Below are positions 1 through 64,000 of a stretch of 64,000 bases of DNA, in pieces. This DNA is from Candidatus Nanosyncoccus sp. (GTDB lineage: Bacteria > Patescibacteriota > Saccharimonadia > Saccharimonadales > Saccharimonadaceae). The number at the start of each line of letters is the position of its first letter. Within the stretch, counting starts at the first letter, position 1. The notes below the pieces were generated by a model that did not search any database, had not been told where the DNA came from, and saw only the letters and a list, made by a program, of their open reading frames with translations. The stretch lies in contig JAZRJZ010000006.1 of assembly GCA_045646085.1 (NCBI GenBank), positions 17,164 through 81,163 of the forward strand, in the 5' to 3' direction. The position numbers were made by a program, and so were the translations under genes.

Positions 1-2
1 TT

Positions 3-245
3 CTTGAATTGCCCGAAGGCTCTTTGCCGCTAGATTTTGCTTATCGACTCCACTCTGAAATCGGCGATCACGTAGTAGGGGTCAAAATCAACGGCAAAAT
101 GTCAAATCTGAATAAAAAATTAAATCAGGGTGACGTCGTTGAGATTCTCACTTCGAAAAATCAAACTCCAAAGTCTTCATGGATGGATAAAATTATTACT
201 CCCCATGCCCGTCAAAAGCTTCGCCGCGCCCTCAAAAAAGCATAA
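3..245 (+). CDS. RelA/SpoT-family protein, C-terminal end with TGS domain (5' part lies outside the window)
   Basis: The translation ...LPLDFAYRLHSEIGDHVVGVKINGKMSNLNKKLNQGDVVEILT matches the TGS-domain signature of RelA/SpoT homologs. The ORF is open to the window edge. Confidence 0.7.
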   Translation, partial: LELPEGSLPLDFAYRLHSEIGDHVVGVKINGKMSNLNKKLNQGDVVEILTSKNQTPKSSWMDKIITPHARQKLRRALKKA

Positions 246-294
246 AAAATGGAGCCGTTTGCCACTTGGGACGCTCCGCGCTCCAAACGAAGTT

Positions 295-350
295 TGGAGC
301 CGATGGCAGGGTTCGCCCCGAGCAAAGCGAGGTACGAACCCCAATTTTTT
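295..350. repeat. Exact 21-nt copy of the tRNA-Thr 3' end (295-315 = 372-392), closed into a hairpin (308-342) and followed by a T-run
   Basis: Direct sequence comparison. The stem is GGGTTCG/CGAACCC with a 19-nt loop, followed by AATTTTTT on the + strand. Confidence 0.8.
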
Positions 351-371
351 GACATTTTTGTGAAACAAAAA

Positions 372-447
372 TGGAGCCGATGGCAGGGTTCGAACCTGTG
401 ACCTGCTCGTTACGAATGAGCTGCTCTACCAACTGAGCTACATCGGC
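372..447 (-). tRNA. tRNA-Thr (anticodon CGU)
   Basis: Cloverleaf on the minus strand: GCCGATG acceptor, GCTCAGTTGGTAGAGC D-arm, anticodon loop TTCGTAA, GGTTCGAACC T-arm, encoded CCA. Confidence 0.9.
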
Positions 448-506
448 ACTCTTTTATTATACCATATTTGTGCTATAATCATAATAACAATAAGGAGATA
501 ACACCG

Positions 507-1112
507 ATGTCAAAAACTGAGATCATCAAACGGCCTATCGAACAGCTCGGCAGCAGCCTCAAAAAGTCCGCCTGGGCGGCAGTTTTCGAATCTCTAATCA
601 CTATCATTCTAGGGGTGTTACTAATTGTCTGGCCCGACATTGTCATCAAAGTTATCGCCTATGTTGTAGGAGCCTTCCTCATTATCAAAGGTGCCTATCA
701 AGTAATCAATTATTTCGTCGTCAAAGGTCAGAACGACTTCTTCAACAACAACTTTCTCAGTGGCGTAATATCCGTCTTAATCGGTCTAGCTCTTTTGCTT
801 ATCGGCGAGGAGATCGCCAACGTTTTTCGAATCATTATCGGCATCTGGATGATTTACGAATCATTAGTTCGCATTAATACAGCAATAAAATTCCACGCCG
901 CCGGCATCAACGCTTGGAGATACATCCTTATACTCGCATTAATGATGCTTGTACTTGGCGTCTTTGTCACCTTCTACAGTGGCGCCGTTGTCGCCTTAAT
1001 TGGCTGGATGATGGTTCTTGTTGGTATTATTGGTATAATCAGTGACACTATGTTTATTCAATATATTAACCAAGTTAGTGAAGCCATCACGGGGAAAGCA
1101 AAAGAAAAATAA
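507..1112 (+). CDS. HdeD/DUF308-like integral membrane protein
   Basis: Repeated hydrophobic DUF308-type segments are present. The start was moved to the ATG at 507, behind the AAGGAG RBS. Confidence 0.5.
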   Translation: MSKTEIIKRPIEQLGSSLKKSAWAAVFESLITIILGVLLIVWPDIVIKVIAYVVGAFLIIKGAYQVINYFVVKGQNDFFNNNFLSGVISVLIGLALLLIGEEIANVFRIIIGIWMIYESLVRINTAIKFHAAGINAWRYILILALMMLVLGVFVTFYSGAVVALIGWMMVLVGIIGIISDTMFIQYINQVSEAITGKAKEK

Positions 1113-1114
1113 CA

Positions 1115-1477
1115 ATGAAAAGCTTAAAATCTGATTTCCAAAAGATATATCAAAACGAGCGGGGTATTTTAATCGTCATGATTCTTAATTTTGTCCTCTC
1201 AATTGTATTGATGATTTTTTCAATCATTAGCCTCAATCCAGAGAGCGCTGTAGTGAAAGTTGGATATGGCGATATTGGCGGCTATCGTGATGGTTCTTGG
1301 ATCGACATTCTCGCTTTCCCATTACTTGCCATCATCTTTGGGATTCTCCATAGTTTGCTCGCGGTACGCATCTTTCACAAGCGCGGTAGTGGGATGGCAA
1401 AGTTTTTCCTCATCATCACATCAATTCTAATTCTAGGAACTTTTCTAGTTTTAATTCGTCTACTCGGAGAGCGGTAA
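1115..1477 (+). CDS. Small membrane protein, unknown function
   Basis: The ORF is tightly packed with its neighbours and has 3-4 hydrophobic helices. Confidence 0.5.
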   Translation: MKSLKSDFQKIYQNERGILIVMILNFVLSIVLMIFSIISLNPESAVVKVGYGDIGGYRDGSWIDILAFPLLAIIFGILHSLLAVRIFHKRGSGMAKFFLIITSILILGTFLVLIRLLGER

Positions 1478-3103
1478 ATGCGCAAAAATCTAGAAATACC
1501 ACAAGGGAAGCGCGAACCGCTCTATCGTTTTCTAGAAATTTTGCCAGGCGCAATTTCATATAGTGCTATCATTTTATTATTTGTTTTGTCATGGTTAGAC
1601 CCAGTCATCGCCTCAGTCTACCTCTTTACAATCATCGCTATTACTCTTGTTAAAGCGGTCGGAGTAGCATACCGCACCATTCAAGGATATAAAGTCATCG
1701 AACGCGCAATGCGCGTAAACTGGCGTGGGCGTGTAGAGGATCTCGAAAACCCTCATGATGCCTATGAGCGCCTTCACGACGATAATAATAAAAGCTATCA
1801 TTTCGAAGAACATCTCGAAAATCTAAAAATGATGACTGCAATGGAAAGTGAATACCCCAAGCCCTCCAAGATTTACCACGCAGTAATCATGACGGCTTAT
1901 GATGAAGGATTCGAGGTGCTAGACCCTTCGATAGAGGCCGTAGTTAATTCTACTTTCCCCAAGGATCATATCATTTTTGTCTTGGCCTACGAAGAGCGGG
2001 GTGGCGAAGCAATCGAAAACACCGCAAAAGAGTTAGCTAAAAAATACAAAGGCGTGTTCAAAGATTTTATTCTTTCAAAACACCCTGCCGATTTACCAAA
2101 CGAAGTAGTAGGGAAGGGACCAAACCTGACCTTTGCCGGCTACGAATTAGCAAAATACGTCAAAGACAAACATTTACCGGTAGAAAACATTATAGTTACG
2201 TCGCTAGATAGCGACAATCATGTCGCACCCAAATATTTTGACTCAGTGGCTTACGAATTCATTACGCACCCCAATCGTCAGCGCCTCAGCTATCAGCCAG
2301 TTTCTCTCTTTACTAATAACATCTGGGACGCACCTGCCCCATCGCGTGTAATCGCTGTCTCAAACTCATTTTTTAACGTAATTACCACAATGCGTCCACA
2401 TGCACTCAGGAACTTCGCTTCTCATTCGCAGCCTCTCCAAGCACTTGAAGCGATGGATTTTTGGTCCAAACGTACCATCGTAGAAGACGGACATCAATTC
2501 TGGCGTAGTTTATTCTTCTTTAATGGGGATTATTATGTTCTCCCAATTCGTATTCCAATCTATCAGGACGCCGTGATTGATGAGACCTTCTGGAAAACCG
2601 TTAAGGCCCAATTTATTCAAGTGCGCCGCTGGTATTACGGCGCCAGTGACGTTGCCTACGTCGGCTCTCGTTTATTCGTCTCTAAAGAAAAACGCATCGT
2701 GCCTTTTTGGCAGCTATTTCCCAAATTTTGGCGCTTATTAGACGGCCACGTCACCCTAGCAATCCTAGCTCCCATCGTAGCGTTTGGCGGCTGGGTACCA
2801 TTCATCATGAATATGTCATCTCATAATATGGTCGCCTACAGTATCCCCGGTATTGTAGGGGTCGTTGAAACCTTCGCTTCAATCGGCTTAATTGTCTCAA
2901 TTTTAGTTTCATTCAAAATCCTACCCAAACGCCCTAAAAAATACCGCAAAGGGAAGAATGTTCTGATGGTTGTTCAGTGGGTTTTGATGCCAATCACCTC
3001 AATCTTATATCAGTCAATTGCCGGATTTTACTCCCAAACTCGTCTTATGCTCGGCCTCTACATGGAAAAATTCGACGTCACTAAAAAGGTCGTCAAAACA
3101 TGA
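1478..3103 (+). CDS. Membrane-bound family-2 glycosyltransferase (processive, cellulose/chitin-synthase-like)
   Basis: It has N- and C-terminal TM segments, an SLDSDN acidic motif and a QVRRW (QxxRW) motif. Confidence 0.65.
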   Translation: MRKNLEIPQGKREPLYRFLEILPGAISYSAIILLFVLSWLDPVIASVYLFTIIAITLVKAVGVAYRTIQGYKVIERAMRVNWRGRVEDLENPHDAYERLHDDNNKSYHFEEHLENLKMMTAMESEYPKPSKIYHAVIMTAYDEGFEVLDPSIEAVVNSTFPKDHIIFVLAYEERGGEAIENTAKELAKKYKGVFKDFILSKHPADLPNEVVGKGPNLTFAGYELAKYVKDKHLPVENIIVTSLDSDNHVAPKYFDSVAYEFITHPNRQRLSYQPVSLFTNNIWDAPAPSRVIAVSNSFFNVITTMRPHALRNFASHSQPLQALEAMDFWSKRTIVEDGHQFWRSLFFFNGDYYVLPIRIPIYQDAVIDETFWKTVKAQFIQVRRWYYGASDVAYVGSRLFVSKEKRIVPFWQLFPKFWRLLDGHVTLAILAPIVAFGGWVPFIMNMSSHNMVAYSIPGIVGVVETFASIGLIVSILVSFKILPKRPKKYRKGKNVLMVVQWVLMPITSILYQSIAGFYSQTRLMLGLYMEKFDVTKKVVKT

Positions 3104-3129
3104 TTTAGAATAATAGGTTTAAAATACGT

Positions 3130-4119
3130 ATGACAGAATCATTACATAATCATAGCGAGCGAGGTAGCAAAGGCCAAGAACCAACAAGGTGGGATGAATT
3201 AAAAGACATTCCTTTTAATAATGTGAACCAAGCTGAAGACCACGAGAGCGAACAACCACTGTATGAAACAGAGTTAGTTTCTCCCTCTGATGTTTTGAGT
3301 GATATTCAAGAATACACAATCAAGGACGGCAAGGTTTATTCAAAAGAAACCAGCCAAGAAGAAACTGATGAAAATACTATCCTTAGAGTAAAAACATCAA
3401 AGTTACTGTTCAACGAAGCTAAAAGGCTCCGTGATAGGGAATCACATATGCTTGGTGATAGATTTACCGACAGAGGGCCAAACTATTATGTAGATAGGAC
3501 AATGGATAAATATGGTTTCAAGAATGAGGATACTAAATTTGCCGAAGGTAAACTTTTAAAAGACCTAACTAATAATGGCGCTCATCATCAAACAATATTA
3601 GCGGATGATTTAACTGGTTCACAATACGATATGTTTGTGGGCAAAAAAGGAGATCTTGGCAAAGCTCTCTTAAAACGTAGACTTAAACAACACGGGTTAA
3701 AAATGACTAACTTAGAAGTGACTTTAGATTCCTCTACTTTTAAGAAAGACGGATTTTCAACCGTAGACATAAGGGTCGACACTACGTCAACCTCAGTACC
3801 TGAAAATAATCCAGATAGTTCATATACTCTTCATCACCCTGCAACAAGTCAGTTAGGTCAGCTTGAGGCAGAGTTGAAAAAAGCTCAGGATGACGGCGAC
3901 GAGGAGGCCGCGAAAGGATATCGTGCCGCATTAAAAATGGTCGTCGAAAGAAATCGTCTTAATGTATCTCCTGAAGAATGGAGTAACATGAGCGATAATC
4001 AAAAAGAAAGATTTTATATAATAAAGATGAAAGAGGAAAAAATATTAGGAGACAAAGAGGCCTTTAACTATTGGAACGCCAATCTTCAACGCCTAAAAGA
4101 TAAATCAGCAAGGAATTAG
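3130..4119 (+). CDS. Hypothetical acidic protein
   Basis: Long ORF with no recognisable motif. Confidence 0.5.
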   Translation: MTESLHNHSERGSKGQEPTRWDELKDIPFNNVNQAEDHESEQPLYETELVSPSDVLSDIQEYTIKDGKVYSKETSQEETDENTILRVKTSKLLFNEAKRLRDRESHMLGDRFTDRGPNYYVDRTMDKYGFKNEDTKFAEGKLLKDLTNNGAHHQTILADDLTGSQYDMFVGKKGDLGKALLKRRLKQHGLKMTNLEVTLDSSTFKKDGFSTVDIRVDTTSTSVPENNPDSSYTLHHPATSQLGQLEAELKKAQDDGDEEAAKGYRAALKMVVERNRLNVSPEEWSNMSDNQKERFYIIKMKEEKILGDKEAFNYWNANLQRLKDKSARN

Positions 4120-4179
4120 CTCGCACCGTTAGGTCCGAGTCCCGTTTTTTTGAGGTTTTGTGCCAACAAAAATGGTGGG
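4119..4179. repeat. Left copy of a ~60-nt direct repeat (hairpin-loop CACCGTTAGGTC + T-run + spacer + TGGTGGG); its partner is at 5896-5955
   Basis: Hand alignment of gctcgcaccgttaggtccgagtcccgttttttt...aacaaaaatggtggg against 5896-5955 shows only a few mismatches. Confidence 0.75.
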
Positions 4180-4265
4180 GCTTAATTAACCAGGTTTTAA
4201 CAGTATATAAAGAAGATATACGTCTGAGGGCAATAACTTGCACCTCATGATATAATTAAAGGAAT

Positions 4266-5417
4266 ATGGTGTATTTGGACTATGCGGCAACATCGCCTAT
4301 ATTGCCAGAGGTGTTTAATGCTATGCATGACGCGGAAACGCGTTTCTTTGCGAATGCATCGGCTCTACATACTCCTGGACACCTAGCGATGAACGAAATC
4401 GAAGAGGTGCGAAAAACTTTAGCCAAACTGATTGGCGCGAAACCTTCTGAAATTATATTTACTTCTGGTGCCAGTGAGTCAAATAATACAATTGTTCGCA
4501 CGTTTGCCGAGCATCAGATCGAAACGTCGCCGCTTGAACACCATTCAATCATAGAGCTTGCCGACAAAGTCTCTGGCAACAAATTGCCAAAGCTCTATTC
4601 ATATATGCTCGCCAATAATGAAATCGGCGAAATTTTAGATATTCAAAAAATTGTAAAAGAAGCGCGAAGCCTTACAACCCCGAAAGAAGATTCGCTTTTC
4701 GAGCCGATTTCTGAATGGGGCAAGCCATTAGTAACCGACCGACGTGGCGCCTATGTACACTCGGATTTAACGCAGGTGCTTGGTAAGATTCCAATTAACG
4801 TTTACGAGCTCGGTCTAGATTACGCTACTTTCAGTGCGCACAAAATTGGCGGACCTATTGGCGTCGGCGCACTTTATGTTAAAGAGGGTGTTCCGTTCGC
4901 CCCACTAATAATTGGTGGAAATCAGGAAAATAAACGTCGTGGCGGCACCTATAACACTGTTGGCATTATTGGTTTCGGTGCTGCTCTCAAAAAGATTCAG
5001 CGCGAGAAGAGCTGGGAGCAATACAATACGCACGTTCGCAAGCTCCGCGACCTCTTAGCGCGGAGAATTCTTACTGAAATACCAGGTAGTAGTCTCAATA
5101 CCGATATAGCCCCAGGTAAATCCCTGCCAAATATCCTTAATGCTTCTTTTCAGGCCGCCGAAGGAGAGTCGATTCAGCTATATCTCGACGCTGAAGGCAT
5201 AGTGGTTTCGACTGGTTCGGCCTGCGCGTCTGGTGATATAAAGCCGAGCCATGTCCTGATGGCAAAAACTGGCGACGCCGAAGTGGCTCATTCGTCTATT
5301 CGTTTCTCGTTTGGGCTAGATAATACTGAAGCGGATATCGAAAGAGTAATGGAAGTTTTACCAGGTATTATTAACCGTTTGCAAAAGATAAGCACTGTAG
5401 AGATGAAGGAGACATAA
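4266..5417 (+). CDS. nifS: Cysteine desulfurase (NifS/IscS class V aminotransferase)
   Basis: N-terminus YLDYAATSP; SAHKIGGP (PLP lysine region); GSACASG active-site Cys loop. It overlaps the nifU start. Confidence 0.85.
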   Translation: MVYLDYAATSPILPEVFNAMHDAETRFFANASALHTPGHLAMNEIEEVRKTLAKLIGAKPSEIIFTSGASESNNTIVRTFAEHQIETSPLEHHSIIELADKVSGNKLPKLYSYMLANNEIGEILDIQKIVKEARSLTTPKEDSLFEPISEWGKPLVTDRRGAYVHSDLTQVLGKIPINVYELGLDYATFSAHKIGGPIGVGALYVKEGVPFAPLIIGGNQENKRRGGTYNTVGIIGFGAALKKIQREKSWEQYNTHVRKLRDLLARRILTEIPGSSLNTDIAPGKSLPNILNASFQAAEGESIQLYLDAEGIVVSTGSACASGDIKPSHVLMAKTGDAEVAHSSIRFSFGLDNTEADIERVMEVLPGIINRLQKISTVEMKET

Positions 5418-5830
5418 TGGAAAACCAAGAATGGGTTTATTCAGATAAAGTAAAAGATCATTTCATGAATCCGCGCAATTTTCTCTTTGGCGATGAAAGC
5501 CAGTTTGATTATGATGCGGTTGGAACCGTCGGGAATCCAGTCTGCGGTGACCAGATGAAGATGTACATCAAAGTCGAAGATAATAAAATAACTGATGCGC
5601 GTTGGAAAACTTATGGCTGCGCATCAGCGATAGCTTCAACCTCAGCGCTTTCCGAAATGATAAAAGGCAAAACTATTGATGAAGCATTAAAAATTGATGC
5701 TAAGGCAATCGATGAATATCTTGGCAACTTACCGAAACATAAATTCCACTGTTCGATTCTTGGCCACGAAGCACTTGCTGATGCGGTAAAAGAATACGAA
5801 AAGAACCATTCTGCAGGCGAGGGGATTTAA
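5417..5830 (+). CDS. nifU: NifU/IscU-type Fe-S cluster scaffold
   Basis: The motifs GNPVCGD, YGCASAIAS and HCSILG supply the three scaffold cysteines. Confidence 0.85.
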   Translation: MENQEWVYSDKVKDHFMNPRNFLFGDESQFDYDAVGTVGNPVCGDQMKMYIKVEDNKITDARWKTYGCASAIASTSALSEMIKGKTIDEALKIDAKAIDEYLGNLPKHKFHCSILGHEALADAVKEYEKNHSAGEGI

Positions 5831-5879
5831 CAAACATTTATAGATTACGAAATAGTTAAAAATTATTTTATAAACCGTT

Positions 5880-5927
5880 TGGTGGGTTGTGAGGGGCTCG
5901 CACCGTTAGGTCCGAGCCCCGCTTTTT
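5880..5927. repeat. Exact 21-nt copy of the tRNA-Val 3' end (5880-5900 = 5949-5969), closed into a hairpin GGGGCTCG/CGAGCCCC and followed by a T-run
   Basis: Direct sequence comparison. On the + strand it looks like the intrinsic terminator of nifU. Confidence 0.8.
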
Positions 5928-5948
5928 GCAGTTTTCGTGAAACAAAAA

Positions 5949-6025
5949 TGGTGGGTTGTGAGGGGCTCGAACCCCCGACCTTCTCGGTGTAAACGAGACG
6001 CTCTAGCCAACTGAGCTAACAACCC
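5949..6025 (-). tRNA. tRNA-Val (anticodon UAC)
   Basis: Minus-strand cloverleaf: GGGTTGT acceptor, anticodon loop TTTACAC, GGGGGTTCGAGCCCCT T-arm, encoded CCA. Confidence 0.9.
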
Positions 6026-6225
6026 ATTGTCGTTATTATACCACAAAACCTTCTTTTTAAAACCATAAGCAGTTACAAAACCTTCAAATTTCAAATCTTC
6101 TTCACCCCTGTTTAAATTTTGCAATTTTGAAAGATATGAAACAATTGTGTCATATCTTTTAAAATCAAAAATTTATTTTTCAAATAATCTGCTAGAATAA
6201 CTTCAACGGAGGAGAAAGGAAGAAA

Positions 6226-6894
6226 ATGTTAAAAATAGTGGTTTTTGATTGCGGATATGGTGGAGAATTTTTTGCAGACAAATTAAAAGAGGATTTACCA
6301 ATAATCGAAATAATTCGCGTAATTGATTGGCGTAATGCCGACAAATATCTAAAGAGCCCAAAACTAGCTAGGAAATATGCCACGGAGGCACTTCGCCCCT
6401 ATCTCGGCAGAGTAGATTTGATCGTCCTAGCAAATCATTTACTAGGGATTACCAGCCTCAAATATTTTTGTCGCAAATATAAGAATCAAAAATTCCTGGG
6501 TTTTAGTTTAAAACAACCAGACTCATTCATAAAACATGATGTTTTAATTCTAACCACTCAAGCCATCACAAAGACCAAGAGTTACTATAATTATCTTTTT
6601 CAGCTCAAAAGAAAAACTAAGACCCTCTCTCTAGATTCTTGGCCGCTCAAAATCGATGACGGGGAATTAACTAGAGAGGAAATCCGCACCACCATTCTAA
6701 GCCCACTTCTAAAAGAAGACTTTTGTCCAAAAGAAATCGTGCTAGCCTGTTCTCAATTCAATGATATCAAGCCAGACCTCAAAGCTATTTTCGGGCAAAC
6801 CATCAAAATATATGATTGTTATGATGATACAATCCGAACCATTTGTAAAACTCTAAAGATTCGAGGCGGCACCGGTAAAAAGTCCAAACTATGA
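6226..6894 (+). CDS. Divergent Asp/Glu-racemase-like (MurI-like) protein
   Basis: N-terminus IVVFDCGYGGEFF resembles MurI VFDSGVGG. The first catalytic-Cys block reads LIVLANH (no Cys) and the second reads VLACSQF. Confidence 0.35.
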   Translation: MLKIVVFDCGYGGEFFADKLKEDLPIIEIIRVIDWRNADKYLKSPKLARKYATEALRPYLGRVDLIVLANHLLGITSLKYFCRKYKNQKFLGFSLKQPDSFIKHDVLILTTQAITKTKSYYNYLFQLKRKTKTLSLDSWPLKIDDGELTREEIRTTILSPLLKEDFCPKEIVLACSQFNDIKPDLKAIFGQTIKIYDCYDDTIRTICKTLKIRGGTGKKSKL

Positions 6895-6927
6895 TATAAT
6901 AAATAGAATAAAGCAAAGGGAGACAAA

Positions 6928-8664
6928 ATGAATGAATTAGAGAATATGAGGCACACTTTAAGTCATGTGCTTGCCGCTGCGGTTAAAGATCTCTATCCGA
7001 GCGTTAAGCTTGGCATCGGTCCAGCCATCGACAACGGTTTTTATTATGATATTGATTTCGGTAAGACCAAAATTTCCGATACAGATTTACCAAAAATAGA
7101 GAAAAAAATGCACGAAATCGCCAAACGAAATCTTAAAATGCAAAAACGCATCGTCTCCCGCGATGAAGCATTGAAATGGGCTAAAGAAAGTGGCCAAAAA
7201 TACAAAACCGAACTGATCGAAGAACTACCAAGAGACGAAGAAGTATCCTTTTACGATTTAGGTGATATCTTCACTGACTTATGCAAGGGCCCACACGCTA
7301 AAGACACCTCAAATCTCGGCATTTTTAAGCTAACTAAAGTCGCCGGCGCTTATTGGCGTGGCGATGAAAAGAGGGAAATGCTCACCCGCATCTACGGCGT
7401 AGCCTTCACAACAGAAGAAGAACTCAAAGCTTATCTCAAACAACAAGAAGAAGCCAAGGCTAGAGACCATCGCAAACTCGGCAAAGAACTAGATTTATTC
7501 TGTTATTCTGATTTAGTGGGTTCAGGTTTACCTTTATTCACTCCGCGCGGGACAATCCTAAGAGATTTGCTCAACGATTTAGCACAAAGCTACCGCATTG
7601 ACCGTGGCTATCAAAAGGTACGCATTCCTCACATAGCTAACATCGATCTCTACAAGACTTCCGGCCACTACGAAAAATTTCCAGAAATGTTCCAGTTTAT
7701 CTCTCAAGAATCCGGCGATCATTTAGCCTTAAAGCCAGTTTCGTGCCCCCATCACTCGCAAATCTTTGCAAGTTCGCCTAGGTCTTATAAAGATCTTCCG
7801 ATTAAGTATCTGGAAACCACCATGGTCTACCGCGATGAAAGAAAAGGTGAACTCGGCGGTCTTTCTCGCGTTCGTGCCATCACTCAAGATGATTCGCACG
7901 TGTTCTGCACCGAAAACCAAATTGGAGATATTTTTGGTGAATTAATTGAATCCGCCAAAGACCTCTACGCCAAGATAAATATGAAACTAAAGCTTCGCTT
8001 GTCTTTCCGTGATAATGGCGACGGTTATATTGGCACTCCCGAGATGTGGGCCAAAGCCGAAGGCGCCATTAAAGAAATGGCAGACAAATTCGAAATGGAT
8101 TACTTCATTGGCGAGGGCGAGGCAGCGATGTATGGCCCCAAAATGGATTTTATGGCCGTTGATGCGATCGGTCGCGAATGGCAACTTGCCACTGTTCAGT
8201 TAGATTATGCTTTGCCAGCTCGTTTCAAACTCGAATACACAGATGCCGATGGCTCCAAAAAGACTCCAATTATGATTCATTGCGCCTTGGTCGGCTCAAT
8301 TGAACGTTTTATGAGTGTCTATATTGAGCATACCGCTGGTTGGTTGCCAATGTGGTGCGCACCAGAGAATGTACGCATCCTTACCGTCAATAATCAAACT
8401 ACAGATTATGTCTCCGAGATTACAAATATTCTCGAAACCGTAGAATTAAACCAAGTACTGCCACACGGCAAGATTAGATATTCCGTCGATGACTCCGCCG
8501 ACTCTCTTGGCAAGAAAATCCGCCGCGCTACCGAACTCAGAATTCCTACCGTATTAATAGTTGGACCAAAAGACGCCGAAGAAAAAGTCGTTTCGGTTCG
8601 TCTTCGTGATAAAGAAGAAAAAGTTAAACTTACCAAGCTCGCAGACTACTTAAGGGAGCTATGA
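6928..8664 (+). CDS. thrS: Threonyl-tRNA synthetase (short form, no N-terminal TGS/editing extension)
   Basis: Class II core with motifs such as CPHHSQIF, RVRAITQDDSHVF and PIMIHCALVGSIERF, plus a C-terminal anticodon-binding domain. Confidence 0.9.
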   Translation: MNELENMRHTLSHVLAAAVKDLYPSVKLGIGPAIDNGFYYDIDFGKTKISDTDLPKIEKKMHEIAKRNLKMQKRIVSRDEALKWAKESGQKYKTELIEELPRDEEVSFYDLGDIFTDLCKGPHAKDTSNLGIFKLTKVAGAYWRGDEKREMLTRIYGVAFTTEEELKAYLKQQEEAKARDHRKLGKELDLFCYSDLVGSGLPLFTPRGTILRDLLNDLAQSYRIDRGYQKVRIPHIANIDLYKTSGHYEKFPEMFQFISQESGDHLALKPVSCPHHSQIFASSPRSYKDLPIKYLETTMVYRDERKGELGGLSRVRAITQDDSHVFCTENQIGDIFGELIESAKDLYAKINMKLKLRLSFRDNGDGYIGTPEMWAKAEGAIKEMADKFEMDYFIGEGEAAMYGPKMDFMAVDAIGREWQLATVQLDYALPARFKLEYTDADGSKKTPIMIHCALVGSIERFMSVYIEHTAGWLPMWCAPENVRILTVNNQTTDYVSEITNILETVELNQVLPHGKIRYSVDDSADSLGKKIRRATELRIPTVLIVGPKDAEEKVVSVRLRDKEEKVKLTKLADYLREL

Positions 8665-9401
8665 GTGCTCCAATACTAGTAATTCTAGGTCCTACCGGCT
8701 CTGGGAAAACCGGAATTTCTATCAAAATTGCAAAAAAAATCAATGGCGAAATCATCTCAGCCGATTCTCGTGCAATTTATAAGGGGATGGACGTCGGAAC
8801 AGCCAAGCCGTCTCGAGAAGAAATGCAAGGAATCCCTCACTTTGGACTTGATTTGGTTGAACCAGGTCAAAGGTTTACCGTCGCCGATTGGAAAGAGTAT
8901 GCAGAACGAAAAATCGCCGAAATCAAGGCGCGTGGCAAAACCCCGATTATCGTCGGCGGCACCGGTCTCTATATTGACGCCCTAATATACGACTATCAGT
9001 TTAAGGGGCCAACAGGGGAAAAAATCGGCGATTTTGAACAAAAAACTTGCTCAGACAGGGCAAAGATTAAAGGGAACTATCTGATTATTGGCATAGAATG
9101 GACAACTGATGAACTACGAGAACGGCTACATAAACGCATTGATAAAATGTTTAATCAGGATCTATACGAAGAAACAAAAAAGTTAGTTCGGCGATATGGC
9201 TGGGGTAGTCAAGCGATGAAAAGTGATATTTATGAATACGCCTGGCGCTATCTCGAGGGGGAAATTAGCCTCGAGGAGGCCAAAGAAAAATGTTTTTATG
9301 AAGATTGGCATCTAGCTAAACGTCAACTCACTTGGTTTAAGCGTAATCCATCAATAAAATGGATGAAAATAGACCAAATTGAATCATATGTGATAAAATA
9401 A
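8661..9401 (+). CDS. miaA: tRNA dimethylallyltransferase
   Basis: GPTGSGKTGISI P-loop, ISADSRAIYKGMDVGTAKPS, GGTGLY. The start overlaps the thrS stop (ATGA). Confidence 0.85.
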   Translation: MSAPILVILGPTGSGKTGISIKIAKKINGEIISADSRAIYKGMDVGTAKPSREEMQGIPHFGLDLVEPGQRFTVADWKEYAERKIAEIKARGKTPIIVGGTGLYIDALIYDYQFKGPTGEKIGDFEQKTCSDRAKIKGNYLIIGIEWTTDELRERLHKRIDKMFNQDLYEETKKLVRRYGWGSQAMKSDIYEYAWRYLEGEISLEEAKEKCFYEDWHLAKRQLTWFKRNPSIKWMKIDQIESYVIK

Positions 9402-9408
9402 ATATAAG

Positions 9409-10014
9409 ATGAGTAAGGAAAATAACAGTCCAACCGAAAAATTGTTTGGTTCGAAAACTCGTGCCAAATTACTTCGGTTATTTTTTGAAAGTCCCGAGAA
9501 ATCTTTTTATGTCCGCGAGATGACGAGGGTGATCGACGAGCAAATCAACTCTGTCCGCAGGGAACTATTAAATCTCGAAAGTATCGGCATCATCAAAAAC
9601 GAGACCTTTGACAACAAAGTTTATTACTCAGCCAACACTAAACATCCTTTCTGTAGGCCACTAACTGACATTTTCTCGAAAAAAATTGACTCATCGCGCG
9701 AAAAAGATATTATGGAAACCACATGGGAAGAATACTGCCGCCCAGTCAAAAACTATCTCAGAGGCCTTATTGTCACAAATCGCCTACCCGGTCAGGACGG
9801 TATTGATTTATTGATTATTGGCAATGACAAGACTAAGAAACTCACCCGTTGGGCAGAGGTAATTGAGAAGAAACAGGGAAAGCCTATTAATTACGTTATA
9901 ATGTCCCCAGACGATTTTACCTATCGCAAAAGCGTTCGTGATCGATTTATTCTCGAGGTGCTAGAAATGGAAATCACCGAAATAATTGATCCAGATAAAA
10001 TTATCAAAGAATAG
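9409..10014 (+). CDS. Winged-helix transcriptional regulator (ArsR-like N-terminus)
   Basis: SKTRAKLLRLFFESPEKSFYVREMTRVIDEQINSVRRELLNLESIGII is a typical wHTH. Confidence 0.5.
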   Translation: MSKENNSPTEKLFGSKTRAKLLRLFFESPEKSFYVREMTRVIDEQINSVRRELLNLESIGIIKNETFDNKVYYSANTKHPFCRPLTDIFSKKIDSSREKDIMETTWEEYCRPVKNYLRGLIVTNRLPGQDGIDLLIIGNDKTKKLTRWAEVIEKKQGKPINYVIMSPDDFTYRKSVRDRFILEVLEMEITEIIDPDKIIKE

Positions 10015-10021
10015 GAGGAAT

Positions 10022-10468
10022 ATGTTTGAGATAGAAAGTAAAAATCAAGACGAAATTATCATTTCTACAAAAAGCACCACTATTAAGTTTGATGTCGCTA
10101 ACGCCATTATCGATGCAGGCCTTGCGGTCGGCAAAATAACTGGTCCCGGTGAATTCGAAATCGGCGAAGCCACTGTCCGTGGTATTGCCACCGAAAGCGG
10201 TAAAACTATCTATGATGTCGAAGTAAACGGTGTACATATTGGTATTCTCGGGGGTATAGAAGAAAACCTCGACGATATCGTAGCTGACATTCTCTGTACA
10301 TCATCTGTTCGTGCAATACGCGAGATTGAGCCAAAACTAATTGTCTCAATGGGGAATGTTGACGCTATGGTCGCGGATCTCAAACTAACCGCTCACACCG
10401 AAAAGAAACTCAAGATCAAGAATCTCGACTCTCTTCCAGCAACTAAAGAGGTAGTGGTATTGAATTAA
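10022..10468 (+). CDS. Hypothetical protein (short MBL-fold-like)
   Basis: The start was moved to the ATG at 10022, behind the AGGAGG RBS. There is no catalytic motif I can name. Confidence 0.4.
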   Translation: MFEIESKNQDEIIISTKSTTIKFDVANAIIDAGLAVGKITGPGEFEIGEATVRGIATESGKTIYDVEVNGVHIGILGGIEENLDDIVADILCTSSVRAIREIEPKLIVSMGNVDAMVADLKLTAHTEKKLKIKNLDSLPATKEVVVLN

Positions 10469-10471
10469 GCA

Positions 10472-11110
10472 ATGGGCATCAGCGTAATCAGTGTAATTAT
10501 CGTTCTCGTCATTATCGTTGGCTCTGTTATTTTGCATGAATTGGCTCACGGGCTAGTAGCTTACTGGCTTGGTGACCGCACCGCAAAAGATGCGGGTCGC
10601 CTTACCTTTAATCCGATTAAGCATATAGATCCTATTATGTCTATCTTGGTTCCGGTGTTTTTATATCTCTTAAACGCCCCAGTTTTTGGTGGCGCCAAGC
10701 CTGTCCCAGTTAATTATAGTAATCTCAAATGGCGAGAGTGGGGCATGGCGCTTGTCGCTGCTGCAGGTCCACTGACAAACTTTTTGCTTGCCTTCATCTC
10801 ATTTCTAATTGGCCATTTTTCTGGCCTCCTCTATGGTACAGGGGTAGCAGCTTTTATTTTTACTGAGCTCGTATTTATCAATTTAGGGTTTATGATCTTC
10901 AACCTTATCCCTATTCCGCCTCTGGACGGCTCACGTATCCTTTATGCTATATCTCCAGACGGCCTACGTAAGATTCTAATCTCTCTAGAACAATATGGGA
11001 TATTCTTAGTCTATATGCTAATTCTCCTCTTTGGCGAAGTATTCTCACATCTAATGGTCGGGGGAATGAAAGGAATTGTTTATCTATTCCATTGGGTTGT
11101 CGGTGGGTGA
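10472..11110 (+). CDS. Site-2 protease family (M50) membrane metalloprotease
   Basis: HELAHGLVAY (HExxH) lies in TM1, with a later LDG motif; the protein is polytopic. Confidence 0.75.
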   Translation: MGISVISVIIVLVIIVGSVILHELAHGLVAYWLGDRTAKDAGRLTFNPIKHIDPIMSILVPVFLYLLNAPVFGGAKPVPVNYSNLKWREWGMALVAAAGPLTNFLLAFISFLIGHFSGLLYGTGVAAFIFTELVFINLGFMIFNLIPIPPLDGSRILYAISPDGLRKILISLEQYGIFLVYMLILLFGEVFSHLMVGGMKGIVYLFHWVVGG

Positions 11111-11111
11111 C

Positions 11112-11192
11112 GAGTATTATTAAGTTCTTTCGGGACCGTAAGCTTGGCCGAACGGCCTCGAGTGTGTCCCGAAAGTACTTAATAATGCTCGA
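11112..11192. repeat. Long imperfect palindrome: 25-nt AT-rich arms around a GC-rich 29-nt centre
   Basis: The arm GAGTATTATTAAGTTCTTTCGGGAC pairs with GTCCCGAAAGTACTTAATAATGCTC, and the centre holds the mini-hairpin GGCCGAACGGCC. Confidence 0.8.
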
Positions 11193-11351
11193 GATGTGCA
11201 ATAATAGAGTTAGGCTTCGCCGACAACATGATTTTCCTGAATAATCATGTTATAGGGATTTCGTGGCTTACACCCGTGGGTGTATCGCATAAGATTTTAC
11301 CCACCTTGTATATATTACGGGGAAAAACATGCCGGCGGGGTCCCTTAAAAG

Positions 11352-12212
11352 GTGGGTATGAAACAGAGAATTCGCGTAGTAGGTATTATCAAAAACGAGG
11401 AGGGGGTTCTAGTTTTTAAGCGTAGCCGAGGCCGTAGTGAAGCCCCGGTTTTTTGGGAGCTTCCTACCGGCAAAATCAAGTTTGGCGAACAACCAGAAGA
11501 AGCCATGGCCCGCTCTCTTACTGAGTACACAGGGTTAGTCGCCAAATCTGTCAATCTAAAAGACGTGATCACTTTTCTCGCTCCAGAAGGGGCAAGCCAA
11601 CTTAATAACCTCTACATTGTTTATGAATTGAACTTAGAAGGGAACGACAAGCCTAAGCCGCGTGACCGATATACCGCCTACAAATATGTGAAGGATTTTG
11701 CATCCTCAAATGTCCATCTTGACGAAACCAGCGCCTCTGTGATTGAAATCGAGGAAGAGAAAACTACCACTAGCCACACCTCTGTTAGGGATACGGCTAA
11801 TTCCGTCACCATTAATGTGGACGGAGCTTCTAGGGGCAATCCTGGGCCGTCTGGTATCGGTTATTGTATTTATGACAACAGTGGTCGCATGATAGAAAAG
11901 GGCGGCGAGTTCATTGGATTTGCTACTTCTCGTATCGCTGAATACTACGCCATGCGTAAGGGAATTGAGCGCGCCATCGAGTTAAATTATAAAGCAGTTC
12001 GCTTTATCTCTGATAGTCTTATGGTGGTCAACCAACTAAACGGCATTTTCTCGGTCAAAAACAAAGATATTATGCCGATTTATAATGATATACAAGACAA
12101 GCTTGATCAATTTGAGGCAATTTCTTTTGTCCACGTCCCCAGAAGCCAAAATATGCTTGCCGACTCAGAGGCAAATGCAGCCATTAATCAAATTCTCACC
12201 AAGAAGCTTTAA
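11352..12212 (+). CDS. Nudix hydrolase fused to RNase HI
   Basis: The N-terminal Nudix fold contains a degenerate Nudix-box-like segment, GKIKFGEQPEEAMARSLTEYTG. The C-terminus (VDGASRGNPGPSGIGY ... DSLMVVNQ ... RSQNMLADSEAN) carries the RNase H DEDD-type signature. The start may be the ATG at 11358. Confidence 0.75.
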   Translation: MGMKQRIRVVGIIKNEEGVLVFKRSRGRSEAPVFWELPTGKIKFGEQPEEAMARSLTEYTGLVAKSVNLKDVITFLAPEGASQLNNLYIVYELNLEGNDKPKPRDRYTAYKYVKDFASSNVHLDETSASVIEIEEEKTTTSHTSVRDTANSVTINVDGASRGNPGPSGIGYCIYDNSGRMIEKGGEFIGFATSRIAEYYAMRKGIERAIELNYKAVRFISDSLMVVNQLNGIFSVKNKDIMPIYNDIQDKLDQFEAISFVHVPRSQNMLADSEANAAINQILTKKL

Positions 12213-12239
12213 AAAATATTCATTCTGTGATATAATTAC

Positions 12240-12577
12240 CTTGAGCCCAAAAGGCAATCGCTTTTTTAAAGAGGAAAGTCCGGGCAACACAGAGCATGGT
12301 AGTCGCTAACAGCGACCGTCCGTAAGGATAGGGAAAGTACCACAGAAACTATACCGCCTAAGTTTTTAGGTAAGGGTGAAAAGAGTGAGGTAAGAGCTCA
12401 CAGCGCGCGGTAGCGATACAGCGCGGCGGCAAACCCTACCTGTTGCAAGGAGTGCTAATTCACCTCTGCTCGAGGATGCACGCTTACCGCTAGAACGCTA
12501 TAGCAATGTAGCGTCAAGATAGATGATTGCCAACTTCTTCGGAAGTGACAGAACCCGGCTTAATGAAGGCTCATATC
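12240..12577 (+). ncRNA. rnpB: RNase P RNA (bacterial type A)
   Basis: GAGGAAAGTCCGGGC near the 5' end and ACAGAACCCGGCTTA near the 3' end. P1 pairs TGAGCC (12242) with GGCTCA (12568). An extended -10 TGATATAAT sits at 12228-12236. Confidence 0.9.
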
Positions 12578-12607
12578 AAAAAACCACCCGAAAGGGTGGC
12601 TTTTTGG
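12576..12607. terminator. Bidirectional intrinsic terminator between rnpB and rpmB
   Basis: AAAAAA-CCACCC-GAAA-GGGTGG-CTTTTT. Confidence 0.8.
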
Positions 12608-12611
12608 TTTA

Positions 12612-12839
12612 CTATTTCTTAGCCTTTTTCTCGGCTAAAGCCTTTGGGCTCTCAATTAGCCCTTTTTTCTTCAATGTTCTAAGCGCTGATGCCGAGACAT
12701 TGCATTTAACTTTTTGTCCGTTGATAATTAGCGTTCGCTTAGATACATTCGGCTTAAACACCTTACGCGTATGGCGCTGAGAGAACGAAACGTTGTGTCC
12801 ATACATCTTGCCTTTTCCGGTAATTTCACAAATCGCCAT
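12612..12839 (-). CDS. rpmB: 50S ribosomal protein L28
   Basis: MAICEITGKGKMYGHNVSFSQRHTRKVFKPN is the L28 signature. Confidence 0.9.
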   Translation of the reverse strand: MAICEITGKGKMYGHNVSFSQRHTRKVFKPNVSKRTLIINGQKVKCNVSASALRTLKKKGLIESPKALAEKKAKK

Positions 12840-12840
12840 C

Positions 12841-13188
12841 CTATTTCTCCTTTACCGTATTAACAATTGCTTTAAATGCTTCGGGATTATTAACAGCGAG
12901 ATCAGCCAAAACCTTACGGTCGAGGTTTATATTCTTTGCTTTCATACCGGCAATCAATTGCGAGTAAGAAACACCAAGTTCTCTAGATGCGTTATTGATA
13001 CGCGTAATCCAAAGCGCACGGAGGTCGCGCTTACGATTGCGACGGTCCCGGTAGCTGTATTGCAAAGCTTTAATCACGCCCTGTTTACCGAGACGATAAC
13101 TGCGCCTGCGGTAATGTTGCATACCTTTGGTTTTGTTCAAAATCTTCTTGTGTTTCGCGTGTGCCGCGACACCTCTTTTAACTCTCAT
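12841..13188 (-). CDS. rplT: 50S ribosomal protein L20
   Basis: [22 protein letters not shown]...[21 protein letters not shown]. Confidence 0.95.
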
Positions 13189-13190
13189 GA

Positions 13191-13385
13191 CTAAACCCCC
13201 AATGCTTTCTTAATATTCTTATTAATTTTGCCGTTTACGGTCGCAGCGGTCTTGATATTGCGCTTCCTGGCTTTAGATTTTTTAGCGAGAATATGATTCC
13301 CGTAAGCCCTCTCGCGGACTAACTTGCCCGAACCAGTAATTTTGATTCGCTTGGCAGTACCTTTATGCGTCTTTAACTTTGGCAT
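13191..13385 (-). CDS. rpmI: 50S ribosomal protein L35
   Basis: [21 protein letters not shown]. The start was trimmed to the internal Met with its RBS. Confidence 0.9.
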
Positions 13386-13448
13386 AAATTTCCTTTCGTT
13401 AAATTTATTATTCGGAATGTGCAATCGGGAAGCCTAGAAAGTAGGAAA

Positions 13449-13967
13449 TTACTTTTTTCGTACTTGTACCGATAGGTTGCGTCCACTCATTTGCGATTTG
13501 CCTTCTTGTACTACACCTTCGCCCAGAAGGCCGATTACCTTGTTTAGAAGGTCTGTACCGAGCTCTTTGTGGGCCATTTCGCGACCACGAAAGACAATCA
13601 TGATTTTTACTCGATCACCATCGTCCAAGAATTCTCGCATCTTTCGGACTTTTATATTAAGGTCGTTCTCGGAAATCTTGAGACCAATCTTCATCTGCTT
13701 TAATTCGGCCTGTTTTTCGCGGGCCTTTTTACGATTTTTGGCTTCTTCCTTCATCTTTTGGTATTGGTATTTACCCCAATCGATGATTTTAACGACCGGC
13801 GGATTAGCATTGGCGGCAATTTCCACCAAATCTACTCCTTGTTCATTCGCCAGAAGTTGCGCTTCGCGACTCGACATAATACCAAGCTGCTCACCGCTAG
13901 AACCAATCACGCGGACCTCTTCGTAACGAATTTCTCCGTTCAACCGCGTTCGTGAATTGTTTTTGAT
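13449..13967 (-). CDS. infC: Translation initiation factor IF-3
   Basis: The IF-3 N- and C-domains are recognisable. The ORF track starts at the TTG at 13943, but the in-frame codons upstream read ATC-AAA-AAC... (I-K-N-N-S-R-T-R) with GAAAGGA 6 nt upstream, so a non-canonical ATC start at 13967 is plausible. Confidence 0.85.
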   Translation of the reverse strand: MKNNSRTRLNGEIRYEEVRVIGSSGEQLGIMSSREAQLLANEQGVDLVEIAANANPPVVKIIDWGKYQYQKMKEEAKNRKKAREKQAELKQMKIGLKISENDLNIKVRKMREFLDDGDRVKIMIVFRGREMAHKELGTDLLNKVIGLLGEGVVQEGKSQMSGRNLSVQVRKK

Positions 13968-14042
13968 AGTAGTCCTTTCTTCTCTTGAATTAAACTGATA
14001 ACATTATAGCAGAGTTAAGGAAAAATTGCAAGAGAAAAAACA

Positions 14043-14126
14043 TGGGTGGGTGACGCGCATAGGGGGACCCCCAAAATGTTTGCGAAAGCAAAATTTTGGG
14101 GGATAATGCGCGGCAGGACCCGCCCA
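14043..14126. repeat. 84-nt GC-rich palindromic element, copy A (intergenic, 3' of comM)
   Basis: It consists of nested stems TGGGTGGGT/ACCCGCCCA, GCGCAT/ATGCGC, CCCCCAAAAT/ATTTTGGGGG and TTTGC-GAAA-GCAAA. It is a paralog of 57228-57311. Confidence 0.85.
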
Positions 14127-14129
14127 GAA

Positions 14130-15644
14130 TTATCTCTTGCGATAGGTTAATGCTTCTGCCAAATGTTTTGCTTGGATAATTTCCGAGCCGTCAAGGTCCG
14201 CAATCGTTCGGGCGACTTTGATGGTCTTAAAATACGATCGCGCAGAAAGATTTAATCTTTCCGAAGCATTAGAAAGCAGACTTTCTGCTTCCGCTTCTAG
14301 CTTCAGTTTTTGCGAAACTTCAAACGAAGAAAGGGAACTATTGTAAACTCCGTCTTGTCCATATCGTGCTTTTTGACGTTTAAATGCCTCTGTTATAGTA
14401 TTTTTTACAACGATATGCTCAGTGTTTTTGTTTGGTAAATCTTTTAAAAGATCTTCGTTATCAACTTTTTTCACCTCAACATTCATATCTATACGATCAA
14501 ACAAAGGCCCCGATAGCTTCTTTTGATAATTTTGAATTTGAGTCTCGGTACACTTGCACTCATGTGTAGGATCACCTAGATAACCGCAAGGACAAGGATT
14601 CATGGTAGCGATTAACATAAAATCTGCGGGATAAATCGATTTACGATTTGCTCTTGAAATCGCAATTTGTTTATCCTCCAGGGGCTGCCGGAGTGCTTCT
14701 AACACCGAGCGAGGAAACTCCGGTATTTCATCTAAGAACAAAACTCCCTTATGAGCCAAAGATATTTCTCCTGGGGCTGCGGTCGCCCCTCCCCCGATAA
14801 CAGAAATAGAACTGGCAGTATGATGAGGGCTACGAAATGGCCTCTCTGTTATGATACGGTCCATCGATAAACCAGCTATTGAATAGAGCTTGGTGATATC
14901 AATCATTTCGCTCGGGGTGAGCTCTGGTAATAAATTCGCTGCCGCCTTTGCGAGTAGGGTTTTTCCAGCTCCCGGTGGGCCAGATATCAGGATATTATGG
15001 TGTCCGGCAATTGCGATTGCCATGGCGCGTTTAGCCACATTCTGTCCTAAAACATGGTCTAAAAGAGGGCGCCTTGAAGCCTCAGGAGACGTTCTGAGCG
15101 CCTTTTCGAGCACATCAGCTTCATTTAACGTTAATTGATTTTTGAGCGCCAAATACAGGTTCTGTAGCGTATCTGCGCCATAGACTTTGATGCCGGATAC
15201 CAAAGCCGCTTGAGATAGATTGTCAATCGGCACAAAAACCTCTTTAAAGTTAGCATTTTTGGCGGCCTCCACGATATTAATGATTCCTCTAACCGGTTTG
15301 ATTTCGCCGCTAAGAGAAAGTTCACCCACAAACACACGATTAACAGTATCCGACTTTACCAATTGTCCAGATAAAGCCAAAACCGATAAAGCAATCGGCA
15401 AATCTAGATAAGTGCCATCTTTTGCGAGTTCCGCCGGAGCAAGGTTTATTGTGACTTTTTTGCTAGGGAACGAAAATCCCGCATTAAAAATTGCGCTACG
15501 GACGCGTTCTCTAGCTTCGTTTATAGTTTTATTTGCCATTCCGACAATATTAAAAGCTGGTAGCCCACGATTTATGTCGCCCTCAACTTCAACCAGCTTT
15601 CCTTCAAAGCCGTAGGGCACAATGGAATGAATTTTGCTAATCAT
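14130..15644 (-). CDS. comM: Mg-chelatase-like ATPase YifB/ComM
   Basis: N-terminal Lon-protease-like domain, SGPPGAGKT Walker A, LFLDE Walker B, C-terminal ChlI-like region. The start was trimmed to MISKIHS. Confidence 0.85.
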   Translation of the reverse strand: MISKIHSIVPYGFEGKLVEVEGDINRGLPAFNIVGMANKTINEARERVRSAIFNAGFSFPSKKVTINLAPAELAKDGTYLDLPIALSVLALSGQLVKSDTVNRVFVGELSLSGEIKPVRGIINIVEAAKNANFKEVFVPIDNLSQAALVSGIKVYGADTLQNLYLALKNQLTLNEADVLEKALRTSPEASRRPLLDHVLGQNVAKRAMAIAIAGHHNILISGPPGAGKTLLAKAAANLLPELTPSEMIDITKLYSIAGLSMDRIITERPFRSPHHTASSISVIGGGATAAPGEISLAHKGVLFLDEIPEFPRSVLEALRQPLEDKQIAISRANRKSIYPADFMLIATMNPCPCGYLGDPTHECKCTETQIQNYQKKLSGPLFDRIDMNVEVKKVDNEDLLKDLPNKNTEHIVVKNTITEAFKRQKARYGQDGVYNSSLSSFEVSQKLKLEAEAESLLSNASERLNLSARSYFKTIKVARTIADLDGSEIIQAKHLAEALTYRKR

Positions 15645-15800
15645 GGCGACATAATTAACACACGAATTTCCGTTTTTCAACCCCACAAAAAAGCTCATGC
15701 TTTAAATTTGCCAAAAAAGTAAAATATAACCCGCGCCTATCACAAAAATTTACTTGTGGAAAACTCGGCAAAAATATACAAAAATTGTTCAAAAAAACTA

Positions 15801-15829
15801 TTGACATAACCATTTTTTCGGCTTATAAT
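15801..15829 (+). promoter_or_regulatory. Sigma-70-type promoter (TTGACA-17-TATAAT)
   Basis: Perfect consensus hexamers with a 17-nt spacer. Confidence 0.7.
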
Positions 15830-15835
15830 AGGGGT

Positions 15836-16000
15836 AGCTTCTGAATAAAAAAATTATACAGAAGTCAAAACAAAAATTTAGCCAAAACAACTCCACACTC
15901 ACAATAAGACCGGTTTTCCTCGCAGTTACCGGTCTTATTCTATGCCACAAAACATGCTAATTCCCAGCAAAAATCGTTCCAGAAGGAACGATTTTGTTTT
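15836..16000 (+). ncRNA. Candidate small RNA (~165 nt) running from the consensus promoter to a bidirectional terminator
   Basis: There is no credible ORF. Hairpins lie at 15840-15865 and 15903-15939, with a CA-rich single-stranded stretch between them. The terminator is AAAATCGTTCC-AGAA-GGAACGATTTT-GTTTT. Confidence 0.4.
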
Positions 16001-16061
16001 AGGCGGGTCCCGCAGACCAACAAAAAATGTCCAAATGGGACGCATTTATTACAAAATAGTT

Positions 16062-16416
16062 TGGTGGAGCTGCCGGATACTGCCTCCGGGTCCGAATTAT
16101 CACATGGATACCATTCTACGTACATAGTTTTCTGTTTTGTCTTGGCCACATTTAAAAAGCTGCAGAAAACGAAACTTTCTAAAGCCATGGCTGATTGTCG
16201 GACTACTAAACGCCACGTCAGTAGTCGTATTCCCGTAGTATGATAATCCTGATCCTACGGAACCTTAGAACAGGACCAGCCTACGAATAATTAGGCATAA
16301 GCTGGCATGTAAGCAACATGCGCAGTTTTCGTGTTTTTAGCACTTATTTAATACTTACGGTATTCAATCGGTACGCCTGATATCTGTTAATAAACCGTCT
16401 AAGCTTTTTCAGCCCC
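16062..16416 (-). ncRNA. ssrA: tmRNA (SsrA)
   Basis: The minus strand reads 5' GGGGCTGAAAAAGCTTAGACGG ... TTCGGACCCGGAGGCAGTATCCGGCAGCTCCACCA 3'. The acceptor GGGGCTG/CAGCTCC has G3:U70. The candidate tag ORF is GCT AAA AAC ACG AAA ACT GCG CAT GTT GCT TAC ATG CCA GCT TAT GCC TAA. Confidence 0.85.
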
Positions 16417-16427
16417 AACTGTTGTCA

Positions 16428-16456
16428 ATTTTACCATAACTGATTAGAAAAAGCAA
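16428..16456 (-). promoter_or_regulatory. Promoter for ssrA (TTGCTT-17-TAAAAT)
   Basis: The hexamers have a 17-nt spacer and end 11 nt upstream of the mature 5' G. Confidence 0.55.
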
Positions 16457-16734
16457 TAGTCGAGAAAATGGTCTGCCCAACAATTGTTTTTGAGCGAATC
16501 CGCAGGCACCAGTCGTCAAAATTACAACTACCACGAAACCGAATCCGAAACTATAAATTTCGGCGGGATGACTGCGAGCCGAGGGCCAGCAAAAAATATA
16601 AATAAAAACCCACGAAAAGGGCAATAAATACCATTATCGTTGTAAAAAATACAACAAAATGAATAACAAATTAGAACAGGGAAAAAATAGGTGCATCGTT
16701 GTAAAAAATACCTCAATAAAATTGAACAAATCTA

Positions 16735-16763
16735 TTGACTTATTATTCCTTTTATGCTAATAT
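16735..16763 (+). promoter_or_regulatory. Promoter TTGACT-17-TAATAT driving a ~365-nt untranslated leader or ncRNA ahead of 17135
   Basis: The hexamers and spacer were read directly. No terminator lies before the next gene. Confidence 0.5.
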
Positions 16764-17134
16764 CGAAACAGCTGTGAAAGCTCAAATAAAAATTTAAAAA
16801 CAAAGGCAAATTAACAACATGAAATCGTTCAAAACCTAGCATTTAGCGGGCGAAAAGGTAATTTCTAGCCATAAATTACAACATAGGAATTACCTAAAGC
16901 TCCGCTAAATAAAGCGTAGAGCGCGTCAGTAAATCTTTCACTGGTACCTTCGAAATACATAAACAAGAGTGGAAGAAAAAACCGACAAGGATCAATGCTT
17001 CACTTAATGTGAAGCGGTCAAATAGGGAACGGCGGATTAGGGTTCAGGTCAATAGTTAAGATTTAAGAGCCGGTTAACCCCCGCCTCCCTCCAAAATCTT
17101 GGGGGAAATCACCAGTATATGATATAATGAGGTT

Positions 17135-17488
17135 ATGAAGCATAACCGAATTATCTACATAGTAAGTAGCATAGGACTCGCAGTTTTAATACTTATGCTC
17201 ACACTAACATCACCGACGGACATAGGACCTTTCGGTGTTTTATTATTTTTTACAACATTATATTTAGTATCTTTCGGCATTATAACCCTACTTATGCAGG
17301 CCTTCATCAAAATTGCTCTCAAAAAATCCACCTTCCGCAATAAAGATTATCTTTATTCAGCTGTTCTTGCTTTTGGCCCAATTATGCTTCTGATGGCGCG
17401 CTCATTTGGTGCGATTAACCCTTGGACAATCGGCCTAATCGTGGTTTTTCTATTTTTAGCCGAATTTTTAGTATACAAAAGAATCTAA
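17135..17488 (+). CDS. Small polytopic membrane protein
   Basis: Four hydrophobic helices. It is the first gene of the cluster with the VirD4-like ATPase. Confidence 0.5.
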   Translation: MKHNRIIYIVSSIGLAVLILMLTLTSPTDIGPFGVLLFFTTLYLVSFGIITLLMQAFIKIALKKSTFRNKDYLYSAVLAFGPIMLLMARSFGAINPWTIGLIVVFLFLAEFLVYKRI

Positions 17489-17507
17489 AATGTGCTAAAA
17501 TAAGCAT

Positions 17508-18011
17508 ATGGACTATGGTCAACCTGTTAATCCGGATAATAATCAGCCCTTTTTTACGGCTGATAGTGGCACAAATCTCGAAAAAGCTCACACCGCTGAG
17601 GATGATTTTAATTCAAACAGTTGGGATGTTTCGACCGAACGAGATAACAGAGAGTTAGGTAATGCTGCTATCTCCTCATCTGAGATGATAGATCTCCCGC
17701 TTCCAGGCGAAAATCCAGAAAACAACCACGAGCTTGGCGAGGTGATAACTCCAGCAATTACGTCTACTCCCACCCCAGAAAATGTCTCAGTCGCACCAGC
17801 ACAGAACGCCACTAAAGAAACAAGCCACGGCGAGGTCAAAACCGAAGAAAACATCTCTAAAAGCGCAGTCAAAATCATCGAAGACGAATTCGATAAATTC
17901 AACAAAACCGGCAATGCGACCGAGCTTTATACTGTCATCAGAGGCGAAGGCGGTCTAACTGATCAAAACCTAAAAAACTCCTATGATCGAGAGTTAGGGA
18001 AGGCAGCATAA
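17508..18011 (+). CDS. Hypothetical acidic protein
   Basis: The ORF abuts the next gene (TAA-ATG). Confidence 0.45.
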   Translation: MDYGQPVNPDNNQPFFTADSGTNLEKAHTAEDDFNSNSWDVSTERDNRELGNAAISSSEMIDLPLPGENPENNHELGEVITPAITSTPTPENVSVAPAQNATKETSHGEVKTEENISKSAVKIIEDEFDKFNKTGNATELYTVIRGEGGLTDQNLKNSYDRELGKAA

Positions 18012-20819
18012 ATGGATACTTGGGTGGTTATCTTAATAATCTTAGTAGCAATCATCCTTTTCATCTCTATAATTTTTGGCTCAAAAATTGCGAAACTCAG
18101 AAAAGCCAAGAGGTACGAGCGTGGCCTCAAGATGGTCCCACTCCTAATCCATCTTCCACCAACCACCGATGACATCGACGCCGGTAGCCGGGATGCTCGC
18201 GATGTCGCCAATGAAGCCGTCTCTAAGGCTCAGGTAATGTATTCCATCCTTGCATCCACTATCACCAAGGGGTTCAAGACCAAACTGTACGGTCAACGCC
18301 ACTTCTCTTTCGAAATCATCGCAAAAGATGGCTTTATCAGATATTATGCGGTAGTTCCAGCCGTTCTAACAGAGACGGTCAAGCAAGCAATTCAGTCCGC
18401 ATATCCTACCGCTCGTCTAGAGGAAAAACACGAAGAAAACATCTTTGAAGGTGGAGCTGGTGCAGAAGCAGTCGCCGGGGCCGAGCTCACCCTTAACAAA
18501 GAGTTCTATCTCCCTATTGCAACTTACGAAGACACCAAGCGCGACGCTTCCATGGCCTTGCTCAACGCACTCTCTTCAGTGCGCAAAAATGAAGGAGCGG
18601 CTGTACAACTTTTGTTCCGCCCTGCACAAAAAAATTGGTCAAGTCATGGCAAAGAATACATAGAAAGCGTTCAAAAAGGCAAAAAAGTCACTACTGGTGG
18701 CGCTTTGTTTGGCCAACTCATTATAGATATCATTAGAGCCCCATTTGAGCCTCCCGCCGAAAGGGAAGAAAAGAAAACCGAGATTATCACCAATGTCAAA
18801 CAAAGCGAAATAGAGGCTATTGCTAATAAAATGCGCTTTCCGGCCTTTGAAACCCTAATCAGGGTTATAGCCAGCTCCGAGAATAGTTCGCGCTCAGAGG
18901 CGATTATGGGCGGTATTGTTAGTGCCTTTTCTCAGTTCAACTCCCCAGTAAACAATGGTTTCAAGGTCAACACCATGAAAGATTCAAAAAAGTTAGTTAT
19001 AGACTACACTTTTAGATTTTTCCCAATCAGAATTACCTCAAACATCCTAAACAGTGTCGAGCTCGCCTCTGTTTTCCATCTTCCAGAACAAAAATCTATT
19101 CCGACTTCTCAGGTTGAACGCCAGCTTACCAAGCAAGTAGACGGTCCAGCCAGATTGGCTACCGAAGGCGTATTGTTAGGAATCAACGAATTCCGAGGCA
19201 ACAAGAAAGCAATCTATCTAGACGACAAAAACCGTCGTCGCCATATGTACGTAATTGGTCAAACTGGTATGGGTAAATCCGTTTTCCTCGAGAATATCGC
19301 CTTTCAAGATATGTGCGACGGGCGAGGTTTTGCCTTTATTGACCCGCACGGAGATGCCGTAGAGGCTCTTTTGAAGCGTGTCCCAGAGGAGCGTATCGAT
19401 GACGTTATCTATTTCGATCCATCAGATATCGAACACCCGGTCGGTATGAATATGTTTGAATATGCCACCGAAGATCAAAAAGATTTCATCGTCCAAGAGG
19501 GTATTAGTATGCTTCAATCTCTCTTCGACCCCCAAAACCAAGGTTTCTTCGGTCCACGCGGCCAACATATGTTCCGCAACGCCGCCCTTCTCTTAATGTC
19601 AGATCCAGCTGGCGCAACATTTATCGACATCCCTCAGTGTTTCACCGATCCAGAGTTCGTCAAATCTAAACTAAAATACGTTACCGATAAGGCAGTCTAT
19701 GATTATTGGACCAAGGAATATCCAGAGTCTCGCAAATCCAATGACTCCGGCGAAGTGGTGACCTGGTTTGCCTCTAAATGGGGTCCATTCCTCGCAAATA
19801 CTATTATGCGTAACACCTTAGGTCAAGTTAAATCTGGCTTTAATATTCGCGAAATCATGGACGGCAAAAAAATCTTCCTCGTCAACCTATCAAAGGGTAA
19901 ACTAGGCGATATTAACTCAAATCTTCTCGGTATGATTTTTGTCATGAAATTCCAACAGGCCGCAATGAGCCGCCAAGACATCCCAGAAGATCAGCGTCAA
20001 GACTTCTGTCTTTATGTAGATGAGTTTCAGAATTTTGCAACAGATAGTTTCGAATCCATTCTCTCCGAGGCTCGCAAATATCGTTTGAATCTAATTGTGG
20101 CCAACCAATTCATGACCCAGCTCACCGACAAAATCAGGGAAGCATTACTTGGTAACGTCGGCACAATCGTATGCGGTCGTGTTGGTGTTACGGATGCCGA
20201 TTTGATGGTAAAAGCCTTTACTCCTACCTTTACCGCCGAAGATCTCACTAAGACGCCAAATTATCACGCCGTAGCTAAAGTGATGATGTTTGACATGCCT
20301 TCGGCGCCGTTCACCATGAGTCTCCCGTCCCCAATGGGAGAGCCAAATACAGAATTAATGGAGTCGCTCAAGGTTTACTCTGCTACTAAGTACGGCAAGT
20401 CTCGCGCAGAAGTAGAAAAAGAAATTCAAGATCGCTGGTCTGCAGCCGAAAAAGCAAAAGGTGGCGAAATGGGCGATTTAAAGGACGCTGGCGACGCGTT
20501 AGCGTCAAGGCCCAGTAATTTACCGTCTGAACAGCCACAGGCCCCTTCTGGAGCCTCTGAGAGGCCAAAGAAAGGATTTTTGGACAAGTGGATGTCCCAA
20601 AAAGCCACCCAGCCAGCGCCATCGACCGCGCCAACGCCAACTCCAGAGCCTACTCCAACTCCAGCATCAGTGCCAGAACCAGAGCCAATCCCTGAACCAC
20701 CTGTTGCCGAGCCTGAACCAGCTCCAAAACCAGAGCCCGCGCCTGAGCCTACTCCCGAACCCACTCCTGAACCTCCTGTCGAAGAACATCCTCAAGAAGT
20801 AGTTTTCAGAGTAAGATAG
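18012..20819 (+). CDS. Membrane-anchored TraD/VirD4/TraG-like (FtsK/HerA superfamily) P-loop ATPase with a Pro/Glu-rich tail
   Basis: N-terminal TM helix; Walker A GQTGMGKS; Walker B LYVDEFQNF; C-terminal ~70 aa of PEPTPEP-type low complexity. Confidence 0.6.
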   Translation: MDTWVVILIILVAIILFISIIFGSKIAKLRKAKRYERGLKMVPLLIHLPPTTDDIDAGSRDARDVANEAVSKAQVMYSILASTITKGFKTKLYGQRHFSFEIIAKDGFIRYYAVVPAVLTETVKQAIQSAYPTARLEEKHEENIFEGGAGAEAVAGAELTLNKEFYLPIATYEDTKRDASMALLNALSSVRKNEGAAVQLLFRPAQKNWSSHGKEYIESVQKGKKVTTGGALFGQLIIDIIRAPFEPPAEREEKKTEIITNVKQSEIEAIANKMRFPAFETLIRVIASSENSSRSEAIMGGIVSAFSQFNSPVNNGFKVNTMKDSKKLVIDYTFRFFPIRITSNILNSVELASVFHLPEQKSIPTSQVERQLTKQVDGPARLATEGVLLGINEFRGNKKAIYLDDKNRRRHMYVIGQTGMGKSVFLENIAFQDMCDGRGFAFIDPHGDAVEALLKRVPEERIDDVIYFDPSDIEHPVGMNMFEYATEDQKDFIVQEGISMLQSLFDPQNQGFFGPRGQHMFRNAALLLMSDPAGATFIDIPQCFTDPEFVKSKLKYVTDKAVYDYWTKEYPESRKSNDSGEVVTWFASKWGPFLANTIMRNTLGQVKSGFNIREIMDGKKIFLVNLSKGKLGDINSNLLGMIFVMKFQQAAMSRQDIPEDQRQDFCLYVDEFQNFATDSFESILSEARKYRLNLIVANQFMTQLTDKIREALLGNVGTIVCGRVGVTDADLMVKAFTPTFTAEDLTKTPNYHAVAKVMMFDMPSAPFTMSLPSPMGEPNTELMESLKVYSATKYGKSRAEVEKEIQDRWSAAEKAKGGEMGDLKDAGDALASRPSNLPSEQPQAPSGASERPKKGFLDKWMSQKATQPAPSTAPTPTPEPTPTPASVPEPEPIPEPPVAEPEPAPKPEPAPEPTPEPTPEPPVEEHPQEVVFRVR

Positions 20820-20910
20820 ACGTCAGCGACCGACAGGATCTGCCAAGATGCTTGCTTTTTTTATTTTAAGGTGTATAATAAATAAAGATATAAATAAAGA
20901 AGAGGTAAAA

Positions 20911-22896
20911 ATGGCTGGAAAAGCTGAAGAATATGATTCGTCCGAAATTCGGGTGCTAGAGGGACTAGAGCCTGTGCGTTTAAGGCCAGGCATGTATATC
21001 GGTTCCACCGGTTACGACGGGCTACATCACTTAATCAAAGAAATCGCTGATAACTCTATCGATGAGGCTATCGCAGGGTTCGCTAACAGAGTAGATATCA
21101 CTATTCTTAGCGACGGAGGTATCCGTATCGATGATAACGGTCGTGGTATCCCTGTAGATATCCACCCTAAGACTGGTAAATCTACTCTAGAAACGGTGCT
21201 TACCGTACTTCACGCCGGTGGTAAATTCGGTGATGGCGGCTACAAAGTTTCGTCGGGTCTTCACGGCGTAGGTTCATCAGTAGTAAATGCCCTTTCATCA
21301 GCCATGATTGCTGAAGTTTACAGAGACGGCAAGACCCACCATATCGAATTCGACACCGGTAAACCTACCATGGACCTCAAAGTTACCAAAGGTTGCCCTC
21401 GCGAGTCTGGTACCTCTATTGCTTTTTATCCAGATCCGGCCATTTTTAAAGAAACCACCACTTTTGATTATAATTGGATTTCTAATTATGCTAGGCACCA
21501 AGCCTATCTTACCAAGGGCGTCTTAATCACAGTTACAGACGAGCGCACAAACGCTCATGAATCTTTTTACTTCGAAGGCGGCATCAAGAGCTATGTCAAG
21601 CGTCTCAATAATGGCAAAGAGCTCCTCTCTGACGATATCTTTTATGTAGAAAAGCAAGTCCAGGACGCTATGATAGAGGTAGCACTTCAATATAATGATT
21701 CCTTTGCTGAGACCTTGAAACCTTTCGCTAACAACGTTCTCACCCCCGATGGTGGTATGCACGTGGTTGGTTTTCGTACTGGTCTTACCCGTACAGTCAA
21801 CGATTACGCCCGCAAAAACAACCTCTTAAAAGAGAAAGAAGATAATCTTACTGGTGATGATATCAAGGAAGGTCTCACCGCTGTTATCTTGGTCAAACTA
21901 CCAGATCCACAATTCGAGGGTCAGACCAAGAACAAGCTTGGCAATCCAGAAATTCGCGGCTATGTCGACAAGGTTATGAGCGAATATTTCGGCTACTACC
22001 TCGAAGAAAATCCCGCCATTGCCAAAAAAATCGTCGGTAAAGCTACTCTAGCCGCCAGAGCTCGCAAAGCTGCTCGCGCTGCTCGTGACAACGTTATCAG
22101 GAAAGGTGCTTTCGAGGGCCTCAACCTTCCGTCCAAGCTCGCCGATTGTTCCAGTCGTAACAGGGAAGATTGTGAACTCTTTATCGTAGAGGGTAACTCC
22201 GCGGCTGGCTCCGCTAAGGAAGGTCGCAATCCTCAGATTCAGGCCATCTTGCCACTAAGAGGTAAGGTATTAAATACTGAGCGCGCTAGACTAGACAAAA
22301 TGCTTGCCAACCAAGAATTGGTTTCTCTCATCAAAGGTCTCGGCGTTGGTATCGGTGATCAATTCAATATCGACGGCCTCAGATACGACAAAATCATCTT
22401 CATGACTGATGCCGATGTAGACGGTCTTCATATTGCGACGCTTCTCATGACCTTCTTCTTCCGCTATATGCCTCAGGTTATAGAGCAAGGTCACGTTTAT
22501 CTAGCCAAACCACCTCTATTCGGCTTAATCAAAGGCACGGGTAATACTCGCAAAATTGACTACGTTTATGATGAGGTCGCTCTCGAGAACAAACTCACCG
22601 AAAAAATCGAAGAGCGCAGGAAAGCTGGCACCAAAATTGACGAGTCTCAAGAGAGGTTTAAGCAAGCCGGTTATACCGCCCAACAGCGCTTCAAGGGTCT
22701 TGGCGAAATGGACGCCAAACAGCTTTGGGACACTACTATGGATCCAGAGAATCGCATCCTAGTCAGAGTTCATATCGAAGACGCCGAAAGCGCTGACGCC
22801 GTATTTACGAAACTAATGGGAGATCAGGTCGAACTCCGCAAAAACTTCATCCAAGCCGGCGCCGCATCTGTTAATCTGGATGATTTGGACTTTTAA
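20911..22896 (+). CDS. gyrB: DNA gyrase subunit B
   Basis: LEGLEPVRLRPGMYIGS, GGKF, the EGNSAGGSAK Toprim motif and PLRGKVLN. The start was trimmed to MAGKAEEY behind the RBS. Confidence 0.95.
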   Translation: MAGKAEEYDSSEIRVLEGLEPVRLRPGMYIGSTGYDGLHHLIKEIADNSIDEAIAGFANRVDITILSDGGIRIDDNGRGIPVDIHPKTGKSTLETVLTVLHAGGKFGDGGYKVSSGLHGVGSSVVNALSSAMIAEVYRDGKTHHIEFDTGKPTMDLKVTKGCPRESGTSIAFYPDPAIFKETTTFDYNWISNYARHQAYLTKGVLITVTDERTNAHESFYFEGGIKSYVKRLNNGKELLSDDIFYVEKQVQDAMIEVALQYNDSFAETLKPFANNVLTPDGGMHVVGFRTGLTRTVNDYARKNNLLKEKEDNLTGDDIKEGLTAVILVKLPDPQFEGQTKNKLGNPEIRGYVDKVMSEYFGYYLEENPAIAKKIVGKATLAARARKAARAARDNVIRKGAFEGLNLPSKLADCSSRNREDCELFIVEGNSAAGSAKEGRNPQIQAILPLRGKVLNTERARLDKMLANQELVSLIKGLGVGIGDQFNIDGLRYDKIIFMTDADVDGLHIATLLMTFFFRYMPQVIEQGHVYLAKPPLFGLIKGTGNTRKIDYVYDEVALENKLTEKIEERRKAGTKIDESQERFKQAGYTAQQRFKGLGEMDAKQLWDTTMDPENRILVRVHIEDAESADAVFTKLMGDQVELRKNFIQAGAASVNLDDLDF

Positions 22897-22905
22897 GGAG
22901 GAACT

Positions 22906-25488
22906 ATGGAAGACGAACAGAATTTGAAAAAAAACCCGATGGAATCACCATCTGAGGACCATTCGCGACCAACGGGGAGCGAGCGAGCGAGCGACGCCCG
23001 TAACGACGGGTCGGCGCGAAGCGTGTCCGAAGATGGTGTTCCAGAGGGTATAGAGATTAAACCTGTCGAACATACCATGGAAGACTACTTCCTCAGATAT
23101 TCCATGTCCGTCATTGTTGACCGCGCCCTCCCTGATGTCCGCGACGGCTTAAAGCCGGTCAACAGGCGTATTCTCTATACCATGAACAAAAACGGCTGGA
23201 AGGCTCCTCACGCCACAGTCAAATCCGCTCGTATCGTCGGCGACGTCATGGGTAAATATCACCCTCATGGCGACTCGTCTATCTATATGGCGATGGTCAA
23301 CCTCGCTCAGCCTTGGAAAATGCGCTACACCTTGATCGAGGGTCAGGGTAACTTTGGTTCAATGGATGGGGACGAACCAGCTGCCTACCGTTATACCGAG
23401 GCTCGCATGGACAAAGTTGGCGCCGAGTTACTTACCGATATAGAGAAAGACACTGTAGATTTCCGTGATAATTTTGACGGTACCGAGCAAGAACCGGTAG
23501 TTTTGCCGGCCGCTCTCCCCAATATTCTCTTAAACGGCCAGATGGGCATCGCTGTTGGTATGGCTACCAATATCCCTCCACACAACCTCGGAGAATTAGT
23601 AGACGCTACTGTTGCCCAAATCGATAATCCAGACATCACTCTAGATGAACTAATGAAACACGTCAAAGGTCCAGATTTCCCAACTGGTGCCGAGGTTTAC
23701 GGTGGTGCACCGATGAAACAAGCCTACGCTACAGGGAAGGGCTCTGTCGTGATTCGCGCCGTCGCTAATATCGAGGAACGCAAAAACAGCCGTTATAACA
23801 TCGTGATTACAGAGGTACCATACGGCATGAGTAAAGAGGGCTTCATCGAAAAAGTCCGCGAATTGGTACTCGCCAAAAAACTAGATCACATTGCCGATGC
23901 TCGCGACGAATCCGCCAGAGGCAAAATCCGCATCGTTGTAGAGCTAAAGAAAGACGCTTTCCCCAAGAAAATCCTCAATCAACTCTACAAACTCACTCCG
24001 CTCCAAACCGCATTTCATTATAATATGCTCGCCCTCGTTGATGGCGTCCAGCCTCGCATTCTCGGTCTTAAAGAGATTCTGGCCGAGTTCATCAAGCACC
24101 GCCAGGTTGTGACACGTCGCCGCACGGAGTTCGAACTTAAAAAAGCTAAAGAACGCGCCCATATCTTAGAAGGCTTAAAGATTGCATTAGACAATATTGA
24201 CGAGGTTATCAAAGTTATCCGCGCCTCTTATGACGACGCCGATCAACAACTCATGAAGCGTTTCGGTCTCTCTGAAATCCAAGCCAACGCTATCTTGCAA
24301 ATGCAACTTCGCCGTCTCCAAGGTCTAGAAAGAGACAAAATTGAGGATGAACTAAAACAGCTTCACGATTTGATCAAGAAATTAGAGGCAATTCTTGCCG
24401 ACGAGAAAGAAATCCTCCGCGTCATCAAAGAAGAGCTCATCGCCTTGAAAGAAAAATATGGCGACGAGCGTCGTTCCAAGATTATCAATCACGAAGTTGG
24501 CAAATTCTCCGAAGAAGAACTCATCCCTGAAGAAGAGAGTGTAATCTTGCTCACCTCTGAAAATTACATGAAACGCGTCCCGCAGGCCGACTTCCGCAAG
24601 CAAAATCGTGGCGGCAAGGGCAAGCGTGGTATGACCACCAAAGAAGAAGACGTCATTGCTCAGATTCTCACTGCGAATTCTCACGACTTCCTCTTATTCT
24701 TCACTAATCAAGGAAGATTATTCCGCATGAAAGCCTACGAAGTACCACAAGCCTCTCTGGCTGCTAAGGGGACCGCTGCTGTCAACATGCTCAATATGCA
24801 TCCAGAAGAAAAAATCACTGCCATTATCAAGCAAGGCGATGCGGGTGCTGACGGCTATCTCTTTATGGCTACCAAGAAGGGCACCATCAAGAAATCTGCC
24901 ATCAAAGATTTCTTCAATGTGCGTAGCAATGGACTGATAGCCATAAAACTCGCTGATGGCGATGAACTAAAGTGGGTCAAGGAGACTACCGGCGAGAACG
25001 ATATCGTTATTTCCACTTCCGCCGGCCAGGCCACTAGATTTAACGAAAAAGAGGTTCGTGTCATGGGTCGCTCAGCCATGGGCGTAAGAGGTATGCGTCT
25101 TCGCCCGAAGGACGAAATTGTCGGTATGGACGTAATCACCGATCCAAAGCAAAAACTAATTGCCGTTTCAGCTAACGGTTACGGTAAAGCTACCCTAGTT
25201 TCCAACTTCCCACCTCATAAGCGCGGTGGAGTAGGTATTAAAGTTGCCGCTGTTACCGCCAAAACCGGTCCGATTGTCGCTGTTCATACTTTGGATCCAT
25301 TAGCTAAAGAGGTGATTATGATGTCTACCAAGGGTCAGGCCATTCGTGTCGCGATGAAAGAAATTCCTACGCTCGGTCGCGCAACTCAGGGTGTTCGTAT
25401 CATGAAAATGAGCGAGGGTGATACCGTTGCTTCTATCGGTATCGTATTACCAGAAGAAGAAACCGAAGAAAAAGCCAAAAAAGCCTAA
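22906..25488 (+). CDS. gyrA: DNA gyrase subunit A with a ~45-aa N-terminal extension
   Basis: [31 protein letters not shown] (catalytic Tyr) and C-terminal beta-pinwheel repeats. A strong AAGGAGG RBS lies before the ATG at 22906. Confidence 0.95.
22948..23036. repeat. GC-rich imperfect palindrome with a (GCGA)4 tetranucleotide run, lying inside the gyrA N-terminal extension
   Basis: The pairs CCATCT...AGATGG, GGAC...GTCC, CGCGACC...GGTCGGCGCG and CCCGT-AACG-ACGGG are nested. It stands out from the AT-rich coding context. Confidence 0.6.
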
Positions 25489-25563
25489 GTGTTTTACAGG
25501 GGTTGAATTATTTAACAACTCGTGTCTATACTCCTCTCACAACTAAATTAACAGAGGAGTATT

Positions 25564-26646
25564 ATGAAAAAAATCTCTATACTATTTTTGCCAATTCTTG
25601 TTTTTGGATTGGTTCTTAGTCCACAAAAATCAGCTCACGCGGCAATTCAAGCCGAAAACACCACTTGGTGGTCAGTCGAGGAAATGGTCGAATTCTCTCA
25701 CCAAGTAGATAAAGAAAAAGAAGATCTTTGTCACGACGATCAAGTCTGCAAAGAAAATTTCTACCTCTCGATGTACGAGAAAGGTGGCAAGTATAGCGCA
25801 TTACTTAATTTTCTCGAGACCAGAGTATGGCTCACTTCTATTAATCCCGCCAAAGAAACCATCAAAATCTTCTATTTTGACGAAGATAATATGATGAAAC
25901 AAATGGGTATAGAAGAAAAAGCCGATCTCACTCACCTCTATTTCGGTTGGTTCGATGATTGGTCTGGACAAATCTACAACTATAACTACGAACAGTTTAT
26001 GGATGGTTCCATATCCGGCCTTCATACGATGTATGTGGGAGACGAAGCAGAAAACGGTGCTGGCTGGATCCCAGCCTGGGAAGAGGTTGAGCTATCTGTT
26101 GCTGGCTCAGATTTAATTCAAAACACCTCAGGCAAAATCGATTATGCAGCTTTTTCTGGCCCATATTTTAACGCTCAAGGGTATTTTGATATCTCCAATT
26201 GCCTCAACGCCCCAGATTATCGAGAGGGAATGGAGTGTAAACTAATGATTTCGGGCGACCAGTGGGCCTCCTATTTTCCACCTAGAAATGAAACTGAGCC
26301 AGAAAACACAATCACTAGTACGCTAGATAACTCTGTCCAGGCCGAACCAGTTGAGGGAACATCTCAAAGAGAAGGCTTAGGCGAAGCAAATATAGGGAAC
26401 GAACAAATAGCAGTGTCTTCGCAGCCTGAGCCCATAAGTAGTGTTTCATCCATACAGTCAACTAAGGAAAATGCTGTCAAAACTCCAAATACCGGCACTA
26501 TGACTCAACCCTGCGCACAAAAGACCATTGAATTTCCATGGTGGCTCGTATTTCTTATTGCGCTAGGCGATGCAGCTATTATTTGGCTCTTCTGGCCCAA
26601 AAAATCTCATAAAAATCCCAAAAAAACCCTTGACAAAGAAAAGTAA
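25564..26646 (+). CDS. Secreted protein with a C-terminal sortase-like sorting signal
   Basis: N-terminal signal peptide (…SAHA/AIQ). The C-terminus has TPNTG followed by a hydrophobic helix and a KKSHKNPKK tail. Confidence 0.5.
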   Translation: MKKISILFLPILVFGLVLSPQKSAHAAIQAENTTWWSVEEMVEFSHQVDKEKEDLCHDDQVCKENFYLSMYEKGGKYSALLNFLETRVWLTSINPAKETIKIFYFDEDNMMKQMGIEEKADLTHLYFGWFDDWSGQIYNYNYEQFMDGSISGLHTMYVGDEAENGAGWIPAWEEVELSVAGSDLIQNTSGKIDYAAFSGPYFNAQGYFDISNCLNAPDYREGMECKLMISGDQWASYFPPRNETEPENTITSTLDNSVQAEPVEGTSQREGLGEANIGNEQIAVSSQPEPISSVSSIQSTKENAVKTPNTGTMTQPCAQKTIEFPWWLVFLIALGDAAIIWLFWPKKSHKNPKKTLDKEK

Positions 26647-26658
26647 GTGCGATAAAAT
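26630..26658 (+). promoter_or_regulatory. 16S rRNA promoter (TTGACA-17-TAAAAT), overlapping the last codons of the upstream CDS
   Basis: Hexamers and spacer were read directly. Confidence 0.65.
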
Positions 26659-26777
26659 GATGACAGTCTAAAGCTGCGAGTAGATATTTTAGCAGTCTTT
26701 GGAAATAATTTAACAATTTAGTTGTGCAATTAATCATCGTCAGTTTTACTTTATGAGTTTTTGAACAAACTTATACT

Positions 26778-28306
<1,529 letters not shown>

Positions 28307-28471
28307 CTTGAGAAGGAATTGATGCTTATGAATCCGTGAGGACACATAATGCTAGGTCGGTTACGGTTGTGTTAAGTAAGCTTATAACACAACAACTCTG
28401 GTTTACCAGACGTAACACTAAGCTTTACACAAAACTACGAAGATAATTGCACAACTAAGTTGTTAAACACT

Positions 28472-28498
28472 AATCCGCCCCAAAAAGGCGGATTTTTA
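28472..28498 (+). terminator. Intrinsic terminator directly after the 16S processing stem
   Basis: AATCCGCC-CCAAAAA-GGCGGATT-TTT. Confidence 0.8.
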
Positions 28499-28527
28499 TC
28501 CTCAAATGATTATGGTACAATAAAACC

Positions 28528-29589
28528 ATGGAAAATCACAATTCATCTCCATTCAAAAACGAAAACAGTTCACCCGTAGATCATGATTTAGACAAAGGCT
28601 TCGGAGAAAAGGCAGAAGCACCCAGCAAAGTATTTTTAGGAAAAACGAAGGATGGCGCAGAGGTTTACGACAGAATAGACAGCCATTTTCACAGCGAAGG
28701 AGGATTAACGCCTGAGCTCTTGGCGGAGGCCATCGGCACTATAAACTCCAAAGGCAGACCATTCATTAAAGAAAAAATAGACTTCGATCACATCATCGGT
28801 GCTCAAACTTGTGTAGAAACTGGGCCAGAAGACGAAATCGTGATGGTTTATCGCAAGGGAAGAAGCGGCCAAACCCCAATGGTAAAAAATCGAGACACAG
28901 AACCGTGTAATTCGATTATAACCATACTCAGAAAAGACTTTTCAGTTCGCGATAAGGACGCTTATGAGATGGCGACCAGCTATATAGGGAGTGACTCCCC
29001 AAGAGAACCTTGGGATCCTAGCATTAGCACAGACAAAGAGCTTCAACAAAGTACAGATTTTTGGAATTCCCACGCTTTGCTTTATGATGATAGCTTAATC
29101 GATTGGGAAAGGACAAAAGCCTTTGAATTTATGTCCGAGCCTACTAAAAGGGCAGAACTTATTCGGCAAAAAACAATCTATGCTGGACTCTTTGTCGATC
29201 CAGTAGATTTATATCAAAAACAGCCATCAACCCTAGAGAAAAGAATCAAAAACCCGCATGTCACCACAGCATTCAAACCAGGCCTCGATCAGCTTCATCT
29301 CGAACAAATCGGGAGCGTCGCCAGAATATTTGCAATTGGTTATGGCAACGATGGAGAAAATGAAGGCTTACTAGTCAGGATTGAAGCGGATGACCCAGAA
29401 ATTCAAGCGGTGTGCGATAATCTAGAAACTCCCCATATCACTCTATCGATTAGCAAAAAAGGACAAGCTGTAAATACGGCGTTTCTCGATTTTGCGCCTC
29501 TTGAGACCCCATTTGAAATAACAGGATACTACGGGTTATTCTCTCAAGGAAAACCCAGAACTAATCCAGCAGAGCTATCAAATAGTTGA
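28528..29589 (+). CDS. Hypothetical protein with a C-terminal 2H-phosphoesterase-like domain (two H-x-T-x motifs)
   Basis: HVTTAF and HITLSI lie ~58 aa apart in the C-terminal third. The N-terminal ~200 aa are unrecognised. Confidence 0.4.
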   Translation: MENHNSSPFKNENSSPVDHDLDKGFGEKAEAPSKVFLGKTKDGAEVYDRIDSHFHSEGGLTPELLAEAIGTINSKGRPFIKEKIDFDHIIGAQTCVETGPEDEIVMVYRKGRSGQTPMVKNRDTEPCNSIITILRKDFSVRDKDAYEMATSYIGSDSPREPWDPSISTDKELQQSTDFWNSHALLYDDSLIDWERTKAFEFMSEPTKRAELIRQKTIYAGLFVDPVDLYQKQPSTLEKRIKNPHVTTAFKPGLDQLHLEQIGSVARIFAIGYGNDGENEGLLVRIEADDPEIQAVCDNLETPHITLSISKKGQAVNTAFLDFAPLETPFEITGYYGLFSQGKPRTNPAELSNS

Positions 29590-29651
29590 ACTAATTTCGA
29601 CAATTATTCCATTCTTTACCACTATAATTGGCAAGAATTGAAACAACCCAA

Positions 29652-29680
29652 TTGACAAAAACACATTTTAGTGTTATTAT
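29652..29680 (+). promoter_or_regulatory. Promoter TTGACAAAA-...-TATTAT for kinase 1
   Basis: 17-nt spacer. It belongs to the repeated promoter cassette (TTTCGACAA lies 57 nt upstream). Confidence 0.55.
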
Positions 29681-29737
29681 AGCATTATCGCTCAACGGGT
29701 TGAACATTTTCAAGCAATTAGGAGGAGGTGTTATTGC

Positions 29738-30193
29738 GTGGCCAAATTTATTGCGATGGTTGGCATTGCCGGTTCTGGCAAGTCAACGATAGTGGCCAAG
29801 TTGGCAAAAGAGTATGAAGCTGTCGTATGTAGTTCCGATGCTATTCGCGGGGAATTGTATGGCGATGAGTCCATCCAAGGAGACTTTCAGTATGTTTATA
29901 AGCTTATGGAAGAACGTGCTAAGGAGGCTCTCGAGGCAGGACGTAACGTCATTTACGACGCCACCAACGTCACAGCCTGGCGACGCCGTCAAATACTAGC
30001 TTGGCTTCCTCAGGGAGTTGAAAAGGAGTGCGTTTGGGTCAATGTGCCCATTGAAAAGGCACTTCAAAACAATCTGAAGCGAGATCGTCACGTTCCCGAA
30101 TGGGTAGTTCGTCAGCATGCAAAACAGCTAGAGCCGCCCACTTTGACGGAAGGATGGAATCATATTCGCGTTGTCGAATGGCCTCAACACTAA
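29738..30193 (+). CDS. P-loop polynucleotide-kinase-like protein (Pnkp/T4 Pnk kinase-domain type, AAA_33-like), paralog 1
   Basis: GIAGSGKST Walker A, SSDAIRGELYGD, YDATN, RDRHVPEWVV. GTG start behind AGGAGGAGG. Confidence 0.6.
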   Translation: MAKFIAMVGIAGSGKSTIVAKLAKEYEAVVCSSDAIRGELYGDESIQGDFQYVYKLMEERAKEALEAGRNVIYDATNVTAWRRRQILAWLPQGVEKECVWVNVPIEKALQNNLKRDRHVPEWVVRQHAKQLEPPTLTEGWNHIRVVEWPQH

Positions 30194-30219
30194 AGGCGGA
30201 CTAATTAGTCCGCCTTTTT
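30192..30219. terminator. Bidirectional terminator AAAGGCGGACT-AATT-AGTCCGCCTTTTT
   Basis: The stem is almost identical to the terminator at 32162-32189. Confidence 0.8.
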
Positions 30220-30996
30220 ACTATTTTTTTGTTTCAATTCCGTTTGATCAGTTGCTTTACGAATGTATTTTCTAGCAAATAAGAAAAATTGACGCATCGC
30301 ATCAGCTATCTCCGGAGACTCTATCAGCGTAGACATTCCGTCCTTTCCGTAGTTAATAAAGGCTACATTATCTCCAAAAATATCAATTTCCACCGGAGAA
30401 TCATACTCAGAACCAGGCAAAACCGTTCGATCAAGTAATACCTTTTTCGCTGTCTTACTATCTAGATTTACAAAATCATGAGAGGTAATATTATTAGCTT
30501 CAATTTTGGCCGCAACGCGTCGTTTTTTAAAATCTTCAAGCGCCTCGTTATCCGCCATTTCATCAAACTTACTTCTTACAAAATAAAAAGTTCGTCCAGT
30601 ATCCACAATTTTGTCATAGATCATCTTCACCCCCTCCTGCCCATAAAAAGTCGCTACGCCTGGCTCATGTTGACGTTCATTATAATAGTTAATAATCGAG
30701 GGAAGATTACTCTCTAGATTCTTCGCCTGTCTCGCTACAACACGCAGGCGCTTCTCGGCAATGGTTTCAAGTGCAGAAGGATGCTTTGGTACGTAAGCGG
30801 CGATTTTACCTCTGTCTTTCTGGGCAATCAGACCAATTTTCTCTAACTTTTCCGCTGCGGAATAAACCGTAGTTCGATTTTCTCCGATACCATTAGCAAT
30901 TTCAGTAGGGGTGCTTTGCCCGTTTTCTACTAGAAATAAATAGATGTTTGCTTGCATTTCCGACAAGCCAATTTGAGTTAAAATACTTTTGTCCAT
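30205..30996 (-). CDS. TrmB-family transcriptional regulator
   Basis: N-terminal wHTH: LTQIGLSEMQANIYLFLVENGQSTPTEIANGIGENRTTVYSAAEKLEKIGLI. The start was trimmed to MDKSIL. Confidence 0.6.
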   Translation of the reverse strand: MDKSILTQIGLSEMQANIYLFLVENGQSTPTEIANGIGENRTTVYSAAEKLEKIGLIAQKDRGKIAAYVPKHPSALETIAEKRLRVVARQAKNLESNLPSIINYYNERQHEPGVATFYGQEGVKMIYDKIVDTGRTFYFVRSKFDEMADNEALEDFKKRRVAAKIEANNITSHDFVNLDSKTAKKVLLDRTVLPGSEYDSPVEIDIFGDNVAFINYGKDGMSTLIESPEIADAMRQFFLFARKYIRKATDQTELKQKNSKKAD

Positions 30997-31093
30997 AGAT
31001 CCATTATAGTCCCAAAAATAGGATTTTGTCAATATCATTTCGACAAAATTTCAAATCCCCACCTCTATAAAAAATAAATTTATGTTATTATAG

Positions 31094-31122
31094 TTGACAA
31101 AAATAGAGTTTTTTGCTATACT
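31094..31122 (+). promoter_or_regulatory. Promoter TTGACAAAA-17-TATACT for the large untranslated transcript
   Basis: Read directly. It is divergent from the TrmB-like gene. Confidence 0.65.
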
Positions 31123-31128
31123 TACAAC

Positions 31129-32189
31129 AGTTGCGAAAAGTTGGGAGCTTCGAGCAATCGCATTTTAAAACATTGTTCCAAAATCACTTCACAGTTTTTT
31201 AGACAAAGCTTGAGGTGACATTCCAGCGAAATAAAAGGTTGAAGCGGTATTTCGTTGGAGCGTCACCTTAAGCGGACCGCTTTTGGTGGCGACGTCGCGT
31301 CGTATAATGCTAAACCAGTTGTAGAGGTAAGATTTGACCCTTGCCTTGGCTGGATACACAGAAGGCCGTCTTTGACGGCTAGACACGAGAAAGCTATCAA
31401 AAGCAGAATTGCCTCCGTGTGAGATAGCAAGTATCGAGGGAGTTTAGTAATAAACTCCTATACGATACCCGAAAGGGAATCGTAAAAACTGTGTAGTATG
31501 GACGTTTTGGAGCGAACCGATCGTAAGGTTTGCTTATGTTGTACAGCACACGAGCCTAAGAACGGGACACGGTGACGGCCTCTTGCCTCCAAGTGGAGAC
31601 GAGTAGGAGAGAAGGTGGTGTAGTGAATGGCCGCAAACCATTCATCAAACCGCATGGCGTCGCGCTTCCTGAGCCTCAAAAACTCAGGGATGTTTCCCAA
31701 TGTTCGATCCTGGCCTTCAACACAGAGGTGTTGAGGGGTGCCTCAGGAGCCTGCCGGAGGGCAGGAGGTAAGTGGTACCGGGTGGCAAGCGAGGAAGCCT
31801 CGCCTATGAATATGAAACAGTCCTGGACGTTTTGGCGTCCGGGACGAGATTACCGCAAGGTATCTCTAGCCCCTTGGGCTAGCTCGGCGGACTCCGCCGG
31901 TCATATTCAACTCGGTTCGTGTACTAGGTGCCTTACGAGGCTTCCTCACAAAGGTACACGTGGGCAAGCAAACCCAAAGACAGAGGAGTATCGAGTAGGT
32001 GGTCGGCCAACCATTCGAAAGTGCGAGATCTGTTAGAGGGTGTCCATGGCTCAACAACAACAAAACGTTTTCGTCACCAAACCGTAGGGATACGATAAGG
32101 GACGAAGGAAAACCATTGGAAGTATGGCCCCAAGCCAAAACCTTCCTAGCATTTTACACGTGGCGGACTATCAAGTCCGCCTATTTTTT
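31129..32189 (+). ncRNA. Candidate giant structured ncRNA (~1.06 kb), family unassigned
   Basis: It runs from promoter to terminator and carries no credible ORF. At least 13 perfect local hairpins are present, for example 31468-31477 CCCGAAAGGG, GTGAATGG-CCGCAAA-CCATTCAT, CCTGCC-GGAG-GGCAGG, GTCCTGGACG-TTTTGG-CGTCCGGGAC, CTAGCCC-CTT-GGGCTAG and CGGCGG-ACT-CCGCCG. It is more G+C-rich than its flanks. Confidence 0.6.
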
Positions 32190-32265
32190 ACCATAGATTG
32201 TCGAAGTTATTTCGACAAATTCTCGAAATCTCACCCCTGCAAAAATCACAATCATAACTTTGCAA

Positions 32266-32294
32266 TTGACAAAATACGTCATTTCTGCTATAAT
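32266..32294 (+). promoter_or_regulatory. Promoter TTGACAAAA-17-TATAAT for the DUF1874 gene (structured ~165-nt 5' UTR)
   Basis: Read directly. The inverted repeat TTGTCGAA-N5-TTCGACAA lies 56 nt upstream. Confidence 0.65.
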
Positions 32295-32465
32295 GGTAGC
32301 AACAATCAGCAAATGATTGTGCAGTTTAAAATAGCATTAAGATATCCTGTTGGTTCCTGTGGCTAATTGTGGGTTATTTAGTCTAGCCTACAATCAGCCA
32401 CAGGAGACGTCCTTGGCCGAAATATCTTTTCGGCCGACGGGCCAAAAACAGGAAAGGAGCGCGGT

Positions 32466-32792
32466 ATGAATTACCTCGCCAACGCCTTCAGTTTGCAGAT
32501 GCTTGATGTCGCCACGGAGATTAACGTCTCCATCCGGCCTATCGAGCCGACCGAGGTCCCCTCGGACGCGATCAGCTGCATCGGCCATGCCGATACGGCG
32601 AATGTCGTATCCGACCTCCTCGGCCGGCCGGTAGCGTGCCACCGGGCGAGCATTGCCCTTGAAGAAGACGACGTCTTGTACGTCGCCCAAATCATGGGCG
32701 GGCGACTGCCTGAAGGCGCCACCACCCTACCGGAGGGGTTTAGCCTTCAGTTCCTGGAGGTAGTCCCCTACATCAAAGTCCTCCCGTATTAG
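32466..32792 (+). CDS. DUF1874-family protein (AcrIII-1/Crn2-type cyclic tetra-adenylate ring nuclease family)
   Basis: 108 aa. The N-terminus is YLANAFSLQML, followed by SCIGHADTANVVSDLLG and GGRLPEGATTLPEG, the pattern I associate with SIRV1 gp29, STIV B116 and ICEBs1 YddF. RBS GGAAAGGAG. Confidence 0.65.
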   Translation: MNYLANAFSLQMLDVATEINVSIRPIEPTEVPSDAISCIGHADTANVVSDLLGRPVACHRASIALEEDDVLYVAQIMGGRLPEGATTLPEGFSLQFLEVVPYIKVLPY

Positions 32793-32998
32793 GAGGCGCG
32801 ATTGCCCTTCTGGGGCGGAAAGGGGCGGCATATGCTCCGTAGTATCTTCCCAGGGGTCGACCTGGGTTACCAAAACGACACCAAACTCTCTAGGCCCCGG
32901 GGAGAACATATTTAAGGGGTCTGCCGGAAAAACCGGCAAATGGGGGTAGTGTACTCCCGCCCCCTAGAGGGGCAACTAGAGGCGAAAGCCTAGTTGTA

Positions 32999-33085
32999 GC
33001 GCAGTTTTGAGTCTGCGCTCGCCCAGCTAAAGGGTGCACAAGTTAAAACTCAACCTCCAGGGCGGGCTCTCTGCTCGCCCTCTTT
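32999..33085 (+). other. 3'-UTR structured motif copy A: hairpin, mini-hairpin, loop-complementary segment (pseudoknot), terminator-like hairpin
   Basis: GCGCAG-TTTTGAGT-CTGCGC ... CCC-AGCTAAA-GGG ... ACTCAA ... GGGCG-N11-CGCCC-TCTTTCC. Confidence 0.5.
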
Positions 33086-33188
33086 CCATATTTGAAGCTA
33101 GATAATTGCGAACCACTTCGTTCTCAGCTATCTCGTTTCAAACGAAACGGGAGAATGTTTACAATTGGGAAAGAAAGGAGGCCACATT

Positions 33189-33890
33189 ATGGCCACCTCC
33201 ATCAACAACCAAGGCTCCACCACGACCTTGCAGATGGGCGACTTGATCGTTCTGTCGTTGCAGGATGATTACGTTTGGGAAAACGAGCTCATGACGCGCT
33301 CTTTTCCATTCAAACTGCAAGATGCGGCCGGAATGCGACCGGGGGATGTTTTTGCCCCTCGCGCTGGCATCGTCGCTGGCCTAACCTCCTATGAGGGAAT
33401 AGAGACTCTGGTTTACCAGAGCTTCCACTGCGGGCGGTATGCTCCCGCCGGGATGGAGGTTGTCCTTTGCCTAGAGGATAGTCTCTTCTCGGTTCAGCGC
33501 TATTCGCCATGGAGTGGGCACTTCGGCCTTCCTAAGCGAATGGACTCAAGGCAGTTTAGCTTCGACTCCTCCTTCTTCTATGGGGAAGTTTCCCCTAGGA
33601 AAAGGTTGGGCGATGTCTTAGCCGATAACCCCCCTGTCGTCTTAGCTCGCATCAAAGAGGAAGCTCGTCAACAGGCGAGATGTAACTCCTTACAAAGCTA
33701 TGGTGGCAAGGGGGCAGAAGACATCAAATTCCCGCCCGACGCTCTGCTACTCGATTTGTATCGAGCGGCAAGAGTTATGGGGCACAGGGAAGTCTATGTC
33801 CCAACCTTCTACACTCTCCGCTCATGCATTTTAGAGCGGGACGGGGAAAGAAGGAGAATTGCGGCTAGGGTCTCTCTAGAGAATTTCTAG
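33189..33890 (+). CDS. Hypothetical protein (G+C-rich gene)
   Basis: ATG behind an AAAGGAGG RBS. No recognisable motif. Confidence 0.5.
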   Translation: MATSINNQGSTTTLQMGDLIVLSLQDDYVWENELMTRSFPFKLQDAAGMRPGDVFAPRAGIVAGLTSYEGIETLVYQSFHCGRYAPAGMEVVLCLEDSLFSVQRYSPWSGHFGLPKRMDSRQFSFDSSFFYGEVSPRKRLGDVLADNPPVVLARIKEEARQQARCNSLQSYGGKGAEDIKFPPDALLLDLYRAARVMGHREVYVPTFYTLRSCILERDGERRRIAARVSLENF

Positions 33891-33900
33891 TCGTCCGACT

Positions 33901-33991
33901 CGCGCAGTTCTGGGTCTGCGTAAGCCCCTTTTTAGGGCAAAACAAAACCCAGAAAAATCTTTCTGCCCTCGGCTTTATCCGGGGGCTTTTT
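33901..33991 (+). other. 3'-UTR structured motif copy B (same architecture as 32999-33085), ending in an intrinsic terminator
   Basis: CGCAG-TTCTGGGT-CTGCG ... GCCC-CTTTTTA-GGGC ... ACCCAGAA ... CCCTCGG-CTTTAT-CCGGGGG-CTTTTT. Confidence 0.5.
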
Positions 33992-34058
33992 CATTAGTCA
34001 ATGCCCAACCCATCTTTTTTAGACACACCAAGCCCCATATGCTAGAATAACCATAAGC

Positions 34059-34757
34059 ATGCCAAAAAAGAACAAGTCTAAAACAACTAAAATTAAGTTC
34101 AATCTACTCGATTGGTTGTGTTTCGCCATCAGCGCAGTAGTATCTCTTATAATTATTCTTTTTTACCACGAAAACCCTCCTTTTTACACCTTCATGGGTA
34201 TCGTAGCTTTAAATACCGGCGTCATCGGTACAATATTAAACATCAAAGGCTACCGCAGTAATTACATTTTCGCCCTCATCAACGCTTTCGCCTGTTTTTA
34301 TACGTCCTGGATTAATCATTTCATCGGTAACGCACTAATGAATCTCGCATTCTACGGTCCGGCCAATTTAGTAGGTTTTCATTCTTGGGGTAAACACAGC
34401 GGAAAAGACAAAAAAGTGATTGCACGCAAATTTACTCTAATCCAAGCTATTGCCGCTGCCTTCATATTCATTATTACTACCATTCTGTTCAATGTTATTC
34501 TAGTCGCCTTAGGCGGTTCACAAACCATCCTAGATAGCGCGACTACAGTTTTAGCAGTGTTTGCTATCATCCTCTCTATTCTTCGTTTTCGCGAGCAATG
34601 GGTCTTTTGGCTTTTGTCCGACATCCTTCAACTAATCATGTGGACTACAACTAACGACCCGGCCGTGCTCGCGCTTAGAATATTCTTCCCACTTAGTTCT
34701 ATTTACGGCTACATCAGCTGGCGAAAACTCATTAAAAAACCAAAAAATAGGCGCTAA
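34059..34757 (+). CDS. pnuC: Nicotinamide riboside transporter PnuC family
   Basis: Polytopic, with a PnuC-like pattern (NIKGYRSNYIFALINA ... W.N ... SWGKH ... WT). Confidence 0.6.
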   Translation: MPKKNKSKTTKIKFNLLDWLCFAISAVVSLIIILFYHENPPFYTFMGIVALNTGVIGTILNIKGYRSNYIFALINAFACFYTSWINHFIGNALMNLAFYGPANLVGFHSWGKHSGKDKKVIARKFTLIQAIAAAFIFIITTILFNVILVALGGSQTILDSATTVLAVFAIILSILRFREQWVFWLLSDILQLIMWTTTNDPAVLALRIFFPLSSIYGYISWRKLIKKPKNRR

Positions 34758-34798
34758 TCATCCTCGTTTATAAGGGAATAATCTGATATAATTGAGAG

Positions 34799-35500
34799 AT
34801 GAGCACAAGTTACGATATTGTTTATTTTGTGAAAGAAGAAAAAACCAACGAAGAGTTGCGTTTTTCGCTTCGCTCTATAGAAAGAAACTTTCCTCATGCA
34901 AGAGTTTGGTTTTATGGCTGTGCTCCAGAGGGAATTAAACCAGATAAGTTAGTTAGATTTGTTCAGGCTAATGAAGAAAAATATTCAAATGTCGGCACGA
35001 TGATGACCATGGCTTTCGCCAACAAAGAAATCAGTGAGAACTTTTGGATTTTTAACGACGATTTCTTTATTATGAAGCCAGTCAAAGATTATAAACCGCA
35101 TTATGATGGAGATTTATACCGGTATATCGTCGCAGTCGAAAACAACAACGACGAGCAAGTCTCGCGGTATACTCACATTCTTCGCTCAACCGCAAAACTA
35201 TTAGAGGAAAATGGATTGCAGACTAGAAATTACGAAACTCATACTCCGCTTCTCGTTAATCGCGAAAAAGCCCTCTTCATCAGAACGCATTTCGGCGCCG
35301 GTATGGCCTTTCGCTCTCTTTACGGCAATTATTGGAAAATCGGCGGCGTCAATCAGCCAGACGTCAAAACAGCCGATCCATCTACCCCCTTCGACAAAGA
35401 TTCCGACGTCTTATCCACCTCAGATATCAATTTTAAAGTCGGTGATATTGGCGAATATATCCGCAACAAATTTCAAAACAAAAGTCGATTCGAAGACTAA
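34799..35500 (+). CDS. Stealth-like (CR2-CR4-like) putative sugar-phosphotransferase
   Basis: EELRFSLRSIERNFP, FNDDFFIMKPV and ETHTP resemble the Stealth conserved regions. Confidence 0.35.
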   Translation: MSTSYDIVYFVKEEKTNEELRFSLRSIERNFPHARVWFYGCAPEGIKPDKLVRFVQANEEKYSNVGTMMTMAFANKEISENFWIFNDDFFIMKPVKDYKPHYDGDLYRYIVAVENNNDEQVSRYTHILRSTAKLLEENGLQTRNYETHTPLLVNREKALFIRTHFGAGMAFRSLYGNYWKIGGVNQPDVKTADPSTPFDKDSDVLSTSDINFKVGDIGEYIRNKFQNKSRFED

Positions 35501-35590
35501 ACCTCTCTCTGATGGTATAATAGTACTATAGCATTCGTATGAAATGTTAGTACTTCAAAGTTTTGCCCCTACAACAGAAAGGAGGCCGTA

Positions 35591-36034
35591 ATGGCTCCTA
35601 GATTTGTCATGATGGTTGGCTTGGCCGGCTCTGGTAAATCTACAGTCGCCAAACGCCTCGCAACCGAAAACGGCGCTCACATAATCAGCTCTGACTCCAT
35701 CAGGAAAGAGCTCTATGGCGACGAAACTATTCAGGGTGACTCTAAGCTCGTATTTCGACTTATGGACGAACGGTGCCTGGCCGCTCTCGCGCAGGGAACA
35801 AGCGTTATTTACGACGCCACCAATGTCTCTGTTCGTTTCCGTGAACAGATACTGGAAAAAATCCCTCCAGAAGTTGAAAAAGAATGCGTGTGGGTAAAAA
35901 CCTCAGTCGATGTAGCGCTAGAGCGCAATCTCAAGCGCGACCGGCAGGTCCCCGAATGGGTCATCATCCGACAAGCAAGTCGGCTTCAGCCGCCTACCTG
36001 GGAAGAAGGCTGGAGCCAAATCCGTGTTGTTTAG
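35591..36034 (+). CDS. P-loop polynucleotide-kinase-like protein, paralog 2
   Basis: GLAGSGKST, SSDSIRKELYGD, YDATN, RDRQVPEWVI. About 60% identical to the 29738 product by hand alignment (about 88 of 147 positions). Confidence 0.6.
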   Translation: MAPRFVMMVGLAGSGKSTVAKRLATENGAHIISSDSIRKELYGDETIQGDSKLVFRLMDERCLAALAQGTSVIYDATNVSVRFREQILEKIPPEVEKECVWVKTSVDVALERNLKRDRQVPEWVIIRQASRLQPPTWEEGWSQIRVV

Positions 36035-36043
36035 TCAAAATAC

Positions 36044-36072
36044 TTGACAAAATGAGGAAAATTTGGTATAAT
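36044..36072 (+). promoter_or_regulatory. Promoter TTGACAAAA-17-TATAAT (with TGG extended -10)
   Basis: Read directly. Confidence 0.6.
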
Positions 36073-36126
36073 ACACTACATAAACCAAAACCCGACGCCC
36101 CTCGGGGGGCAGAAAGGAGGCTTGCG

Positions 36127-36264
36127 ATGAGCAAGACTTCCACCAAAAAGACGGCAACCTCCGACCGTCAGTCCCTCCAGCGCTACGCGCTGAAGCAGGC
36201 AACCGCCTCCCGTAACGGGTGGCGGGTGGAGGCGAGGGGTGACGCCCTAATCCTTCGGCGTTAG
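36127..36264 (+). CDS. Small basic protein (45 aa), G+C-rich
   Basis: ATG 8 nt after GAAAGGAGG. The product is MSKTSTKKTATSDRQSLQRYALKQATASRNGWRVEARGDALILRR. It has its own promoter and terminator. Confidence 0.45.
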   Translation: MSKTSTKKTATSDRQSLQRYALKQATASRNGWRVEARGDALILRR

Positions 36265-36324
36265 CCCCCCAACCACCGGTTAGGGCGAACCGGACCACCA
36301 AAATCGCCCAAACCACTAACCCTA

Positions 36325-36347
36325 CCCCGGCATCTGCCGGGGTTTTT
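36325..36347. terminator. Intrinsic terminator CCCCGGC-ATCT-GCCGGGG-TTTTT
   Basis: Read directly. It lies between the convergent small ORF and mazG. Confidence 0.8.
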
Positions 36348-36358
36348 CTTGTCGTTGT

Positions 36359-36697
36359 TTATCTGTTGTCGCCAGCGCCGTGTAACTTATTGCGCTCCTT
36401 ACGACTAGTTAGTTTCAGGACATTCATCTTTGCAACCTCAGAAAAGGGAACGTCCAAATATCTTGCGATACTCGCCACGTACCAGATTACATCACCTAAC
36501 TCTTTTACTATCTCTTTTTTGTCCTCATCTGTAGCGCGCCCATCCTTATCGCGTAAAACCTTTTTGACTTTATCGGCTGTTTCTCCGGCCTCACCAGCAA
36601 GCCCCAATACTTTCTCTATGAATCCGACCTCTGTCAATTTCCCTGGCCCATACAAATCAAACTCTTGAATTGCCTCTTGATATTCGTCAAAATCCAT
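36359..36697 (-). CDS. MazG-like nucleoside triphosphate pyrophosphohydrolase (single-domain)
   Basis: GLAGEAGETADKVKK...ELGDVIWY is the EExxE/D MazG helix pattern. Confidence 0.7.
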   Translation of the reverse strand: MDFDEYQEAIQEFDLYGPGKLTEVGFIEKVLGLAGEAGETADKVKKVLRDKDGRATDEDKKEIVKELGDVIWYVASIARYLDVPFSEVAKMNVLKLTSRKERNKLHGAGDNR

Positions 36698-36729
36698 CTT
36701 ACCTCCTCTTTATGCTATAATTATATCAC

Positions 36730-37251
36730 ATGGAAGATACGCGCAATTTGATAGATGAGTACAAAGGGCTCAAAAATGAACAAGTTTTTGATGAACTGTC
36801 CAAGTCGCGTACACCTTTAGAAATTGCCATCGAAAACCTTGAACACGATTTTAATATTGGCTCAATTGTCCGCACTGCCAACTCCTTTAATGTGAAAAAA
36901 GTTCACATCATCGGCAAGAAAAAATACAACCGTCGCGGTGCTATGTGTACAGATAAATATTTAGAGATTTTGCATCACCCCACCATTAAAGAGTTTCTCA
37001 AAACTCAGAAGGGCAGGGAATTGGTTGCCATAGAAAACAATCTAGAGCGCGCCAAACCCCTAAAGGATAAATTATTTGAACAAAATACCACCCTTATTTT
37101 TGGTTCCGAAAGAGACGGCATCACAAAAGAATTACTCAAAAAAGCCAAAGATATTAGGTATATCGAAAGCTTTGGCTCTACTCGTTCAGTTAACGTCGGC
37201 GTCGCCGCAGGGATTGCAATGTATGAGTACATCCGCCAAATCATCCTCTAA
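36730..37251 (+). CDS. SpoU/TrmH-family RNA 2'-O-methyltransferase
   Basis: NIGSIVRTANSF, LIFGSERDGI, SVNVGVAAGIAMYE. Confidence 0.8.
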   Translation: MEDTRNLIDEYKGLKNEQVFDELSKSRTPLEIAIENLEHDFNIGSIVRTANSFNVKKVHIIGKKKYNRRGAMCTDKYLEILHHPTIKEFLKTQKGRELVAIENNLERAKPLKDKLFEQNTTLIFGSERDGITKELLKKAKDIRYIESFGSTRSVNVGVAAGIAMYEYIRQIIL

Positions 37252-38056
37252 AACTCGTTCCAAGAGTAATTTTCTTCAACGTATTAATACTAGGTTTCCT
37301 TGGTTGAAGCTGGTCGCAGTATTAGTTATCGGTATTATCGCTATTCTTGATCTTCTTGATCTCACCATCTCTAAGGCCAATGAAACCTACCACGAAATCA
37401 GTATCGCTCCGATGTCTAAGCATATTCGTATCACAGAGCGAGATATTACTGGCAAAAAACTAGTAGCACTCACTTTCGACGACGGGCCTTCCAGCGCCAC
37501 TACACCATCCTTGCTAGATACGCTCAAAAACCGTGACGTGCCAGCCACTTTCTTTATGCTAGGATATATGGCTCGTAGCAATCCAGAGATCGTCAAACGT
37601 ATCAAAGCGGAAGGTCACGATATTGCTAGCCATACCATGTATCACCAAAATCTAATCCGAATTACTCCAGCCGCCGTTCAGGCAGACATCAACGAAGCAA
37701 ATGCAGTTTTTCAAGATATACTTGGGCATTCACTCGAATATACTCGTCCGCCATACGGCAATATCAATGACGCAGTCAGGAACAACGTCGGTACCCCAAT
37801 GATTCTGTGGTCTGTTGATACTCTAGACTGGAAAAATCAAAACACTGATTCAATCATCTCCACGACGATGAGTGAGGTTTCGGACGGAGCAATCATTCTC
37901 ATGCACGATATTTATCCCACTACTGTTAACGCAGTCCCAGTCTTAATCGATGAACTCAGAAAAGCTGGCTATGAATTTGTCACCATATCCGAACTCACCA
38001 AAATCCGCGACTACACCCTCCAAAACGGAACCGCCTACTACAATTTCCGTCCTTAG
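37223..38056 (+). CDS. Polysaccharide deacetylase (CE4/NodB) with an N-terminal TM anchor
   Basis: LTFDDGPS, HTMYH, RPPYG, LMHD. The start was moved to the ATG at 37223 (the ORF track begins at 37076, inside trmH). Confidence 0.75.
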   Translation: MSTSAKSSSKTRSKSNFLQRINTRFPWLKLVAVLVIGIIAILDLLDLTISKANETYHEISIAPMSKHIRITERDITGKKLVALTFDDGPSSATTPSLLDTLKNRDVPATFFMLGYMARSNPEIVKRIKAEGHDIASHTMYHQNLIRITPAAVQADINEANAVFQDILGHSLEYTRPPYGNINDAVRNNVGTPMILWSVDTLDWKNQNTDSIISTTMSEVSDGAIILMHDIYPTTVNAVPVLIDELRKAGYEFVTISELTKIRDYTLQNGTAYYNFRP

Positions 38057-38292
38057 CCGCCTAGTCCAAACAACAGCCTAATAAGTCCACCAAAGATAAA
38101 AGTATGTAGATTCGCAGCGCATATTAGCCCCACGATAATTGTAATTACTCCTACCAATTTTACTCTCTCGTAAGAAGACACGCCATTTGCAAGGTTATCA
38201 GAAATTTGACGATAAAATATCACCAACAACGCCCCAGCCAAAGCTATTGCGAGTCCCCCAAATAGCCAACTCAAACTAAATTCGTAACTCAT
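38053..38292 (-). CDS. Small membrane protein
   Basis: Two or three hydrophobic helices. Confidence 0.4.
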   Translation of the reverse strand: MSYEFSLSWLFGGLAIALAGALLVIFYRQISDNLANGVSSYERVKLVGVITIIVGLICAANLHTFIFGGLIRLLFGLGG

Positions 38293-38363
38293 AAGCCTTA
38301 TTGTATCACAATCTAAGGCCCCGAGGTTGACAATTTTAACTTTTTCGGTAAAATATAAGCCAT

Positions 38364-38440
38364 GGGGTAATAGCTCAGCTGATTAGAGCGCTGCCTTTGC
38401 AAGGCAGAGGTCCTGGGTTTGAGTCCCAGTTACTCCACCA
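38364..38440 (+). tRNA. tRNA-Ala (anticodon UGC)
   Basis: GGGGTAA acceptor with G3:U70, anticodon loop TTTGCAA, encoded CCA. The promoter TTGACA...TAAAAT lies upstream. Confidence 0.9.
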
Positions 38441-38627
38441 AAGTAGGAGCCGAGCGAAAAGTGAACCTGTTCACTTTTCAAGTAGGTGACGAATTACTTA
38501 AAATAGTGCTTGCACATATTTTAAGTAATGAGGAAGCTACGAAAAGAAAGTTTACTTTCTTTTCCGAGGCGACGTCCATTGGACGACTTTGAGCGTCAGC
38601 GAAAAGTCGACCAAACGTTAAAAATTT

Positions 38628-38704
38628 GGGGATATAGCTCAGCTGGTTAGAGCGCGTCACTGATAATGACGAGGTCTGTGGTTCAAGTCCACATATCCCC
38701 ACCA
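38628..38704 (+). tRNA. tRNA-Ile (anticodon GAU)
   Basis: GGGGATA acceptor, anticodon loop CTGATAA, GGTTCAAGTCC T-arm, encoded CCA. Confidence 0.9.
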
Positions 38705-38741
38705 AATTTTATCTAACTCGGCATTTTAGCCGATTTTTTAG
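38697..38741. repeat. Direct repeat copy 1 (last 8 nt of tRNA-Ile plus its trailer/terminator)
   Basis: CCCCACCAAATTTTATCTAACTCGGCATTTTAGCCGATTTTTTA is repeated at 39825-39870 with about 4 mismatches. Confidence 0.8.
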
Positions 38742-38915
38742 TGGTAAATTTCTGTTAAGTACCCTGCGGCAATAGTATGAAATTTTGAACAATTTTATGG
38801 CAAAAAACTGTCAAAAAACGCAGTTTTTACCCCTATAAAAATGTCTGTTAATACCCTAAACAATTTGGTCTCACAAAAAGCACCTGCAATATAAAACTGC
38901 GATGCTTTTTAAACC

Positions 38916-39731
38916 TTAGTTATTCGTAAAATCCGACGTTGCGAATTGTTCTAATTCTTTAACAGTTCCAGATTCCGCGTTCAAGCTATAGATAGCCCTG
39001 TGATACAATCTCTGAGTGCCGTTGTTATAATGGCAACTATAATTTACGGCAATTGGTATATCCGTACTTAAATCAAAGCCTAGAGATTGAGTCAAATAAT
39101 TATGCCCATTCATATATTCTACCGAGAATGATTCGCATTGAGAAAGATATATTTTATCATCATTAGAATAAAGATTATACTTGGCAACTTCTGGCATTCC
39201 GTTTTTAATCTTTTGATCTGTCAAAGGTTTCATTGCTGAAACTAAATCGAATTGTCTTAAATCATCAGTCGAACCAAGCTTTTTAGTATCCAAGATATAA
39301 TACTTGTCGTCTTCGGAAGAAATGTTGTTGAGGGCCGTTCTAGTACCGCCACTGACGTAAACTAGTTCGTAACGCTGATTTTCTGCATTGCCAAACTTAT
39401 TCACAAATAAAGAATAATTTCCGTTAGAAGTAGACGTCGTTGACTCTTCGGTTATATCGTCAGCCGTAGTTATTTCCGATAACTCATCCTGCTTAGAAAT
39501 ACTTTGTTCTGCTTTTGTGCTTTCTTCTTGCTCAGCCATTTGGTTTTTTAGATTCTCGATTTCTGTACTACTTGAATTATTCTGAATCATACCATAAACA
39601 CCAAACCCAATACCACAAACAGCCACAATACACGCAACTGCCGTAGTGATTTTTAATCCATTACCATTTTTTTGCTTATTTTCTACTATTGGCGCTACTG
39701 GTACCCCAGTATCAGAATTTTGTTCCATCAA
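38916..39731 (-). CDS. Hypothetical membrane-anchored protein
   Basis: One TM helix near the N-terminus. It is the only gene between the two direct-repeat copies. Confidence 0.5.
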   Translation of the reverse strand: MMEQNSDTGVPVAPIVENKQKNGNGLKITTAVACIVAVCGIGFGVYGMIQNNSSSTEIENLKNQMAEQEESTKAEQSISKQDELSEITTADDITEESTTSTSNGNYSLFVNKFGNAENQRYELVYVSGGTRTALNNISSEDDKYYILDTKKLGSTDDLRQFDLVSAMKPLTDQKIKNGMPEVAKYNLYSNDDKIYLSQCESFSVEYMNGHNYLTQSLGFDLSTDIPIAVNYSCHYNNGTQRLYHRAIYSLNAESGTVKELEQFATSDFTNN

Positions 39732-39824
39732 ATTTCCTTTCTATAATACTTATGTTTCTATTATAGCATGGTTTAATATTTCTCGTACGTCTTCCTTATA
39801 GATTGTTAATACCTGCCCAATTTG

Positions 39825-39870
39825 CCCCCACCAGATTTTATCTAACTCGGCAACATAGCCGATTTTTTAT
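39825..39870. repeat. Direct repeat copy 2 (tRNA-Ile 3' end plus trailer)
   Basis: CCCCCACCAGATTTTATCTAACTCGGCAACATAGCCGATTTTTTAT. Confidence 0.8.
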
Positions 39871-40652
39871 TGCCAATCAAAATCATCTGAATCAAAATCA
39901 CCTAAGTCAAACTCATCATCCTCATCCGAGTCGGAAACATCTCTTTCCGCAGAGGGAAGAACAAACGGGTCATTTTCACTTTTTCTCTGTCTTTCCTCTG
40001 TCTGCTTTTTTACTTTTTCAAGTCTCGCATCGAGTTCTTCTTTGAATTCTCCAGATATTTCTGGTTCAAAATGCGGGTTTAATTCTACGACACCAGTTTT
40101 TGCGTTATAGTTTCCCAAAATAAATCTTCTATCTATATAATTTGTTGGTCGTCCTTGCGCATCCTCGTGTTCAACAAAATAAGCCTGCGTCCTCTCTGTG
40201 GGTAGATCCGTATACATATGGTAGTAATCTAAGGGAAAACGCATTAAAATCACGTTTTCTGCATTTCTGTGGGGCCAATTGTCTAGCTTTTCTTTCATTT
40301 TTGAAAAATCCAGTTCGCCCTCCAAAGAGCTCCATAATCCAACGGTGTTATTCGTTAAATCTGTCGATCCTACGATGCGCGAATCTCTGTCCTCTCCGAC
40401 CATCGAACCGAGCGATTCATATCCTCTCACCCCTTCCTCAAAAATACTCTCAACTATCTCGTGCCCGTTTCCGGCGGACGCAGTCCCGTGTCCCGAAATC
40501 ATTGAGTTTTCAAAAGAATAAAGATTAGCAATCTCTTCTAGTTTTACGAATTTTCTCTCTCCAGCAAACTCGGGTACGTCTTTTAAATATTCTTCACCCC
40601 AAATTGATTCTTCCTCTAACTGTTCGTTGCTCGATTGAATAGCTTCGCTCAT
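39867..40652 (-). CDS. Hypothetical protein with a very acidic C-terminus
   Basis: Long ORF ending ...DSDEDDEFDLGDFDSDDFDWQ. Confidence 0.5.
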   Translation of the reverse strand: MSEAIQSSNEQLEEESIWGEEYLKDVPEFAGERKFVKLEEIANLYSFENSMISGHGTASAGNGHEIVESIFEEGVRGYESLGSMVGEDRDSRIVGSTDLTNNTVGLWSSLEGELDFSKMKEKLDNWPHRNAENVILMRFPLDYYHMYTDLPTERTQAYFVEHEDAQGRPTNYIDRRFILGNYNAKTGVVELNPHFEPEISGEFKEELDARLEKVKKQTEERQRKSENDPFVLPSAERDVSDSDEDDEFDLGDFDSDDFDWQ

Positions 40653-40661
40653 TTTTGACCT

Positions 40662-41588
40662 TTATTTAAACAATTTATGATCAAGCTTCAATTTATCGAC
40701 AAAATTCGTAATCAAGCGGATGTCTTTAGTGACTTTCTCGGTTTCGACCGCCTCATCAAGCTCCTTAAATACTCCCGGAGCCTCAAAAGCATCCTTTCCG
40801 TCATTTAACCCTATCAATAGGCGGTTATCCAAAAAGCCGAGCATAAAAGACGCCTCGTACTCGTGGTTTAAATCAAGAATATTATTGATAAAATCTGGAC
40901 CCAGTAGATAAAAGGCCTCAAAATCATCTTCGGCATACGTCTTAAACGAACGGTTAAATTCATCAGACTCCAACTCAATTCTTTTGATCTTGCGACCGGT
41001 CTTGGCATCCTCACTTGGCAATCTGGCAGCGCGAAACCCTTTTTCAACCACCTCAAGGCGGAAATTAAATTTCTTTGGAAACTCAAAAATCATGAATCGC
41101 CCTCTAAAAATCGTGATATAAGAGGTGTTTCCTTCGCCGTCACTACGCTTAACTTGTATATGGGCATCAGCTTGAGCAAAAGTAACATCTTTATATTTAC
41201 CCGTGAAATAGTCATTAGAAGTGTAACTGTCTCCAACATTAATCATCTGGGTGTCAATTAGTGCATCTCTTTCGAGCCCAGCCTCATGATCATAATGTAT
41301 ATCCGTAAAGGTCTGTCGAAGGCTCTTTTCAACAAAATAAGTTTTGTAGGCTAATTTGTAAGCTTTAGCCTCCTTATTAGTAATAAAAAAGACCAGAATA
41401 ATTGCGTAGAAAATCATAAACAGCATCACAATACTGATATAGAAAAAGACATCGAGAAAGGAGCTAACTCTAGAAATAGCGAAAACAGCAATCAAGAGAC
41501 AAATAGCCGTCACGCTCGAAATAACAACTACCTTTTTTGCCTTCCGCTTATAAAGTTGATGCGCATTTAAAACATCTTTGAAATCCAT
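40662..41588 (-). CDS. Membrane protein, possibly DUF3137-like
   Basis: Two N-terminal TM helices followed by a soluble domain. The family call is tentative. Confidence 0.35.
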   Translation of the reverse strand: MDFKDVLNAHQLYKRKAKKVVVISSVTAICLLIAVFAISRVSSFLDVFFYISIVMLFMIFYAIILVFFITNKEAKAYKLAYKTYFVEKSLRQTFTDIHYDHEAGLERDALIDTQMINVGDSYTSNDYFTGKYKDVTFAQADAHIQVKRSDGEGNTSYITIFRGRFMIFEFPKKFNFRLEVVEKGFRAARLPSEDAKTGRKIKRIELESDEFNRSFKTYAEDDFEAFYLLGPDFINNILDLNHEYEASFMLGFLDNRLLIGLNDGKDAFEAPGVFKELDEAVETEKVTKDIRLITNFVDKLKLDHKLFK

Positions 41589-41907
41589 AAACTAATTATA
41601 ACATAAAAGGGAAGCCGGTCCTTTCGGGGCGGGTTCTCAGGTCATACATGTATTTTAAGTAGCCTCGCAGTTTAATCTACTTAAAACTACCTCTATTGTA
41701 TATCACGTGACGCATAATGTCAAGTACTTTTTTCCACAAATTGTTCAAAACTTCGCAAAAAAGTGTTCGGGTTTTTCCACAATTATTACAACATATTTTT
41801 TAGAATTAGCATATTGACAAACGTTAAGCACTATGATATAATGTACTCATACACTCTTAAAGGGTGGTGTTAATTTTTAATTTGGTGGGCAGAATAGGAG
41901 TTCTAGA

Positions 41908-42108
41908 ATGGCTGGAACTAAAGCTGGCGGCATGAAAGCTGCTGCTACTAACAAAGCTAAATACGGAAAAGAATTCTATGCCCGTATTGGTAAAAAAGGT
42001 GGCCAGAATGGTCACACTGGCGGTTTTGCCGCTAATCCTGCGTTAGCTCGTATTGCTGGTGCTAAAGGCGGACGTATCTCTCGTCGTGGCCCAGCGAAAA
42101 AAGCCTAA
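41908..42108 (+). CDS. KGG-repeat general stress protein (YciG/GsiB-like)
   Basis: GKKGGQN, GAKGG and related repeats. The consensus promoter TTGACA-17-TATAAT lies at 41815-41843. Confidence 0.7.
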   Translation: MAGTKAGGMKAAATNKAKYGKEFYARIGKKGGQNGHTGGFAANPALARIAGAKGGRISRRGPAKKA

Positions 42109-42512
42109 GTGAAGTTTTCACAACGTGGACAATGGTACTCCCCATCTGGAGTCTGAAATCGCGTTAGCCCGCACTTGGGACAACGCGATTTTTTGTGCAA
42201 CCAATCTCTATAAGTATCTAATTCGTTTTGAGCTACCTCTTCATCCCACTCCACCTCATATTTATCGGCTAGATTTTTCGCCTGATCCCACGCTTCGACC
42301 TCCATTTTTAGACGTTTTACATCTGTATTAAAATCTCGATGTCCTAGAGTCGCGTGCCCTAATTCGTGCAGGAGTAAAAGCTCTCTATTTTGCTCGTCTG
42401 GACCAATCACGATAGTCCTTGGTGGCCTAAAAGCAAACTTACGTCCAGAAATAAGCTTGAAATCAGGATAATCATGCCTCAATCTATTTAATAAATCATC
42501 AAACGGTACCAA
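42105..42512 (-). CDS. ImmA/IrrE-like Zn metallopeptidase with a C-terminal zinc ribbon
   Basis: HELGHATLGH (HExxH) and CPKCG...CPRC. Confidence 0.5.
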   Translation of the reverse strand: MVPFDDLLNRLRHDYPDFKLISGRKFAFRPPRTIVIGPDEQNRELLLLHELGHATLGHRDFNTDVKRLKMEVEAWDQAKNLADKYEVEWDEEVAQNELDTYRDWLHKKSRCPKCGLTRFQTPDGEYHCPRCENFT

Positions 42513-42518
42513 AGGGAA

Positions 42519-43292
42519 TCACTCCCGTTCTTTTTGGCGAGCATAGATATAACAACCATATATGACCGACTCGTTTGGGCGCTTTGGTCGGCGGTATCTT
42601 ACCTTCAAATCATTAGGTAGATATTTTGTATACAGCTTAAAAATCTTACCAAGAGGCCCTCCAAGCACGATATTATCAGGGTGGTAAGTGTTAACAATAT
42701 CTGGCAGGCCAAGATAAATGCGTTTTGCTACATCTTCTAATGCTTTCTTATCGCGTAAATCCGTAGCATGATCAATATGATAAGAACTCTCGAGCGCGGA
42801 AGCAGCCGCTATATCCTCCCATTCCTTAATCTTACCGCCATACCAGTACATCTTATGGCCAGGCTCAAAGCTCCGCGATTCTGGCAATATATGATTCTTT
42901 TCTACAATTCCACCACCAATGCCAGTTGAAAAAGTCAAGAAAATCGTCTTTCCAGGCAGTCCAAAACCTTCAAAAAGCGCAGCCAAACTAGCATCATTTT
43001 CAAAATAAACTGGGCAGTCGAACAACGCTTTTATAGGGGAGAAAATATCCAAATCGTCCCAATTTCGATTACCAAATTTTACTGTATAATTTTTTTGTAC
43101 AACACCCGGCGCAGCCACAACTACAGAGCGAATTTTAAATCTTCGGAAAGACTGCAACGCGTCATTAAGGTCTTCTAAAAACACTTTTGAGCTTCGTGAT
43201 GTCTTGAATTTGTTACGCTTTAATACTCGGCCTTTTTTCGAGAAAAGCGCTATTAGTGTTTTTGTTCCTCCAATATCAATCGCTAAGTACAT
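42519..43292 (-). CDS. ROK-family sugar kinase
   Basis: AIDIGGTKT N-terminus and GIGGGIV. Confidence 0.7.
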   Translation of the reverse strand: MYLAIDIGGTKTLIALFSKKGRVLKRNKFKTSRSSKVFLEDLNDALQSFRRFKIRSVVVAAPGVVQKNYTVKFGNRNWDDLDIFSPIKALFDCPVYFENDASLAALFEGFGLPGKTIFLTFSTGIGGGIVEKNHILPESRSFEPGHKMYWYGGKIKEWEDIAAASALESSYHIDHATDLRDKKALEDVAKRIYLGLPDIVNTYHPDNIVLGGPLGKIFKLYTKYLPNDLKVRYRRPKRPNESVIYGCYIYARQKERE

Positions 43293-43405
43293 ATCTTGAT
43301 TATATCATAGATATTTGCTATAATTACCTGAATCTTGGGCTCACTCATTACCCTATTTTTGCTTAGTAGGGCAATGAGTGAGTCTAAAGGAAGGAAATAT
43401 TAATT

Positions 43406-44476
43406 ATGGCAAATGCCAAAAAAGTAACTATGGATGAACTTCTCGAGAAAAACGAAGATTCATTCAAGAAAGCCTTGACGGGAGATACCATCAAGGGGAC
43501 AGTTTTGTCTGTCAAAAAGCACGAAATATTAATTGATCTAGGTCCACAAGGTGTAGGCTTAGTTCCGCGTCGCGAAGTTTCATTCGCGCGTAATCTAAAG
43601 GTCGGCGACGAGGTCACTACCTCTGTTATCGAAGACGAAATGAATGATGGCTATGTTTTGCTTAGCCTCAGAAAAGCCGTCAAAGACAAGGGCTGGGATG
43701 AAATCCAAGCCAAATTAGACGGGAACGAAACCGTAGAAGTCACTCCATTTGACGCCAACCGAGGCGGTCTCTTGGTAGAATACGAAGGTATTCGCGGTTT
43801 TATGCCAGTTTCTCAACTTTCTGCCGAGCATTACCCAAGGGTAGGTTCTGCCGACAAGGACGAAATTTTGCAACGCCTCAATTCATTAGTAGGCAAGTCT
43901 ATCAAGGCTCGCATCCTTGATGCCAACAAGAAGGAAAACAAGCTTATCTTCTCCGAAAAAGAAGCAATCAAAGATGGCTTAGCTGAACGCTTTTCTGAAC
44001 TCAAAGTTGGCGACGTGGTTAAAGGCGTCGTTACTGGTGTAGTGGACTTCGGTGTGTTCGTCAATGTAGATGGCATCGAAGGTTTGGTTCACATTTCTGA
44101 AATCTCATGGGAAAGAGTAAGCAACCCATCTGACTACGTCAAAGTTGGTGACACTATCGAAGCAAAAATCATCGCTATCGACAAAGAACGCTTGTCTCTA
44201 TCTATGAAGCAATTAGTTGAAGATCCTTGGATTTCGGAAGTACAAGGTCTCAAAAAAGGCTCCAAAGTCGAAGGTACGATTACTCGCATTACTCCATTTG
44301 GCGCTTTTGTTCAAATCAGCCCAGCAGTAGAGGCATTAGTCCATGTCTCTGAGCTTGGTGAAGGCTCTGATGTAGATCCAGAGAAGATTTTCACCCTCAA
44401 CGAGCGCAAAAGCTTCAAGGTATTAGACATCGACAAGGAAGGTCGCAAAATTTCGCTTTCCATCGCGAAAAAATAG
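43406..44476 (+). CDS. rpsA: 30S ribosomal protein S1 (four S1 domains)
   Basis: Repeated G..V.G.V......G.FV S1/OB motifs. Confidence 0.85.
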   Translation: MANAKKVTMDELLEKNEDSFKKALTGDTIKGTVLSVKKHEILIDLGPQGVGLVPRREVSFARNLKVGDEVTTSVIEDEMNDGYVLLSLRKAVKDKGWDEIQAKLDGNETVEVTPFDANRGGLLVEYEGIRGFMPVSQLSAEHYPRVGSADKDEILQRLNSLVGKSIKARILDANKKENKLIFSEKEAIKDGLAERFSELKVGDVVKGVVTGVVDFGVFVNVDGIEGLVHISEISWERVSNPSDYVKVGDTIEAKIIAIDKERLSLSMKQLVEDPWISEVQGLKKGSKVEGTITRITPFGAFVQISPAVEALVHVSELGEGSDVDPEKIFTLNERKSFKVLDIDKEGRKISLSIAKK

Positions 44477-44532
44477 CCCAGTCTTCATATTTGTATTTGC
44501 TTATGGTATAATCATACCTAAAGGAGTTTTTA

Positions 44533-46251
44533 GTGAAAAATAGTAAGAAAGAATACAAGGGAAGACCTTGGCTCGCATATTATGATGAAGAAGGAATTCC
44601 GTCTCATCTCGAATATCCAGATTGTTCCATGGTAGACATGGTTATTCAGTCGGCTGAAAAATGGCCAGATAACACCGCCTATGTATACTATGGTCACAAA
44701 GTTACCTACAAAAACTTTGTCAAAAAAATCGAAAAAACCGCCCGTGCGCTCAAAAACTACGGCGTCAAAGAAGGCGATCGCGTTACGATTTGTATGCCTA
44801 ATACGCCAGAGGGAATCACCATGGTGTATGCCGTAAACATGGTTGGCGCCATCTGTAATATGGTTCACCCTTTGTCGTCCGAAAAAGAGCTAGAATATTA
44901 CATCAAAGTCGCAGAATCTAAATACGTTTTAGTCTTTGATGCGGTCTTTGACAAAGTCTATCGATTAAGGGACACGGCACAGCTTGAACGCATTATTGTA
45001 GTGCGCCCATCCGACGGTCTTGGCTTCTTGAAACAGCGTATGTACAAGCTCTTACACGTCAAAAAAGTGCGCCTGCCAGCCAACGATAGTCGCGTGGTAC
45101 TTTGGGAAGATTTCATCGCGAATTCCTACTTTTATCAGGGTAGCTATCACGAAGAGCGTGGCGGCAACGACCTCGCCGTCATTATGTATTCCGGTGGCAC
45201 CACCGGTGCGCCAAAAGCCACTATGCTTTCAAATCTCAATATCAATGCCGAGTCTTTATGTGACGCCACGATGATTCGCCAAGTCGAACCAGGAGCCACC
45301 GTCCTCTCGATTTTGCCTATCTTTCACTGTTTTGGCCTCGGGATTTGTATCCATACTCCTCTTTCGAGGGGTATGGGCTGCATTCTTATTCCGGCCTTTT
45401 CGCACAAGCAATTTGCGGACATCATCAAGAAAAACGAGCCAAATTTCATCGTTGGCGTCCCGACGCTGTTTGAGGCTCTCATCAATACAAAACTAAAATC
45501 CAATGACCTTGAATCTGTTTCTGCGGTTATTTGTGGTGGCGACGCCCTCAACCAAACCTTACGCGACAAAGTCAACGAATTCCTTAAAAATCACGGCTCT
45601 AGTGCCAAAATCCGAGTCGGCTACGGTCTCACTGAAGGCTCTGGCGCAATCTGTCTTTCTCCAGAAAACACTTTCTCTGACGGCATCATCGGCGCACCAT
45701 TTCCAGATACAGATGTCAAAATCGTCAAAAACGATACCTTCAAAGAGCTTTCAGCTGGCGAAGAAGGTGAGATATGTGTCTCTGGTCCGCTCGTGATGAT
45801 GGGCTATCTTGGCGACGATGCCGAGACCGCTCAGGCTATCCGTATTCACGATGATGGCAAAATCTGGCTCCATACAGGGGACCTAGGTCGTTTAGGCGAA
45901 GACGGTTTTGTCTATTTCGCTCAGCGCCTCAAACGTATCATTGTTTCTTCTGGCTACAACATTTATCCAACCCATCTCGAATCCATCATTAATTCTCATG
46001 AGGGCGTGCTTACTTCTACGGTAATCGGTATTGATCATCACTACAAGGGCCAAGTGCCAAAAGCTTTTGTCGTGCTTAAACCAGGCTACAGACCGGGGAA
46101 GCGCATCGAGCGTGAAATCCGTGAACTCCTAGAGCGAAATGTTCCGATTTACGCCCTCCCAGTCGCCTACGAATTCCGTGATAAACTTCCTCAGACCAAA
46201 GTCGGCAAAGTCGCCTTCCGCGAACTAGAAAAAGAAGAAAAGAACAAATAA
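44533..46251 (+). CDS. AMP-dependent acyl-CoA synthetase/ligase (FadD-like)
   Basis: YSGGTTGAPKA AMP-binding motif, TGDLG, GKV near the C-terminus. GTG start with an RBS. Confidence 0.8.
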   Translation: MKNSKKEYKGRPWLAYYDEEGIPSHLEYPDCSMVDMVIQSAEKWPDNTAYVYYGHKVTYKNFVKKIEKTARALKNYGVKEGDRVTICMPNTPEGITMVYAVNMVGAICNMVHPLSSEKELEYYIKVAESKYVLVFDAVFDKVYRLRDTAQLERIIVVRPSDGLGFLKQRMYKLLHVKKVRLPANDSRVVLWEDFIANSYFYQGSYHEERGGNDLAVIMYSGGTTGAPKATMLSNLNINAESLCDATMIRQVEPGATVLSILPIFHCFGLGICIHTPLSRGMGCILIPAFSHKQFADIIKKNEPNFIVGVPTLFEALINTKLKSNDLESVSAVICGGDALNQTLRDKVNEFLKNHGSSAKIRVGYGLTEGSGAICLSPENTFSDGIIGAPFPDTDVKIVKNDTFKELSAGEEGEICVSGPLVMMGYLGDDAETAQAIRIHDDGKIWLHTGDLGRLGEDGFVYFAQRLKRIIVSSGYNIYPTHLESIINSHEGVLTSTVIGIDHHYKGQVPKAFVVLKPGYRPGKRIEREIRELLERNVPIYALPVAYEFRDKLPQTKVGKVAFRELEKEEKNK

Positions 46252-47181
46252 TTATTTGTAATAATTCAACCTTACTCTAATTTGAAGTTTCAGCGGTTTT
46301 TGCCGCAAGAAACGGTTTTTACGCCATTTTGGGAAATACTTTTTGAGCATCTCGCGAGAGCGCACAAATCCAGGCTTTCCCTCGGGGAAACGCTCAAAAT
46401 CCTTTGCTGAATCAATTAACAAATTCCAGATAAAAAACCATTCCAATTCGTCGTGGTATTTTTTCTCAGCTTTTTCATCAACAAATCTCTGATAAAGTCC
46501 TTCGAGCACAGGGAAAATATCAAAAATGTGTTTGTTAAACTTTTGCCTATGGAGCACCGAATTTGCATTTTGGGTGTAAAAATACAGAGCCTCATCTATA
46601 CTAGAGAGTCTATCTGTATAGAGAATTAAAGCAGACATTAGCCCCATATCCTCATGAATCAGCCCCTCTGTAAAGGCGAACTTATGCTTCACCCACCATT
46701 CACGACGAATTAATACCTGCCACGGCCCCATACCATATCTAATAAACCTACTTTTGTAGTTCGGTTCATCAGGCGAAACAGGGGAGAGGTAGTCACTGTT
46801 ATCTTTAGAATAAATCCGCTTCGCTCCCATCATTACTAAGTCCGCCTTATCTTTATCCGCAGTCTTCAATAGCTTACCAATTGCTTTCTCAGCGATATAG
46901 TCATCTCCATCTATAAACCAGATAAATTCTCCCTTTGCCCGCTTTGCTCCAAAATTCCTCACTGCAGCTGCACCCGCTGTATGACACTGCAGCACCCGTA
47001 TAGTTTTTGAGTGTTTTTTAGCATATTCCTTCATAAGCGATAGGGAATCATCAGTAGAGTCATTATCTATTACTAAAACCTCTCCCTTTATCCCCTTTAG
47101 CGAGTCAACAATCGAATCAAGGCATCGCTCCAAATATTTTTCGGCATTAAAAACTGGGATAATAATCGAGATTTTAGGCAT
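46252..47181 (-). CDS. Family-2 glycosyltransferase
   Basis: ISIIIPVFNAEKYLERCLDS...DNDSTD...DGDD. Confidence 0.8.
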   Translation of the reverse strand: MPKISIIIPVFNAEKYLERCLDSIVDSLKGIKGEVLVIDNDSTDDSLSLMKEYAKKHSKTIRVLQCHTAGAAAVRNFGAKRAKGEFIWFIDGDDYIAEKAIGKLLKTADKDKADLVMMGAKRIYSKDNSDYLSPVSPDEPNYKSRFIRYGMGPWQVLIRREWWVKHKFAFTEGLIHEDMGLMSALILYTDRLSSIDEALYFYTQNANSVLHRQKFNKHIFDIFPVLEGLYQRFVDEKAEKKYHDELEWFFIWNLLIDSAKDFERFPEGKPGFVRSREMLKKYFPKWRKNRFLRQKPLKLQIRVRLNYYK

Positions 47182-48797
47182 TACTTAAAGATGTCCTTAA
47201 AGATTTTATCAGTAATTTTGCGCCCCAAAGTGCTTCCTACTGAGCCAACTATATTACCGAGCAGTCTATCCTTGGTCTTCTGTGCCTTTTCTTTTGCCTT
47301 TTTGGCCTCTCTTTCGGCTTCTAAGCGCCTTTTCTCCTCAGCCTTGATTCTATCCGCTTCTGCTTTTTCGGCGGCCTTCTGGGCGGCAATACGTTCCTTC
47401 TCGGCTAATTTTGCCTGTTCGCTGGCAGCTTTTTCGGCTGCTTTGTCGGCTGCTATCTGTTGTTTTTCAGCTGCGGCGGCTTCCTCAGCGGCTGCCATCT
47501 CTGCAGCCTTCGTATCTGCCTTTTGCTGAATTATCTCTGCTGCCGATTCCGCATCTACTGCTTCATCATATTTACCCACGAGCGGGCTAGCATTTATCAC
47601 CTTATTACGCGTAATTCCGTCTATCGCACCCATCAAGCTTTGAGGCGGCAAAATTGTTGCTCTCTCTACTATCTCTGGAGCACCTTTTTCATTCTGGAAG
47701 GAAATTAAGGCCTCGCCAGTACCAAGCTCCAAGATAGCCTTCTCTGTATCAAATTCTGGGTTTACACGAAAAGCCTGCGCTGCTGCATGAACTGCCTTTT
47801 GCTCTGATGGGGTATAGGCTCTCAAAGAATGTTGCACTCTGTTACCTAATTGCGCTAATATTTCATCTGGAACATCGGTCGGACTCTGAGAAATAAAGTA
47901 CAACCCAATTCCGCGCGAACGAATCAATTTTACAATCTGAACAATTCTTTTCAACCTATATCCCGGCATCCCATTAAAGAGCAAATGTGCCTCATCAAAG
48001 AAGAATACCAGTTTAGGTTTGTCCAAATCGCCTACCTCTGGTGAAGTAGAGAATAGCGTAGTGAGTAGCCACAAAAGAAATGCCGCGTACATATCTGGGC
48101 TTTCAAACAAAGTTACTGCATGGAGGATATTTATTACGCCACGCCCATCCTCTGTCGCAAAGAAATCGCTAATATTTAATGCGGGTTGCCCAAAGAAATG
48201 ATTAGCCCCTTGATTCTCCAAGGTCAAAAGTGACCTCTGTATCACCCCAATACTTTGAGTGGTAATATTGCCATATTTCGTAGAATACTGATCTTTGTTT
48301 TCGCTGACATATTGGAGTACGGCTCGGAGGTCCTTGAGATCAATCAAAGCCAAATTTTCATCTTTAGCAATTGCGAATGCTATCGCCAAATTACCTTCTT
48401 GAGCCTCTGATAAACCAAGCATTATCGAGAGGACTTCCGGTCCCACCGATTCTACTGTAGCACGCAAAGGGTGTCCCTCAGTCCCAAACAAATCCCAAAA
48501 CCTAACAGGGAAGGACTTAGCCTCAAAGTCCTTAATTTCGAGTTTATCTAGGCGTTTTTGGATTGCATCTGTCATCTCACCTTTTACTGCAGTTCCAGCG
48601 AGATCTCCTTTGACGTCTGCCAAAAACACTGGTACGCCGGCATCCGAAAAACTTTCGGCCATTACTTTTAGTGTAATAGTCTTTCCAGAGCCCGATGCCC
48701 CTGTAATAATCCCGTGCCGATTCGCCATTTGTGGCAAAATCGCCAGTTCCGCCCCCTGTTCATTTTTACCGATTAATATTTTCCCATTTGCCAACAT
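47181..48797 (-). CDS. HerA-like/DUF853 (YjgR-type) P-loop NTPase with an Ala/Glu/Lys coiled-coil tail
   Basis: GASGSGKT Walker A, FFFDEAH Walker B, and a C-terminal AAEKAxxE repeat region. Confidence 0.7.
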   Translation of the reverse strand: MLANGKILIGKNEQGAELAILPQMANRHGIITGASGSGKTITLKVMAESFSDAGVPVFLADVKGDLAGTAVKGEMTDAIQKRLDKLEIKDFEAKSFPVRFWDLFGTEGHPLRATVESVGPEVLSIMLGLSEAQEGNLAIAFAIAKDENLALIDLKDLRAVLQYVSENKDQYSTKYGNITTQSIGVIQRSLLTLENQGANHFFGQPALNISDFFATEDGRGVINILHAVTLFESPDMYAAFLLWLLTTLFSTSPEVGDLDKPKLVFFFDEAHLLFNGMPGYRLKRIVQIVKLIRSRGIGLYFISQSPTDVPDEILAQLGNRVQHSLRAYTPSEQKAVHAAAQAFRVNPEFDTEKAILELGTGEALISFQNEKGAPEIVERATILPPQSLMGAIDGITRNKVINASPLVGKYDEAVDAESAAEIIQQKADTKAAEMAAAEEAAAAEKQQIAADKAAEKAASEQAKLAEKERIAAQKAAEKAEADRIKAEEKRRLEAEREAKKAKEKAQKTKDRLLGNIVGSVGSTLGRKITDKIFKDIFK

Positions 48798-48851
48798 AAA
48801 AACTCCTTTATTCTATTATATAATATAATTAAGTTAAAATAGGAAACAACT

Positions 48852-49442
48852 ATGAAAGAAGTTTTATTTCCAGAGAGCGCTACAGAGGAAGAAAAGAAAT
48901 CTTTTAACCTTGAAATTAGCTCTTCTGATGACCAAGCCTTAGGTTTTGAGCCAGACGGCCATCAGTCTCCAAAAACTAAATTCGCCGTCAGAAACATTGT
49001 CTTAAACGAAAAAGGCGAAATTGCCCTGGTCAAATCCTTTAAATACGGCTATACACAGATACCCGGTGGTGGGCTCGAGGACGGCGAGACCATCGAGGAA
49101 GCTCTAAGGAGGGAAACAACCGAAGAAATTGGCTATAATATCAAAATTATTAAGCCGCTGGGATATTACCGAGAACAACGCGAAAGCAGTCTTAACAAAC
49201 ACTCCTGGACTACCTGCTTTTCTTTTGTCTATCTTTCAAGAGCAGTCGAGCATGTAGGCACCAACTACATGGAAGACGAAATTGCCGAAGAATTCGCACC
49301 GGTTTGGGTCTCGTTAGACGAAGCCATCAAAGCCAAAGAAGCCGAATTCCAGCATTTATTAGATACTAAAAGTAGTTATAGTGGAGCATTTTCCTCTTGT
49401 CGTGATTTGTCAATTCTCAAATATTATTCTCATCTTTCATGA
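48852..49442 (+). CDS. Nudix hydrolase
   Basis: GGGLEDGETIEEALRRETTEEIGY Nudix box. Confidence 0.8.
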   Translation: MKEVLFPESATEEEKKSFNLEISSSDDQALGFEPDGHQSPKTKFAVRNIVLNEKGEIALVKSFKYGYTQIPGGGLEDGETIEEALRRETTEEIGYNIKIIKPLGYYREQRESSLNKHSWTTCFSFVYLSRAVEHVGTNYMEDEIAEEFAPVWVSLDEAIKAKEAEFQHLLDTKSSYSGAFSSCRDLSILKYYSHLS

Positions 49443-49454
49443 TAAAATAGTGAT

Positions 49455-49934
49455 ATGTTTGGGAAAATCCTTATTGTTTTATTGATCTCCATGGTGCCTC
49501 TTATTGAACTTAGGGGCTCAATTCCAGTTGCAGTCGGGATGGGTCTTGACCTTCCCGAGTGGGCGATTCTTATCACGGCCATCATCGGCAATATTATCCC
49601 AGTTCCATTCATTTATTTCTTCGCTCGTAAATTCCTAGAATGGGGAAATAAGCAAAAATGGCAACCGTTACACAAATTCTGCAATTTTTGTCTCAAAAAA
49701 GGCGAAAAGGGCGGAGAAAAATTGCTCAAAAAAGCCAAAGGCGGTGTTTATTGGGCACTTTTCCTCTTCGTTGCTATACCGGTTCCTGGCACCGGTGCGT
49801 GGACCGGGACCTTAGCCGCCAGTATTCTCAATTTAGACTTCAAAAAGACTATCGTCGCAGTCACTGCCGGCGTAATCACTGCTGGCTTAATTATGCTTGC
49901 TGTTTCACTAGGATTATTTAGATTTATTTTTTAG
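49455..49934 (+). CDS. Small multidrug-export-like membrane protein (COG2426 type)
   Basis: MVPLIELRGSIPVAVGMGL N-terminal motif and 4 TM helices. Confidence 0.5.
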   Translation: MFGKILIVLLISMVPLIELRGSIPVAVGMGLDLPEWAILITAIIGNIIPVPFIYFFARKFLEWGNKQKWQPLHKFCNFCLKKGEKGGEKLLKKAKGGVYWALFLFVAIPVPGTGAWTGTLAASILNLDFKKTIVAVTAGVITAGLIMLAVSLGLFRFIF

Positions 49935-50688
49935 TTGGAACAAAATTGTCCATCAAGGCATTATTTTTACTTCGTTTTTTCAAATATAATTCACCAAATC
50001 CACAGAAAACCGCCGCCCCAGCTATATTCACAAAAATATCCTTCATCGTATCCATTAACCCAATATCAAGATAGCCTTCGTCTACTGTAATAGTGTCGCC
50101 ATTAGCAAGATGAATGTCGGTATTCACAATGTCATCCACTCGCACTGGTCGGTTACCGCCGTCTCGTTGCATCGTAATCGTAGATATTTGCCGTACGTGC
50201 GCATCTTTTTGGGCGTCCGTCCTTAGCGTCATATCAAAAGAAAATTCCAAACATTCCCACGCTATCCCTAGTGTTATAGAAAAGCAAAAAGCGAATAACA
50301 GTGTGAAACCTTTTTTACATTTTTCTTTGTTCATAATTTCAACTAACGACAAACCAATCCCGGCTAAGACAAATCCACTCAGAAAATGTAAAATAATATC
50401 CCAAAACGGAAAAGGTCCATAAAACGCAAACACTTCACCCAGAATTAGGGAAGCAAAAACAAAAAGATAAAATGTAATTTCTAGCGCCACGGACAAAGAC
50501 ATCTTAAACTTATTTTTCACTAAAGCCGGCGTCCAATATATTACTAACGCCGAAAAAGCTAAACCGATTTTCATCCAATCATTAAGAGTAATCGCATAAA
50601 CAAAAGCCGCTATAGATAGCGTATAAATCACAACGAATACTATCTGAGATAATTTGTTAGCTTTTTTGACCGACTTCATACGAAACAT
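49924..50688 (-). CDS. Polytopic membrane protein (YjdF/DUF2238-like?)
   Basis: Six to seven TM helices. The family call is tentative. Confidence 0.35.
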   Translation of the reverse strand: MFRMKSVKKANKLSQIVFVVIYTLSIAAFVYAITLNDWMKIGLAFSALVIYWTPALVKNKFKMSLSVALEITFYLFVFASLILGEVFAFYGPFPFWDIILHFLSGFVLAGIGLSLVEIMNKEKCKKGFTLLFAFCFSITLGIAWECLEFSFDMTLRTDAQKDAHVRQISTITMQRDGGNRPVRVDDIVNTDIHLANGDTITVDEGYLDIGLMDTMKDIFVNIAGAAVFCGFGELYLKKRSKNNALMDNFVPTKK

Positions 50689-50743
50689 TATACTACACGC
50701 ATGCTAGTTTACTTTCATAAAAAAATTGGACTCTCGTCCAATA

Positions 50744-50790
50744 TGGCTCCCGGGACTGGACTCGATTCGAAGAACGATGTCCAGCTTTTT
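50744..50790. repeat. Exact 22-nt copy of the tRNA-Asn 3' end (50744-50765 = 50810-50831), closed into a hairpin CTGGAC/GTCCAG and followed by a T-run
   Basis: Direct sequence comparison. Confidence 0.8.
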
Positions 50791-50809
50791 GGGCGCATCG
50801 TTAGATGCG

Positions 50810-50884
50810 TGGCTCCCGGGACTGGACTCGAACCAGCAACCTCGAAGTTAACAGCTTCTTGCTCCACCATTGAGCTACCCGGGA
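50810..50884 (-). tRNA. tRNA-Asn (anticodon GUU)
   Basis: Minus-strand cloverleaf: TCCCGGG acceptor, anticodon loop CTGTTAA, GGTTCGAGTCC T-arm, encoded CCA. Confidence 0.9.
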
Positions 50885-50941
50885 TCGTGCCACTATTATA
50901 GCATATTTTTCCATTTTGTGATAAAATAATTGTAACTTGTA

Positions 50942-51041
50942 GGATGGTTAGAATTTTACAACTGCCCTACGGGACATGAAGACTTGGCCCGAGTGACCTG
51001 GAACGTGCCCGAAGGGCACGTTCGTAAAATTCTAATCATCC
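50942..51041 (+). promoter_or_regulatory. ~100-nt structured leader upstream of infB
   Basis: An 18-bp outer stem pairs GGATGGTTAGAATTTTAC with GTAAAATTCTAATCATCC and encloses GAACGTGCCC-GAA-GGGCACGTTC. An extended -10 TGATAAAAT lies at ~50919-50927. Confidence 0.5.
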
Positions 51042-51075
51042 TCGATCAAATTTTAACACTACAGAAAGGAGAGCT

Positions 51076-52842
51076 ATGGAAGAAAAGACGATTCAAATTG
51101 CCGGTTCTATTACTGTTGACGAGCTTTCAAAAGCCCTTGGTCTTTCTGTAACCGAATTAATCGGTACGCTTTTCAAAAACGGCATCGTTGCCACTATTAA
51201 TCAAAGATTAGATTTTGAAACCGCCTCTATCATTATTGACGAACTTGGTCTTAAAAACGTCAAATTAGAACGCAAAAATACCTCTACTAAAACTTCTGAT
51301 TTTCACAGGGAATTATCCGACAAGGCCGTTACTCGCCCACCGGTCGTTGCAGTAATGGGACACGTCGATCATGGTAAAACTACCCTTCTCGACACACTTC
51401 TTCACAAAAAGACCGTCGACGACGAAGCTGGTGGTATCACTCAACATATTTCTGCTTATCAACTCAAGCACAACGACAGACTAATCACTTTTCTAGATAC
51501 TCCAGGTCATGAAGCTTTCGCCGCCATTCGTCAGCACGGCGCTATGCTCACTGATATCGTTGTTATCGTAGTTGCTGCCGATGATGGCGTCAAACCACAA
51601 ACTATTGAAGCCATCAACTTTGCCAAATCCGCCAACGCCAAAATCATCGTCGCAATTAACAAAATCGACCGCGAAGGCGCCGACATCGACCGTACCAAAG
51701 CCGACCTTTCCAATCACGGCCTTCAACCCGAAGAATGGGGTGGTGATATCATTATGGTACCCGTTTCTGCTAAGCAAAATCAGAATCTCGAACAGCTCCT
51801 AGACATGATTCTTCTTACTGCTGATATCGAAGAACTAAAAGCCGACATCGACATCCCAGCCGAAGGCCTAGTTATTGAATCTCATATGGAGACCGGCAAA
51901 GGCTCCGTAGTCAATCTCTTGGTCACTGGCGGGGAACTAAAAACCGGCGAGTTTATTGTCGCTGGCTCCACCTATGGCAAAATCCGCACCATGCTAGACT
52001 GGAAAGGCAAGCCCAAGGGCAAAGCTACTCCGTCTACCCCTGTTACGATTACTGGCTTTAAAGAATTACCGAGCTTTGGCGATCGCTTTACAGAAGTTAA
52101 AGACGAAAAAACCGCTCGCAAGATGTCACTCCTCAATGCTCAAGCAGCCGCCAATGAATCTGCCGATGCCAACGTTACCAGTTCAGATTTGCTTCGCATG
52201 ATGAATATAGCCGACAACACTAAGACCTTTAATGTCATTGTCAAGGGCGACGTTCTCGGTTCGGTTACGAGCGTAGTGGACAGTCTTCGTCTTATTGATA
52301 CCAAGGGAGAAATCACCTTAAATATCGTTTCTACCGGCGTCGGCGACATTAGCGAGAACGATGTTTATATGGCTGCAGGCGAAAACACTGTTATTTATGG
52401 CTTCAATGTTTCTGTGCCAGTCAATATCAACAAAATGGCTGCTCGCGACAACGTTCCAATTCGTACATACAAGGTGATTTATGAACTATTAGACGACGCC
52501 AAACACGAGATGGAAAATCTCCTTGACGCTGAAATAATTGAAGAAGACAAAGGCGAGCTCAAGGTTCTCGGTGTCTTTCGTACCGAAAAAACCTCCATTA
52601 TTGCCGGTGGTGAAGTCTTAAAAGGCGACGTCAAACCCGGCTACCTCGTTCGTGTAATCCGTGACAAAAAATTCCTCGGCGAAGCCGAAGTTACCTCAGT
52701 TCAAAGAGAAAAAATTGATGCTAAAGAGCTCGTCGCTGGCGAAACCGGTGGTCTTGCGCTTAAAACCACGCAAAAAATCGATCTCCAAATCAATGATAGA
52801 CTAGTCTTCTTTACTCGCGAATCCAAAAAACGCACATTGTAA
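51076..52842 (+). CDS. infB: Translation initiation factor IF-2 (short form)
   Basis: [19 protein letters not shown] and NKID G-domain motifs, plus C-terminal IF-2 domains. Confidence 0.95.
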
Positions 52843-52913
52843 TAATTCAACGCAGAACGAAAAATCGTAAGTGCCATTTGTTGTATGCTATAATTACCAT
52901 AAGGAGAATAATT

Positions 52914-53201
52914 ATGGAATTTGACGAAAAATTTTTACAAGAAATGGGTCTCTCGGCTATGCCAGAGGATGAAAAGCAAAAATTCTTAGCTTACGTCCAG
53001 GAAGAACTAGAGGTCCGCATCGGCGAGCGCATTAGTCGCGGTCTTACCGAGACTCAACTTAATGAATTTGACATGATTACCGATCCCGCCGAAGCCGCCA
53101 AATGGCTTGAGATTAACCGTCCAGATTATCGCGACATCGTCACCCGTACTATCAACGAAATGAAAGAAGAGATTCGCGCTAATCGCAACAAGCTTATTTA
53201 G
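52914..53201 (+). CDS. Small conserved hypothetical protein
   Basis: Start at the ATG behind an AAGGAG RBS. Its tail overlaps the fmt stop region by 8 nt. Confidence 0.45.
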   Translation: MEFDEKFLQEMGLSAMPEDEKQKFLAYVQEELEVRIGERISRGLTETQLNEFDMITDPAEAAKWLEINRPDYRDIVTRTINEMKEEIRANRNKLI

Positions 53202-54078
53202 CGTAACCGTTTAAGAAACTTTTTATATCCATCACCTTACGCCCTTCTGGTTGTAACCTGTCGATACTCAAAATTTGCCCATCAGCGCAGGGAAGCGCCA
53301 AAACCGCCGTCTCACTCGGTTCACACACATGCGCCTCTAAAATGATGCATTTTACGCCAAAAAACGTATATTTCGCTTTTGGAAACCCTTGAAAAGCTAT
53401 AATTTTCCGTAAAGTTTGCTCAGCCGTATCTGTTTTGGGCGTCAAAATTCCCATAGATTTAGTTAATTTACCACAATAAGTCGCCTTTTTATCATCTTGT
53501 GGCCTTGGATGCCGGACACGTTCAACCCATTTTCTATGTTCTTTGACTACGTCTGGTCGGTTAGACTCTCTACCCAGTTTTTCGTATTCCTCATCGTAGT
53601 TTTTGCCCTCAAACGCCTCATCTAGTGTGTTTAGTACCATTCCGGCCAACTCCGCCCCAGTTTTTGCTAAATAATAATAGATTTCATCCTTGTTCAGTGG
53701 TAATCCAGAAATGGTTACTTGCGTATAAACCGGTCCAGCGTCCATCGTCTCCGCTAGTTTCATTACTGATACGCCGAATTCGTCATCTCCCGCCAAAATC
53801 GCCGACTCTATCGGTGATGCTCCTCTATACAAAGGTAGCAGGGAAGGATGAATATTTAAAATCCCCTCTGGCTCGAACAGCTCTAGTAAATCTGGCTTGA
53901 TAATTGTCCCAAACGAAGCCAAAACTCCATGAATCTTGGGGTTTTTTAGCTTCAATTCGCGGACTTTTTTTAAATCTTCGCGTGTTTTGGCGTGAAAAAC
54001 TATCTTGTAATCTTTTTTCAGCACTTCAAGTGCATAGTCTGCTAGCAGCCCATTTCCAAAGAAGATTATCTCTCTCAT
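53194..54078 (-). CDS. fmt: Methionyl-tRNA formyltransferase
   Basis: NIHPSLLPLYRGASPIESAIL, VSVMKLAETMDAGPV. Confidence 0.85.
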   Translation of the reverse strand: MREIIFFGNGLLADYALEVLKKDYKIVFHAKTREDLKKVRELKLKNPKIHGVLASFGTIIKPDLLELFEPEGILNIHPSLLPLYRGASPIESAILAGDDEFGVSVMKLAETMDAGPVYTQVTISGLPLNKDEIYYYLAKTGAELAGMVLNTLDEAFEGKNYDEEYEKLGRESNRPDVVKEHRKWVERVRHPRPQDDKKATYCGKLTKSMGILTPKTDTAEQTLRKIIAFQGFPKAKYTFFGVKCIILEAHVCEPSETAVLALPCADGQILSIDRLQPEGRKVMDIKSFLNGYAK

Positions 54079-54084
54079 TAAAGA

Positions 54085-54663
54085 TTATTCCTCACCCCAA
54101 AGTTTTTCGTTATCGGCAATCTTAGATTCGTAGTCTACCGGAACTAAATCTCCCTCATCATTCATCTCATAAAAAGCATCTTTTTTGCCCTTTATATGAT
54201 CAATAAACAGTATTCCGTTCAGGTGGTCAATTTCGTGCAAAAGCGTTCGCGCCAATTCATCTGTCGCTTTGATTCGTACCTCAGTACCATCCTCTAACAT
54301 TGCTTTAACCTTAACTTTGGTCGCTCTTGGTACCATGCCATAGATCGAAGGCACCGACAAACACCCCTCATAATCAGTCTTCGTTTTGCCTTCGGTCCTG
54401 ATTACCTCTGGGTTAATCAAAGCCGTAAAAGAAGCATTTTTCTTATCCTCCATATCATCACGAATGATAATGATACGCTTATTAACTCCCATTTGAGGTG
54501 CCGCCATCGCCGCGGACAGCTCGTAAGGATGTTTAGTCTCCCAGTCCAGCGATAATTTGCGCATTTCAGCGATAATCTTCAAAATTTCGTCGTCGATGAC
54601 GCGCACTTTCTCTGATTTCTCCCTGAGCCGCTTATCCGGCGTGGTAATAATTTTCATGCCCAC
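54085..54663 (-). CDS. def: Peptide deformylase
   Basis: GMAAPQ-like, EGCLSVP and HEIDHLNG motifs. Confidence 0.9.
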   Translation of the reverse strand: MGMKIITTPDKRLREKSEKVRVIDDEILKIIAEMRKLSLDWETKHPYELSAAMAAPQMGVNKRIIIIRDDMEDKKNASFTALINPEVIRTEGKTKTDYEGCLSVPSIYGMVPRATKVKVKAMLEDGTEVRIKATDELARTLLHEIDHLNGILFIDHIKGKKDAFYEMNDEGDLVPVDYESKIADNEKLWGEE

Positions 54664-54664
54664 A

Positions 54665-55612
54665 TTATACCATAATTATCTCTGTTTTATCAAGGTCATG
54701 GTCTTTCAAACTCACACTCTTTATCTCAAAATCTTCGTACGTATTGTAATAATAAGTCTGTGTCAGGGAAGAATACCCACCAGTGTAAATGGTCTTTTCA
54801 AACCGTCCATCTGCCATCGCTGCGGCTCCATCTATCATAGAAACACCGTTTAGTGTATGAAAAAGCCGCGACACATTAGATGCTTCATTAGGCTGCGCCG
54901 GGTAGTGCGTATTGAGGTATGCAACTCTAACAAAACGCGAAGAAGAATAATAATCACCTGGCAATCCGCGCATCAGGGAACCACTACCAAAAGGCATTAA
55001 TTCTGCATTTTCCCACTTAACTTTTTTAGGCATCAGCGGCAGCAAATTCATATAATTTCGCAAATTTTCTTTGTGCCAGCCGTATCCAGGTTGGTTGGTC
55101 AACACGTCAACTTCATTTTCAAAGATTTCCATACCTCTATTGGTATATTCCACTACAATGGATTTTTCTTTGTCGCCGATTATCCAATGTAACTGCGACA
55201 CAGGATACTGCTCATTAATCGGTCTCGCGACAATTGCTACGTCCACCAGAGCTTGTTCTACCTCTTCAACTGTTTTAAAATTTAAAGCTATCCACAGAGG
55301 GAATTCATATGCCGCTACGTTGGTCTTACCCTCTACAACGTCAGGTTCGTAAGATGCATAGCCAGGGAAGTTTAGTCCCGCCACCGCAAGTCCATATTCG
55401 TTTGCGCAGTCAAAATACAGAGGTACGCCTTCAGCTATAATCCCCATTCCAATTAGGGCCGGAGAATTCGCCATCTCGCCCAAAAATGCTGATTTGTATT
55501 TGTATCCCCTAGGAGTAATCAGGACTTTTTCGCCATACCCCTCACACCAATCCAAATTACGGCCAAAGTACATATTCCCATTTTCATCTGTAAATCTTAT
55601 TCCTGTGCACAT
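54665..55612 (-). CDS. Choloylglycine hydrolase / penicillin V acylase family (Ntn hydrolase)
   Basis: MCTGIRF, with Cys2 as the N-terminal nucleophile; the length and motifs are typical. Confidence 0.75.
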   Translation of the reverse strand: MCTGIRFTDENGNMYFGRNLDWCEGYGEKVLITPRGYKYKSAFLGEMANSPALIGMGIIAEGVPLYFDCANEYGLAVAGLNFPGYASYEPDVVEGKTNVAAYEFPLWIALNFKTVEEVEQALVDVAIVARPINEQYPVSQLHWIIGDKEKSIVVEYTNRGMEIFENEVDVLTNQPGYGWHKENLRNYMNLLPLMPKKVKWENAELMPFGSGSLMRGLPGDYYSSSRFVRVAYLNTHYPAQPNEASNVSRLFHTLNGVSMIDGAAAMADGRFEKTIYTGGYSSLTQTYYYNTYEDFEIKSVSLKDHDLDKTEIIMV

Positions 55613-55649
55613 GTTTCCTCCATTTTATTTACGCATATTATAGCACAAA

Positions 55650-57638
55650 TTAGAGTAATCCTGGCGGGTCAAGTGAAACCTTAAAATTCGGATCTAACTC
55701 TTTGCACGCCTCTAATAAAGCCTTTCTAGAGCAAGATCTTACTATTATCTGCCAGGTATAACCTCTAGCAGTCCTCTCATGAAAGGCCGGTTGAGGTGGG
55801 GAAATCAACAATTTTTTATCGTCTGATAGTTTTTTTATTAATTCTCGAATTTTCCGCACCACCACTGCCTCAGTTTTCATCGTAATTGCAAGCTTCATTA
55901 CGAATCTATACGGCGGAAAGCCGGCTTTTTGTCGCCTTATTACCGCATATCTATAAAACCCCAAATAATCTTCGTCTATAGCATATTTCAAAACAGGGTG
56001 TTCTGGCCTAAAAGTTTGAATAAATACCTCAGCTCTATCTATATGGCCTCGCCCCACGCGCCCCATCACTTGAGTCAATAGCTGAAAGGTTCGCTCCTCG
56101 GCCAAATAATCTGGCAAAGAAAGCCCCGCATCCGCTTGCGCTATCCCCACTGTTGCGAGTTTTGGTAAATCCAGCCCCTTAGCCAAAGTCTGCGTCCCGA
56201 CCAAAATATCCACTTTTCCGTCTCTCACCTCTGAATAAATCGCATTTAGGCTCTCACCTTTTTTGTTGTCAGCATCAAACCTTCTTACTCGTGCATTAGG
56301 GAACAGCTTTTTTAGCTCGCTCTCTAGGAGTTTTGTTCCAAATCCCTTATGAATCAACCCCGGTGTACCACATTTTGGGCAGCCAACTGGTACTTTTTCA
56401 TGAAAACTGCAGGTATGACAAACCAGTTCATAAGTATCAGCATGAAGTGTCAAGGGTAAATAGCAATTTGGGCACAAGATTTCTTCGCCACAATTTTCGC
56501 AAATTGTTAGGGGTGAAGAGCCGCGACGGTTATGAAAAATCAGAGTTTGCCTGTTTTGATCGAGGTTTTCTGAAATTGCCTCAAGTAGGGAATTAGAAAA
56601 ATACTTGTTTTTGGTAAAATTATCCCTGTTTGTTAAATCGACAATCTTAATATTCGGCTTGATCGCCTCCGATTTTGCTTTTTCTTTTAACCAAACCACG
56701 GCTTTCTGCCTTGAAGCCAGATAATAATCTTCTACAGTCGGGGTAGCGGACCCCAGTATCAATGAGCATCCTACCTCCTTGGCGATAAAGCTAGCCACCC
56801 GTATCGCTGAATAACGGGGCGGGTTCTCTTGATAATATGAGTTTTCGTGCTCTTCATCGATAATTATTAACCCCAGGTTAGAGAGTGGCGCAAACAACGC
56901 CGATCTTGGCCCTATCACTATCAAATGATCATCCGAATTCAATATCTTCTCAAATATCAAGTGCCGTTCCGCTTCAGTCTGTCGGGAATGAATTACGATT
57001 ACCCTGTTACTAAACTCCTTTTTGAATATTTGCACCAATTGCCCCGTAAGTGCGATTTCGGGCACTAATAGTATGGTAGATTTTTGCTCTAATTGGGCCC
57101 TAGCAGCCATTTTAAGGTAGATATTGGTCTTACCACTACCAGTTACGCCAAAAAGCAGCTTCGTGGCTCCTGGAGCCTTCTGTAGGCCTTCTAGCGCCCT
57201 TTTCTGCGCATCATTAAGGGGGACACCCTGGACGGGTGACGGTCGTGGAGGGGGTCCCCCAAAATTGCCGTCAATTTTGGGGGAGGACAGCGACCGGCAG
57301 GACCCGTCCAGAGTGTTACCGAACATTTGTTCGGTTTTTCGGCGCTTTTTCTCAACTCCCTGAGGTAATATCAAGGATACTCCTTGTCCTGACGCCGCCA
57401 TGTAATAATCATGCAAAAATCCAATCGTTTTCAAAAGATGTTTCGGCAATGGCTTTGAATACAATACTTTCAAAACCTTGCGTGTTTCAAAATCCGGCTG
57501 CGCAACTTTTTTAACAACAATACCCGGAACATTTCTTCGCCCCACAGGCACTATTACGATTTGTCCAGGAAGCAGGGAATCATCAAAACTATAGGTCAGC
57601 GCTTCCACCTTCCCCTCTGGTATCACCTCGTAAAACAT
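55650..57638 (-). CDS. priA: Primosomal protein N' (PriA helicase) carrying a 28-codon palindromic-element insertion
   Basis: GVTGSGKT, DEEH, a Cys-rich Zn-binding region (CENCG..CPNC..CHTC..CPKCG) and GTQTLAKG. The start was trimmed to MFYEV. Confidence 0.9.
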   Translation of the reverse strand: MFYEVIPEGKVEALTYSFDDSLLPGQIVIVPVGRRNVPGIVVKKVAQPDFETRKVLKVLYSKPLPKHLLKTIGFLHDYYMAASGQGVSLILPQGVEKKRRKTEQMFGNTLDGSCRSLSSPKIDGNFGGPPPRPSPVQGVPLNDAQKRALEGLQKAPGATKLLFGVTGSGKTNIYLKMAARAQLEQKSTILLVPEIALTGQLVQIFKKEFSNRVIVIHSRQTEAERHLIFEKILNSDDHLIVIGPRSALFAPLSNLGLIIIDEEHENSYYQENPPRYSAIRVASFIAKEVGCSLILGSATPTVEDYYLASRQKAVVWLKEKAKSEAIKPNIKIVDLTNRDNFTKNKYFSNSLLEAISENLDQNRQTLIFHNRRGSSPLTICENCGEEILCPNCYLPLTLHADTYELVCHTCSFHEKVPVGCPKCGTPGLIHKGFGTKLLESELKKLFPNARVRRFDADNKKGESLNAIYSEVRDGKVDILVGTQTLAKGLDLPKLATVGIAQADAGLSLPDYLAEERTFQLLTQVMGRVGRGHIDRAEVFIQTFRPEHPVLKYAIDEDYLGFYRYAVIRRQKAGFPPYRFVMKLAITMKTEAVVVRKIRELIKKLSDDKKLLISPPQPAFHERTARGYTWQIIVRSCSRKALLEACKELDPNFKVSLDPPGLL
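57228..57311. repeat. 84-nt GC-rich palindromic element, copy B, in-frame inside priA
   Basis: CTGGACGGGT...ACCCGTCCAG, GGTCGT/GCGACC, CCCCCAAAATTG-CCGT-CAATTTTGGGGG. It encodes LDGSCRSLSSPKIDGNFGGPPPRPSPVQ. Confidence 0.85.
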
Positions 57639-57771
57639 ATTATGATTATAGCATATCAAAAACAGGCGAAAGTTTTACAGGGTAACCGAAATATCATAGA
57701 AAAACAGAAAGAGAATTGTTGTAATTTTTACTAATTCTATGCTATAATAGAGGTAATTTAAGTGAGGTAAT

Positions 57772-58062
57772 ATGTTAGATCTATTTGTGACTTCTAGAGT
57801 GCGCCGAAAAATCATCGTTGTTTTTGCAAAATACCCAGACTTCAAGACACATGTAAGAGGTCTAGCCAAACTCATAAAAGAAGATCCCGGCAATATCCAG
57901 AGAGAGCTAAATCACATGGCTGAGGGCAAATTCTTAATCGTCACCAAAAAAGGCAAGACCAAAATCTATCAAACCAACAAGCAATACCCCATTTTAAAGG
58001 AACTTCAAAGCATCGTTATCAAAAGCCAAAAAGGCAACAAACCATCAAAAACTATCGGTTAA
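57772..58062 (+). CDS. Small winged-helix DNA-binding protein
   Basis: wHTH-like: RGLAKLIKEDPGNIQRELNHMAEGKFL. Confidence 0.45.
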   Translation: MLDLFVTSRVRRKIIVVFAKYPDFKTHVRGLAKLIKEDPGNIQRELNHMAEGKFLIVTKKGKTKIYQTNKQYPILKELQSIVIKSQKGNKPSKTIG

Positions 58063-58074
58063 CAGGGGTACAAA

Positions 58075-59691
58075 TTGAGTAAAATTTTTGAACAACTAGT
58101 CAAAAAGCGGGGCATCTCAGCAGATTTTTTAAACCCCAAATACGAGAATCTAGAAGATCCATTTTCCTTGTTTAGCATGAAAGATGCTATCGCCCGTATT
58201 CAATCTGCTATCAAAAACCACGAAAAAATCTTAATTTACGGAGACTACGACGTTGACGGCGTTACGTCTAGCACCCTTATGGAAGATACTCTAGTACTCG
58301 CCGGTGTCGACCCAGATAATATTGAGATCATGCTACCAGATCGTTTTGCTGATGGCTACGGTATGAGTCCAAAACTAATCAAGCGCGCCCAGAAACAGGG
58401 AACAAAATTAGTCATCACGGTCGACTGCGGCTCGCGCAACCATGATATTATTAACGAGTTAAACCTTTTAAATATTGATACGATTGTTACCGACCATCAT
58501 GAAACCGACGAAGAAATGCCAGAAGCTGTCGCCGTAATTAATCCTCATCGCAAAGATAACCCCACCCCAAAACTACAAAACCTAGCCGGTGTCGGGGTGG
58601 CATTCAAAATAGCTCAGGCCCTAGTCCAGCAGCATTCCATCCAGAATGGGCAAGAAAAATGGCTACTGGATTTAGTCGTTCTAGGTACAGTATGTGACAA
58701 CATGCTACTTACTGGCGAGAACCGTATTCTATGCTACTACGGCGCCAAGGTCTTATCTAAAACTCGACGCCCCGGCCTAAAAGAATTAATGCGTAGCGCT
58801 GGAGTAAAAAAATTGAACTCCGATTCGATTGGCTTTCAAATTGGCCCACGACTCAATGCTGCCGGACGCCTTGAAACTGCCGACATCTCTTTAAATTTGC
58901 TTCGCGCCAAGGCTCAGACCGATGCCGCCGAACTCGCCGCCTCGCTCGAACAACTGAACAAAAAAAGAAAAATTGAACAAAATTCTGCCATGCGCGAAAT
59001 CAAACAACGCGGCATTTCTGACGATCCCGTGATTATCGAGACTGGACATTGGCACGAAGGCGTACTCGGTATTGTAGCTGGACGTTTAGTCGAAGAATAT
59101 CAAAAACCCGCCTTTGTTCTCGCCGAAACTACAGAAGGAATCTACAAGGGCTCTGGCCGCAGCTTCGGTGATTTCAACCTCGCCGAGGCTCTAGACGCTA
59201 TCAAAGATACCATCATTAGTGGTGGTGGCCACGCTGGGGCTGCCGGAGTAAAACTCGACAGCAAAAGCCTCTACCAATTCCGCGAACAAATCAACGAATA
59301 CTATCAAAGCCTTAATCTCAAAAACCAAACCGAGCACCTAAAACAATCCTCAGACCTTAATCTTACAGACTTTTCAGAACTAAACCTTGAATTACTAGAA
59401 GAGCTCAGACAATTAGAGCCCTACGGCGCAGGGAACGAAGAACCTATTTTCTCTCTTAAAGACACGGAAATAATCAATATCGCTCATATGGGCGCTGACG
59501 GCAATCATCTTCGCATCGATATGCGCGACCAGACCGGTAAAACTCTCAAACTAGTTGCTTTTTACGCCCCAGAAGAATGGCTAAATCTTGATCCTCGCGA
59601 CCAAATTGAGCCATTAGTCAAACTCACCGAAAACGACTTCAACGGCGTCAAATCTCTAGAAGCACGCATATGTGATATAATTATCTTATGA
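58075..59691 (+). CDS. recJ: Single-stranded-DNA-specific exonuclease RecJ
   Basis: DHH motifs (GDYDVDGVTS, TVDCG, VTDHH) and the DHHA1 motif GGGHAGAAG. TTG start. Confidence 0.9.
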   Translation: MSKIFEQLVKKRGISADFLNPKYENLEDPFSLFSMKDAIARIQSAIKNHEKILIYGDYDVDGVTSSTLMEDTLVLAGVDPDNIEIMLPDRFADGYGMSPKLIKRAQKQGTKLVITVDCGSRNHDIINELNLLNIDTIVTDHHETDEEMPEAVAVINPHRKDNPTPKLQNLAGVGVAFKIAQALVQQHSIQNGQEKWLLDLVVLGTVCDNMLLTGENRILCYYGAKVLSKTRRPGLKELMRSAGVKKLNSDSIGFQIGPRLNAAGRLETADISLNLLRAKAQTDAAELAASLEQLNKKRKIEQNSAMREIKQRGISDDPVIIETGHWHEGVLGIVAGRLVEEYQKPAFVLAETTEGIYKGSGRSFGDFNLAEALDAIKDTIISGGGHAGAAGVKLDSKSLYQFREQINEYYQSLNLKNQTEHLKQSSDLNLTDFSELNLELLEELRQLEPYGAGNEEPIFSLKDTEIINIAHMGADGNHLRIDMRDQTGKTLKLVAFYAPEEWLNLDPRDQIEPLVKLTENDFNGVKSLEARICDIIIL

Positions 59692-60218
59692 AAAAAGTCA
59701 TCGTCAAATGTAAACTATCTAATCACGAAAACTTTGAACGAAAACTCTCTGATATTGATTTAAATTTTTCTCAAGTCTATTGGCAACACGATCGTATCTA
59801 TGTACCCCGTGACTACAAGAATAATTCCAATTATCCGCGTCTTGTCATCCGCACCGAAATGCGTGCCGTAGACAAGCCCGCTAAATACACCTTAATTCTT
59901 CGTCGCCATATCGAAGACTCTGACATCGATATAGTAGAAGAAACATCGGTCAAAAATTACGAAAGCACCGTCAATATTATCTTTCAGCTTGGCTTCAAAC
60001 TGGCTGGCGAAATCTCCCGCCGACGTCAAGACCTTCGCATGGGTGAGGGGACTAATATCTACCTAGACAAAATCGAAAACCTCCCCGGCTACTATGCCAA
60101 AATCGAATCCAATCTCAGCCCCAACGATTCTACCGTAGATGCCAAATTAGATCTCAAAAACACCTTCAAAACCCTTGGCGAATCAAATATTATCAAAAGT
60201 CCTTATTTTGAGCTTTAG
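59688..60218 (+). CDS. CYTH-like domain protein (CyaB/ThTPase-like)
   Basis: Size and pattern fit (…YLDKIENLPGYYAKIE…), but the N-terminal ExExK is degenerate (VIVKCKL). Confidence 0.4.
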   Translation: MKKVIVKCKLSNHENFERKLSDIDLNFSQVYWQHDRIYVPRDYKNNSNYPRLVIRTEMRAVDKPAKYTLILRRHIEDSDIDIVEETSVKNYESTVNIIFQLGFKLAGEISRRRQDLRMGEGTNIYLDKIENLPGYYAKIESNLSPNDSTVDAKLDLKNTFKTLGESNIIKSPYFEL

Positions 60219-61192
60219 CCTCTCGGTGGCTCACCATCTGGTTCACCGAGTAGTTTTTTACTCTTGATTTCGTATCTGCGCCCATTTACTGGTGACACGT
60301 AATAATCTTCATTCAAGAGGTTCACAAACATTGTCAAATCTTTATCGTCCATGATAATAATCGAGCCGTCGTCATCTGTCATCAAATCTAACTGCATTTC
60401 ATCGGCGTAGTCAATCAGCTTATCCTGCGGCATTTCCTCGGCAATCTCCATGGCCTGGACCTTTTTTAGGATTGGTTTCTTGTCTGCGAGTAGGGAATCG
60501 AGCGTCAGTCCTTCCGCGAAGGAAAGTTTGTATTTCTCGGTCAATTCTTTCGCTTTCGCCTCTGCAATCACCTGAGATTTATAGTCATATTGGAACAAAT
60601 TCTCAAATTTCGCCTGATTAAATACGACAATATTGCCATCCACAATCGCTACTTGATTATCTTCTGGCATCTTTAGAGCGATTTCTGCCGAAAATGGCTC
60701 AAAACTCTCCCCGTTAATCTCCCAACTTGAAGTACCTTTTAGCGCAGATGAAGCTGGCAAAATCTTTGCAATATAAAAAGTCTTCATTCCATCTTCACCG
60801 GGGTAAGTAAACTTCGCGATGATGCCTTTTACCTTTTTAAAATCATATTCGTTTTCTGAGAAATAATCTATGTCTTTGTACTCATTTTCAATCAGGTGGA
60901 TTAAGGTTTCGGCGCGGCCGACCTTGGAAAGGGAAGTGCGATAAATCACTTTTTCTTCACCGTCAGCCTTCTCGTATTCGCGGCATTCGAGCCCTTTATC
61001 AGCCTCTTCGATGATATAATGTATCGCCTCCTGCATAAACATAGACTTCACGGCGCCCGTCAGCTTGTCTGAATATTTTATCTTAAATGGCGTGTAATTC
61101 TTGTTAAACAAAAACAATTCTGCTGAAACATTGTTTTTTACTTCATCAATCTCATTCGCCCAGAGAAAGACATCGAAATCTGATTTATCCAT
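60215..61192 (-). CDS. Hypothetical protein, possibly DUF4868 (KwaB-like)
   Basis: 325 aa with its own promoter and an upstream terminator. The family call rests only on overall resemblance from memory and needs an HMM search. Confidence 0.3.
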   Translation of the reverse strand: MDKSDFDVFLWANEIDEVKNNVSAELFLFNKNYTPFKIKYSDKLTGAVKSMFMQEAIHYIIEEADKGLECREYEKADGEEKVIYRTSLSKVGRAETLIHLIENEYKDIDYFSENEYDFKKVKGIIAKFTYPGEDGMKTFYIAKILPASSALKGTSSWEINGESFEPFSAEIALKMPEDNQVAIVDGNIVVFNQAKFENLFQYDYKSQVIAEAKAKELTEKYKLSFAEGLTLDSLLADKKPILKKVQAMEIAEEMPQDKLIDYADEMQLDLMTDDDGSIIIMDDKDLTMFVNLLNEDYYVSPVNGRRYEIKSKKLLGEPDGEPPRG

Positions 61193-61835
61193 AATATACC
61201 TCGCTTATTTTTCTCTATTATATCACGAAAAAAATAAATAAAAAAAGCCCCCGACCATGAAGGCGATGGCGAAAGTATATATTGCCATCTACAGGGAAGA
61301 ATAGCCACTTATATCTTAATTATACCACAGAACAGGGAATAAGTCAATACCGCTTATGTTCGGTTATTTCAAAACAATATCATAAAACAGTCAATGGCGT
61401 TTGTTCGGGAAAATAACAGAGATGTTTTCCACAACCTGCGAAAAACTAACCTTAAAAAAAGTCCAAAAAAACACTTGCATTTTTTAAAAAAATATACTAA
61501 ACTGAGATTAGCGAATAAAACATACAAAAACGCTAAACAAAAAGTAAGTACCTTAAAAAAGTTTGAGATCGGCCAACTAGGAGTTTTGGCGCGCATTAAA
61601 AAGATAGCGAGATGCGTCAAAAAAATCGTGCGTTCTTTCCTTAAAACACACCTCCCAATAAAACTCTATATGGTCTAAAACCAATACACAATAAGTCTCT
61701 CAACGGCTGCGATATGAGATTAGCTTCGCGCTGGTAAAATCGTGGTGGATTATATTGTGTCAAACAAAAATCAAATCAAAAACAAAACCGCCGAAGTTTC
61801 TAGTTGAACGGTCTCAAACGATGTATAATGAAAGC

Positions 61836-62711
61836 ATGGAGAAATTGCATATCCCAGTGCTATTATCGGAAGTGCTAGCTACCCTAGAACCGCATCCCGG
61901 AGAAAAATATTTAGATTTAACTGCCGGCTACGGGGGTCACGCTAGTAAGGTTTTGGATGTGACACAGAATTATAAAGATGCATGCTTAGTGGATCGAGAT
62001 GAATTTGCAGTGGAGTATTTAAAACGCAAATTCAAATCAAATATCACTATTAAACATGAAGATTTTTATAACGCTATGTTGCAGTTAACCGAGTGTGGAA
62101 AAACTTTCGATATAATACTGGCGGATTTTGGAGTTTCTTCTCCGCAACTAGATATGAAGGAACGAGGTTTTTCGCTTAAAAACGATGGCCCTTTGGACAT
62201 GCGGATGGATCAGCGGCAAAAAAAGACGGCGGACGATATTGTTAATAAATACAGTGAACGCGAGTTGGCAAATCTATTTATTAAATATGGCGAAGAAAGC
62301 CCTGGTCGTGCTGCGATGCTGGCAAGAATAATTATCCATCATCGCCCCATCCATAGTACCGTGGAACTTGCCGAGCTTATTCGAGTACGGCTTCATGGCT
62401 ACTCACGGATTCATCCTGCTACCAAAATTTTTCAAGCTTTACGTATAGAAGTGAATGATGAACTAGGAGAAATCGAACGCGCTTTACCACTTCTACCAAA
62501 ATTATTGAACCCAGGCGGCAGAATTGGAATCATTACTTTTCATAGTCTAGAAGATAGATTAGTCAAAGAATATTTTAGGGAAGCATCAAGCCACGGTGAG
62601 GAATCAGCACTAAGTATTATTAATAAAAAACCTATCATTGCGGAACCAGAGGAGTTGATTATCAACCCGCGAGCCCGGAGCGCAAAGTTCCGCGCGGCTC
62701 GACGGAATTGA
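61836..62711 (+). CDS. rsmH: 16S rRNA (cytosine1402-N4)-methyltransferase RsmH/MraW
   Basis: HIPVLLSEVL, DLTAGYGGH, DFGVSSPQLD, SLEDRLVK. The start was set at the ATG 6 nt after TATAAT. Confidence 0.85.
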   Translation: MEKLHIPVLLSEVLATLEPHPGEKYLDLTAGYGGHASKVLDVTQNYKDACLVDRDEFAVEYLKRKFKSNITIKHEDFYNAMLQLTECGKTFDIILADFGVSSPQLDMKERGFSLKNDGPLDMRMDQRQKKTADDIVNKYSERELANLFIKYGEESPGRAAMLARIIIHHRPIHSTVELAELIRVRLHGYSRIHPATKIFQALRIEVNDELGEIERALPLLPKLLNPGGRIGIITFHSLEDRLVKEYFREASSHGEESALSIINKKPIIAEPEELIINPRARSAKFRAARRN

Positions 62712-62742
62712 TAAAAATAAAAACATAAAAAAGGAGGCAAAA

Positions 62743-62808
62743 ATGCCAAAGCAAATCATGGTTGCGAACAAATCCCGCAAACAGACCATCAAGGTCCACT
62801 TCCGCTAG
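62743..62808 (+). CDS. Candidate 21-aa basic peptide (MPKQIMVANKSRKQTIKVHFR)
   Basis: A perfect AAAGGAGG RBS lies 6 nt upstream of the ATG. It is followed by a ~180-nt GC-rich multi-hairpin block. Confidence 0.3.
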   Translation: MPKQIMVANKSRKQTIKVHFR

Positions 62809-63031
62809 TCTCCCTCACTTGGGCGGCCCGCTGCCGCCCAAGGTTTCGAGAAAAGCGCGACATGGACCTAAAAGGTCCGCCAATTAGAGTTCACACGGAG
62901 AGTGTGGAGTGTATGACCTTCCCGAAGTAGCCTTTATAGCTCACTTATAGCTCTGACTATAAAGGCCTTCGGACTAAGTAAAGAAGGACAATAATATTAA
63001 ATAAAAACAAACATCAGCGAGGAAAAAATTA

Positions 63032-63382
63032 ATGATCAATCAAACGACCTACGTCACGAGACGCGACACTTTCGGGAATAGTTTTGCGCGCAATCGTAAT
63101 ACTGTCCGTCACACCAAAAGGAGTCTAGGCTCTATTTCACAAATCGTAATTGTTAGCATGTTGACTTTAGTATTCGGTTTAATCTACGTAGCCGAGGGAA
63201 CCAAAGCCACTAGTTTTGATTATGAACTTTCTTCCGTCGAAACCGAAATCACCGAAAAGAACGCCAAATTAGAAGATCTCGCTGTTGAAAAGGCTCGTCT
63301 TACTTCGGTAGCCACGGCCAAAGCCAGTACAGTTGCTGCCGCCATGGAAGACGCCACGGTAAGCGGTTATGCCACAGAGTAA
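63032..63382 (+). CDS. ftsL: FtsL-like cell-division protein
   Basis: Single TM helix followed by a coiled coil, positioned between rsmH and ftsI. Confidence 0.6.
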   Translation: MINQTTYVTRRDTFGNSFARNRNTVRHTKRSLGSISQIVIVSMLTLVFGLIYVAEGTKATSFDYELSSVETEITEKNAKLEDLAVEKARLTSVATAKASTVAAAMEDATVSGYATE

Positions 63383-64000
63383 TAATTTAACTAAACGCCT
63401 AAAGATTCTCAAGATTATAATTTTTGTTTCACTGGGAATTATTCTAGCCCGGCTTTTTTTCATTCAAATTATCGAACATGGTGTTTGGGTTGCCAAAGCC
63501 GACGAGCAACATACTTTACTCGAAACTATCACGCCAAAGCGCGGTGAAATATATATGATGGACAAAAATCAGCCTGTAGCCGTAGTCTTAAATCAGACTA
63601 CTTATAACGTAGTCATCGACCCAACCGTCACTCAAAAAGAGGACATCGAGAAGGTAGTTAATGATTACGTAAAAGAGTATACAGTCGTAGACCTAAACGA
63701 AGTTTATAGTCAAGAAGGTCTCAGATATTCTATCGTCGCCAAAGGCATCCCTCGTGAAATTGCCGAACAAATCGCCGAAGCCGAAATTCCTGCAATTTGG
63801 CTCAAAAAAACCAATCAACGGGTTTATCCAGAGGGCGAATTAGCCTCTGGACTTTTGGGTTTCGTCAATAACGAAGGAGTTGGCCAATATGGCGTAGAGG
63901 GCTCCCTAAATCAAATTTTGGCAGGCAAGGACGGCTTAATCAAAACTACAGCCGATATTAACAAAGTGGCACTTTCTATCGGCAAAGACAACGTTAAAAT
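63369..64000 (+). CDS. ftsI: Penicillin-binding protein (FtsI/PBP2-type), N-terminal part; continues past the window end
   Basis: The frame is open from the ATG at 63369: MPQSNNLTKRLKILKIIIFVSLGIILARLFFIQIIEHG...RGEIYM. It is absent from the ORF track because there is no stop codon in the window. Confidence 0.7.
   Translation, partial: MPQSNNLTKRLKILKIIIFVSLGIILARLFFIQIIEHGVWVAKADEQHTLLETITPKRGEIYMMDKNQPVAVVLNQTTYNVVIDPTVTQKEDIEKVVNDYVKEYTVVDLNEVYSQEGLRYSIVAKGIPREIAEQIAEAEIPAIWLKKTNQRVYPEGELASGLLGFVNNEGVGQYGVEGSLNQILAGKDGLIKTTADINKVALSIGKDNVK

Follow-up and report, generated by a model that had tools for sequence, protein, structure and literature searches.

In a Saccharibacteria genome of 705 kb (a draft of 25 contigs), 16 of the 43 tRNA genes scanned are followed, 42–67 nt downstream, by an exact copy of 18–29 nt of their own 3' end. 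We regard these copies, with rather more confidence than doubt, as the outcome of recurrent DNA insertion or duplication at the T-loop and the 3' end, a process that would proceed without an integrase, regenerate the tRNA gene and displace the copy, with the accompanying hairpins serving partly as terminators. The window, i.e. the whole stretch of 64,000 nt that was analysed, contains such loci at tRNA-Thr(CGU), tRNA-Val(UAC) and tRNA-Asn(GUU) (Table 1).

Table 1. Positions of the tRNA genes, displaced copies and neighbouring features in the window.
Feature	Position	Strand	Basis or remark
Convergent relA/spoT-family gene, 3' end, stop codon 243–245	3..245	+	NCBIfam TIGR00691, E 7e-26
Separate 45-nt unit: 37-nt 'family 5' insert and 8-nt tRNA-end copy (250–257)	250..294	-	
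Displaced copy S2, exact 21-nt 3' end of tRNA-Thr	295..315	-	also in X1 and X2 contigs
GC-rich hairpin tip, loop of the Thr copy hairpin	316..334	-	fold, tip comparison
A-run and 8-nt arm (342–335) antisense to the first 7–8 nt of the copy	335..354	-	fold
AT hairpin 3' of the tRNA-Thr CCA, 7-bp stem, TTC loop	355..371	-	spacer common to tRNA-Val
Source segment S1, T-loop position 56 to CCA of the real tRNA-Thr	372..392	-	identical to 295–315
tRNA-Thr(CGU) with encoded CCA	372..447	-	ARAGORN; Rfam RF00005, 61.4 bits
Distal 61-nt repeat: last 7 nt of tRNA-Val, spacer, first 5 nt of the copy	4119..4179	-	
tRNA-Val(UAC) 5949–6025, 48-nt spacer, exact 21-nt copy 5880–5900	5880..6025	-	
tRNA-Asn(GUU) 50810–50884, 44-nt spacer (constant 12-nt tip), exact 22-nt copy 50744–50765	50744..50884	-	

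The sequence-only reading of this DNA had described an exact repeat behind tRNA-Thr(CGU), and the repeat is indeed present: nt 295–315 and 372–392 are identical over 21 nt and represent the last 21 nt of the tRNA. The layout of the trailer was likewise described correctly, with the copy in a hairpin, a further hairpin behind it and then a T-run, and so was the spacer common to the Thr and Val trailers, of which the first 17 nt are shared. In the direction of the tRNA the CCA is followed by the AT hairpin (355–371), the first 12 nt of which also occur in an empty-site allele; the same hairpin module is found 3' of tRNA-Asp and tRNA-Gln in other ruminant Saccharibacteria. When folded as RNA, the arm 342–335 and the first nucleotides of the copy form a stem that closes a 19-nt loop (-20.6 kcal/mol, z -2.0). 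The tip that forms this loop (316–334) is related to GC-rich mini-hairpins of other trailers and lies in the opposite orientation in the tRNA-Val trailer of the congener G004. Nucleotides 294–244 fold into a 9-bp hairpin that spans the CCA of the copy, a second hairpin and a T-run (-23.3 kcal/mol, z -3.2, RNA fold). Here, nt 250–257 represent a third, 8-nt copy of the tRNA-Thr end that closes the 45-nt unit. The 'family 5' insert of this unit is also present 3' of tRNA-Thr in L093, L102, L108 and L116, at tRNA-Pro(CGG) of the same genome and at tRNA-His of G004.

That the same design is present at tRNA-Val and tRNA-Asn was confirmed (copies at 5880–5900 and 50744–50765), and the hairpin of the Val copy is the strongest (-24.6 kcal/mol, z -5.1, RNA fold). 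A near-identical Val-type hairpin without the full copy ends the ORF 3130–4119, which would fit a terminator role. Larger pieces of DNA are also found at tRNA ends in the window. The nifS-nifU genes (4266–5830) are flanked by 61-nt repeats (4119–4179 and 5896–5955) that align with 53 of 61 positions identical, and this 1.7-kb segment as well as a 1.1-kb islet with a single gene are both bracketed by tRNA-end repeats, those of the islet being 47-nt repeats composed of the last 8 nt of tRNA-Ile and its terminator. Rumen contigs contain a form without the nifSU segment (joint 4145->5925), and a joint 5879->4173, which leads via the 7-nt tRNA end from the end of the nifSU segment back to its start, was seen in two rumen runs. 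We take these joints as leads only, since the contigs may derive from other strains.

Throughout the genome, 21 exact units were counted, some of them in arrays of up to four: tRNA-Ser(UGA) carries four units, tRNA-Gln(CUG) and tRNA-Arg(GCG) two each. A unit of ≈170 nt at tRNA-Lys(CUU) extends across a contig break, and decayed copies are present 3' of tRNA-Val(GAC), tRNA-Leu(GAG) and tRNA-Ser(GCU). The pieces of DNA that lie at or within the 3' part of tRNA genes measure 26–170 nt, and 1.1–1.7 kb at the two places in the window described above. When all exact direct repeats of at least 16 nt within 300 nt were collected from the whole genome as a null test, nearly all of them turned out to involve tRNA 3' ends, apart from periodic repeats of 87–90 nt within protein genes. 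Chance is thus excluded as the source of the tRNA-end repeats. Near-identical DNA occurs in gut metagenomes of sheep and cattle.

All units follow one plan. Behind the trailer or terminator lies an arm antisense to the first nucleotides of the copy, and a hairpin tip, which is short, and the sense copy follow. Three kinds of trailer occur, namely a small hairpin with an A-run, an intrinsic terminator with a T-run, and a bidirectional terminator. Where the copy begins depends on the family (8, 15–17, 18–19, 21, 22, 26 or 29 nt before the tRNA end), and the copy usually stops at the CCA. In the longest units, for example those behind tRNA-Glu, tRNA-Ala and tRNA-Arg, the arm spans the acceptor and T-stem strands, which results in a minihelix-like hairpin, and the palindrome of the terminator continues into the end of the tRNA; at tRNA-Glu 22 of 24 positions are palindromic by eye. 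Arm and copy are complementary in the Watson-Crick sense, also at the T-loop bases and at those positions that form G-U pairs in the real tRNA; the arms therefore are not copies of tRNA 5' strands. For most units, an origin of the arms as remnants of the T-stem or acceptor 5' strands of a decayed second tRNA gene was rejected on the same ground, as these arms are exact complements of the copy. A CRISPR-like array was also discarded as an interpretation because the spacers within an array are near-identical.

The tips are partly constant. A 12-nt tip, TCGTTCTTCGAA, is shared by the units of tRNA-Asn, tRNA-Gln and three of tRNA-Ser(UGA), and a variant with one mismatch is found at the decayed tRNA-Val(GAC) copy (six units). 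A tip of the type GACC-loop-GGTG is present at tRNA-Val, tRNA-Ser(CGA) and tRNA-Gly(UCC), with a variant at tRNA-Thr; the pentamers CTTCG and CGAAG are enriched about fourfold in the spacers. We searched for the 16-nt junction formed by the 12-nt tip and TCGA in one genome per prokaryote species (596 Gb), where most matches are chance hits. Ten matches have a tRNA gene on the same strand just upstream, and each of them continues into that tRNA's own end. The tRNAs are Asn, Glu(CUC) (three times), Gln, Arg(CCU), Ala(GGC), Asp, Ile(UAU) and Lys(UUU), i.e. eight species, and tRNA-Ser(UGA) of the present genome brings the number of tRNA species followed by this junction to nine. Nine of the ten records are labelled Saccharibacteria, mostly from goat, sheep or cattle gut, and one has no taxon name. 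For the GACC-TTC-GGTG-type tip, a phylum-wide search with a 13-base pattern gave matches in 4 of 401 genomes, compared to 7 for the reversed control; tips of this family have a local distribution, and the search pattern was chosen too narrowly. Many copies with a conserved sequence that does not stem from the target, as expected for a repeat family, are thus represented by the 12-nt tip and by the family 5 insert at tRNA-Thr, tRNA-Pro and tRNA-His.

Arms and local copies are matched beyond expectation. In 13 distinct units the arms paired with their local copies at 48 of 78 positions, compared to 33.9 +/- 3.8 with re-dealt arms, and only 3 of 5000 shuffles reached the observed value. Some arms are nevertheless better suited to another tRNA (that of tRNA-Leu(UAA) to tRNA-Tyr, that of tRNA-Ser(UGA) to tRNA-Gln), the Gln arm in L192 mismatches its own tRNA, and a 25-nt junction is identical at tRNA-Gln and tRNA-Ser(UGA). 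Modules of arm and tip thus appear to travel from one tRNA locus to another, whereas the sense copy is always the local one. The length of the direct repeat varies even within family 5 (8, 13, 23 and 47 nt).

The units are subject to rapid gain and loss among relatives. A copy of 21–29 nt follows tRNA-Thr(CGU) in 3 of 19 congeners and is absent from the other 16. Units follow 7 of the 36 tRNAs examined in the congener G011 and 8 of the 35 examined in G004; most of these tRNAs are others than in the present genome, and decayed units occur in addition. G027, a member of another family, has units with structured spacers of ≈135–180 nt at 6 of 37 tRNAs. A homologous Thr unit is present in G011. 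There, the T-loop of the tRNA has an A-to-T change that recurs in the copy and is matched by the complementary change in the arm. The co-variation of copy and tRNA that the sequence-only reading had suggested to look for in relatives is thus seen in G011. Among 49 metagenomic contigs with tRNA-Thr, at least 15 are filled, with at least six unrelated trailer families whose copies measure 8, 15–17, 18–21, 21 or 29 nt, and many are empty; some of the empty alleles retain synteny with the convergent relA/spoT-family gene. In the present genome, the first 12 nt of the trailer are followed by 122 nt that the closest empty allele, L114, does not have. A plain tandem duplication does not account for the Thr locus, as the filled allele has sequence that is not found in the flank of the empty one, taken as ancestral. 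The unit 250–294 is lacking in a rumen strain (contig of run X1), in which 249 is joined to 295 with an ambiguity of 8 nt, and also in G011, which has only the first Thr unit, so that it would seem to have been gained recently. Its site of addition is the end of the copy and not the real tRNA, which points to a target at the DNA level.

How the units arise is suggested by their end products. Blocks shared by tRNA genes, i.e. the partly palindromic, TTCGAA-like T-loop and the 3' end, would be used as short homologies, and template switching, fold-back copying or illegitimate recombination would generate the insertions; presumably, modules of arm and tip would also be copied and pasted from one tRNA locus to another. 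Survival would be restricted to products in which the tRNA is regenerated, and the arms may be matched to the local copy at a later stage. At tRNA-Thr, the first hairpin would terminate the relA/spoT-family gene on the plus strand and the 250–294 unit would terminate the tRNA strand. We propose that the units are retained since they do no harm and since their GC-rich hairpins, flanked by A- or T-runs, would serve as terminators. Against this reading it has to be said that the mechanism is drawn solely from end products, and that most copies are exact (21 units without mismatch), which would call for a recent origin or for ongoing conversion or selection. The constant 12-nt tip and the matched arms are equally compatible with a selected RNA or DNA structure or with a mobile element served by an enzyme in trans, and the variation of repeat length within a family fits no single simple model.

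Terminators for the convergent genes, born from tRNA duplication, had been among the first suggestions for the role of the hairpins. This assumption holds in part for tRNA-Thr and tRNA-Val, where a hairpin and a T-run on the plus strand face the relA/spoT-family gene and nifU, respectively: at tRNA-Thr it is the A-run 335–354 that reads on the plus strand as the T-run of a terminator-like hairpin. On the tRNA strand, the second hairpin of the 250–294 unit and the T-run 244–249 look like a terminator, as judged from the sequence. The Thr hairpins fold and the T-run lies 3 nt past the stem on the plus strand and 1 nt past it on the minus strand; a consensus terminator scan called none of them. 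A general link of the units to convergent genes was not found, since by crude ORF calls the neighbours are convergent at 7 of the 16 loci and co-directional at 9, including tRNA-Asn. However, units of the A-run type mostly face convergent genes and those of the T-run type are mostly co-directional, so that the hairpins would behave like terminators appropriate to their context. A T-run of at least five nt is located between tRNA and copy in 8 of the 16 loci, in most of them visibly after a hairpin. The contigs of RNA run X18 cover tRNA bodies alone and run on into foreign flanks.

The nearest described precedent is the set of 178-bp repeats at tyrT/tyrV of E. coli. These tandem units each end in the last 19 nt of the tRNA, from T-loop A58 to the CCA, and we verified for strain MG1655 that three units of 178 nt follow tyrV and that each ends in these 19 nt. 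Units 3' of a tRNA that end in an exact copy of about its last 19 nt, including the CCA, are found in the present genome as well, and the junction of tyrV is that of our 18–19-nt units. Immediately 5' of the copy, the E. coli unit also has a 5-nt arm antisense to the T-stem and a mini-hairpin of the GCGAAGC type. In E. coli, however, the repeats are confined to one tRNA locus, whereas 16 of 43 genes are affected here, with several unrelated families and rapid gain and loss. The tyrT analogue is transcribed and yields the RttR RNA, the gene of which is annotated across the tyrV repeats of MG1655; the present trailers have no similarity to RttR/rtT (no Rfam match).

Other short repeats offer partial parallels. 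REP/BIME, Correia/NEMIS, RPE and RUP elements are short, hairpin-forming, non-coding sequences that are present in many copies, vary between strains, lie at gene ends and affect termination. The hairpins, the copy number, the strain variability and the position at gene ends are shared by the present units. By comparison, the REP/BIME-type repeats are fixed in sequence, duplicate little or nothing of their target and are not known to be linked to the ends of tRNAs; the units described here differ in that they carry the sequence of the neighbouring tRNA in both sense and antisense orientation. Terminal inverted repeats of fixed sequence and a short target duplication of fixed length, as in MITE/REP-like families, are not present, as the arms are target-derived and variable and the repeats measure 8–47 nt even within a family. 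Tandem inversion duplications and template switching at quasi-palindromes are a further parallel, from the genetics of Salmonella and E. coli; these rearrangements are of kilobase scale, selected in the laboratory and unstable. They resemble our units in the order sense-antisense-sense and in junctions at short hairpins, but the present units are natural, measure 60–200 nt and have conserved tips, and some were seemingly copied between loci. A full-text literature search revealed no account of such mini-units, only of tRNA fragments of large integrated elements.

As a first alternative, the units could represent a non-autonomous mobile element or site-specific cassettes, moved by a recombinase or transposase that acts in trans and reads the T-arm-like hairpin, be it the lone Xer protein, a phage enzyme or one from another cell. 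The process would be comparable to the integration of integron attC cassettes or to Xer-dependent hairpin integration, with nifS-nifU as an example of cargo. We consider this unlikely but not far-fetched. The units are discrete, with family-specific junctions and constant tips at nine or more tRNA species and in many genomes, they stack in arrays and their presence differs between strains; the 1.7-kb nifSU segment and the 1.1-kb islet are bracketed by tRNA-end repeats, and the joint 5879->4173 is what a tandem or circular form of a cassette should produce. Integron arrays have a fixed primary site, an imperfect palindrome at the end of each unit that may terminate transcription, units without ORFs and cassettes without an integrase of their own in common with the present loci. 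Unlike integrons, however, the genome has no IntI, the conserved part is the tip of the hairpin and not its base, and the repeat is specific for the tRNA. The candidate enzymes are limited to one tyrosine recombinase of the XerC/XerD type, which is encoded away from the repeats: in the whole genome, the models for integron integrases scored 125 and 87 bits, far below their cut-offs of 265 and 435, with XerD/XerC as the best matches, and no match to RVT_1 and thus no reverse transcriptase was detected. A dedicated enzyme was not found in the genome by this search, which covered tyrosine recombinases and reverse transcriptase. The variable repeat lengths within a family, arms that are mismatched to their target and the possible origin of the joints from other strains also speak against an element. 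Reverse transcription as the source of the copies had been considered because 18-nt copies start just after A58, similar to retroviral primer sites; the idea was dropped because there is no reverse transcriptase and the copies measure 8–29 nt instead of uniformly 18 nt.

A second alternative assumes that the trailer is a co-transcribed functional RNA module, produced by read-through and consisting of the hairpin, the single-stranded acceptor 3' strand and the CCA or, in the longer forms, of a full acceptor/T-stem minihelix. Its role might lie in tRNA maturation, in the diversion of tRNA-binding enzymes or nucleases by a decoy, or in the supply of a spare 3' part. The identity of each copy with its cognate tRNA, the joint changes of tRNA, copy and arm relative to G011, the matched arms with their constant loop, the pairing of acceptor and T-stem strands in the longer forms, which resembles a minihelix substrate of RNase P/RNase Z, and the E. 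coli analogue with its RttR transcript would all be in line with such a module. We nonetheless judge it quite improbable. Its distribution over orthologous tRNAs of congeners is patchy, copies decay and are gained or lost at strain level, one and the same tRNA hosts at least six unrelated designs, the short forms have no 5' acceptor partner and some arms fit the wrong tRNA. The T-run between tRNA and copy at half of the loci also speaks against it. Known RNA families were not recovered: Rfam detected only two tRNAs in window positions 1–7000 at E<=1 and only weak microRNA-type hairpin noise in the structured variant of ≈170 nt. The single-stranded acceptor-CCA part of the copy appears to have no evident role, and no support was found for the copy as a working or spare part of the tRNA. 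The functional spare acceptor/T-arm of the sequence-only reading, which was expected to fail if related genomes lack the copies, is hence not upheld, given the 16 of 19 congeners without the Thr copy, the decay of copies and the intervening T-runs.

Third, the copies could be attR scars, left by integrase-borne prophages or islands that had once entered the T-loop and were later deleted almost entirely. A direct repeat that begins in the T-loop and extends to the 3' end corresponds to the textbook geometry of the att sites of tRNA-integrating elements, and the larger islets in the window have the same geometry. As in the present genome, the att direct repeats of prophages, ICEs and islands consist of an intact tRNA and a displaced 3' part starting in the T-loop, are strain-variable and may form arrays (PMC9897764). 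The tRNA gene fragments described there stem from integrated elements of 9–23 kb (PMC9897764), whereas our units have 42–170 nt as compared to at least 9 kb, and neither an integrase gene nor cargo was found between or beside the repeats, the spacers being 42–67 nt long. Random deletion should leave remnants of broadly distributed size and not tight, family-specific lengths of 42–67 nt, and 16 different tRNAs in a genome of 0.7 Mb are beyond the reach of one integrase. In addition, a matched arm and a constant tip lie in front of every copy, no remnant of an integrase was detected besides the Xer-type recombinase, and the 21-mer at the core of the Thr locus has no exact match in the phage contigs of IMG/VR. 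Of the collapsed att scars that had been proposed for this DNA, the att-like geometry and the islets of 1.1–1.7 kb therefore remain, but the discrete family sizes, the conserved tips, the single Xer protein and the missing phage match make such an origin very improbable. An artefact of assembly or binning at repeated tRNA sequences deserves practically no weight: although the draft has 25 contigs and one unit crosses a contig break, the same arrangement is present in other genomes and in JGI/ENA metagenome contigs, and independent Logan contigs from two other studies span the Thr copy, the spacer and the start of the tRNA (X1, 295–401; X2, 255–396), which is why the Thr arrangement is not an assembly artefact.

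Recurrent integrase-free insertion or duplication thus remains our preferred explanation. With displaced ends at more than one third of the tRNA genes of a 0.7-Mb genome, tRNA ends would be the main sites of small-scale structural turnover, and this turnover would proceed without the integrases that are usually blamed for it. Genome annotation will wrongly take the copies for island att sites or for pseudogenes of tRNAs. The 45-year-old tyrT repeat of E. coli gains a large natural family for comparison. The matched arms with a constant tip and the islets of 1–2 kb hint at a simple way by which terminators, and perhaps genes, are inserted beside tRNAs. Going further, and at a distinctly lower level of confidence, we suggest that ultra-small Saccharibacteria and other CPR bacteria might possess a form of integrase-free DNA movement. 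Hairpin modules, composed of a constant tip and a stem matched to the T-arm, would be directed to the T-loop and the 3' end of tRNA genes of any kind, restore the gene, accumulate in arrays and now and then bring along gene cassettes, e.g. nifS-nifU or a gene for a membrane protein. If true, integron cassettes or Xer-dependent hairpin integration would have a counterpart anchored at tRNA genes, which would also provide portable terminators.

Behind tRNA-Val(UAC) the genes nifS and nifU lie between 61-nt direct repeats that are derived from the end of this tRNA and its trailer. A form skipping the segment is seen in rumen contigs, which possibly come from other strains, and in such contigs the end of the segment is also joined back to its own start via the 7-nt tRNA end. 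The nifS-nifU segment may be a cassette, either mobile or tandemly amplified. The repeats around the one-gene segment behind tRNA-Ile(GAU) are 47 nt long and consist of the last 8 nt of the tRNA together with its terminator, with about four mismatches; this segment has no integrase.

Elsewhere in the same genome (G000), the trailer of tRNA-Lys(CUU) is interrupted by a contig break and is carried on in contig C7 as a structured unit of ~170 nt, whose family also occurs behind tRNA-Tyr in the congener genome G011 and behind tRNA-Thr in two further loci (L095 and L134). The motif GTAGGAGCCGAATAAAA of this unit is likewise present 3' of tRNA-Ile(UAU), and looser variants follow Ala(UGC) and Asp. 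Two near-identical sites in C3 and C22 may be orphan units: both present a hairpin, then sequence with an ACCA end, then an AT hairpin resembling the module directly after the CCA of tRNA-Thr and tRNA-Val, and no tRNA was called beside either site.

Outside the window, the intact tRNA-Glu(UUC) gene has a near-complete second tRNA-Glu(UUC) 125 nt upstream, with which it has its leader in common. The T-loop of this second tRNA holds a GC-rich insert of 36 nt with two GCGAAGC motifs and its acceptor 3' strand is broken; with the 19-nt copy further downstream, the result is a nested or broken tRNA arrangement.

Coordinates of the features discussed (window, or contig of G000)
Feature	Location	Extent
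Small membrane-protein gene	window	start at 507
nifS-nifU	window	4266-5830
nifS-nifU region including the 61-nt repeats	window	4119-5955
1.1-kb segment, single gene	window	38697-39870
tRNA-Lys(CUU) trailer	C23; C7	1-87; 1-192
Candidate orphan units	C3; C22	17203-17219; 25469-25485
tRNA-Glu(UUC) arrangement	C14	37338-37634

Many contig ends of G000 (in C3, C5, C9, C10, C13, C17, C21, C22 and C24) fall within periodic repeats of 87-90 nt in large protein genes, whose products are probably surface proteins rich in repeats, and most assembly breaks are due to these 87-90-nt repeats. As to gene order, comparison with window positions 372-520 showed that in several congeners (loci L006, L013 and L014) tRNA-Thr(CGU) is directed at the small membrane-protein gene, whereas that of the window is directed away from it; the position or orientation of the tRNA gene relative to its neighbours thus varies within the genus.

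Follow-up and report, generated by a model that had tools for sequence, protein, structure and literature searches.

Layout of the locus

What holds together two kinases, a transcription regulator, a kilobase-long RNA, and a ring nuclease homologue in the chromosome of a rumen-type Saccharibacterium? The window, i.e., the whole 64,000-nt stretch of DNA analysed (Candidatus Nanosyncoccus sp., GCA_045646085.1 JAZRJZ010000006.1:17164-81163), contains these genes in a region that runs from the 16S rRNA gene through a TrmB-family regulator to MazG, SpoU, and tRNAs. In an initial annotation, the region was regarded as an RNA-centred module derived from a mobile element; every feature it listed was found in its assigned place. 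With a probability of roughly 0.6, we favour a different reading, namely a TrmB-controlled variable locus in which a kinase, the large RNA, and a swappable cassette are co-regulated payloads, the RNA acting in trans. The features are as follows:

28528..29589, + strand: 353-aa protein, N-domain (phrog_23674 family) and C-terminal 2H-phosphoesterase-like domain (HxT motifs, weak profiles)
29583..29680, + strand: operator-promoter module 1, degenerate palindrome TAGTTGA-N6-TTCGACA and TTGACA-17-TATTAT, driving kinase 1
29738..30193, + strand: PNK-like P-loop kinase 1 (AAA_33, 5.6e-27)
30192..30217, no strand assigned: hairpin terminator where the convergent genes for kinase 1 and TrmB meet
30205..31038, - strand: TrmB-family transcription regulator with wHTH, long helix, and C-terminal alpha/beta domain (Pfam, 3.5e-12)
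31026..31122, + strand: module 2, TTGTCAA-N6-TTCGACA and TTGACA-17-TATACT, driving the large RNA
31129..32190, + strand: ~1,060-nt structured non-coding RNA (promoter, terminator, covariation in four lineages, no Rfam match)
32198..32294, + strand: module 3, perfect palindrome TTGTCGA-N6-TTCGACA and TTGACA-17-TATAAT, driving the cassette
32297..32465, + strand: cassette leader with 5' hairpin CAATCA..TGATTG, hairpin CCTGTGGCT..AGCCACAGG, and element GGAGACGTCC..CGGCCGACGGGCCA
32466..32792, + strand: DUF1874 / AcrIII-1 (Crn2)-type ring nuclease homologue (Pfam STIV_B116-like, 2.7e-7; GC3 0.77)
32793..33188, + strand: 396-nt structured spacer (z = -5.6), hairpin/pseudoknot element at ~33000-33060
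33189..33890, + strand: 233-aa ORFan, second cassette gene
33903..33986, + strand: second hairpin/pseudoknot element (GCGCAG-loop-CTGCG ... AAAA + loop complement) and terminator at 33965-33986
34059..34757, + strand: PnuC-type nicotinamide riboside/NMN transporter (1.2e-31)
34799..35500, + strand: phrog_7999 protein, "Stealth-like" (2e-43)
35591..36034, + strand: PNK-like P-loop kinase 2 (AAA_33, 1.2e-25)
36044..36343, + strand: small G+C-rich unit with consensus promoter lacking an operator, 45-aa ORF, and terminator at 36324-36343
36359..36697, - strand: MazG-type NTP pyrophosphohydrolase (1.1e-10), conserved backbone
36730..37251, + strand: SpoU-family RNA methyltransferase (1.9e-27), conserved backbone

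The PnuC, MazG, and SpoU assignments were borne out by these profile matches. The Stealth-like label stood in part: the protein belongs with phrog_7999, but its Stealth_CR2 Pfam match remained sub-threshold (26.9 bits against a cutoff of 39.4); the gene is deleted in strain L007. The unit at 36044..36343, whose RNA folds with z = -5.6 and whose putative 45-aa ORF (36127-36264) has a GC3 of 0.78, is replaced in L009 by a different G+C-rich ORF.

TrmB, MazG, and SpoU are kept beside the 16S gene in ~30 Saccharibacteria loci and form a chromosomal backbone; the region makes up the variable portion of a neighbourhood conserved in the chromosomes of rumen and gut Saccharibacteria, not one mobile island. 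The proposed mobile-element origin was not supported, given this backbone, the lack of any integrase, transposase, or other mobility gene within the island, and searches of phage, plasmid, and IMG/VR collections that matched neither the RNA nor the cassette DNA. The G+C enrichment of part of the region, previously taken to suggest foreign origin, is real but composite. Judged against 37 long ORFs of the window (GC3 0.42 +/- 0.06), the DUF1874 and ORFan cassette is compositionally foreign (GC3 of cassette ORFs 0.62-0.78), but the G+C content of the RNA (0.50) is at the level of two structural RNAs of the same genome, 16S (0.52) and RNase P (0.50), and so gives no sign of foreign origin.

A TrmB-type regulator and a shared operator-promoter template

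The regulator had been called TrmB-like, and the Pfam match was joined by a full-length match of its AF2 model to TrmBL2 (Foldseek 2.5e-11); no match to the sugar-binding TrmB_C Pfam domain was found. Its start is probably an internal Met, giving 263 aa as called in relatives. The three modules share a template of ~95 bp: first comes TTGTCGA-N6-TTCGACA, a palindromic operator whose centre lies ~91 nt upstream of the start, and then a consensus sigma-70 promoter. These three are the only operator sites with two or fewer mismatches in the 64 kb, and their distance to the promoter is identical. The left half-site of module 2 also overlaps the -35 element of the divergent TrmB promoter (31032-31003). 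A scan of the window and related loci with the template returned 63 matches, some of them loose or strain duplicates, with similar modules in ~30 related loci. A copy of the template lies in front of kinase 1, of the RNA, and of the DUF1874 cassette. A sub-threshold Rfam match to STnc380 was spurious, being caused by the hairpin terminator at 30192..30217.

The encoded enzymes and the exchange of the cassette

Both kinase assignments held in profile searches, and kinase 2 is 58-59% identical to kinase 1 (tblastn). The kinases also gave partial matches to the bacterial Pnkp kinase module (3e-14) and to the PHROG "polynucleotide kinase" family (1e-20); the AAA_33 family includes small-molecule kinases too. 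The 2H assignment was sustained by motifs more than by profiles. The 353-aa protein has 1245 homologue matches and, searched whole, no Pfam match; in its C-terminal domain (residues ~205-345), two HxT motifs, PHVT and PHITLS, are invariant or nearly so across 29 homologues, among which weak matches were obtained to LigT_PEase (8/29), 2_5_RNA_ligase2 (3), and 2H-SAK (2). A profile search found no 2H structure among solved structures, and the AF2 model of the protein has a pLDDT of 33, too low for use. The motifs and sub-threshold matches point to a 2H-like C-terminus. From domain architecture, the kinase is the predicted partner of the upstream 2H-like protein, the three domains being fused in one polypeptide elsewhere (P0146: N-domain, 2H-like, and AAA_33) and two of them in another protein (P0206: N-domain and AAA_33); other fusions join the N-domain to HD and Csx3 domains. 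As the initial annotation had remarked, no ligase is evident, and no ligase domain was found among the island proteins.

The DUF1874 identity was likewise upheld, with PDB matches to 2x4i (1.5e-8) and 6scf (7.3e-7); aligned with these, the protein retains RLxEG as well as the histidine of IGH, which is an alanine in 6scf. The 233-aa protein, previously listed as unknown, matched only itself in 5.8 billion proteins. Homology of L004 and L007 to the window stops at 32320 and resumes at 33944, and between these breakpoints lies an unrelated cassette, again G+C-rich and of two genes, whose leader and 3' element are homologous to those of the window; the leader element GGAGACGTCC..CGGCCGACGGGCCA is common to the window, L004, and L050.

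The ring nuclease, 2H-type protein, and kinases might serve the nucleotide economy of the cell itself or a cyclic-oligoadenylate immunity that belongs to the cell, whether as a Crn2-like off-switch or for oligonucleotide salvage in an auxotrophic epibiont, with no part in counter-defence and with the RNA as unrelated cargo sharing the regulator. The chromosomal setting beside MazG and the PnuC transporter agrees with this, as do Csx3-domain proteins at the equivalent position beside TrmB in relatives; moreover, bacterial DUF1874 proteins are known as ring nucleases of the host (Crn2) and not only as the viral AcrIII-1. We nevertheless consider it unlikely: the 64-kb window contains no CRISPR array, and a cassette that is foreign in composition and swapped between near-identical strains fits conflict genes better than metabolic ones.

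Distribution of the RNA and its neighbours

Homologues of the RNA were found in four lineages (the window lineage, L009, L050/51/52, and L058) that are 75-81% identical. TrmB and the operator accompany it in 4/4, a linkage that is biased because all four lineages were found via TrmB-linked contigs; of the enzymes, the 2H protein occurs in 2/4, as does a kinase and as does DUF1874. Since the RNA occurs in these four related lineages yet is absent from ~30 other TrmB loci, we infer that it is an optional payload of the locus rather than a housekeeping RNA.

The claim that the genes form one module was sustained in part. At its strongest, it would make the kinase and 2H protein, RNA, and ring nuclease an obligate RNA-repair or counter-defence module, discrete, derived from a mobile element, and acquired jointly from high-GC Actinobacteria or their phages. 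Co-localisation does recur, the 2H-type protein, TrmB, RNA, and DUF1874 being adjacent in the window's order in the diverged L050, and an AAA_33 kinase lies directly 3' of the RNA in L058; the shared operator-promoter module, the 2H-kinase fusions, the foreign GC3 of the cassette, and PHROG matches for the N-domain, DUF1874, kinases, and Stealth-like gene fit as well. Against an obligate set, L009 has the RNA with the 2H protein, kinase, and DUF1874 all missing, L004 and L007 have exchanged DUF1874 beside an RNA 99% identical to the window's, and the parts occur without the RNA elsewhere (DUF1874 cassettes in L011 and L035, the 2H-type protein in L057). Joint acquisition also sits poorly with the backbone genes, the lack of mobility genes, the RNA's absence from phage, plasmid, and viral collections, and its host-like G+C content, and we judge this reading quite improbable. 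Because the enzyme neighbours of the RNA differ among lineages, its functional coupling to them is weak.

A large structured RNA

As had been proposed, the ~1.06-kb stretch, rich in G+C and poor in ORFs, does represent a structured RNA. Its promoter (31094-31122) is consensus-like, with 11/12 hexamer positions and a TG extension, an intrinsic terminator lies at 32162-32181, and operator, promoter, and terminator are all kept in L009, L050/51/52, and L058. The consensus fold has 299 pairs, 98.0% of them paired, and 68 compensatory pairs, compared with 5-13 in slid controls and 23.6 +/- 3.5 in shuffles, 0/500 of which reached the observed number. Strain-to-strain identity is 98.9% for the RNA and ~96.7% for the enclosing 4-kb block (28300-32320), and not one of the first ~335 aligned columns, which take in the promoter, varies between strains. 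No family in Rfam 15 was matched, even at E < 1, and no paper describing the RNA was found in the literature.

Could the RNA be no gene of its own but an unusually long leader that acts in cis on the downstream cassette, an enlarged counterpart of the ~270-nt leader that occupies this place in other Saccharibacteria? It is co-oriented with the cassette, which follows it immediately in the window and L050, and because the 270-nt leader family and the large RNA never occur in the same locus, they would occupy equivalent slots. However, a strong intrinsic terminator closes the RNA in 4/4 lineages, and a complete operator and promoter separate it from the next unit in every lineage but L058, where the promoter that follows has no operator. 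The following gene also varies (DUF1874, an LNLTPH protein, an 88-aa ORF, or a kinase), and the RNA has no sequence similarity to the 270-nt family, all of which makes a leader role very unlikely. That 31.1-32.2 kb is a protein-coding gene or decayed pseudogene is extremely unlikely, as the 154-aa GTG ORF at 31572-32036, although annotated by gene callers on contig L004, matched nothing in Pfam, PHROG, NCBIfam, or PADLOC, concatenated pseudo-ORFs of the region retrieved nothing, no ORF is conserved, the longest one is broken between lineages by a 34-nt indel and several of 1 nt, helix substitutions are compensatory, and strains differ less here than in the coding genes on either side.

Proposed function

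As for function, we would guess that the RNA acts in trans within a regulon for conflict or RNA processing that TrmB controls. A TrmB dimer would bind the predicted operators, autoregulate its own gene, and co-regulate the kinase 1, RNA, and cassette units upon some ligand, and the payloads may target RNA or oligonucleotide ends and signals. Members of the DUF1874 family cut cyclic oligoadenylate, and the linear A2>p-type products carry a 5'-OH at one end and a 2',3'-cyclic phosphate at the other; the ring nuclease homologue would do the same here, the 2H domain could open such cyclic phosphates, and the kinase could phosphorylate the 5'-OH ends. The large RNA, acting in trans, would serve the same response as scaffold, decoy, or catalyst, either as a stably folded RNA or within an RNP, a role that resembles that of large ornate RNAs riding with conflict-related genes elsewhere. 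A point against this scheme is that neither a cyclic-oligonucleotide system nor a CRISPR array can be seen in the 64-kb window. The RNA is a previously undescribed large bacterial RNA, and its function is now open to testing.

Comparison with known systems

The regulator resembles archaeal TrmB/TrmBL2 in full-length fold and in having a palindromic operator, but it is bacterial, lacks a TrmB_C match, and has accessory cassettes rather than sugar metabolism as predicted targets. Small, foreign, strain-variable genes behind a strong conserved promoter and next to an HTH protein recall acr-aca loci, and replacement between conserved 5' and 3' non-coding elements recalls integron-like cassette arrays; here, however, a conserved chromosomal TrmB-family protein stands in place of an Aca, integrase and attC are both missing, the conserved 3' element takes the form of an RNA-like hairpin/pseudoknot, and one payload is a 1-kb RNA. 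The ring nuclease homologue shares with AcrIII-1/Crn2 the STIV_B116-like match, homology to SIRV1 gp29 (2x4i, 6scf), and the aligned IGH histidine and RLxEG motif; unlike them, it belongs to a swappable cassette that a TrmB operator precedes, on the chromosome of a CPR bacterium, with no CRISPR array in the window.

The PNK-like P-loop domain and the 2H-type domain with its two HxT motifs, fused in P0146, parallel the kinase-CPDase of Trl1 and the Pnkp/Hen1 systems. The locus differs from these in having no ligase or phosphatase module and no Hen1, in its short 2H domain (~135 aa) with sub-threshold scores, and in the extra N-domain, fused elsewhere to HD and Csx3 domains. Another parallel is offered by rsr-Y RNA-rtcBA operons, in which Ro60 and Y-RNA-like ncRNAs lie beside the RtcB ligase under RtcR control: in both, a structured ncRNA gene lies among RNA-end-processing enzymes with a dedicated transcription factor. 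Here, however, Ro60, RtcB, RtcA, and any ligase are missing, the RNA is ~10x larger without a Y-RNA or tRNA-like Rfam match, and the regulator is TrmB-type, that of the RtcR system being a sigma-54 activator.

Among large ornate ncRNAs whose function is at best partly known (OLE, GOLLD, ROOL, raiA, and HEARO), the RNA matches none of the Rfam models even at E < 1, and it differs from them in occurring in Saccharibacteria (CPR), outside a prophage, away from tRNAs, and under a TrmB-type operator. Like them, it is long, with many helices and a patchy distribution, its size being at the upper end of or beyond theirs, and it combines long invariant single-stranded and junction blocks with variable peripheral hairpins and its own promoter and terminator. 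Like ROOL in particular, it comes from rumen-type communities and lies among accessory conflict-type genes.

A structured RNA of about 1 kb with its own promoter and terminator

The features of the region downstream of the 16S gene, in window coordinates, are:

26778-28306: complete 16S rRNA gene
28528-29589 (+): 353-aa protein with a likely 2H phosphoesterase domain at its C-terminus
29738-30193: kinase 1 (AAA_33)
30205-31038 (-): TrmB-like regulator
31094-31122: promoter of the large RNA (TG-extended TTGACA-17-TATACT)
31129-32190 (+): large RNA, ~1,060 nt
32162-32181: terminator of the large RNA (GC-rich hairpin with T-run)
32466-32792: DUF1874 gene, first gene of the cassette
33189-33890: 233-aa ORFan, second gene of the cassette
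35591-36034: kinase 2 (AAA_33)
36079-36345: small G+C-rich unit with a 45-aa basic ORF
41814-41842: second conserved promoter, followed by a leader

All of the ORFs listed for this region in the initial annotation are present downstream of the 16S gene, and profile searches confirmed most of their assignments, including the TrmB-like regulator, PnuC, MazG, and SpoU. The best-supported new element is a class of structured RNA, 1 kb long and as yet unclassified, from Saccharibacteria. Between its promoter and terminator, ~1,060 nt contain no credible ORF; the longest (154 aa) is disrupted between lineages by 1-nt indels and a 34-nt deletion, and profile and protein searches returned no homologs of it. 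Diverged homologs of the large RNA were reached via the neighboring TrmB gene in a Saccharibacteria MAG from dairy-cattle duodenum (L009), in Logan assemblies (L050/L051/L052), and in an ENA assembly (L058). The four lineages share 75-81% pairwise identity, and all of them retain the operator, the TTGACA-17-TATACT promoter, the 5′ end, and the GC-rich hairpin with its T-run.

A six-sequence alignment gave an RNAalifold consensus of 299 pairs in 46 helices, with standard pairs in 98.0% of all cells and 68 pairs in which both sides had changed and pairing was kept. Sliding the structure by 1-3 columns reduced these compensatory pairs to 5-13, and column shuffling to 23.6 ± 3.5, with none of 500 shuffles reaching the observed count. 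Variation is mostly confined to peripheral hairpins, some of them deleted or replaced, and blocks of 20-40 nt are invariant. Among close strains (L004, L005, and L007), identity to the window is 98.9% over the large RNA versus ~96.7% over the surrounding 4 kb (28300-32320). The alignment shows no variation in its first ~335 columns, and a C-G to U-A double change is present in one hairpin. Predicted folding is also stronger on the plus strand (-434 kcal/mol) than on the minus strand (-379 kcal/mol). Compensatory pairing without a conserved reading frame, together with conserved start and stop signals of its own, is the generic signature of a structured ncRNA, and we have very little doubt that the large RNA, proposed at first from a single sequence, is real. 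Comparative sequence evidence establishes it as structurally constrained, and its signals predict independent transcription.

The large RNA belongs to no described family. Rfam 15 covariance models, run at gathering thresholds over the whole window and at E ≤ 1 over 28300-36800, gave no match over 31129-32190, which covers OLE, GOLLD, ROOL, HEARO, raiA, group I/II introns, rRNA, RNase P, tmRNA, and Y RNA; no match was obtained in the related loci either, and at both settings no family was found for the leaders or the small G+C-rich unit. The only hit, to the enterobacterial sRNA STnc380 at 30183-30326(-) (31.5 bits against a gathering score of 60), is spurious: it arises from the hairpin that serves kinase 1 and the TrmB gene as a bidirectional terminator. 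BLAST of 31100-34000 against phages and plasmids returned no match, and two 20-mers from invariant cores were absent from IMG/VR. A metagenome scan with an 18-mer gave five random matches, none homologous; another scan, seeded with poor seeds from a pseudo-protein alignment of the reverse-strand ORF, gave no match, nor did nine concatenated pseudo-ORFs used as a protein query. No description of the large RNA was found in searches of the literature on large ncRNAs, ring nucleases, and TrmB in Saccharibacteria/Patescibacteria.

Very few of the structured RNAs known from bacteria exceed ~500 nt, and each well-supported large class (rRNAs, RNase P, group II introns, OLE, GOLLD, and ROOL) has opened new biochemistry; GOLLD and ROOL are known to adopt defined folds or to multimerize. 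The RNA described here combines a length of ~1 kb, 68 covarying pairs, and long invariant cores with an origin in Saccharibacteria, a lineage of tiny genomes, and the retention of 1 kb of non-coding sequence in such genomes implies strong selection.

A common operator-promoter template and its putative TrmB regulator

Three promoters in the window, those of kinase 1, the large RNA, and the DUF1874 cassette, have the palindrome TTGTCGA-N6-TTCGACA 68-69 nt before their -35 hexamer (about -91 relative to the start), and no other site in the 64 kb has ≤ 2 mismatches. The copy before the large RNA and the -35 of the divergent TrmB promoter overlap, an arrangement typical of autoregulation. The regulator, which is well conserved among Saccharibacteria, matches PF01978 (3.5e-12) and has 270 homologs, the best 120 of which are 65-79% identical, except for a 97%-identical strain copy. 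Its AF2 model (pLDDT 67) matches TrmBL2 at full length (5bpd, 2.5e-11 over 255 columns) and TrmB (3qph, 2.4e-6); the predicted protein thus has the N-terminal TrmB wHTH and the full-length TrmB/TrmBL2-like architecture of the family.

The same template is present one to three times per locus in ~30 related loci of rumen and gut Saccharibacteria, listed under names such as Candidatus Saccharibacteria and Nanosyncoccus, with one copy usually divergent from TrmB. The 16S, MazG, SpoU, deacetylase, and tRNA genes are syntenic around these loci; TrmB, MazG, and SpoU are therefore chromosomal backbone, and the variable part of the locus is the payload behind each template copy. The common template is well established by these comparisons, and its copies probably form a TrmB regulon, as the operator positions suggest. 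More widely, many Saccharibacteria of rumen and gut have, next to the 16S gene, hypervariable cassettes of foreign composition driven by a conserved template, and these loci are a defined place to seek factors that the epibionts use in conflicts with hosts or phages.

Many of these loci carry a conserved structured leader RNA of ~270 nt after TrmB-operator promoters, aligned here as A6 (L010 9630-9912(-); L011 9597-9891(-) and 5993-6270(-); three copies in L013; also L015, L031, L032, L034, L035, and others). Its motifs are GGTGGGTGAGCrGGGAA .. TTCTTCC..CCGrTrTTA .. TGGGTGGGCACA .. GGGTGGGATA .. ACTCAGTTCG..CGGGCTGAGCCG, and RNAalifold gives 38 pairs, nine of them compensatory. The leader has no Rfam match. 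It and the large RNA are mutually exclusive in the loci seen; the idea that the large RNA is an expanded leader was rejected, as nhmmer finds no similarity between them. A second conserved promoter and leader (..GGTGGGCAGAAnGGAG..) precedes a gene whose product starts MAGTKAGG or MSGTKAGG in many Saccharibacteria loci (in the window, and in L012, L018, L019, L021, L029, L030, L034, and L041). The product has a faint KGG Pfam match in L041 and L053, and the leader may be a conserved 5′ UTR element.

Neither 23S nor 5S genes occur anywhere in the 64-kb window, and the rRNA genes are therefore unlinked. In many related MAGs, the contig ends at this 16S gene.

Exchangeable cassettes and a DUF1874 ring nuclease homolog

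Homology between the window and the strains L004 and L007 stops at 32320, just past the cassette promoter, and returns at 33944, just before the terminator. Between the equivalent positions, these strains carry a different G+C-rich two-gene cassette, encoding a 110-aa “LNLTPH” protein of phrog_30542 and a 176-aa ORFan. Both cassettes share a leader and, at the 3′ end, a hairpin with a loop that base-pairs to an A-rich segment further downstream. The cassette genes of the window are foreign in composition, with GC3 of 0.77 (DUF1874) and 0.62 (ORFan), and 0.78 in the 45-aa ORF of the small unit, against 0.42 ± 0.06 for the window. Neither the DUF1874 protein nor the ORFan turned up on another contig in exact look-ups. 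The 233-aa protein, which had been left unmatched before, is indeed an ORFan: among 5.8 billion proteins it matches itself and nothing else. Within the cassette, the 396-nt spacer folds far better than shuffles (z = -5.6).

The DUF1874 assignment was upheld: the protein matches PF08960 (STIV_B116-like) with 31.1 bits, above the cut-off of 26, and PDB entries 2x4i (1.5e-8) and 6scf (7.3e-7). Its ...CIGHADTA... and ...GGRLPEG... segments align with IGH and RLEEG of SIRV1 gp29 (2x4i), and it retains the IGH histidine that is replaced by alanine in 6scf. The catalytic IGH histidine and RLxEG glutamate are both kept, and the protein is plausibly an active ring nuclease. The strain and profile comparisons thus show a swappable foreign cassette encoding a predicted ring nuclease homolog.

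The 3′ hairpin of the cassette ORFs has the form GCGCAG-loop-CTGCGC, with the loop complementary to a segment that follows AAAA and lies 10-30 nt further on (window 33000-33060 and 33903-33955; L004 5127-5175; L007 5378-5425; L010 7101-7119(-); L028 1332-1352(-)). Five loop sequences occur among the six instances, and loop and complement covary; this points to an H-type pseudoknot at the 3′ end of the cassettes, and the element may be an RNA-stability, termination, or recombination signal. Further G+C-rich payloads stand behind the same promoter template in the related locus L031 and show how broad the repertoire of cassettes is: a 242-aa ORF without a PHROG match that looks, on inspection by eye, like a DEDD exonuclease (3302-4030(-)), a 138-aa relative of the LNLTPH family (4683-5099(-)), and a ~450-aa ORF after a ~450-nt leader (8090-9577(-)). 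The small unit at 36079-36345 also folds far better than shuffles (z = -5.6) and may encode a protein, an sRNA, or both; in L009 this place is taken by another G+C-rich ORF, with a promoter resembling that of the window.

Kinases and the 353-aa protein

The two kinases, described initially as Pnkp-like, are AAA_33 P-loop proteins (5.6e-27 and 1.2e-25) that match the kinase segment of TIGR04075 (Pnkp; 3e-14) and the phrog_505 “polynucleotide kinase” (1e-20). At 147-151 aa, however, they span no more than positions 10-138 of the Pnkp model, which has 851, and score far under its cut-off, and profile searches found no ligase or phosphatase domain among the island proteins; the PNK-type domain therefore stands, whereas the likeness to Pnkp is confined to its kinase segment. 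The absence of a ligase agrees with the initial annotation.

The 353-aa protein has two domains, each common as a stand-alone protein, and 1245 homologs. Its C-terminal domain carries the two H-x-T/S-x motifs of the 2H phosphoesterase superfamily (LigT/CPDase/AKAP7/Acb1) as PHVT and PHITLS, invariant or nearly so in 29 homologs. Three 2H-clan families are the most frequent Pfam matches of these members, namely LigT_PEase (8/29, best 0.0011), 2_5_RNA_ligase2 (3/29), and 2H-SAK (2/29), though all fall below curated cut-offs. Profile searches of both domains against PDB sequences gave chance-level matches only, and a single-sequence AF2 model was unusable (pLDDT 33). The 2H-like C-terminus first noted from the sequence alone is thus borne out by its motifs as a likely 2H domain, but is unproven because the profile matches are sub-threshold and neither the PDB search nor the model gave anything usable.

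The N-terminal domain is a member of phrog_23674 and occurs in natural fusions with a 2H-like domain and AAA_33 (homolog P0146), with AAA_33 alone (P0206), behind HD (P0203 and P0209), and behind a weak Csx3 match (P0258). These fusions argue that the 353-aa protein and kinase 1 are functionally connected, and so support a pair of kinase and 2H-type protein; they also place the family among enzymes acting on phosphodiester or cyclic-phosphate ends.

In several relatives, the gene convergent with TrmB encodes a protein of 413-448 aa that has a P-loop at its N-terminus and ends in a Cas_csx3 domain (Pfam 8e-8), and that fills the position of kinase 1 and the 353-aa protein in the window (L009 3026-4336(-); L039 10761-12002(-); L041 10779-12110(-); L054 5106-6452(-)). 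Csx3 is another ring-nuclease-type domain; comparison shows no relationship of this protein to the 353-aa N-terminal domain or kinase 1.

Co-occurrence of the genes and origin of the region

The initial annotation had read the island as a mobile-element-derived module. Profile searches found no integrase, transposase, or relaxase domains among the island proteins, the repeats present are promoter modules rather than flanking repeats, the flanks (TrmB, MazG, and SpoU) are conserved backbone, and the large RNA was found neither in phages or plasmids by BLAST nor in IMG/VR with its two 20-mers. Two G+C-rich stretches had suggested foreign origin; both are enriched and the GC3 of the cassette is atypical, but the G+C of the large RNA (0.50) equals that of the genome’s own 16S (0.52) and RNase P (0.50) and is thus no sign of transfer. 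Rather than a mobile island, the region is probably a regulon whose units share a single promoter template.

The reading of the set as one module is borne out in part. The L050 lineage repeats the order 2H-type protein, TrmB, RNA, and DUF1874 at 64-79% protein identity, and the units share the template. In all four lineages the large RNA keeps its operator, promoter, and terminator and has a TrmB gene no more than 2 kb away, although this linkage may be overestimated, since every copy was found by walking from TrmB or 353-aa-protein homologs. The 2H-type protein, by comparison, occurs in two of the four (window and L050), as do the AAA_33 kinase (window and L058) and DUF1874 as the next unit (window and L050), whereas L009 has the large RNA without any of these enzymes and carries the Csx3-domain protein instead. 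Conversely, DUF1874 cassettes occur without the large RNA in L011 and L035, the 2H-type protein does so in L057, and ~30 TrmB loci lack the RNA, many with the ~270-nt leader in its place. The association of the large RNA with the enzymes is recurrent but loose, and looks like a regulon and its neighborhood rather than an obligate module.

In L057 (7601-14734), a 70%-identical 353-aa homolog lies in an operon after a TrmB paralog, and beyond SpoU are a large serine recombinase and small genes without Pfam matches, which may be an integrated element at the same chromosomal neighborhood. The gene initially called Stealth-like stays below the Pfam thresholds for that family, as of CR1-CR4 only CR2 matches (26.9 bits against a cut-off of 39.4), and is a clear phrog_7999 member instead; it is missing from L007 (6213-6585, against window 34799-35500), where only short remnants align, and is therefore dispensable and recently lost or gained.

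Proposed function and comparison with known systems

A TrmB dimer would bind the operators, autoregulate its own gene, and co-regulate the units behind the template, and the island enzymes would act on cyclic-oligonucleotide or RNA ends. Judging by published work on the DUF1874 family, the ring nuclease would leave 5′-OH and 2′,3′-cyclic phosphate ends, on which a 2H esterase and a PNK-like kinase would be expected to act. Within this response the large RNA could work in trans and serve as a scaffold, a decoy, or a catalyst, although any specific role assigned to it is doubtful. No CRISPR array was found in the 64-kb window.

At its broadest, the large RNA may found a new class of ornate RNAs that serves as the interchangeable “RNA payload” of a TrmB-controlled conflict locus in epibiotic CPR bacteria, as a ribozyme, multimeric scaffold, or decoy working on, or with, the RNA and oligonucleotide ends that the ring nuclease, 2H-type enzyme, and kinase under the same control would process. 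We give this reading a probability of roughly one in five. If correct, the locus would be a previously unrecognized regulated RNA-plus-enzyme system that interferes with, or protects from, immunity based on nucleic acids, be it that of the host bacterium or of phages. With a single operator and a single TrmB regulator, the large RNA has a testable regulatory handle, and a defined, probably co-regulated enzyme set accompanies it, namely the ring nuclease, the 2H-type protein, and the PNK-like kinase.

The rsr-Y RNA-rtcBA operons likewise place a structured ncRNA among RNA-end enzymes with a dedicated regulator, but the window locus has neither Ro60 nor any ligase. The cassette behaves like anti-defense loci with a dedicated regulator, except that here the regulator is a conserved chromosomal TrmB protein and there is no integrase. 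Closest in kind to the large RNA itself are the large ornate RNAs OLE, GOLLD, and ROOL.

Follow-up and report, generated by a model that had tools for sequence, protein, structure and literature searches.

A candidate class of very large structured non-coding RNA encoded in ruminant-gut Saccharibacteria

Large, intricate RNAs whose job is unexplained are rare. The main examples are GOLLD, ROOL, OLE, raiA and HEARO, and each has been biochemically surprising; recent work showed that GOLLD, ROOL and OLE assemble into cages or dimers made of RNA alone. ROOL is about 580 nt long and has Bacillota as its hosts, and OLE adjoins oapA and functions as a membrane RNP. GOLLD RNAs are in many cases longer than 800 nt and are encoded by phages and prophages, commonly close to tRNA islands; ROOL is also phage- or prophage-encoded near tRNA islands (PMC12286853) and has been recovered from rumen samples as well (PMC5737381; PMC12286853). 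OLE, with about 600 nt, occurs mostly in extremophilic or anaerobic Bacillota (PMC12054373), and palindromic loops mediate symmetric intermolecular kissing in OLE and GOLLD (PMC12286853).

Our analysis of the window, a 64,000-nt stretch of a Candidatus Nanosyncoccus contig, indicates that positions 31129-32189 of the forward strand form a self-contained gene whose product belongs to a new class of very large, structured non-coding RNAs of ruminant-gut Saccharibacteria, a reading to which we assign a probability of roughly 0.85. A giant structured non-coding RNA had been proposed here in a sequence-only reading, and covariation, coding tests and negative Rfam searches now support that proposal. 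The RNA is previously undescribed and matches no known RNA family: Rfam 15 cmscan returned no family for it at the gathering score in the whole window, at E<=10 in 30900-32500 or at E<=1 in five homolog loci, and the same scan found RNase P, tmRNA and 16S elsewhere in the window. The covariance models of GOLLD (RF01998), ROOL (RF03087) and OLE (RF01071) matched neither the window nor the five homolog loci, in line with the earlier statement that the RNA could not be assigned to any of them. The gene fits the description of a large ornate bacterial non-coding RNA, being longer than 500 nt and non-coding, with covarying helices, candidate pseudoknots and conserved loops. It is longer than GOLLD, the largest of GOLLD, ROOL and OLE, without detectable relation to any of the three, and would be the first such candidate found for the Candidate Phyla Radiation (CPR). 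CPR genomes are strongly reduced, and the retention of a 1-kb non-coding gene therefore implies a real selective value.

Comparison with each of these systems revealed partial likenesses. Like GOLLD, the RNA is very large, with dozens of covarying helices, candidate pseudoknots, variable and conserved halves and the company of phage-type accessory genes; unlike GOLLD, it is a ~1,060-nt RNA encoded in Saccharibacteria chromosomes, has no adjacent tRNAs (the nearest are >6 kb from the gene) and has sequence motifs that are absent from IMG/VR. With ROOL it shares a rumen origin, large and ornate form, candidate pseudoknots, conserved kissing-type loops and the lack of a known protein partner, but it is much longer and lies in the chromosomes of CPR Saccharibacteria. 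The phage or prophage context near tRNA islands that marks GOLLD and ROOL was not found, the gene being chromosomal between gyrA/16S and housekeeping genes. Like OLE, the RNA is chromosomal, large and highly conserved, and the palindromic tetranucleotide kissing loop of OLE may be compared with an invariant GGCC loop here. However, the RNA loci have no OLE-type neighbours: no oapA-type membrane partner adjoins the RNA, the neighbours being a TrmB-family regulator, a polynucleotide-kinase-like protein and B116-like or DUF212 genes, and the host is a Saccharibacterium, not a member of the Bacillota.

The size class, the multi-domain fold and the long-range closing helices recall the large ribozymes and stable RNAs (group I and II introns, RNase P, tmRNA and rRNA), and the four near-invariant GNRA tetraloops suggest tetraloop-receptor packing as in large ribozymes, although none of the Rfam models for these RNAs matches. 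Unlike introns, the RNA does not interrupt a host gene, and the neighbours examined include no gene for an intron-encoded protein. A candidate for such packing, UAUGG with CCUAAG as an 11-nt GAAA-tetraloop receptor, was rejected: the conserved structure does not place these strands opposite one another, and UAUGG is not conserved at its G. A contextual analogy can also be drawn with rsr-Y RNA-rtcBA loci, whose Y RNAs are about 100-200 nt long and partly tRNA-like: in both cases a non-coding RNA gene lies among RNA-end-processing-type enzymes with a dedicated transcription factor, but no Ro, RtcB or RtcA was detected among the neighbours scanned.

Aligned single-frame pseudo-ORFs worked as queries for homologs in a protein database. 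Full-length homologs were found in nine lineages (L030, L001, L045, L048, L043, L044, L056, L058 and L061, of which L043, L044 and L061 form clade B), all from one narrow group of ruminant-gut Saccharibacteria. Identity between lineages is 62-81%, and the relative L030 is 99% identical to the window; each window or locus holds one copy. A concatenated six-frame pseudo-protein query gave no match, even though the database contains a spurious ORF from the RNA. Three RNA-specific motifs, one of which (19 nt) is invariant across all lineages, were absent from IMG/VR. Scans with three exact or near-exact motifs of 19-23 nt, taken from the alignment of the window with L001, found nothing there, and a 20-mer had no match in JGI metagenomes, distant lineages differing at 1-2 bases in those blocks. 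A low-complexity motif, GGCUCAACAACAACAAAACG, was dropped, since its IMG/VR matches were only unrelated Q-rich coding sequences. L021, initially a candidate partial homolog, shares only the promoter module, its cargo being a gene for a 160-aa protein, and the loci of the TrmB homologs P0006, P0007, P0009 and P0010 do not carry the RNA.

The gene is chromosomal and forms one cassette of a variable array close to gyrA and the 16S gene; each cassette has the same promoter preceded by a palindrome, generally next to a TrmB-family regulator. The position and orientation of the RNA gene relative to the TrmB gene differ between lineages. This variation, the direct repeats of the promoter module that flank the RNA in the window, the resemblance of its neighbours to phage accessory genes and the recovery of ROOL from rumen samples would be consistent with an RNA of a mobile or phage-derived element, such as an ORF-less group I or II intron, a retroelement or transposon guide RNA, or a divergent relative of GOLLD or ROOL. 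We consider this improbable. No Rfam intron, GOLLD, ROOL or HEARO model matched at E<=10 in the window or at E<=1 in five homolog loci; this covers Intron_gpII and group-II-D1D4, which gave no match at E<=10, as well as HEARO and the IscB-TnpB omega RNAs, for which no Rfam match was found. Neither a reverse transcriptase nor a transposase, integrase, IscB or TnpB was found among the Pfam-scanned neighbours in the window or the genes listed in related loci. Moreover, the gene is present once per locus and has its own promoter and terminator in place of exon flanks. IMG/VR lacks the three RNA-specific motifs, and GenBank phages gave no match to the RNA in a distant BLAST search. The mobile-element context noted earlier is thus borne out in part, by phage-like accessory neighbours (polynucleotide kinase, MazG and a B116/Csx16-like protein), but not by the gene's location, which is chromosomal by gyrA and 16S, nor by the phage and viral searches.

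Folding and covariation analyses point to an extensively structured RNA. The minimum free energy (MFE) was -434 kcal/mol for the forward strand and -379 kcal/mol for the reverse strand, and the folding z-score of 31200-32160 against dinucleotide shuffles was -14.2. A consensus of ten sequences holds 271 base pairs, 96.7% paired across sequences, and 121 of these show compensatory changes. Shuffled controls gave 60.2±4.8, with none of 500 shuffles reaching the observed count, and slid controls gave 22-29. The consensus was scored on the alignment from which it had been built, and some apparently independent compensatory changes are inherited rather than repeated events, given the narrow group of homologs. 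A consensus of seven sequences gave a similar picture, with 96.4% of cells paired and 117 compensatory pairs (49.5±4.8 shuffled, 18-24 slid), so that the two consensus structures together span 271-297 conserved and 117-121 compensatory pairs. The single-sequence MFE structure of the window is blind to the alignment, which lessens the circularity of consensus scoring without removing it; projected on the alignment, it was 88.5% paired with 141 compensatory pairs (77±5.7 shuffled, 37-48 slid). An absence of covariation would have told against the original proposal, and the 121 compensatory pairs lie far above both controls. These patterns show an RNA predicted to fold into one multi-domain architecture of about 38-45 helices, closed by covarying long-range helices. 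The central helices H16 and H24 and, as against an alternative pairing, part of H14 are invariant and thus offer no covariation. Several additional 4-bp stacks that involve the U-rich strand 31502-31509 and appeared to covary were put down to chance.

Twelve helices had been listed from the single sequence, and ten of them recur as conserved helices in homologs. Nine of these ten sit in the ten-sequence consensus: seven carry 3-9 compensatory pairs per helix, the CCC-GAAA-GGG tip, which is part of H10, carries two, and the GCGAGG-AAG-CCUCGC hairpin one. GCCGUC-UUU-GACGGC is present in the seven-sequence consensus, with five compensatory pairs, and in the projected MFE structure. The 10-bp GUCCUGGACG hairpin is confined to the window's species, where a C-G to U-A double change separates the window from L030, and the CUAGCCC hairpin lies in a variable region in which other lineages have analogous UUCG-type hairpins. 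Of the listed helices, only the outer part of the third (UAUCG...CGAUA) received no support; covariation instead pairs CGAUA with the downstream AAUCGUA, forming H10 (31461-31470/31475-31484).

The 5' part of the RNA begins with an A/U-rich leader (31129-31208) that is weakly conserved except for its first bases, ACAGUUGC, and a small helix (31130-31134/31154-31158). The ACAGUUGC start recurs across lineages, and in L058 the leader is swapped for a different one. A long 22-bp hairpin, H2 (31209-31272; nine pairs with compensatory changes), follows, and then the main body (31308-32151), which is closed by the long-range helix H3 (31308-31312/32147-32151) and contains the nested long-range helices H5, H11, H13, H14, H24 and H30. 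The most conserved core (31481-31585) has two substitutions relative to L001, in an alignment that is 84% identical between the window and L001 overall, and contains the blocks UGUACAGCACAC and ACGGUGACGG, invariant in the nine lineages. A central multi-helix domain (31549-31774), closed by H14, holds H15-H23 and includes GCAA and A-rich loops; H17, H19, H20 and H22 have 6-7 compensatory pairs each. Downstream is a variable expansion region (31804-31883) with lineage-specific hairpins, among them the GUCCUGGACG hairpin, and hairpins are gained and lost between lineages at such expansion sites. The 3' hairpin domain H35/H36 (32069-32107) has an invariant GGGA loop, seven compensatory pairs in H35 and the invariant internal-loop strands ACCAAACCG and CGAUAAGG, and on its 3' side lies a hairpin insertion site occupied in L045, L048, L056 and L058. 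Shine-Dalgarno mimicry by the invariant GCCUCCGUGU or by GGAGAGAAGG was considered and dropped, GGAG not being conserved in L043.

The modular sequence, with its many local hairpins, variable expansion segments and weakly conserved 5' leader, might also be that of a precursor cut into several smaller functional RNAs. We think this quite improbable, given that covarying helices tie the 5' to the 3' parts: H3 (31308/32151), H11 (31502/32068) and H13 (31537/32059), with compensatory changes in 3 of 5, 5 of 8 and 3 of 9 pairs, respectively. Such long-range covarying pairs argue for one folded molecule, and a candidate pseudoknot, PK1, similarly links 31335 to 31899. In PK1 the UGACC loop of hairpin H4 (31335-31339) would pair with GGUCA (31899-31903); this 5-bp core is paired in 100% of sequences, with UA replaced by CG in three and GC by AU in two, and it extends to 7 bp in clade B. 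A second long-range candidate, PK2, would pair 31795-31801, the loop and 3' stem of GCGAGG-AAG-CCUCGC, with GAGGCUU (31937-31943). Here a loop G-C changes to A-U in four sequences and U-A to C-G in one, and the duplex is 9-10 bp long in most lineages. Both pairings covary and are supported, but less strongly than the secondary structure, and we treat them as candidates.

As a single folded molecule, the RNA would act in trans in a compact form, for example as a protein scaffold, as a self-assembling RNA-only particle like GOLLD, ROOL and OLE, or as a catalyst. By analogy with those RNAs, we favour a trans-acting scaffold or an RNA that self-assembles. The hexaloop CGGCCA (32004-32009), with its invariant self-complementary GGCC and covarying stem H34, may engage in symmetric intermolecular kissing, a hint toward homo-oligomeric assembly. 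A bolder scenario, which we regard as doubtful, is that this chromosomal gene of ultra-small CPR symbionts encodes the largest structured bacterial RNA known outside the ribosome, as an RNA-only homo-oligomer assembled through GGCC kissing and GNRA loops or as a new large ribozyme or RNP core, and that a TrmB-type regulator induces it together with RNA-end-processing and cyclic-oligoadenylate ring-nuclease cassettes in the epibiont's response to host or phage stress. With nine lineages and more than 100 covarying pairs, the RNA is a ready target for cryo-EM, in-vitro biochemistry and the mining of rumen metatranscriptomes.

The segment is predicted to be a single transcription unit of ~1,061 nt, from the predicted transcription start at 31129 to the end of the terminator U-run at 32189, with its own near-consensus promoter and intrinsic terminator. 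The sigma-70-type promoter P1 (31094-31122; TTGACA-17-TGcTATACT) has 11 of 12 consensus matches and an extended -10 TG, and is kept in eight of the nine lineages, L058 having a P2-type promoter instead. The terminator (32162-32189) consists of an 8-bp G+C-rich stem (32162-32181) followed by UAUUUUUU, and its hairpin and U-run occur in all lineages, with four compensatory pairs in the stem. Both elements lie exactly where they had been placed before. Between them, G+C climbs to 0.48-0.56 and the GC skew is positive, a composition like that of the window's 16S gene.

Upstream of P1 are an operator-like palindrome, AUUUUGUCAAUAUCAUUUCGACAAAAU (31023-31049), and then, before the -35 hexamer, a conserved ACCYCURU box (31060-31072) that precedes all RNA copies examined. 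The same inverted repeat as in the palindrome precedes the RNA promoter by an equal distance in L001, L045 and L048 and is less clear in L056, and clade B has UGUAAAA-N5-UUUUACA at this position. The left half of the palindrome overlaps the -35 element of the divergent promoter (31032-31003) of a TrmB-family winged-helix regulator (30205-30999, reverse strand; Pfam TrmB E = 3.5e-12), probably a leaderless gene. Six of the nine lineages have the TrmB gene next to the RNA or close by; it is not on the short RNA contigs of clade B and lies on a different contig in GCA_016648615.1. Judging from this arrangement, the regulator is the most likely candidate to bind the palindrome. Transcription of the RNA would then probably be co-regulated, through the shared upstream palindrome, with the neighbouring accessory cassettes, which include polynucleotide-kinase-like, B116/Csx16-like, Csx3 ring-nuclease-like and small orphan genes. 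To our knowledge, gene regulation in Saccharibacteria is almost unexplored, and the shared promoter-palindrome cassettes provide a handle on it.

A second promoter module (32197-32294), with a palindrome at 32197-32220, an ACCCCUG box at 32232-32244 and TTGACA-17-TATAAT, drives the downstream B116-like gene. It directly adjoins TrmB in most related genomes, which makes the RNA and its own module look like an added cassette. Although the B116-like operon directly follows the RNA in the window and L045, it is very improbable that the RNA serves as a cis-acting leader or regulator of this operon (the B116-like gene and a 241-aa gene) or as an antisense RNA regulating a neighbour: the operon is set apart by a strong terminator and a full second promoter, and 1 kb of conserved structure far exceeds the needs of any known leader. 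The flanking genes also differ between lineages, which makes a leader or antisense role unlikely; the downstream gene may be an 88-aa ORF, a polynucleotide kinase with its own promoter, a convergent TrmB, a 368-aa protein or membrane/DUF212 genes.

The polynucleotide-kinase-like neighbour is an AAA_33 protein and, together with a gene for a 353-aa protein, accompanies the RNA in some lineages only. The 353-aa protein has two HxT motifs and a sub-threshold LigT_PEase match (E = 0.038); no significant match came from PDB sequences (one hit at E = 0.44), Pfam or NCBIfam, and its AlphaFold single-sequence model had a pLDDT of 33. That it may be a 2H-phosphoesterase is a guess.

The internal ORFs had been described as short and present on both strands, which is correct except for a 154-aa GTG ORF (31572-32036), for which no Pfam match was found. 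This ORF is broken in other lineages, and the open frames differ from lineage to lineage. Divergence was 0.24, 0.23 and 0.27 for the three codon phases, showing no 3-nt periodicity, and 13-26 of the 16-27 indel runs per lineage were not multiples of three. Periodic conservation or an intact ORF in the homologs would have spoken against an RNA gene, and neither was seen; the gene thus shows no conserved reading frame in these comparisons. A decayed or mis-framed protein-coding gene can practically be set aside: public assemblies annotate the 154-aa and related ORFs as hypothetical proteins (P0121, P0124-P0128) and a reverse-strand frame of 94 codons (31461-31742) is open in the window and L001, but most indels shift the frame, the best-conserved 105 nt are nearly without substitutions, synonymous ones included, between flanks that change radically, 121 base pairs covary, and a set of 1.84 billion representatives holds only five clusters of such proteins. 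Public protein databases currently carry spurious hypothetical proteins translated from this RNA gene.

The window comes from the chromosome of a Saccharibacterium of the ruminant gut and encodes gyrA, tmRNA, RNase P RNA and a 16S rRNA; the relatives of its TrmB-like protein (a divergent winged-helix regulator encoded at 30205-30999, - strand) come only from Candidatus Saccharibacteria and Nanosyncoccus MAGs from cattle, sheep and goat guts. Beside this gene, the TTGACA-17-TATACT promoter proposed by the sequence-only reading was confirmed at 31094-31122, with an extended -10 TG in addition, as was the intrinsic terminator, whose stem at 32162-32181 is followed by a U-run. Between them lies an element of ~1,061 nt (31129-32189, + strand). 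The ORFs inside are short and lie on both strands, as first described, with the exception of one 154-aa GTG ORF (31572-32036, +) that is called as a hypothetical protein in public assemblies and had no match in a Pfam search. The minimum free energy (MFE) is -434 kcal/mol for the + strand versus -379 for its complement, the folding z-score of 31200-32160 against dinucleotide shuffles is -14.2, and the element shows a climb in G+C and GC skew like that seen across the 16S gene. Sequence comparison shows the predicted transcript to be that of an independent, conserved, non-coding transcription unit.

Homologs were recovered from loci around TrmB homologs (L001, L030-33, L045-47 and L048), by scanning JGI metagenomes with a degenerate probe, made from the aligned 'pseudo-protein' that the open reverse-strand frame of the conserved core would encode (L043 and L044), and from the matches of a profile of spurious forward-frame ORFs in a protein database (L056-L064). 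They represent nine distinct lineages with 62-81% identity between lineages. Eight of the nine retain the 5' start ACAGUUGC behind a TTGACA/TTTACA-17-TATACT-type promoter, L058 having the region's other promoter type and a different 5' leader, and a terminator hairpin with a U-run closes the RNA in all nine. When the pseudo-ORF was searched exhaustively with phmmer against 1.84 billion representative proteins, only five clusters were returned, implying that the family is rare or narrowly distributed. No relative emerged from GenBank phages in a distant BLAST search, and three RNA-specific motifs, one of them 19 nt long and unchanged in every lineage, were without match in IMG/VR, where a fourth, low-complexity motif matched solely unrelated coding sequence.

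The non-coding reading was borne out by the absence of three-nucleotide periodicity, by frame-shifting indels and by open frames that differ from lineage to lineage. In the 154-aa frame the three codon phases diverged by 0.243, 0.225 and 0.269, and the profile was no less even in the reverse frame or across the whole element; 13-26 of the 16-27 indel runs per lineage were not multiples of three. The best-conserved 105 nt (31481-31585) differ at two positions from L001, whose overall identity to the window is 84%, and therefore almost no synonymous-type changes occur there either. These patterns clearly favour RNA over protein, and the same locus read as a decayed gene is disfavoured. Public assemblies contain spurious 'hypothetical proteins' of 91-163 aa from this gene (P0121-P0129); these entries are gene-calling artefacts in G+C-rich RNA.

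Covariation, on which the helices of the sequence-only reading had been made to depend, exceeded shuffled and slid controls in both consensus structures, each scored on the alignment that produced it. With seven sequences, RNAalifold gave 297 pairs in 45 helices (96.4% of cells paired), with both-side changes in 117 pairs versus 49.5±4.8 after shuffling (0/500) and 18-24 with partners slid. With ten sequences from the nine lineages it gave 271 pairs in 41 helices (96.7% of cells paired), 121 compensatory pairs versus 60.2±4.8 shuffled and 22-29 slid, and a covariation score of 0.391 versus 0.22 and 0.09, respectively. Because these structures derive from the scored alignment, the window's single-sequence MFE structure was also projected onto it; 88.5% of cells were paired, with 141 compensatory pairs versus 77±5.7 shuffled and 37-48 slid. 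Even L030, 99% identical to the window, departs from it in one hairpin by a double change (C-G to U-A). This comparative evidence shows that an elaborate single-molecule fold constrains the sequence of the predicted RNA.

The RNA (all coordinates on the + strand) begins with a weakly conserved A/U-rich leader (31129-31208) and a 22-bp hairpin (31209-31272). Helix H3 (31308-31312 with 32147-32151) closes the main body, within which the long-range helices H5, H11 (31502-31509 with 32061-32068), H13, H14, H24 and H30 are nested. A central domain occupies 31549-31774 and a variable expansion region 31804-31883; the 3' hairpin domain (32069-32107) is followed by a second insertion site, and the terminator comes last. 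Little or no variation is seen in the hairpin loops GUAA, GAAA, GAUNGUAA, GCAA and GGGA or in a CGGCCA hexaloop. Ten of the twelve helices initially listed recur as conserved helices and two sit in the lineage-variable region; the outer part of the third gives way to another covariation-supported pairing. Scanning for additional covarying stacks outside the nested structure identified two good candidates for pseudoknot-type pairing, PK1 (31335-31339 with 31899-31903) and PK2 (31795-31801 with 31937-31943), each with two covarying positions and well above slid controls.

The genomic position of the RNA varies among lineages. In the window, L045 and L058 it diverges from TrmB, and in L001 and L056 it is near and convergent with that gene; L048 has it upstream of a gene for a polynucleotide-kinase-like protein, and clade B (L043, L044 and L061) has it between gyrA and a DUF212 gene adjoining the 16S gene. 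In the window, L001 and L044 it lies within ~0.2-3 kb of a 16S gene. Since the neighbours change while promoter, terminator and fold stay, the RNA would act in trans as a compactly folded molecule. The interpretation as a cis leader of an adjacent gene is disfavoured, as is that of a precursor of small RNAs. The neighbours are accessory, phage-like genes, including MazG. A mobile-element or intron RNA is disfavoured as well, and covariance models and context features did not place the RNA in HEARO or intron families.

GOLLD, ROOL and OLE are held together by devices similar to features of this RNA, namely its many conserved GNRA loops, its pseudoknot candidates and an invariant, self-complementary GGCC loop; in OLE and GOLLD, homo-oligomerisation is mediated by such palindromic loops (PMC12286853). 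By this analogy, a role as a scaffold or self-assembling particle, or as the core of an RNP, is favoured; a ribozyme would be the alternative. By appearance, 'ornate' large ncRNAs are the closest known things. The sequence-only reading had not assigned the RNA to GOLLD, ROOL or OLE, and covariance models and context features did not place it there either; at ~1,060 nt it is longer than GOLLD, many members of which exceed 800 nt (PMC12286853). Rfam 15 gave no match on the element at gathering scores across the whole window, at E<=10 across 30900-32500, or at E<=1 in five homolog loci, and full-text searches of a library covering part of the journals turned up no large ncRNA described from Saccharibacteria or Patescibacteria. 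A divergent RNase P RNA or tmRNA is rejected, since the window already encodes a class A RNase P RNA (12242-12577, +; 240 bits) and a tmRNA (16062-16416, -; 88 bits). We rate this predicted transcript as a new RNA class, with a known range of nine lineages of ruminant Saccharibacteria.

The RNA promoter sits inside a ~100-nt module consisting of a palindrome (UUGUCGA-N5-UCGACAA, 31023-31049), an ACCYCURU box (31060-31072) and the -35/-10 hexamers. A second copy (32197-32294) follows the RNA terminator and drives a B116-like gene, and nhmmer found a further match upstream of a kinase gene (29554-29718). Copies occur at many loci (among them L001:2899-2999 and 5813-5943; L021:5064-5204 and 5920-5974; L024:1537-1644); in most related genomes one is placed right between TrmB and the gene divergent from it, with further copies heading other genes, such as that for a 160-aa protein in L021. 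The region is thus an array of module-cargo-terminator cassettes with the RNA as one cargo, and the recurrent module next to TrmB looks like a small regulon of exchangeable cassettes. In the window, the palindrome and the -35 hexamer of the TrmB promoter overlap, and from this arrangement we infer that TrmB may control the RNA. Clade B has a different palindrome in the same place (UGUAAAA-N5-UUUUACA), as expected if the cognate regulator co-evolved with its site. The stem GGCGGACU...AGUCCGCC is common to the RNA terminator (32162-32181) and the bidirectional kinase/TrmB terminator (30192-30217), which suggests cassette-like reuse of regulatory parts.

Paralogous polynucleotide-kinase-like AAA_33 genes (29738-30193 and 35591-36034, both +), with Pnkp, PNK and PSTK kinase domains as best matches, bracket the island. 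The first is preceded by a 353-aa orphan (28528-29589, +) with a phage-family N-terminal domain, two HxT motifs (PHVTTAF and PHITLSI) and a sub-threshold LigT_PEase match, and the two may constitute an RNA-end healing pair; homologs of the orphan gene adjoin the RNA or TrmB in L045 and L058. The 16S rRNA gene (26778-28306, +) stands alone in the window; the 36 kb that follow it yielded no 23S or 5S gene, which makes the rRNA genes look unlinked. Ring-nuclease-like genes of the cyclic-oligoadenylate type lie beside TrmB in the window, L001, L056, L034-L037 and L054. They include the window's B116/DUF1874 (STIV_B116) protein, which resembles Csx16 (32466-32792, +; G+C ~60% against a background of ~42%), and Csx3-AAA proteins (L001:3026-4336, -; L056:3748-5052); no CRISPR-Cas genes were among the neighbouring genes scanned or listed for related loci. 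The 5' leader of the B116-like gene (32301-32468, +) is strongly structured (MFE -70.4 kcal/mol, z = -7.4), with a long hairpin at ~32355-32404 and a second, G+C-rich hairpin. Its single Rfam match, atpB, is at chance level (E = 8), and this leader could be a separate cis-regulatory RNA.
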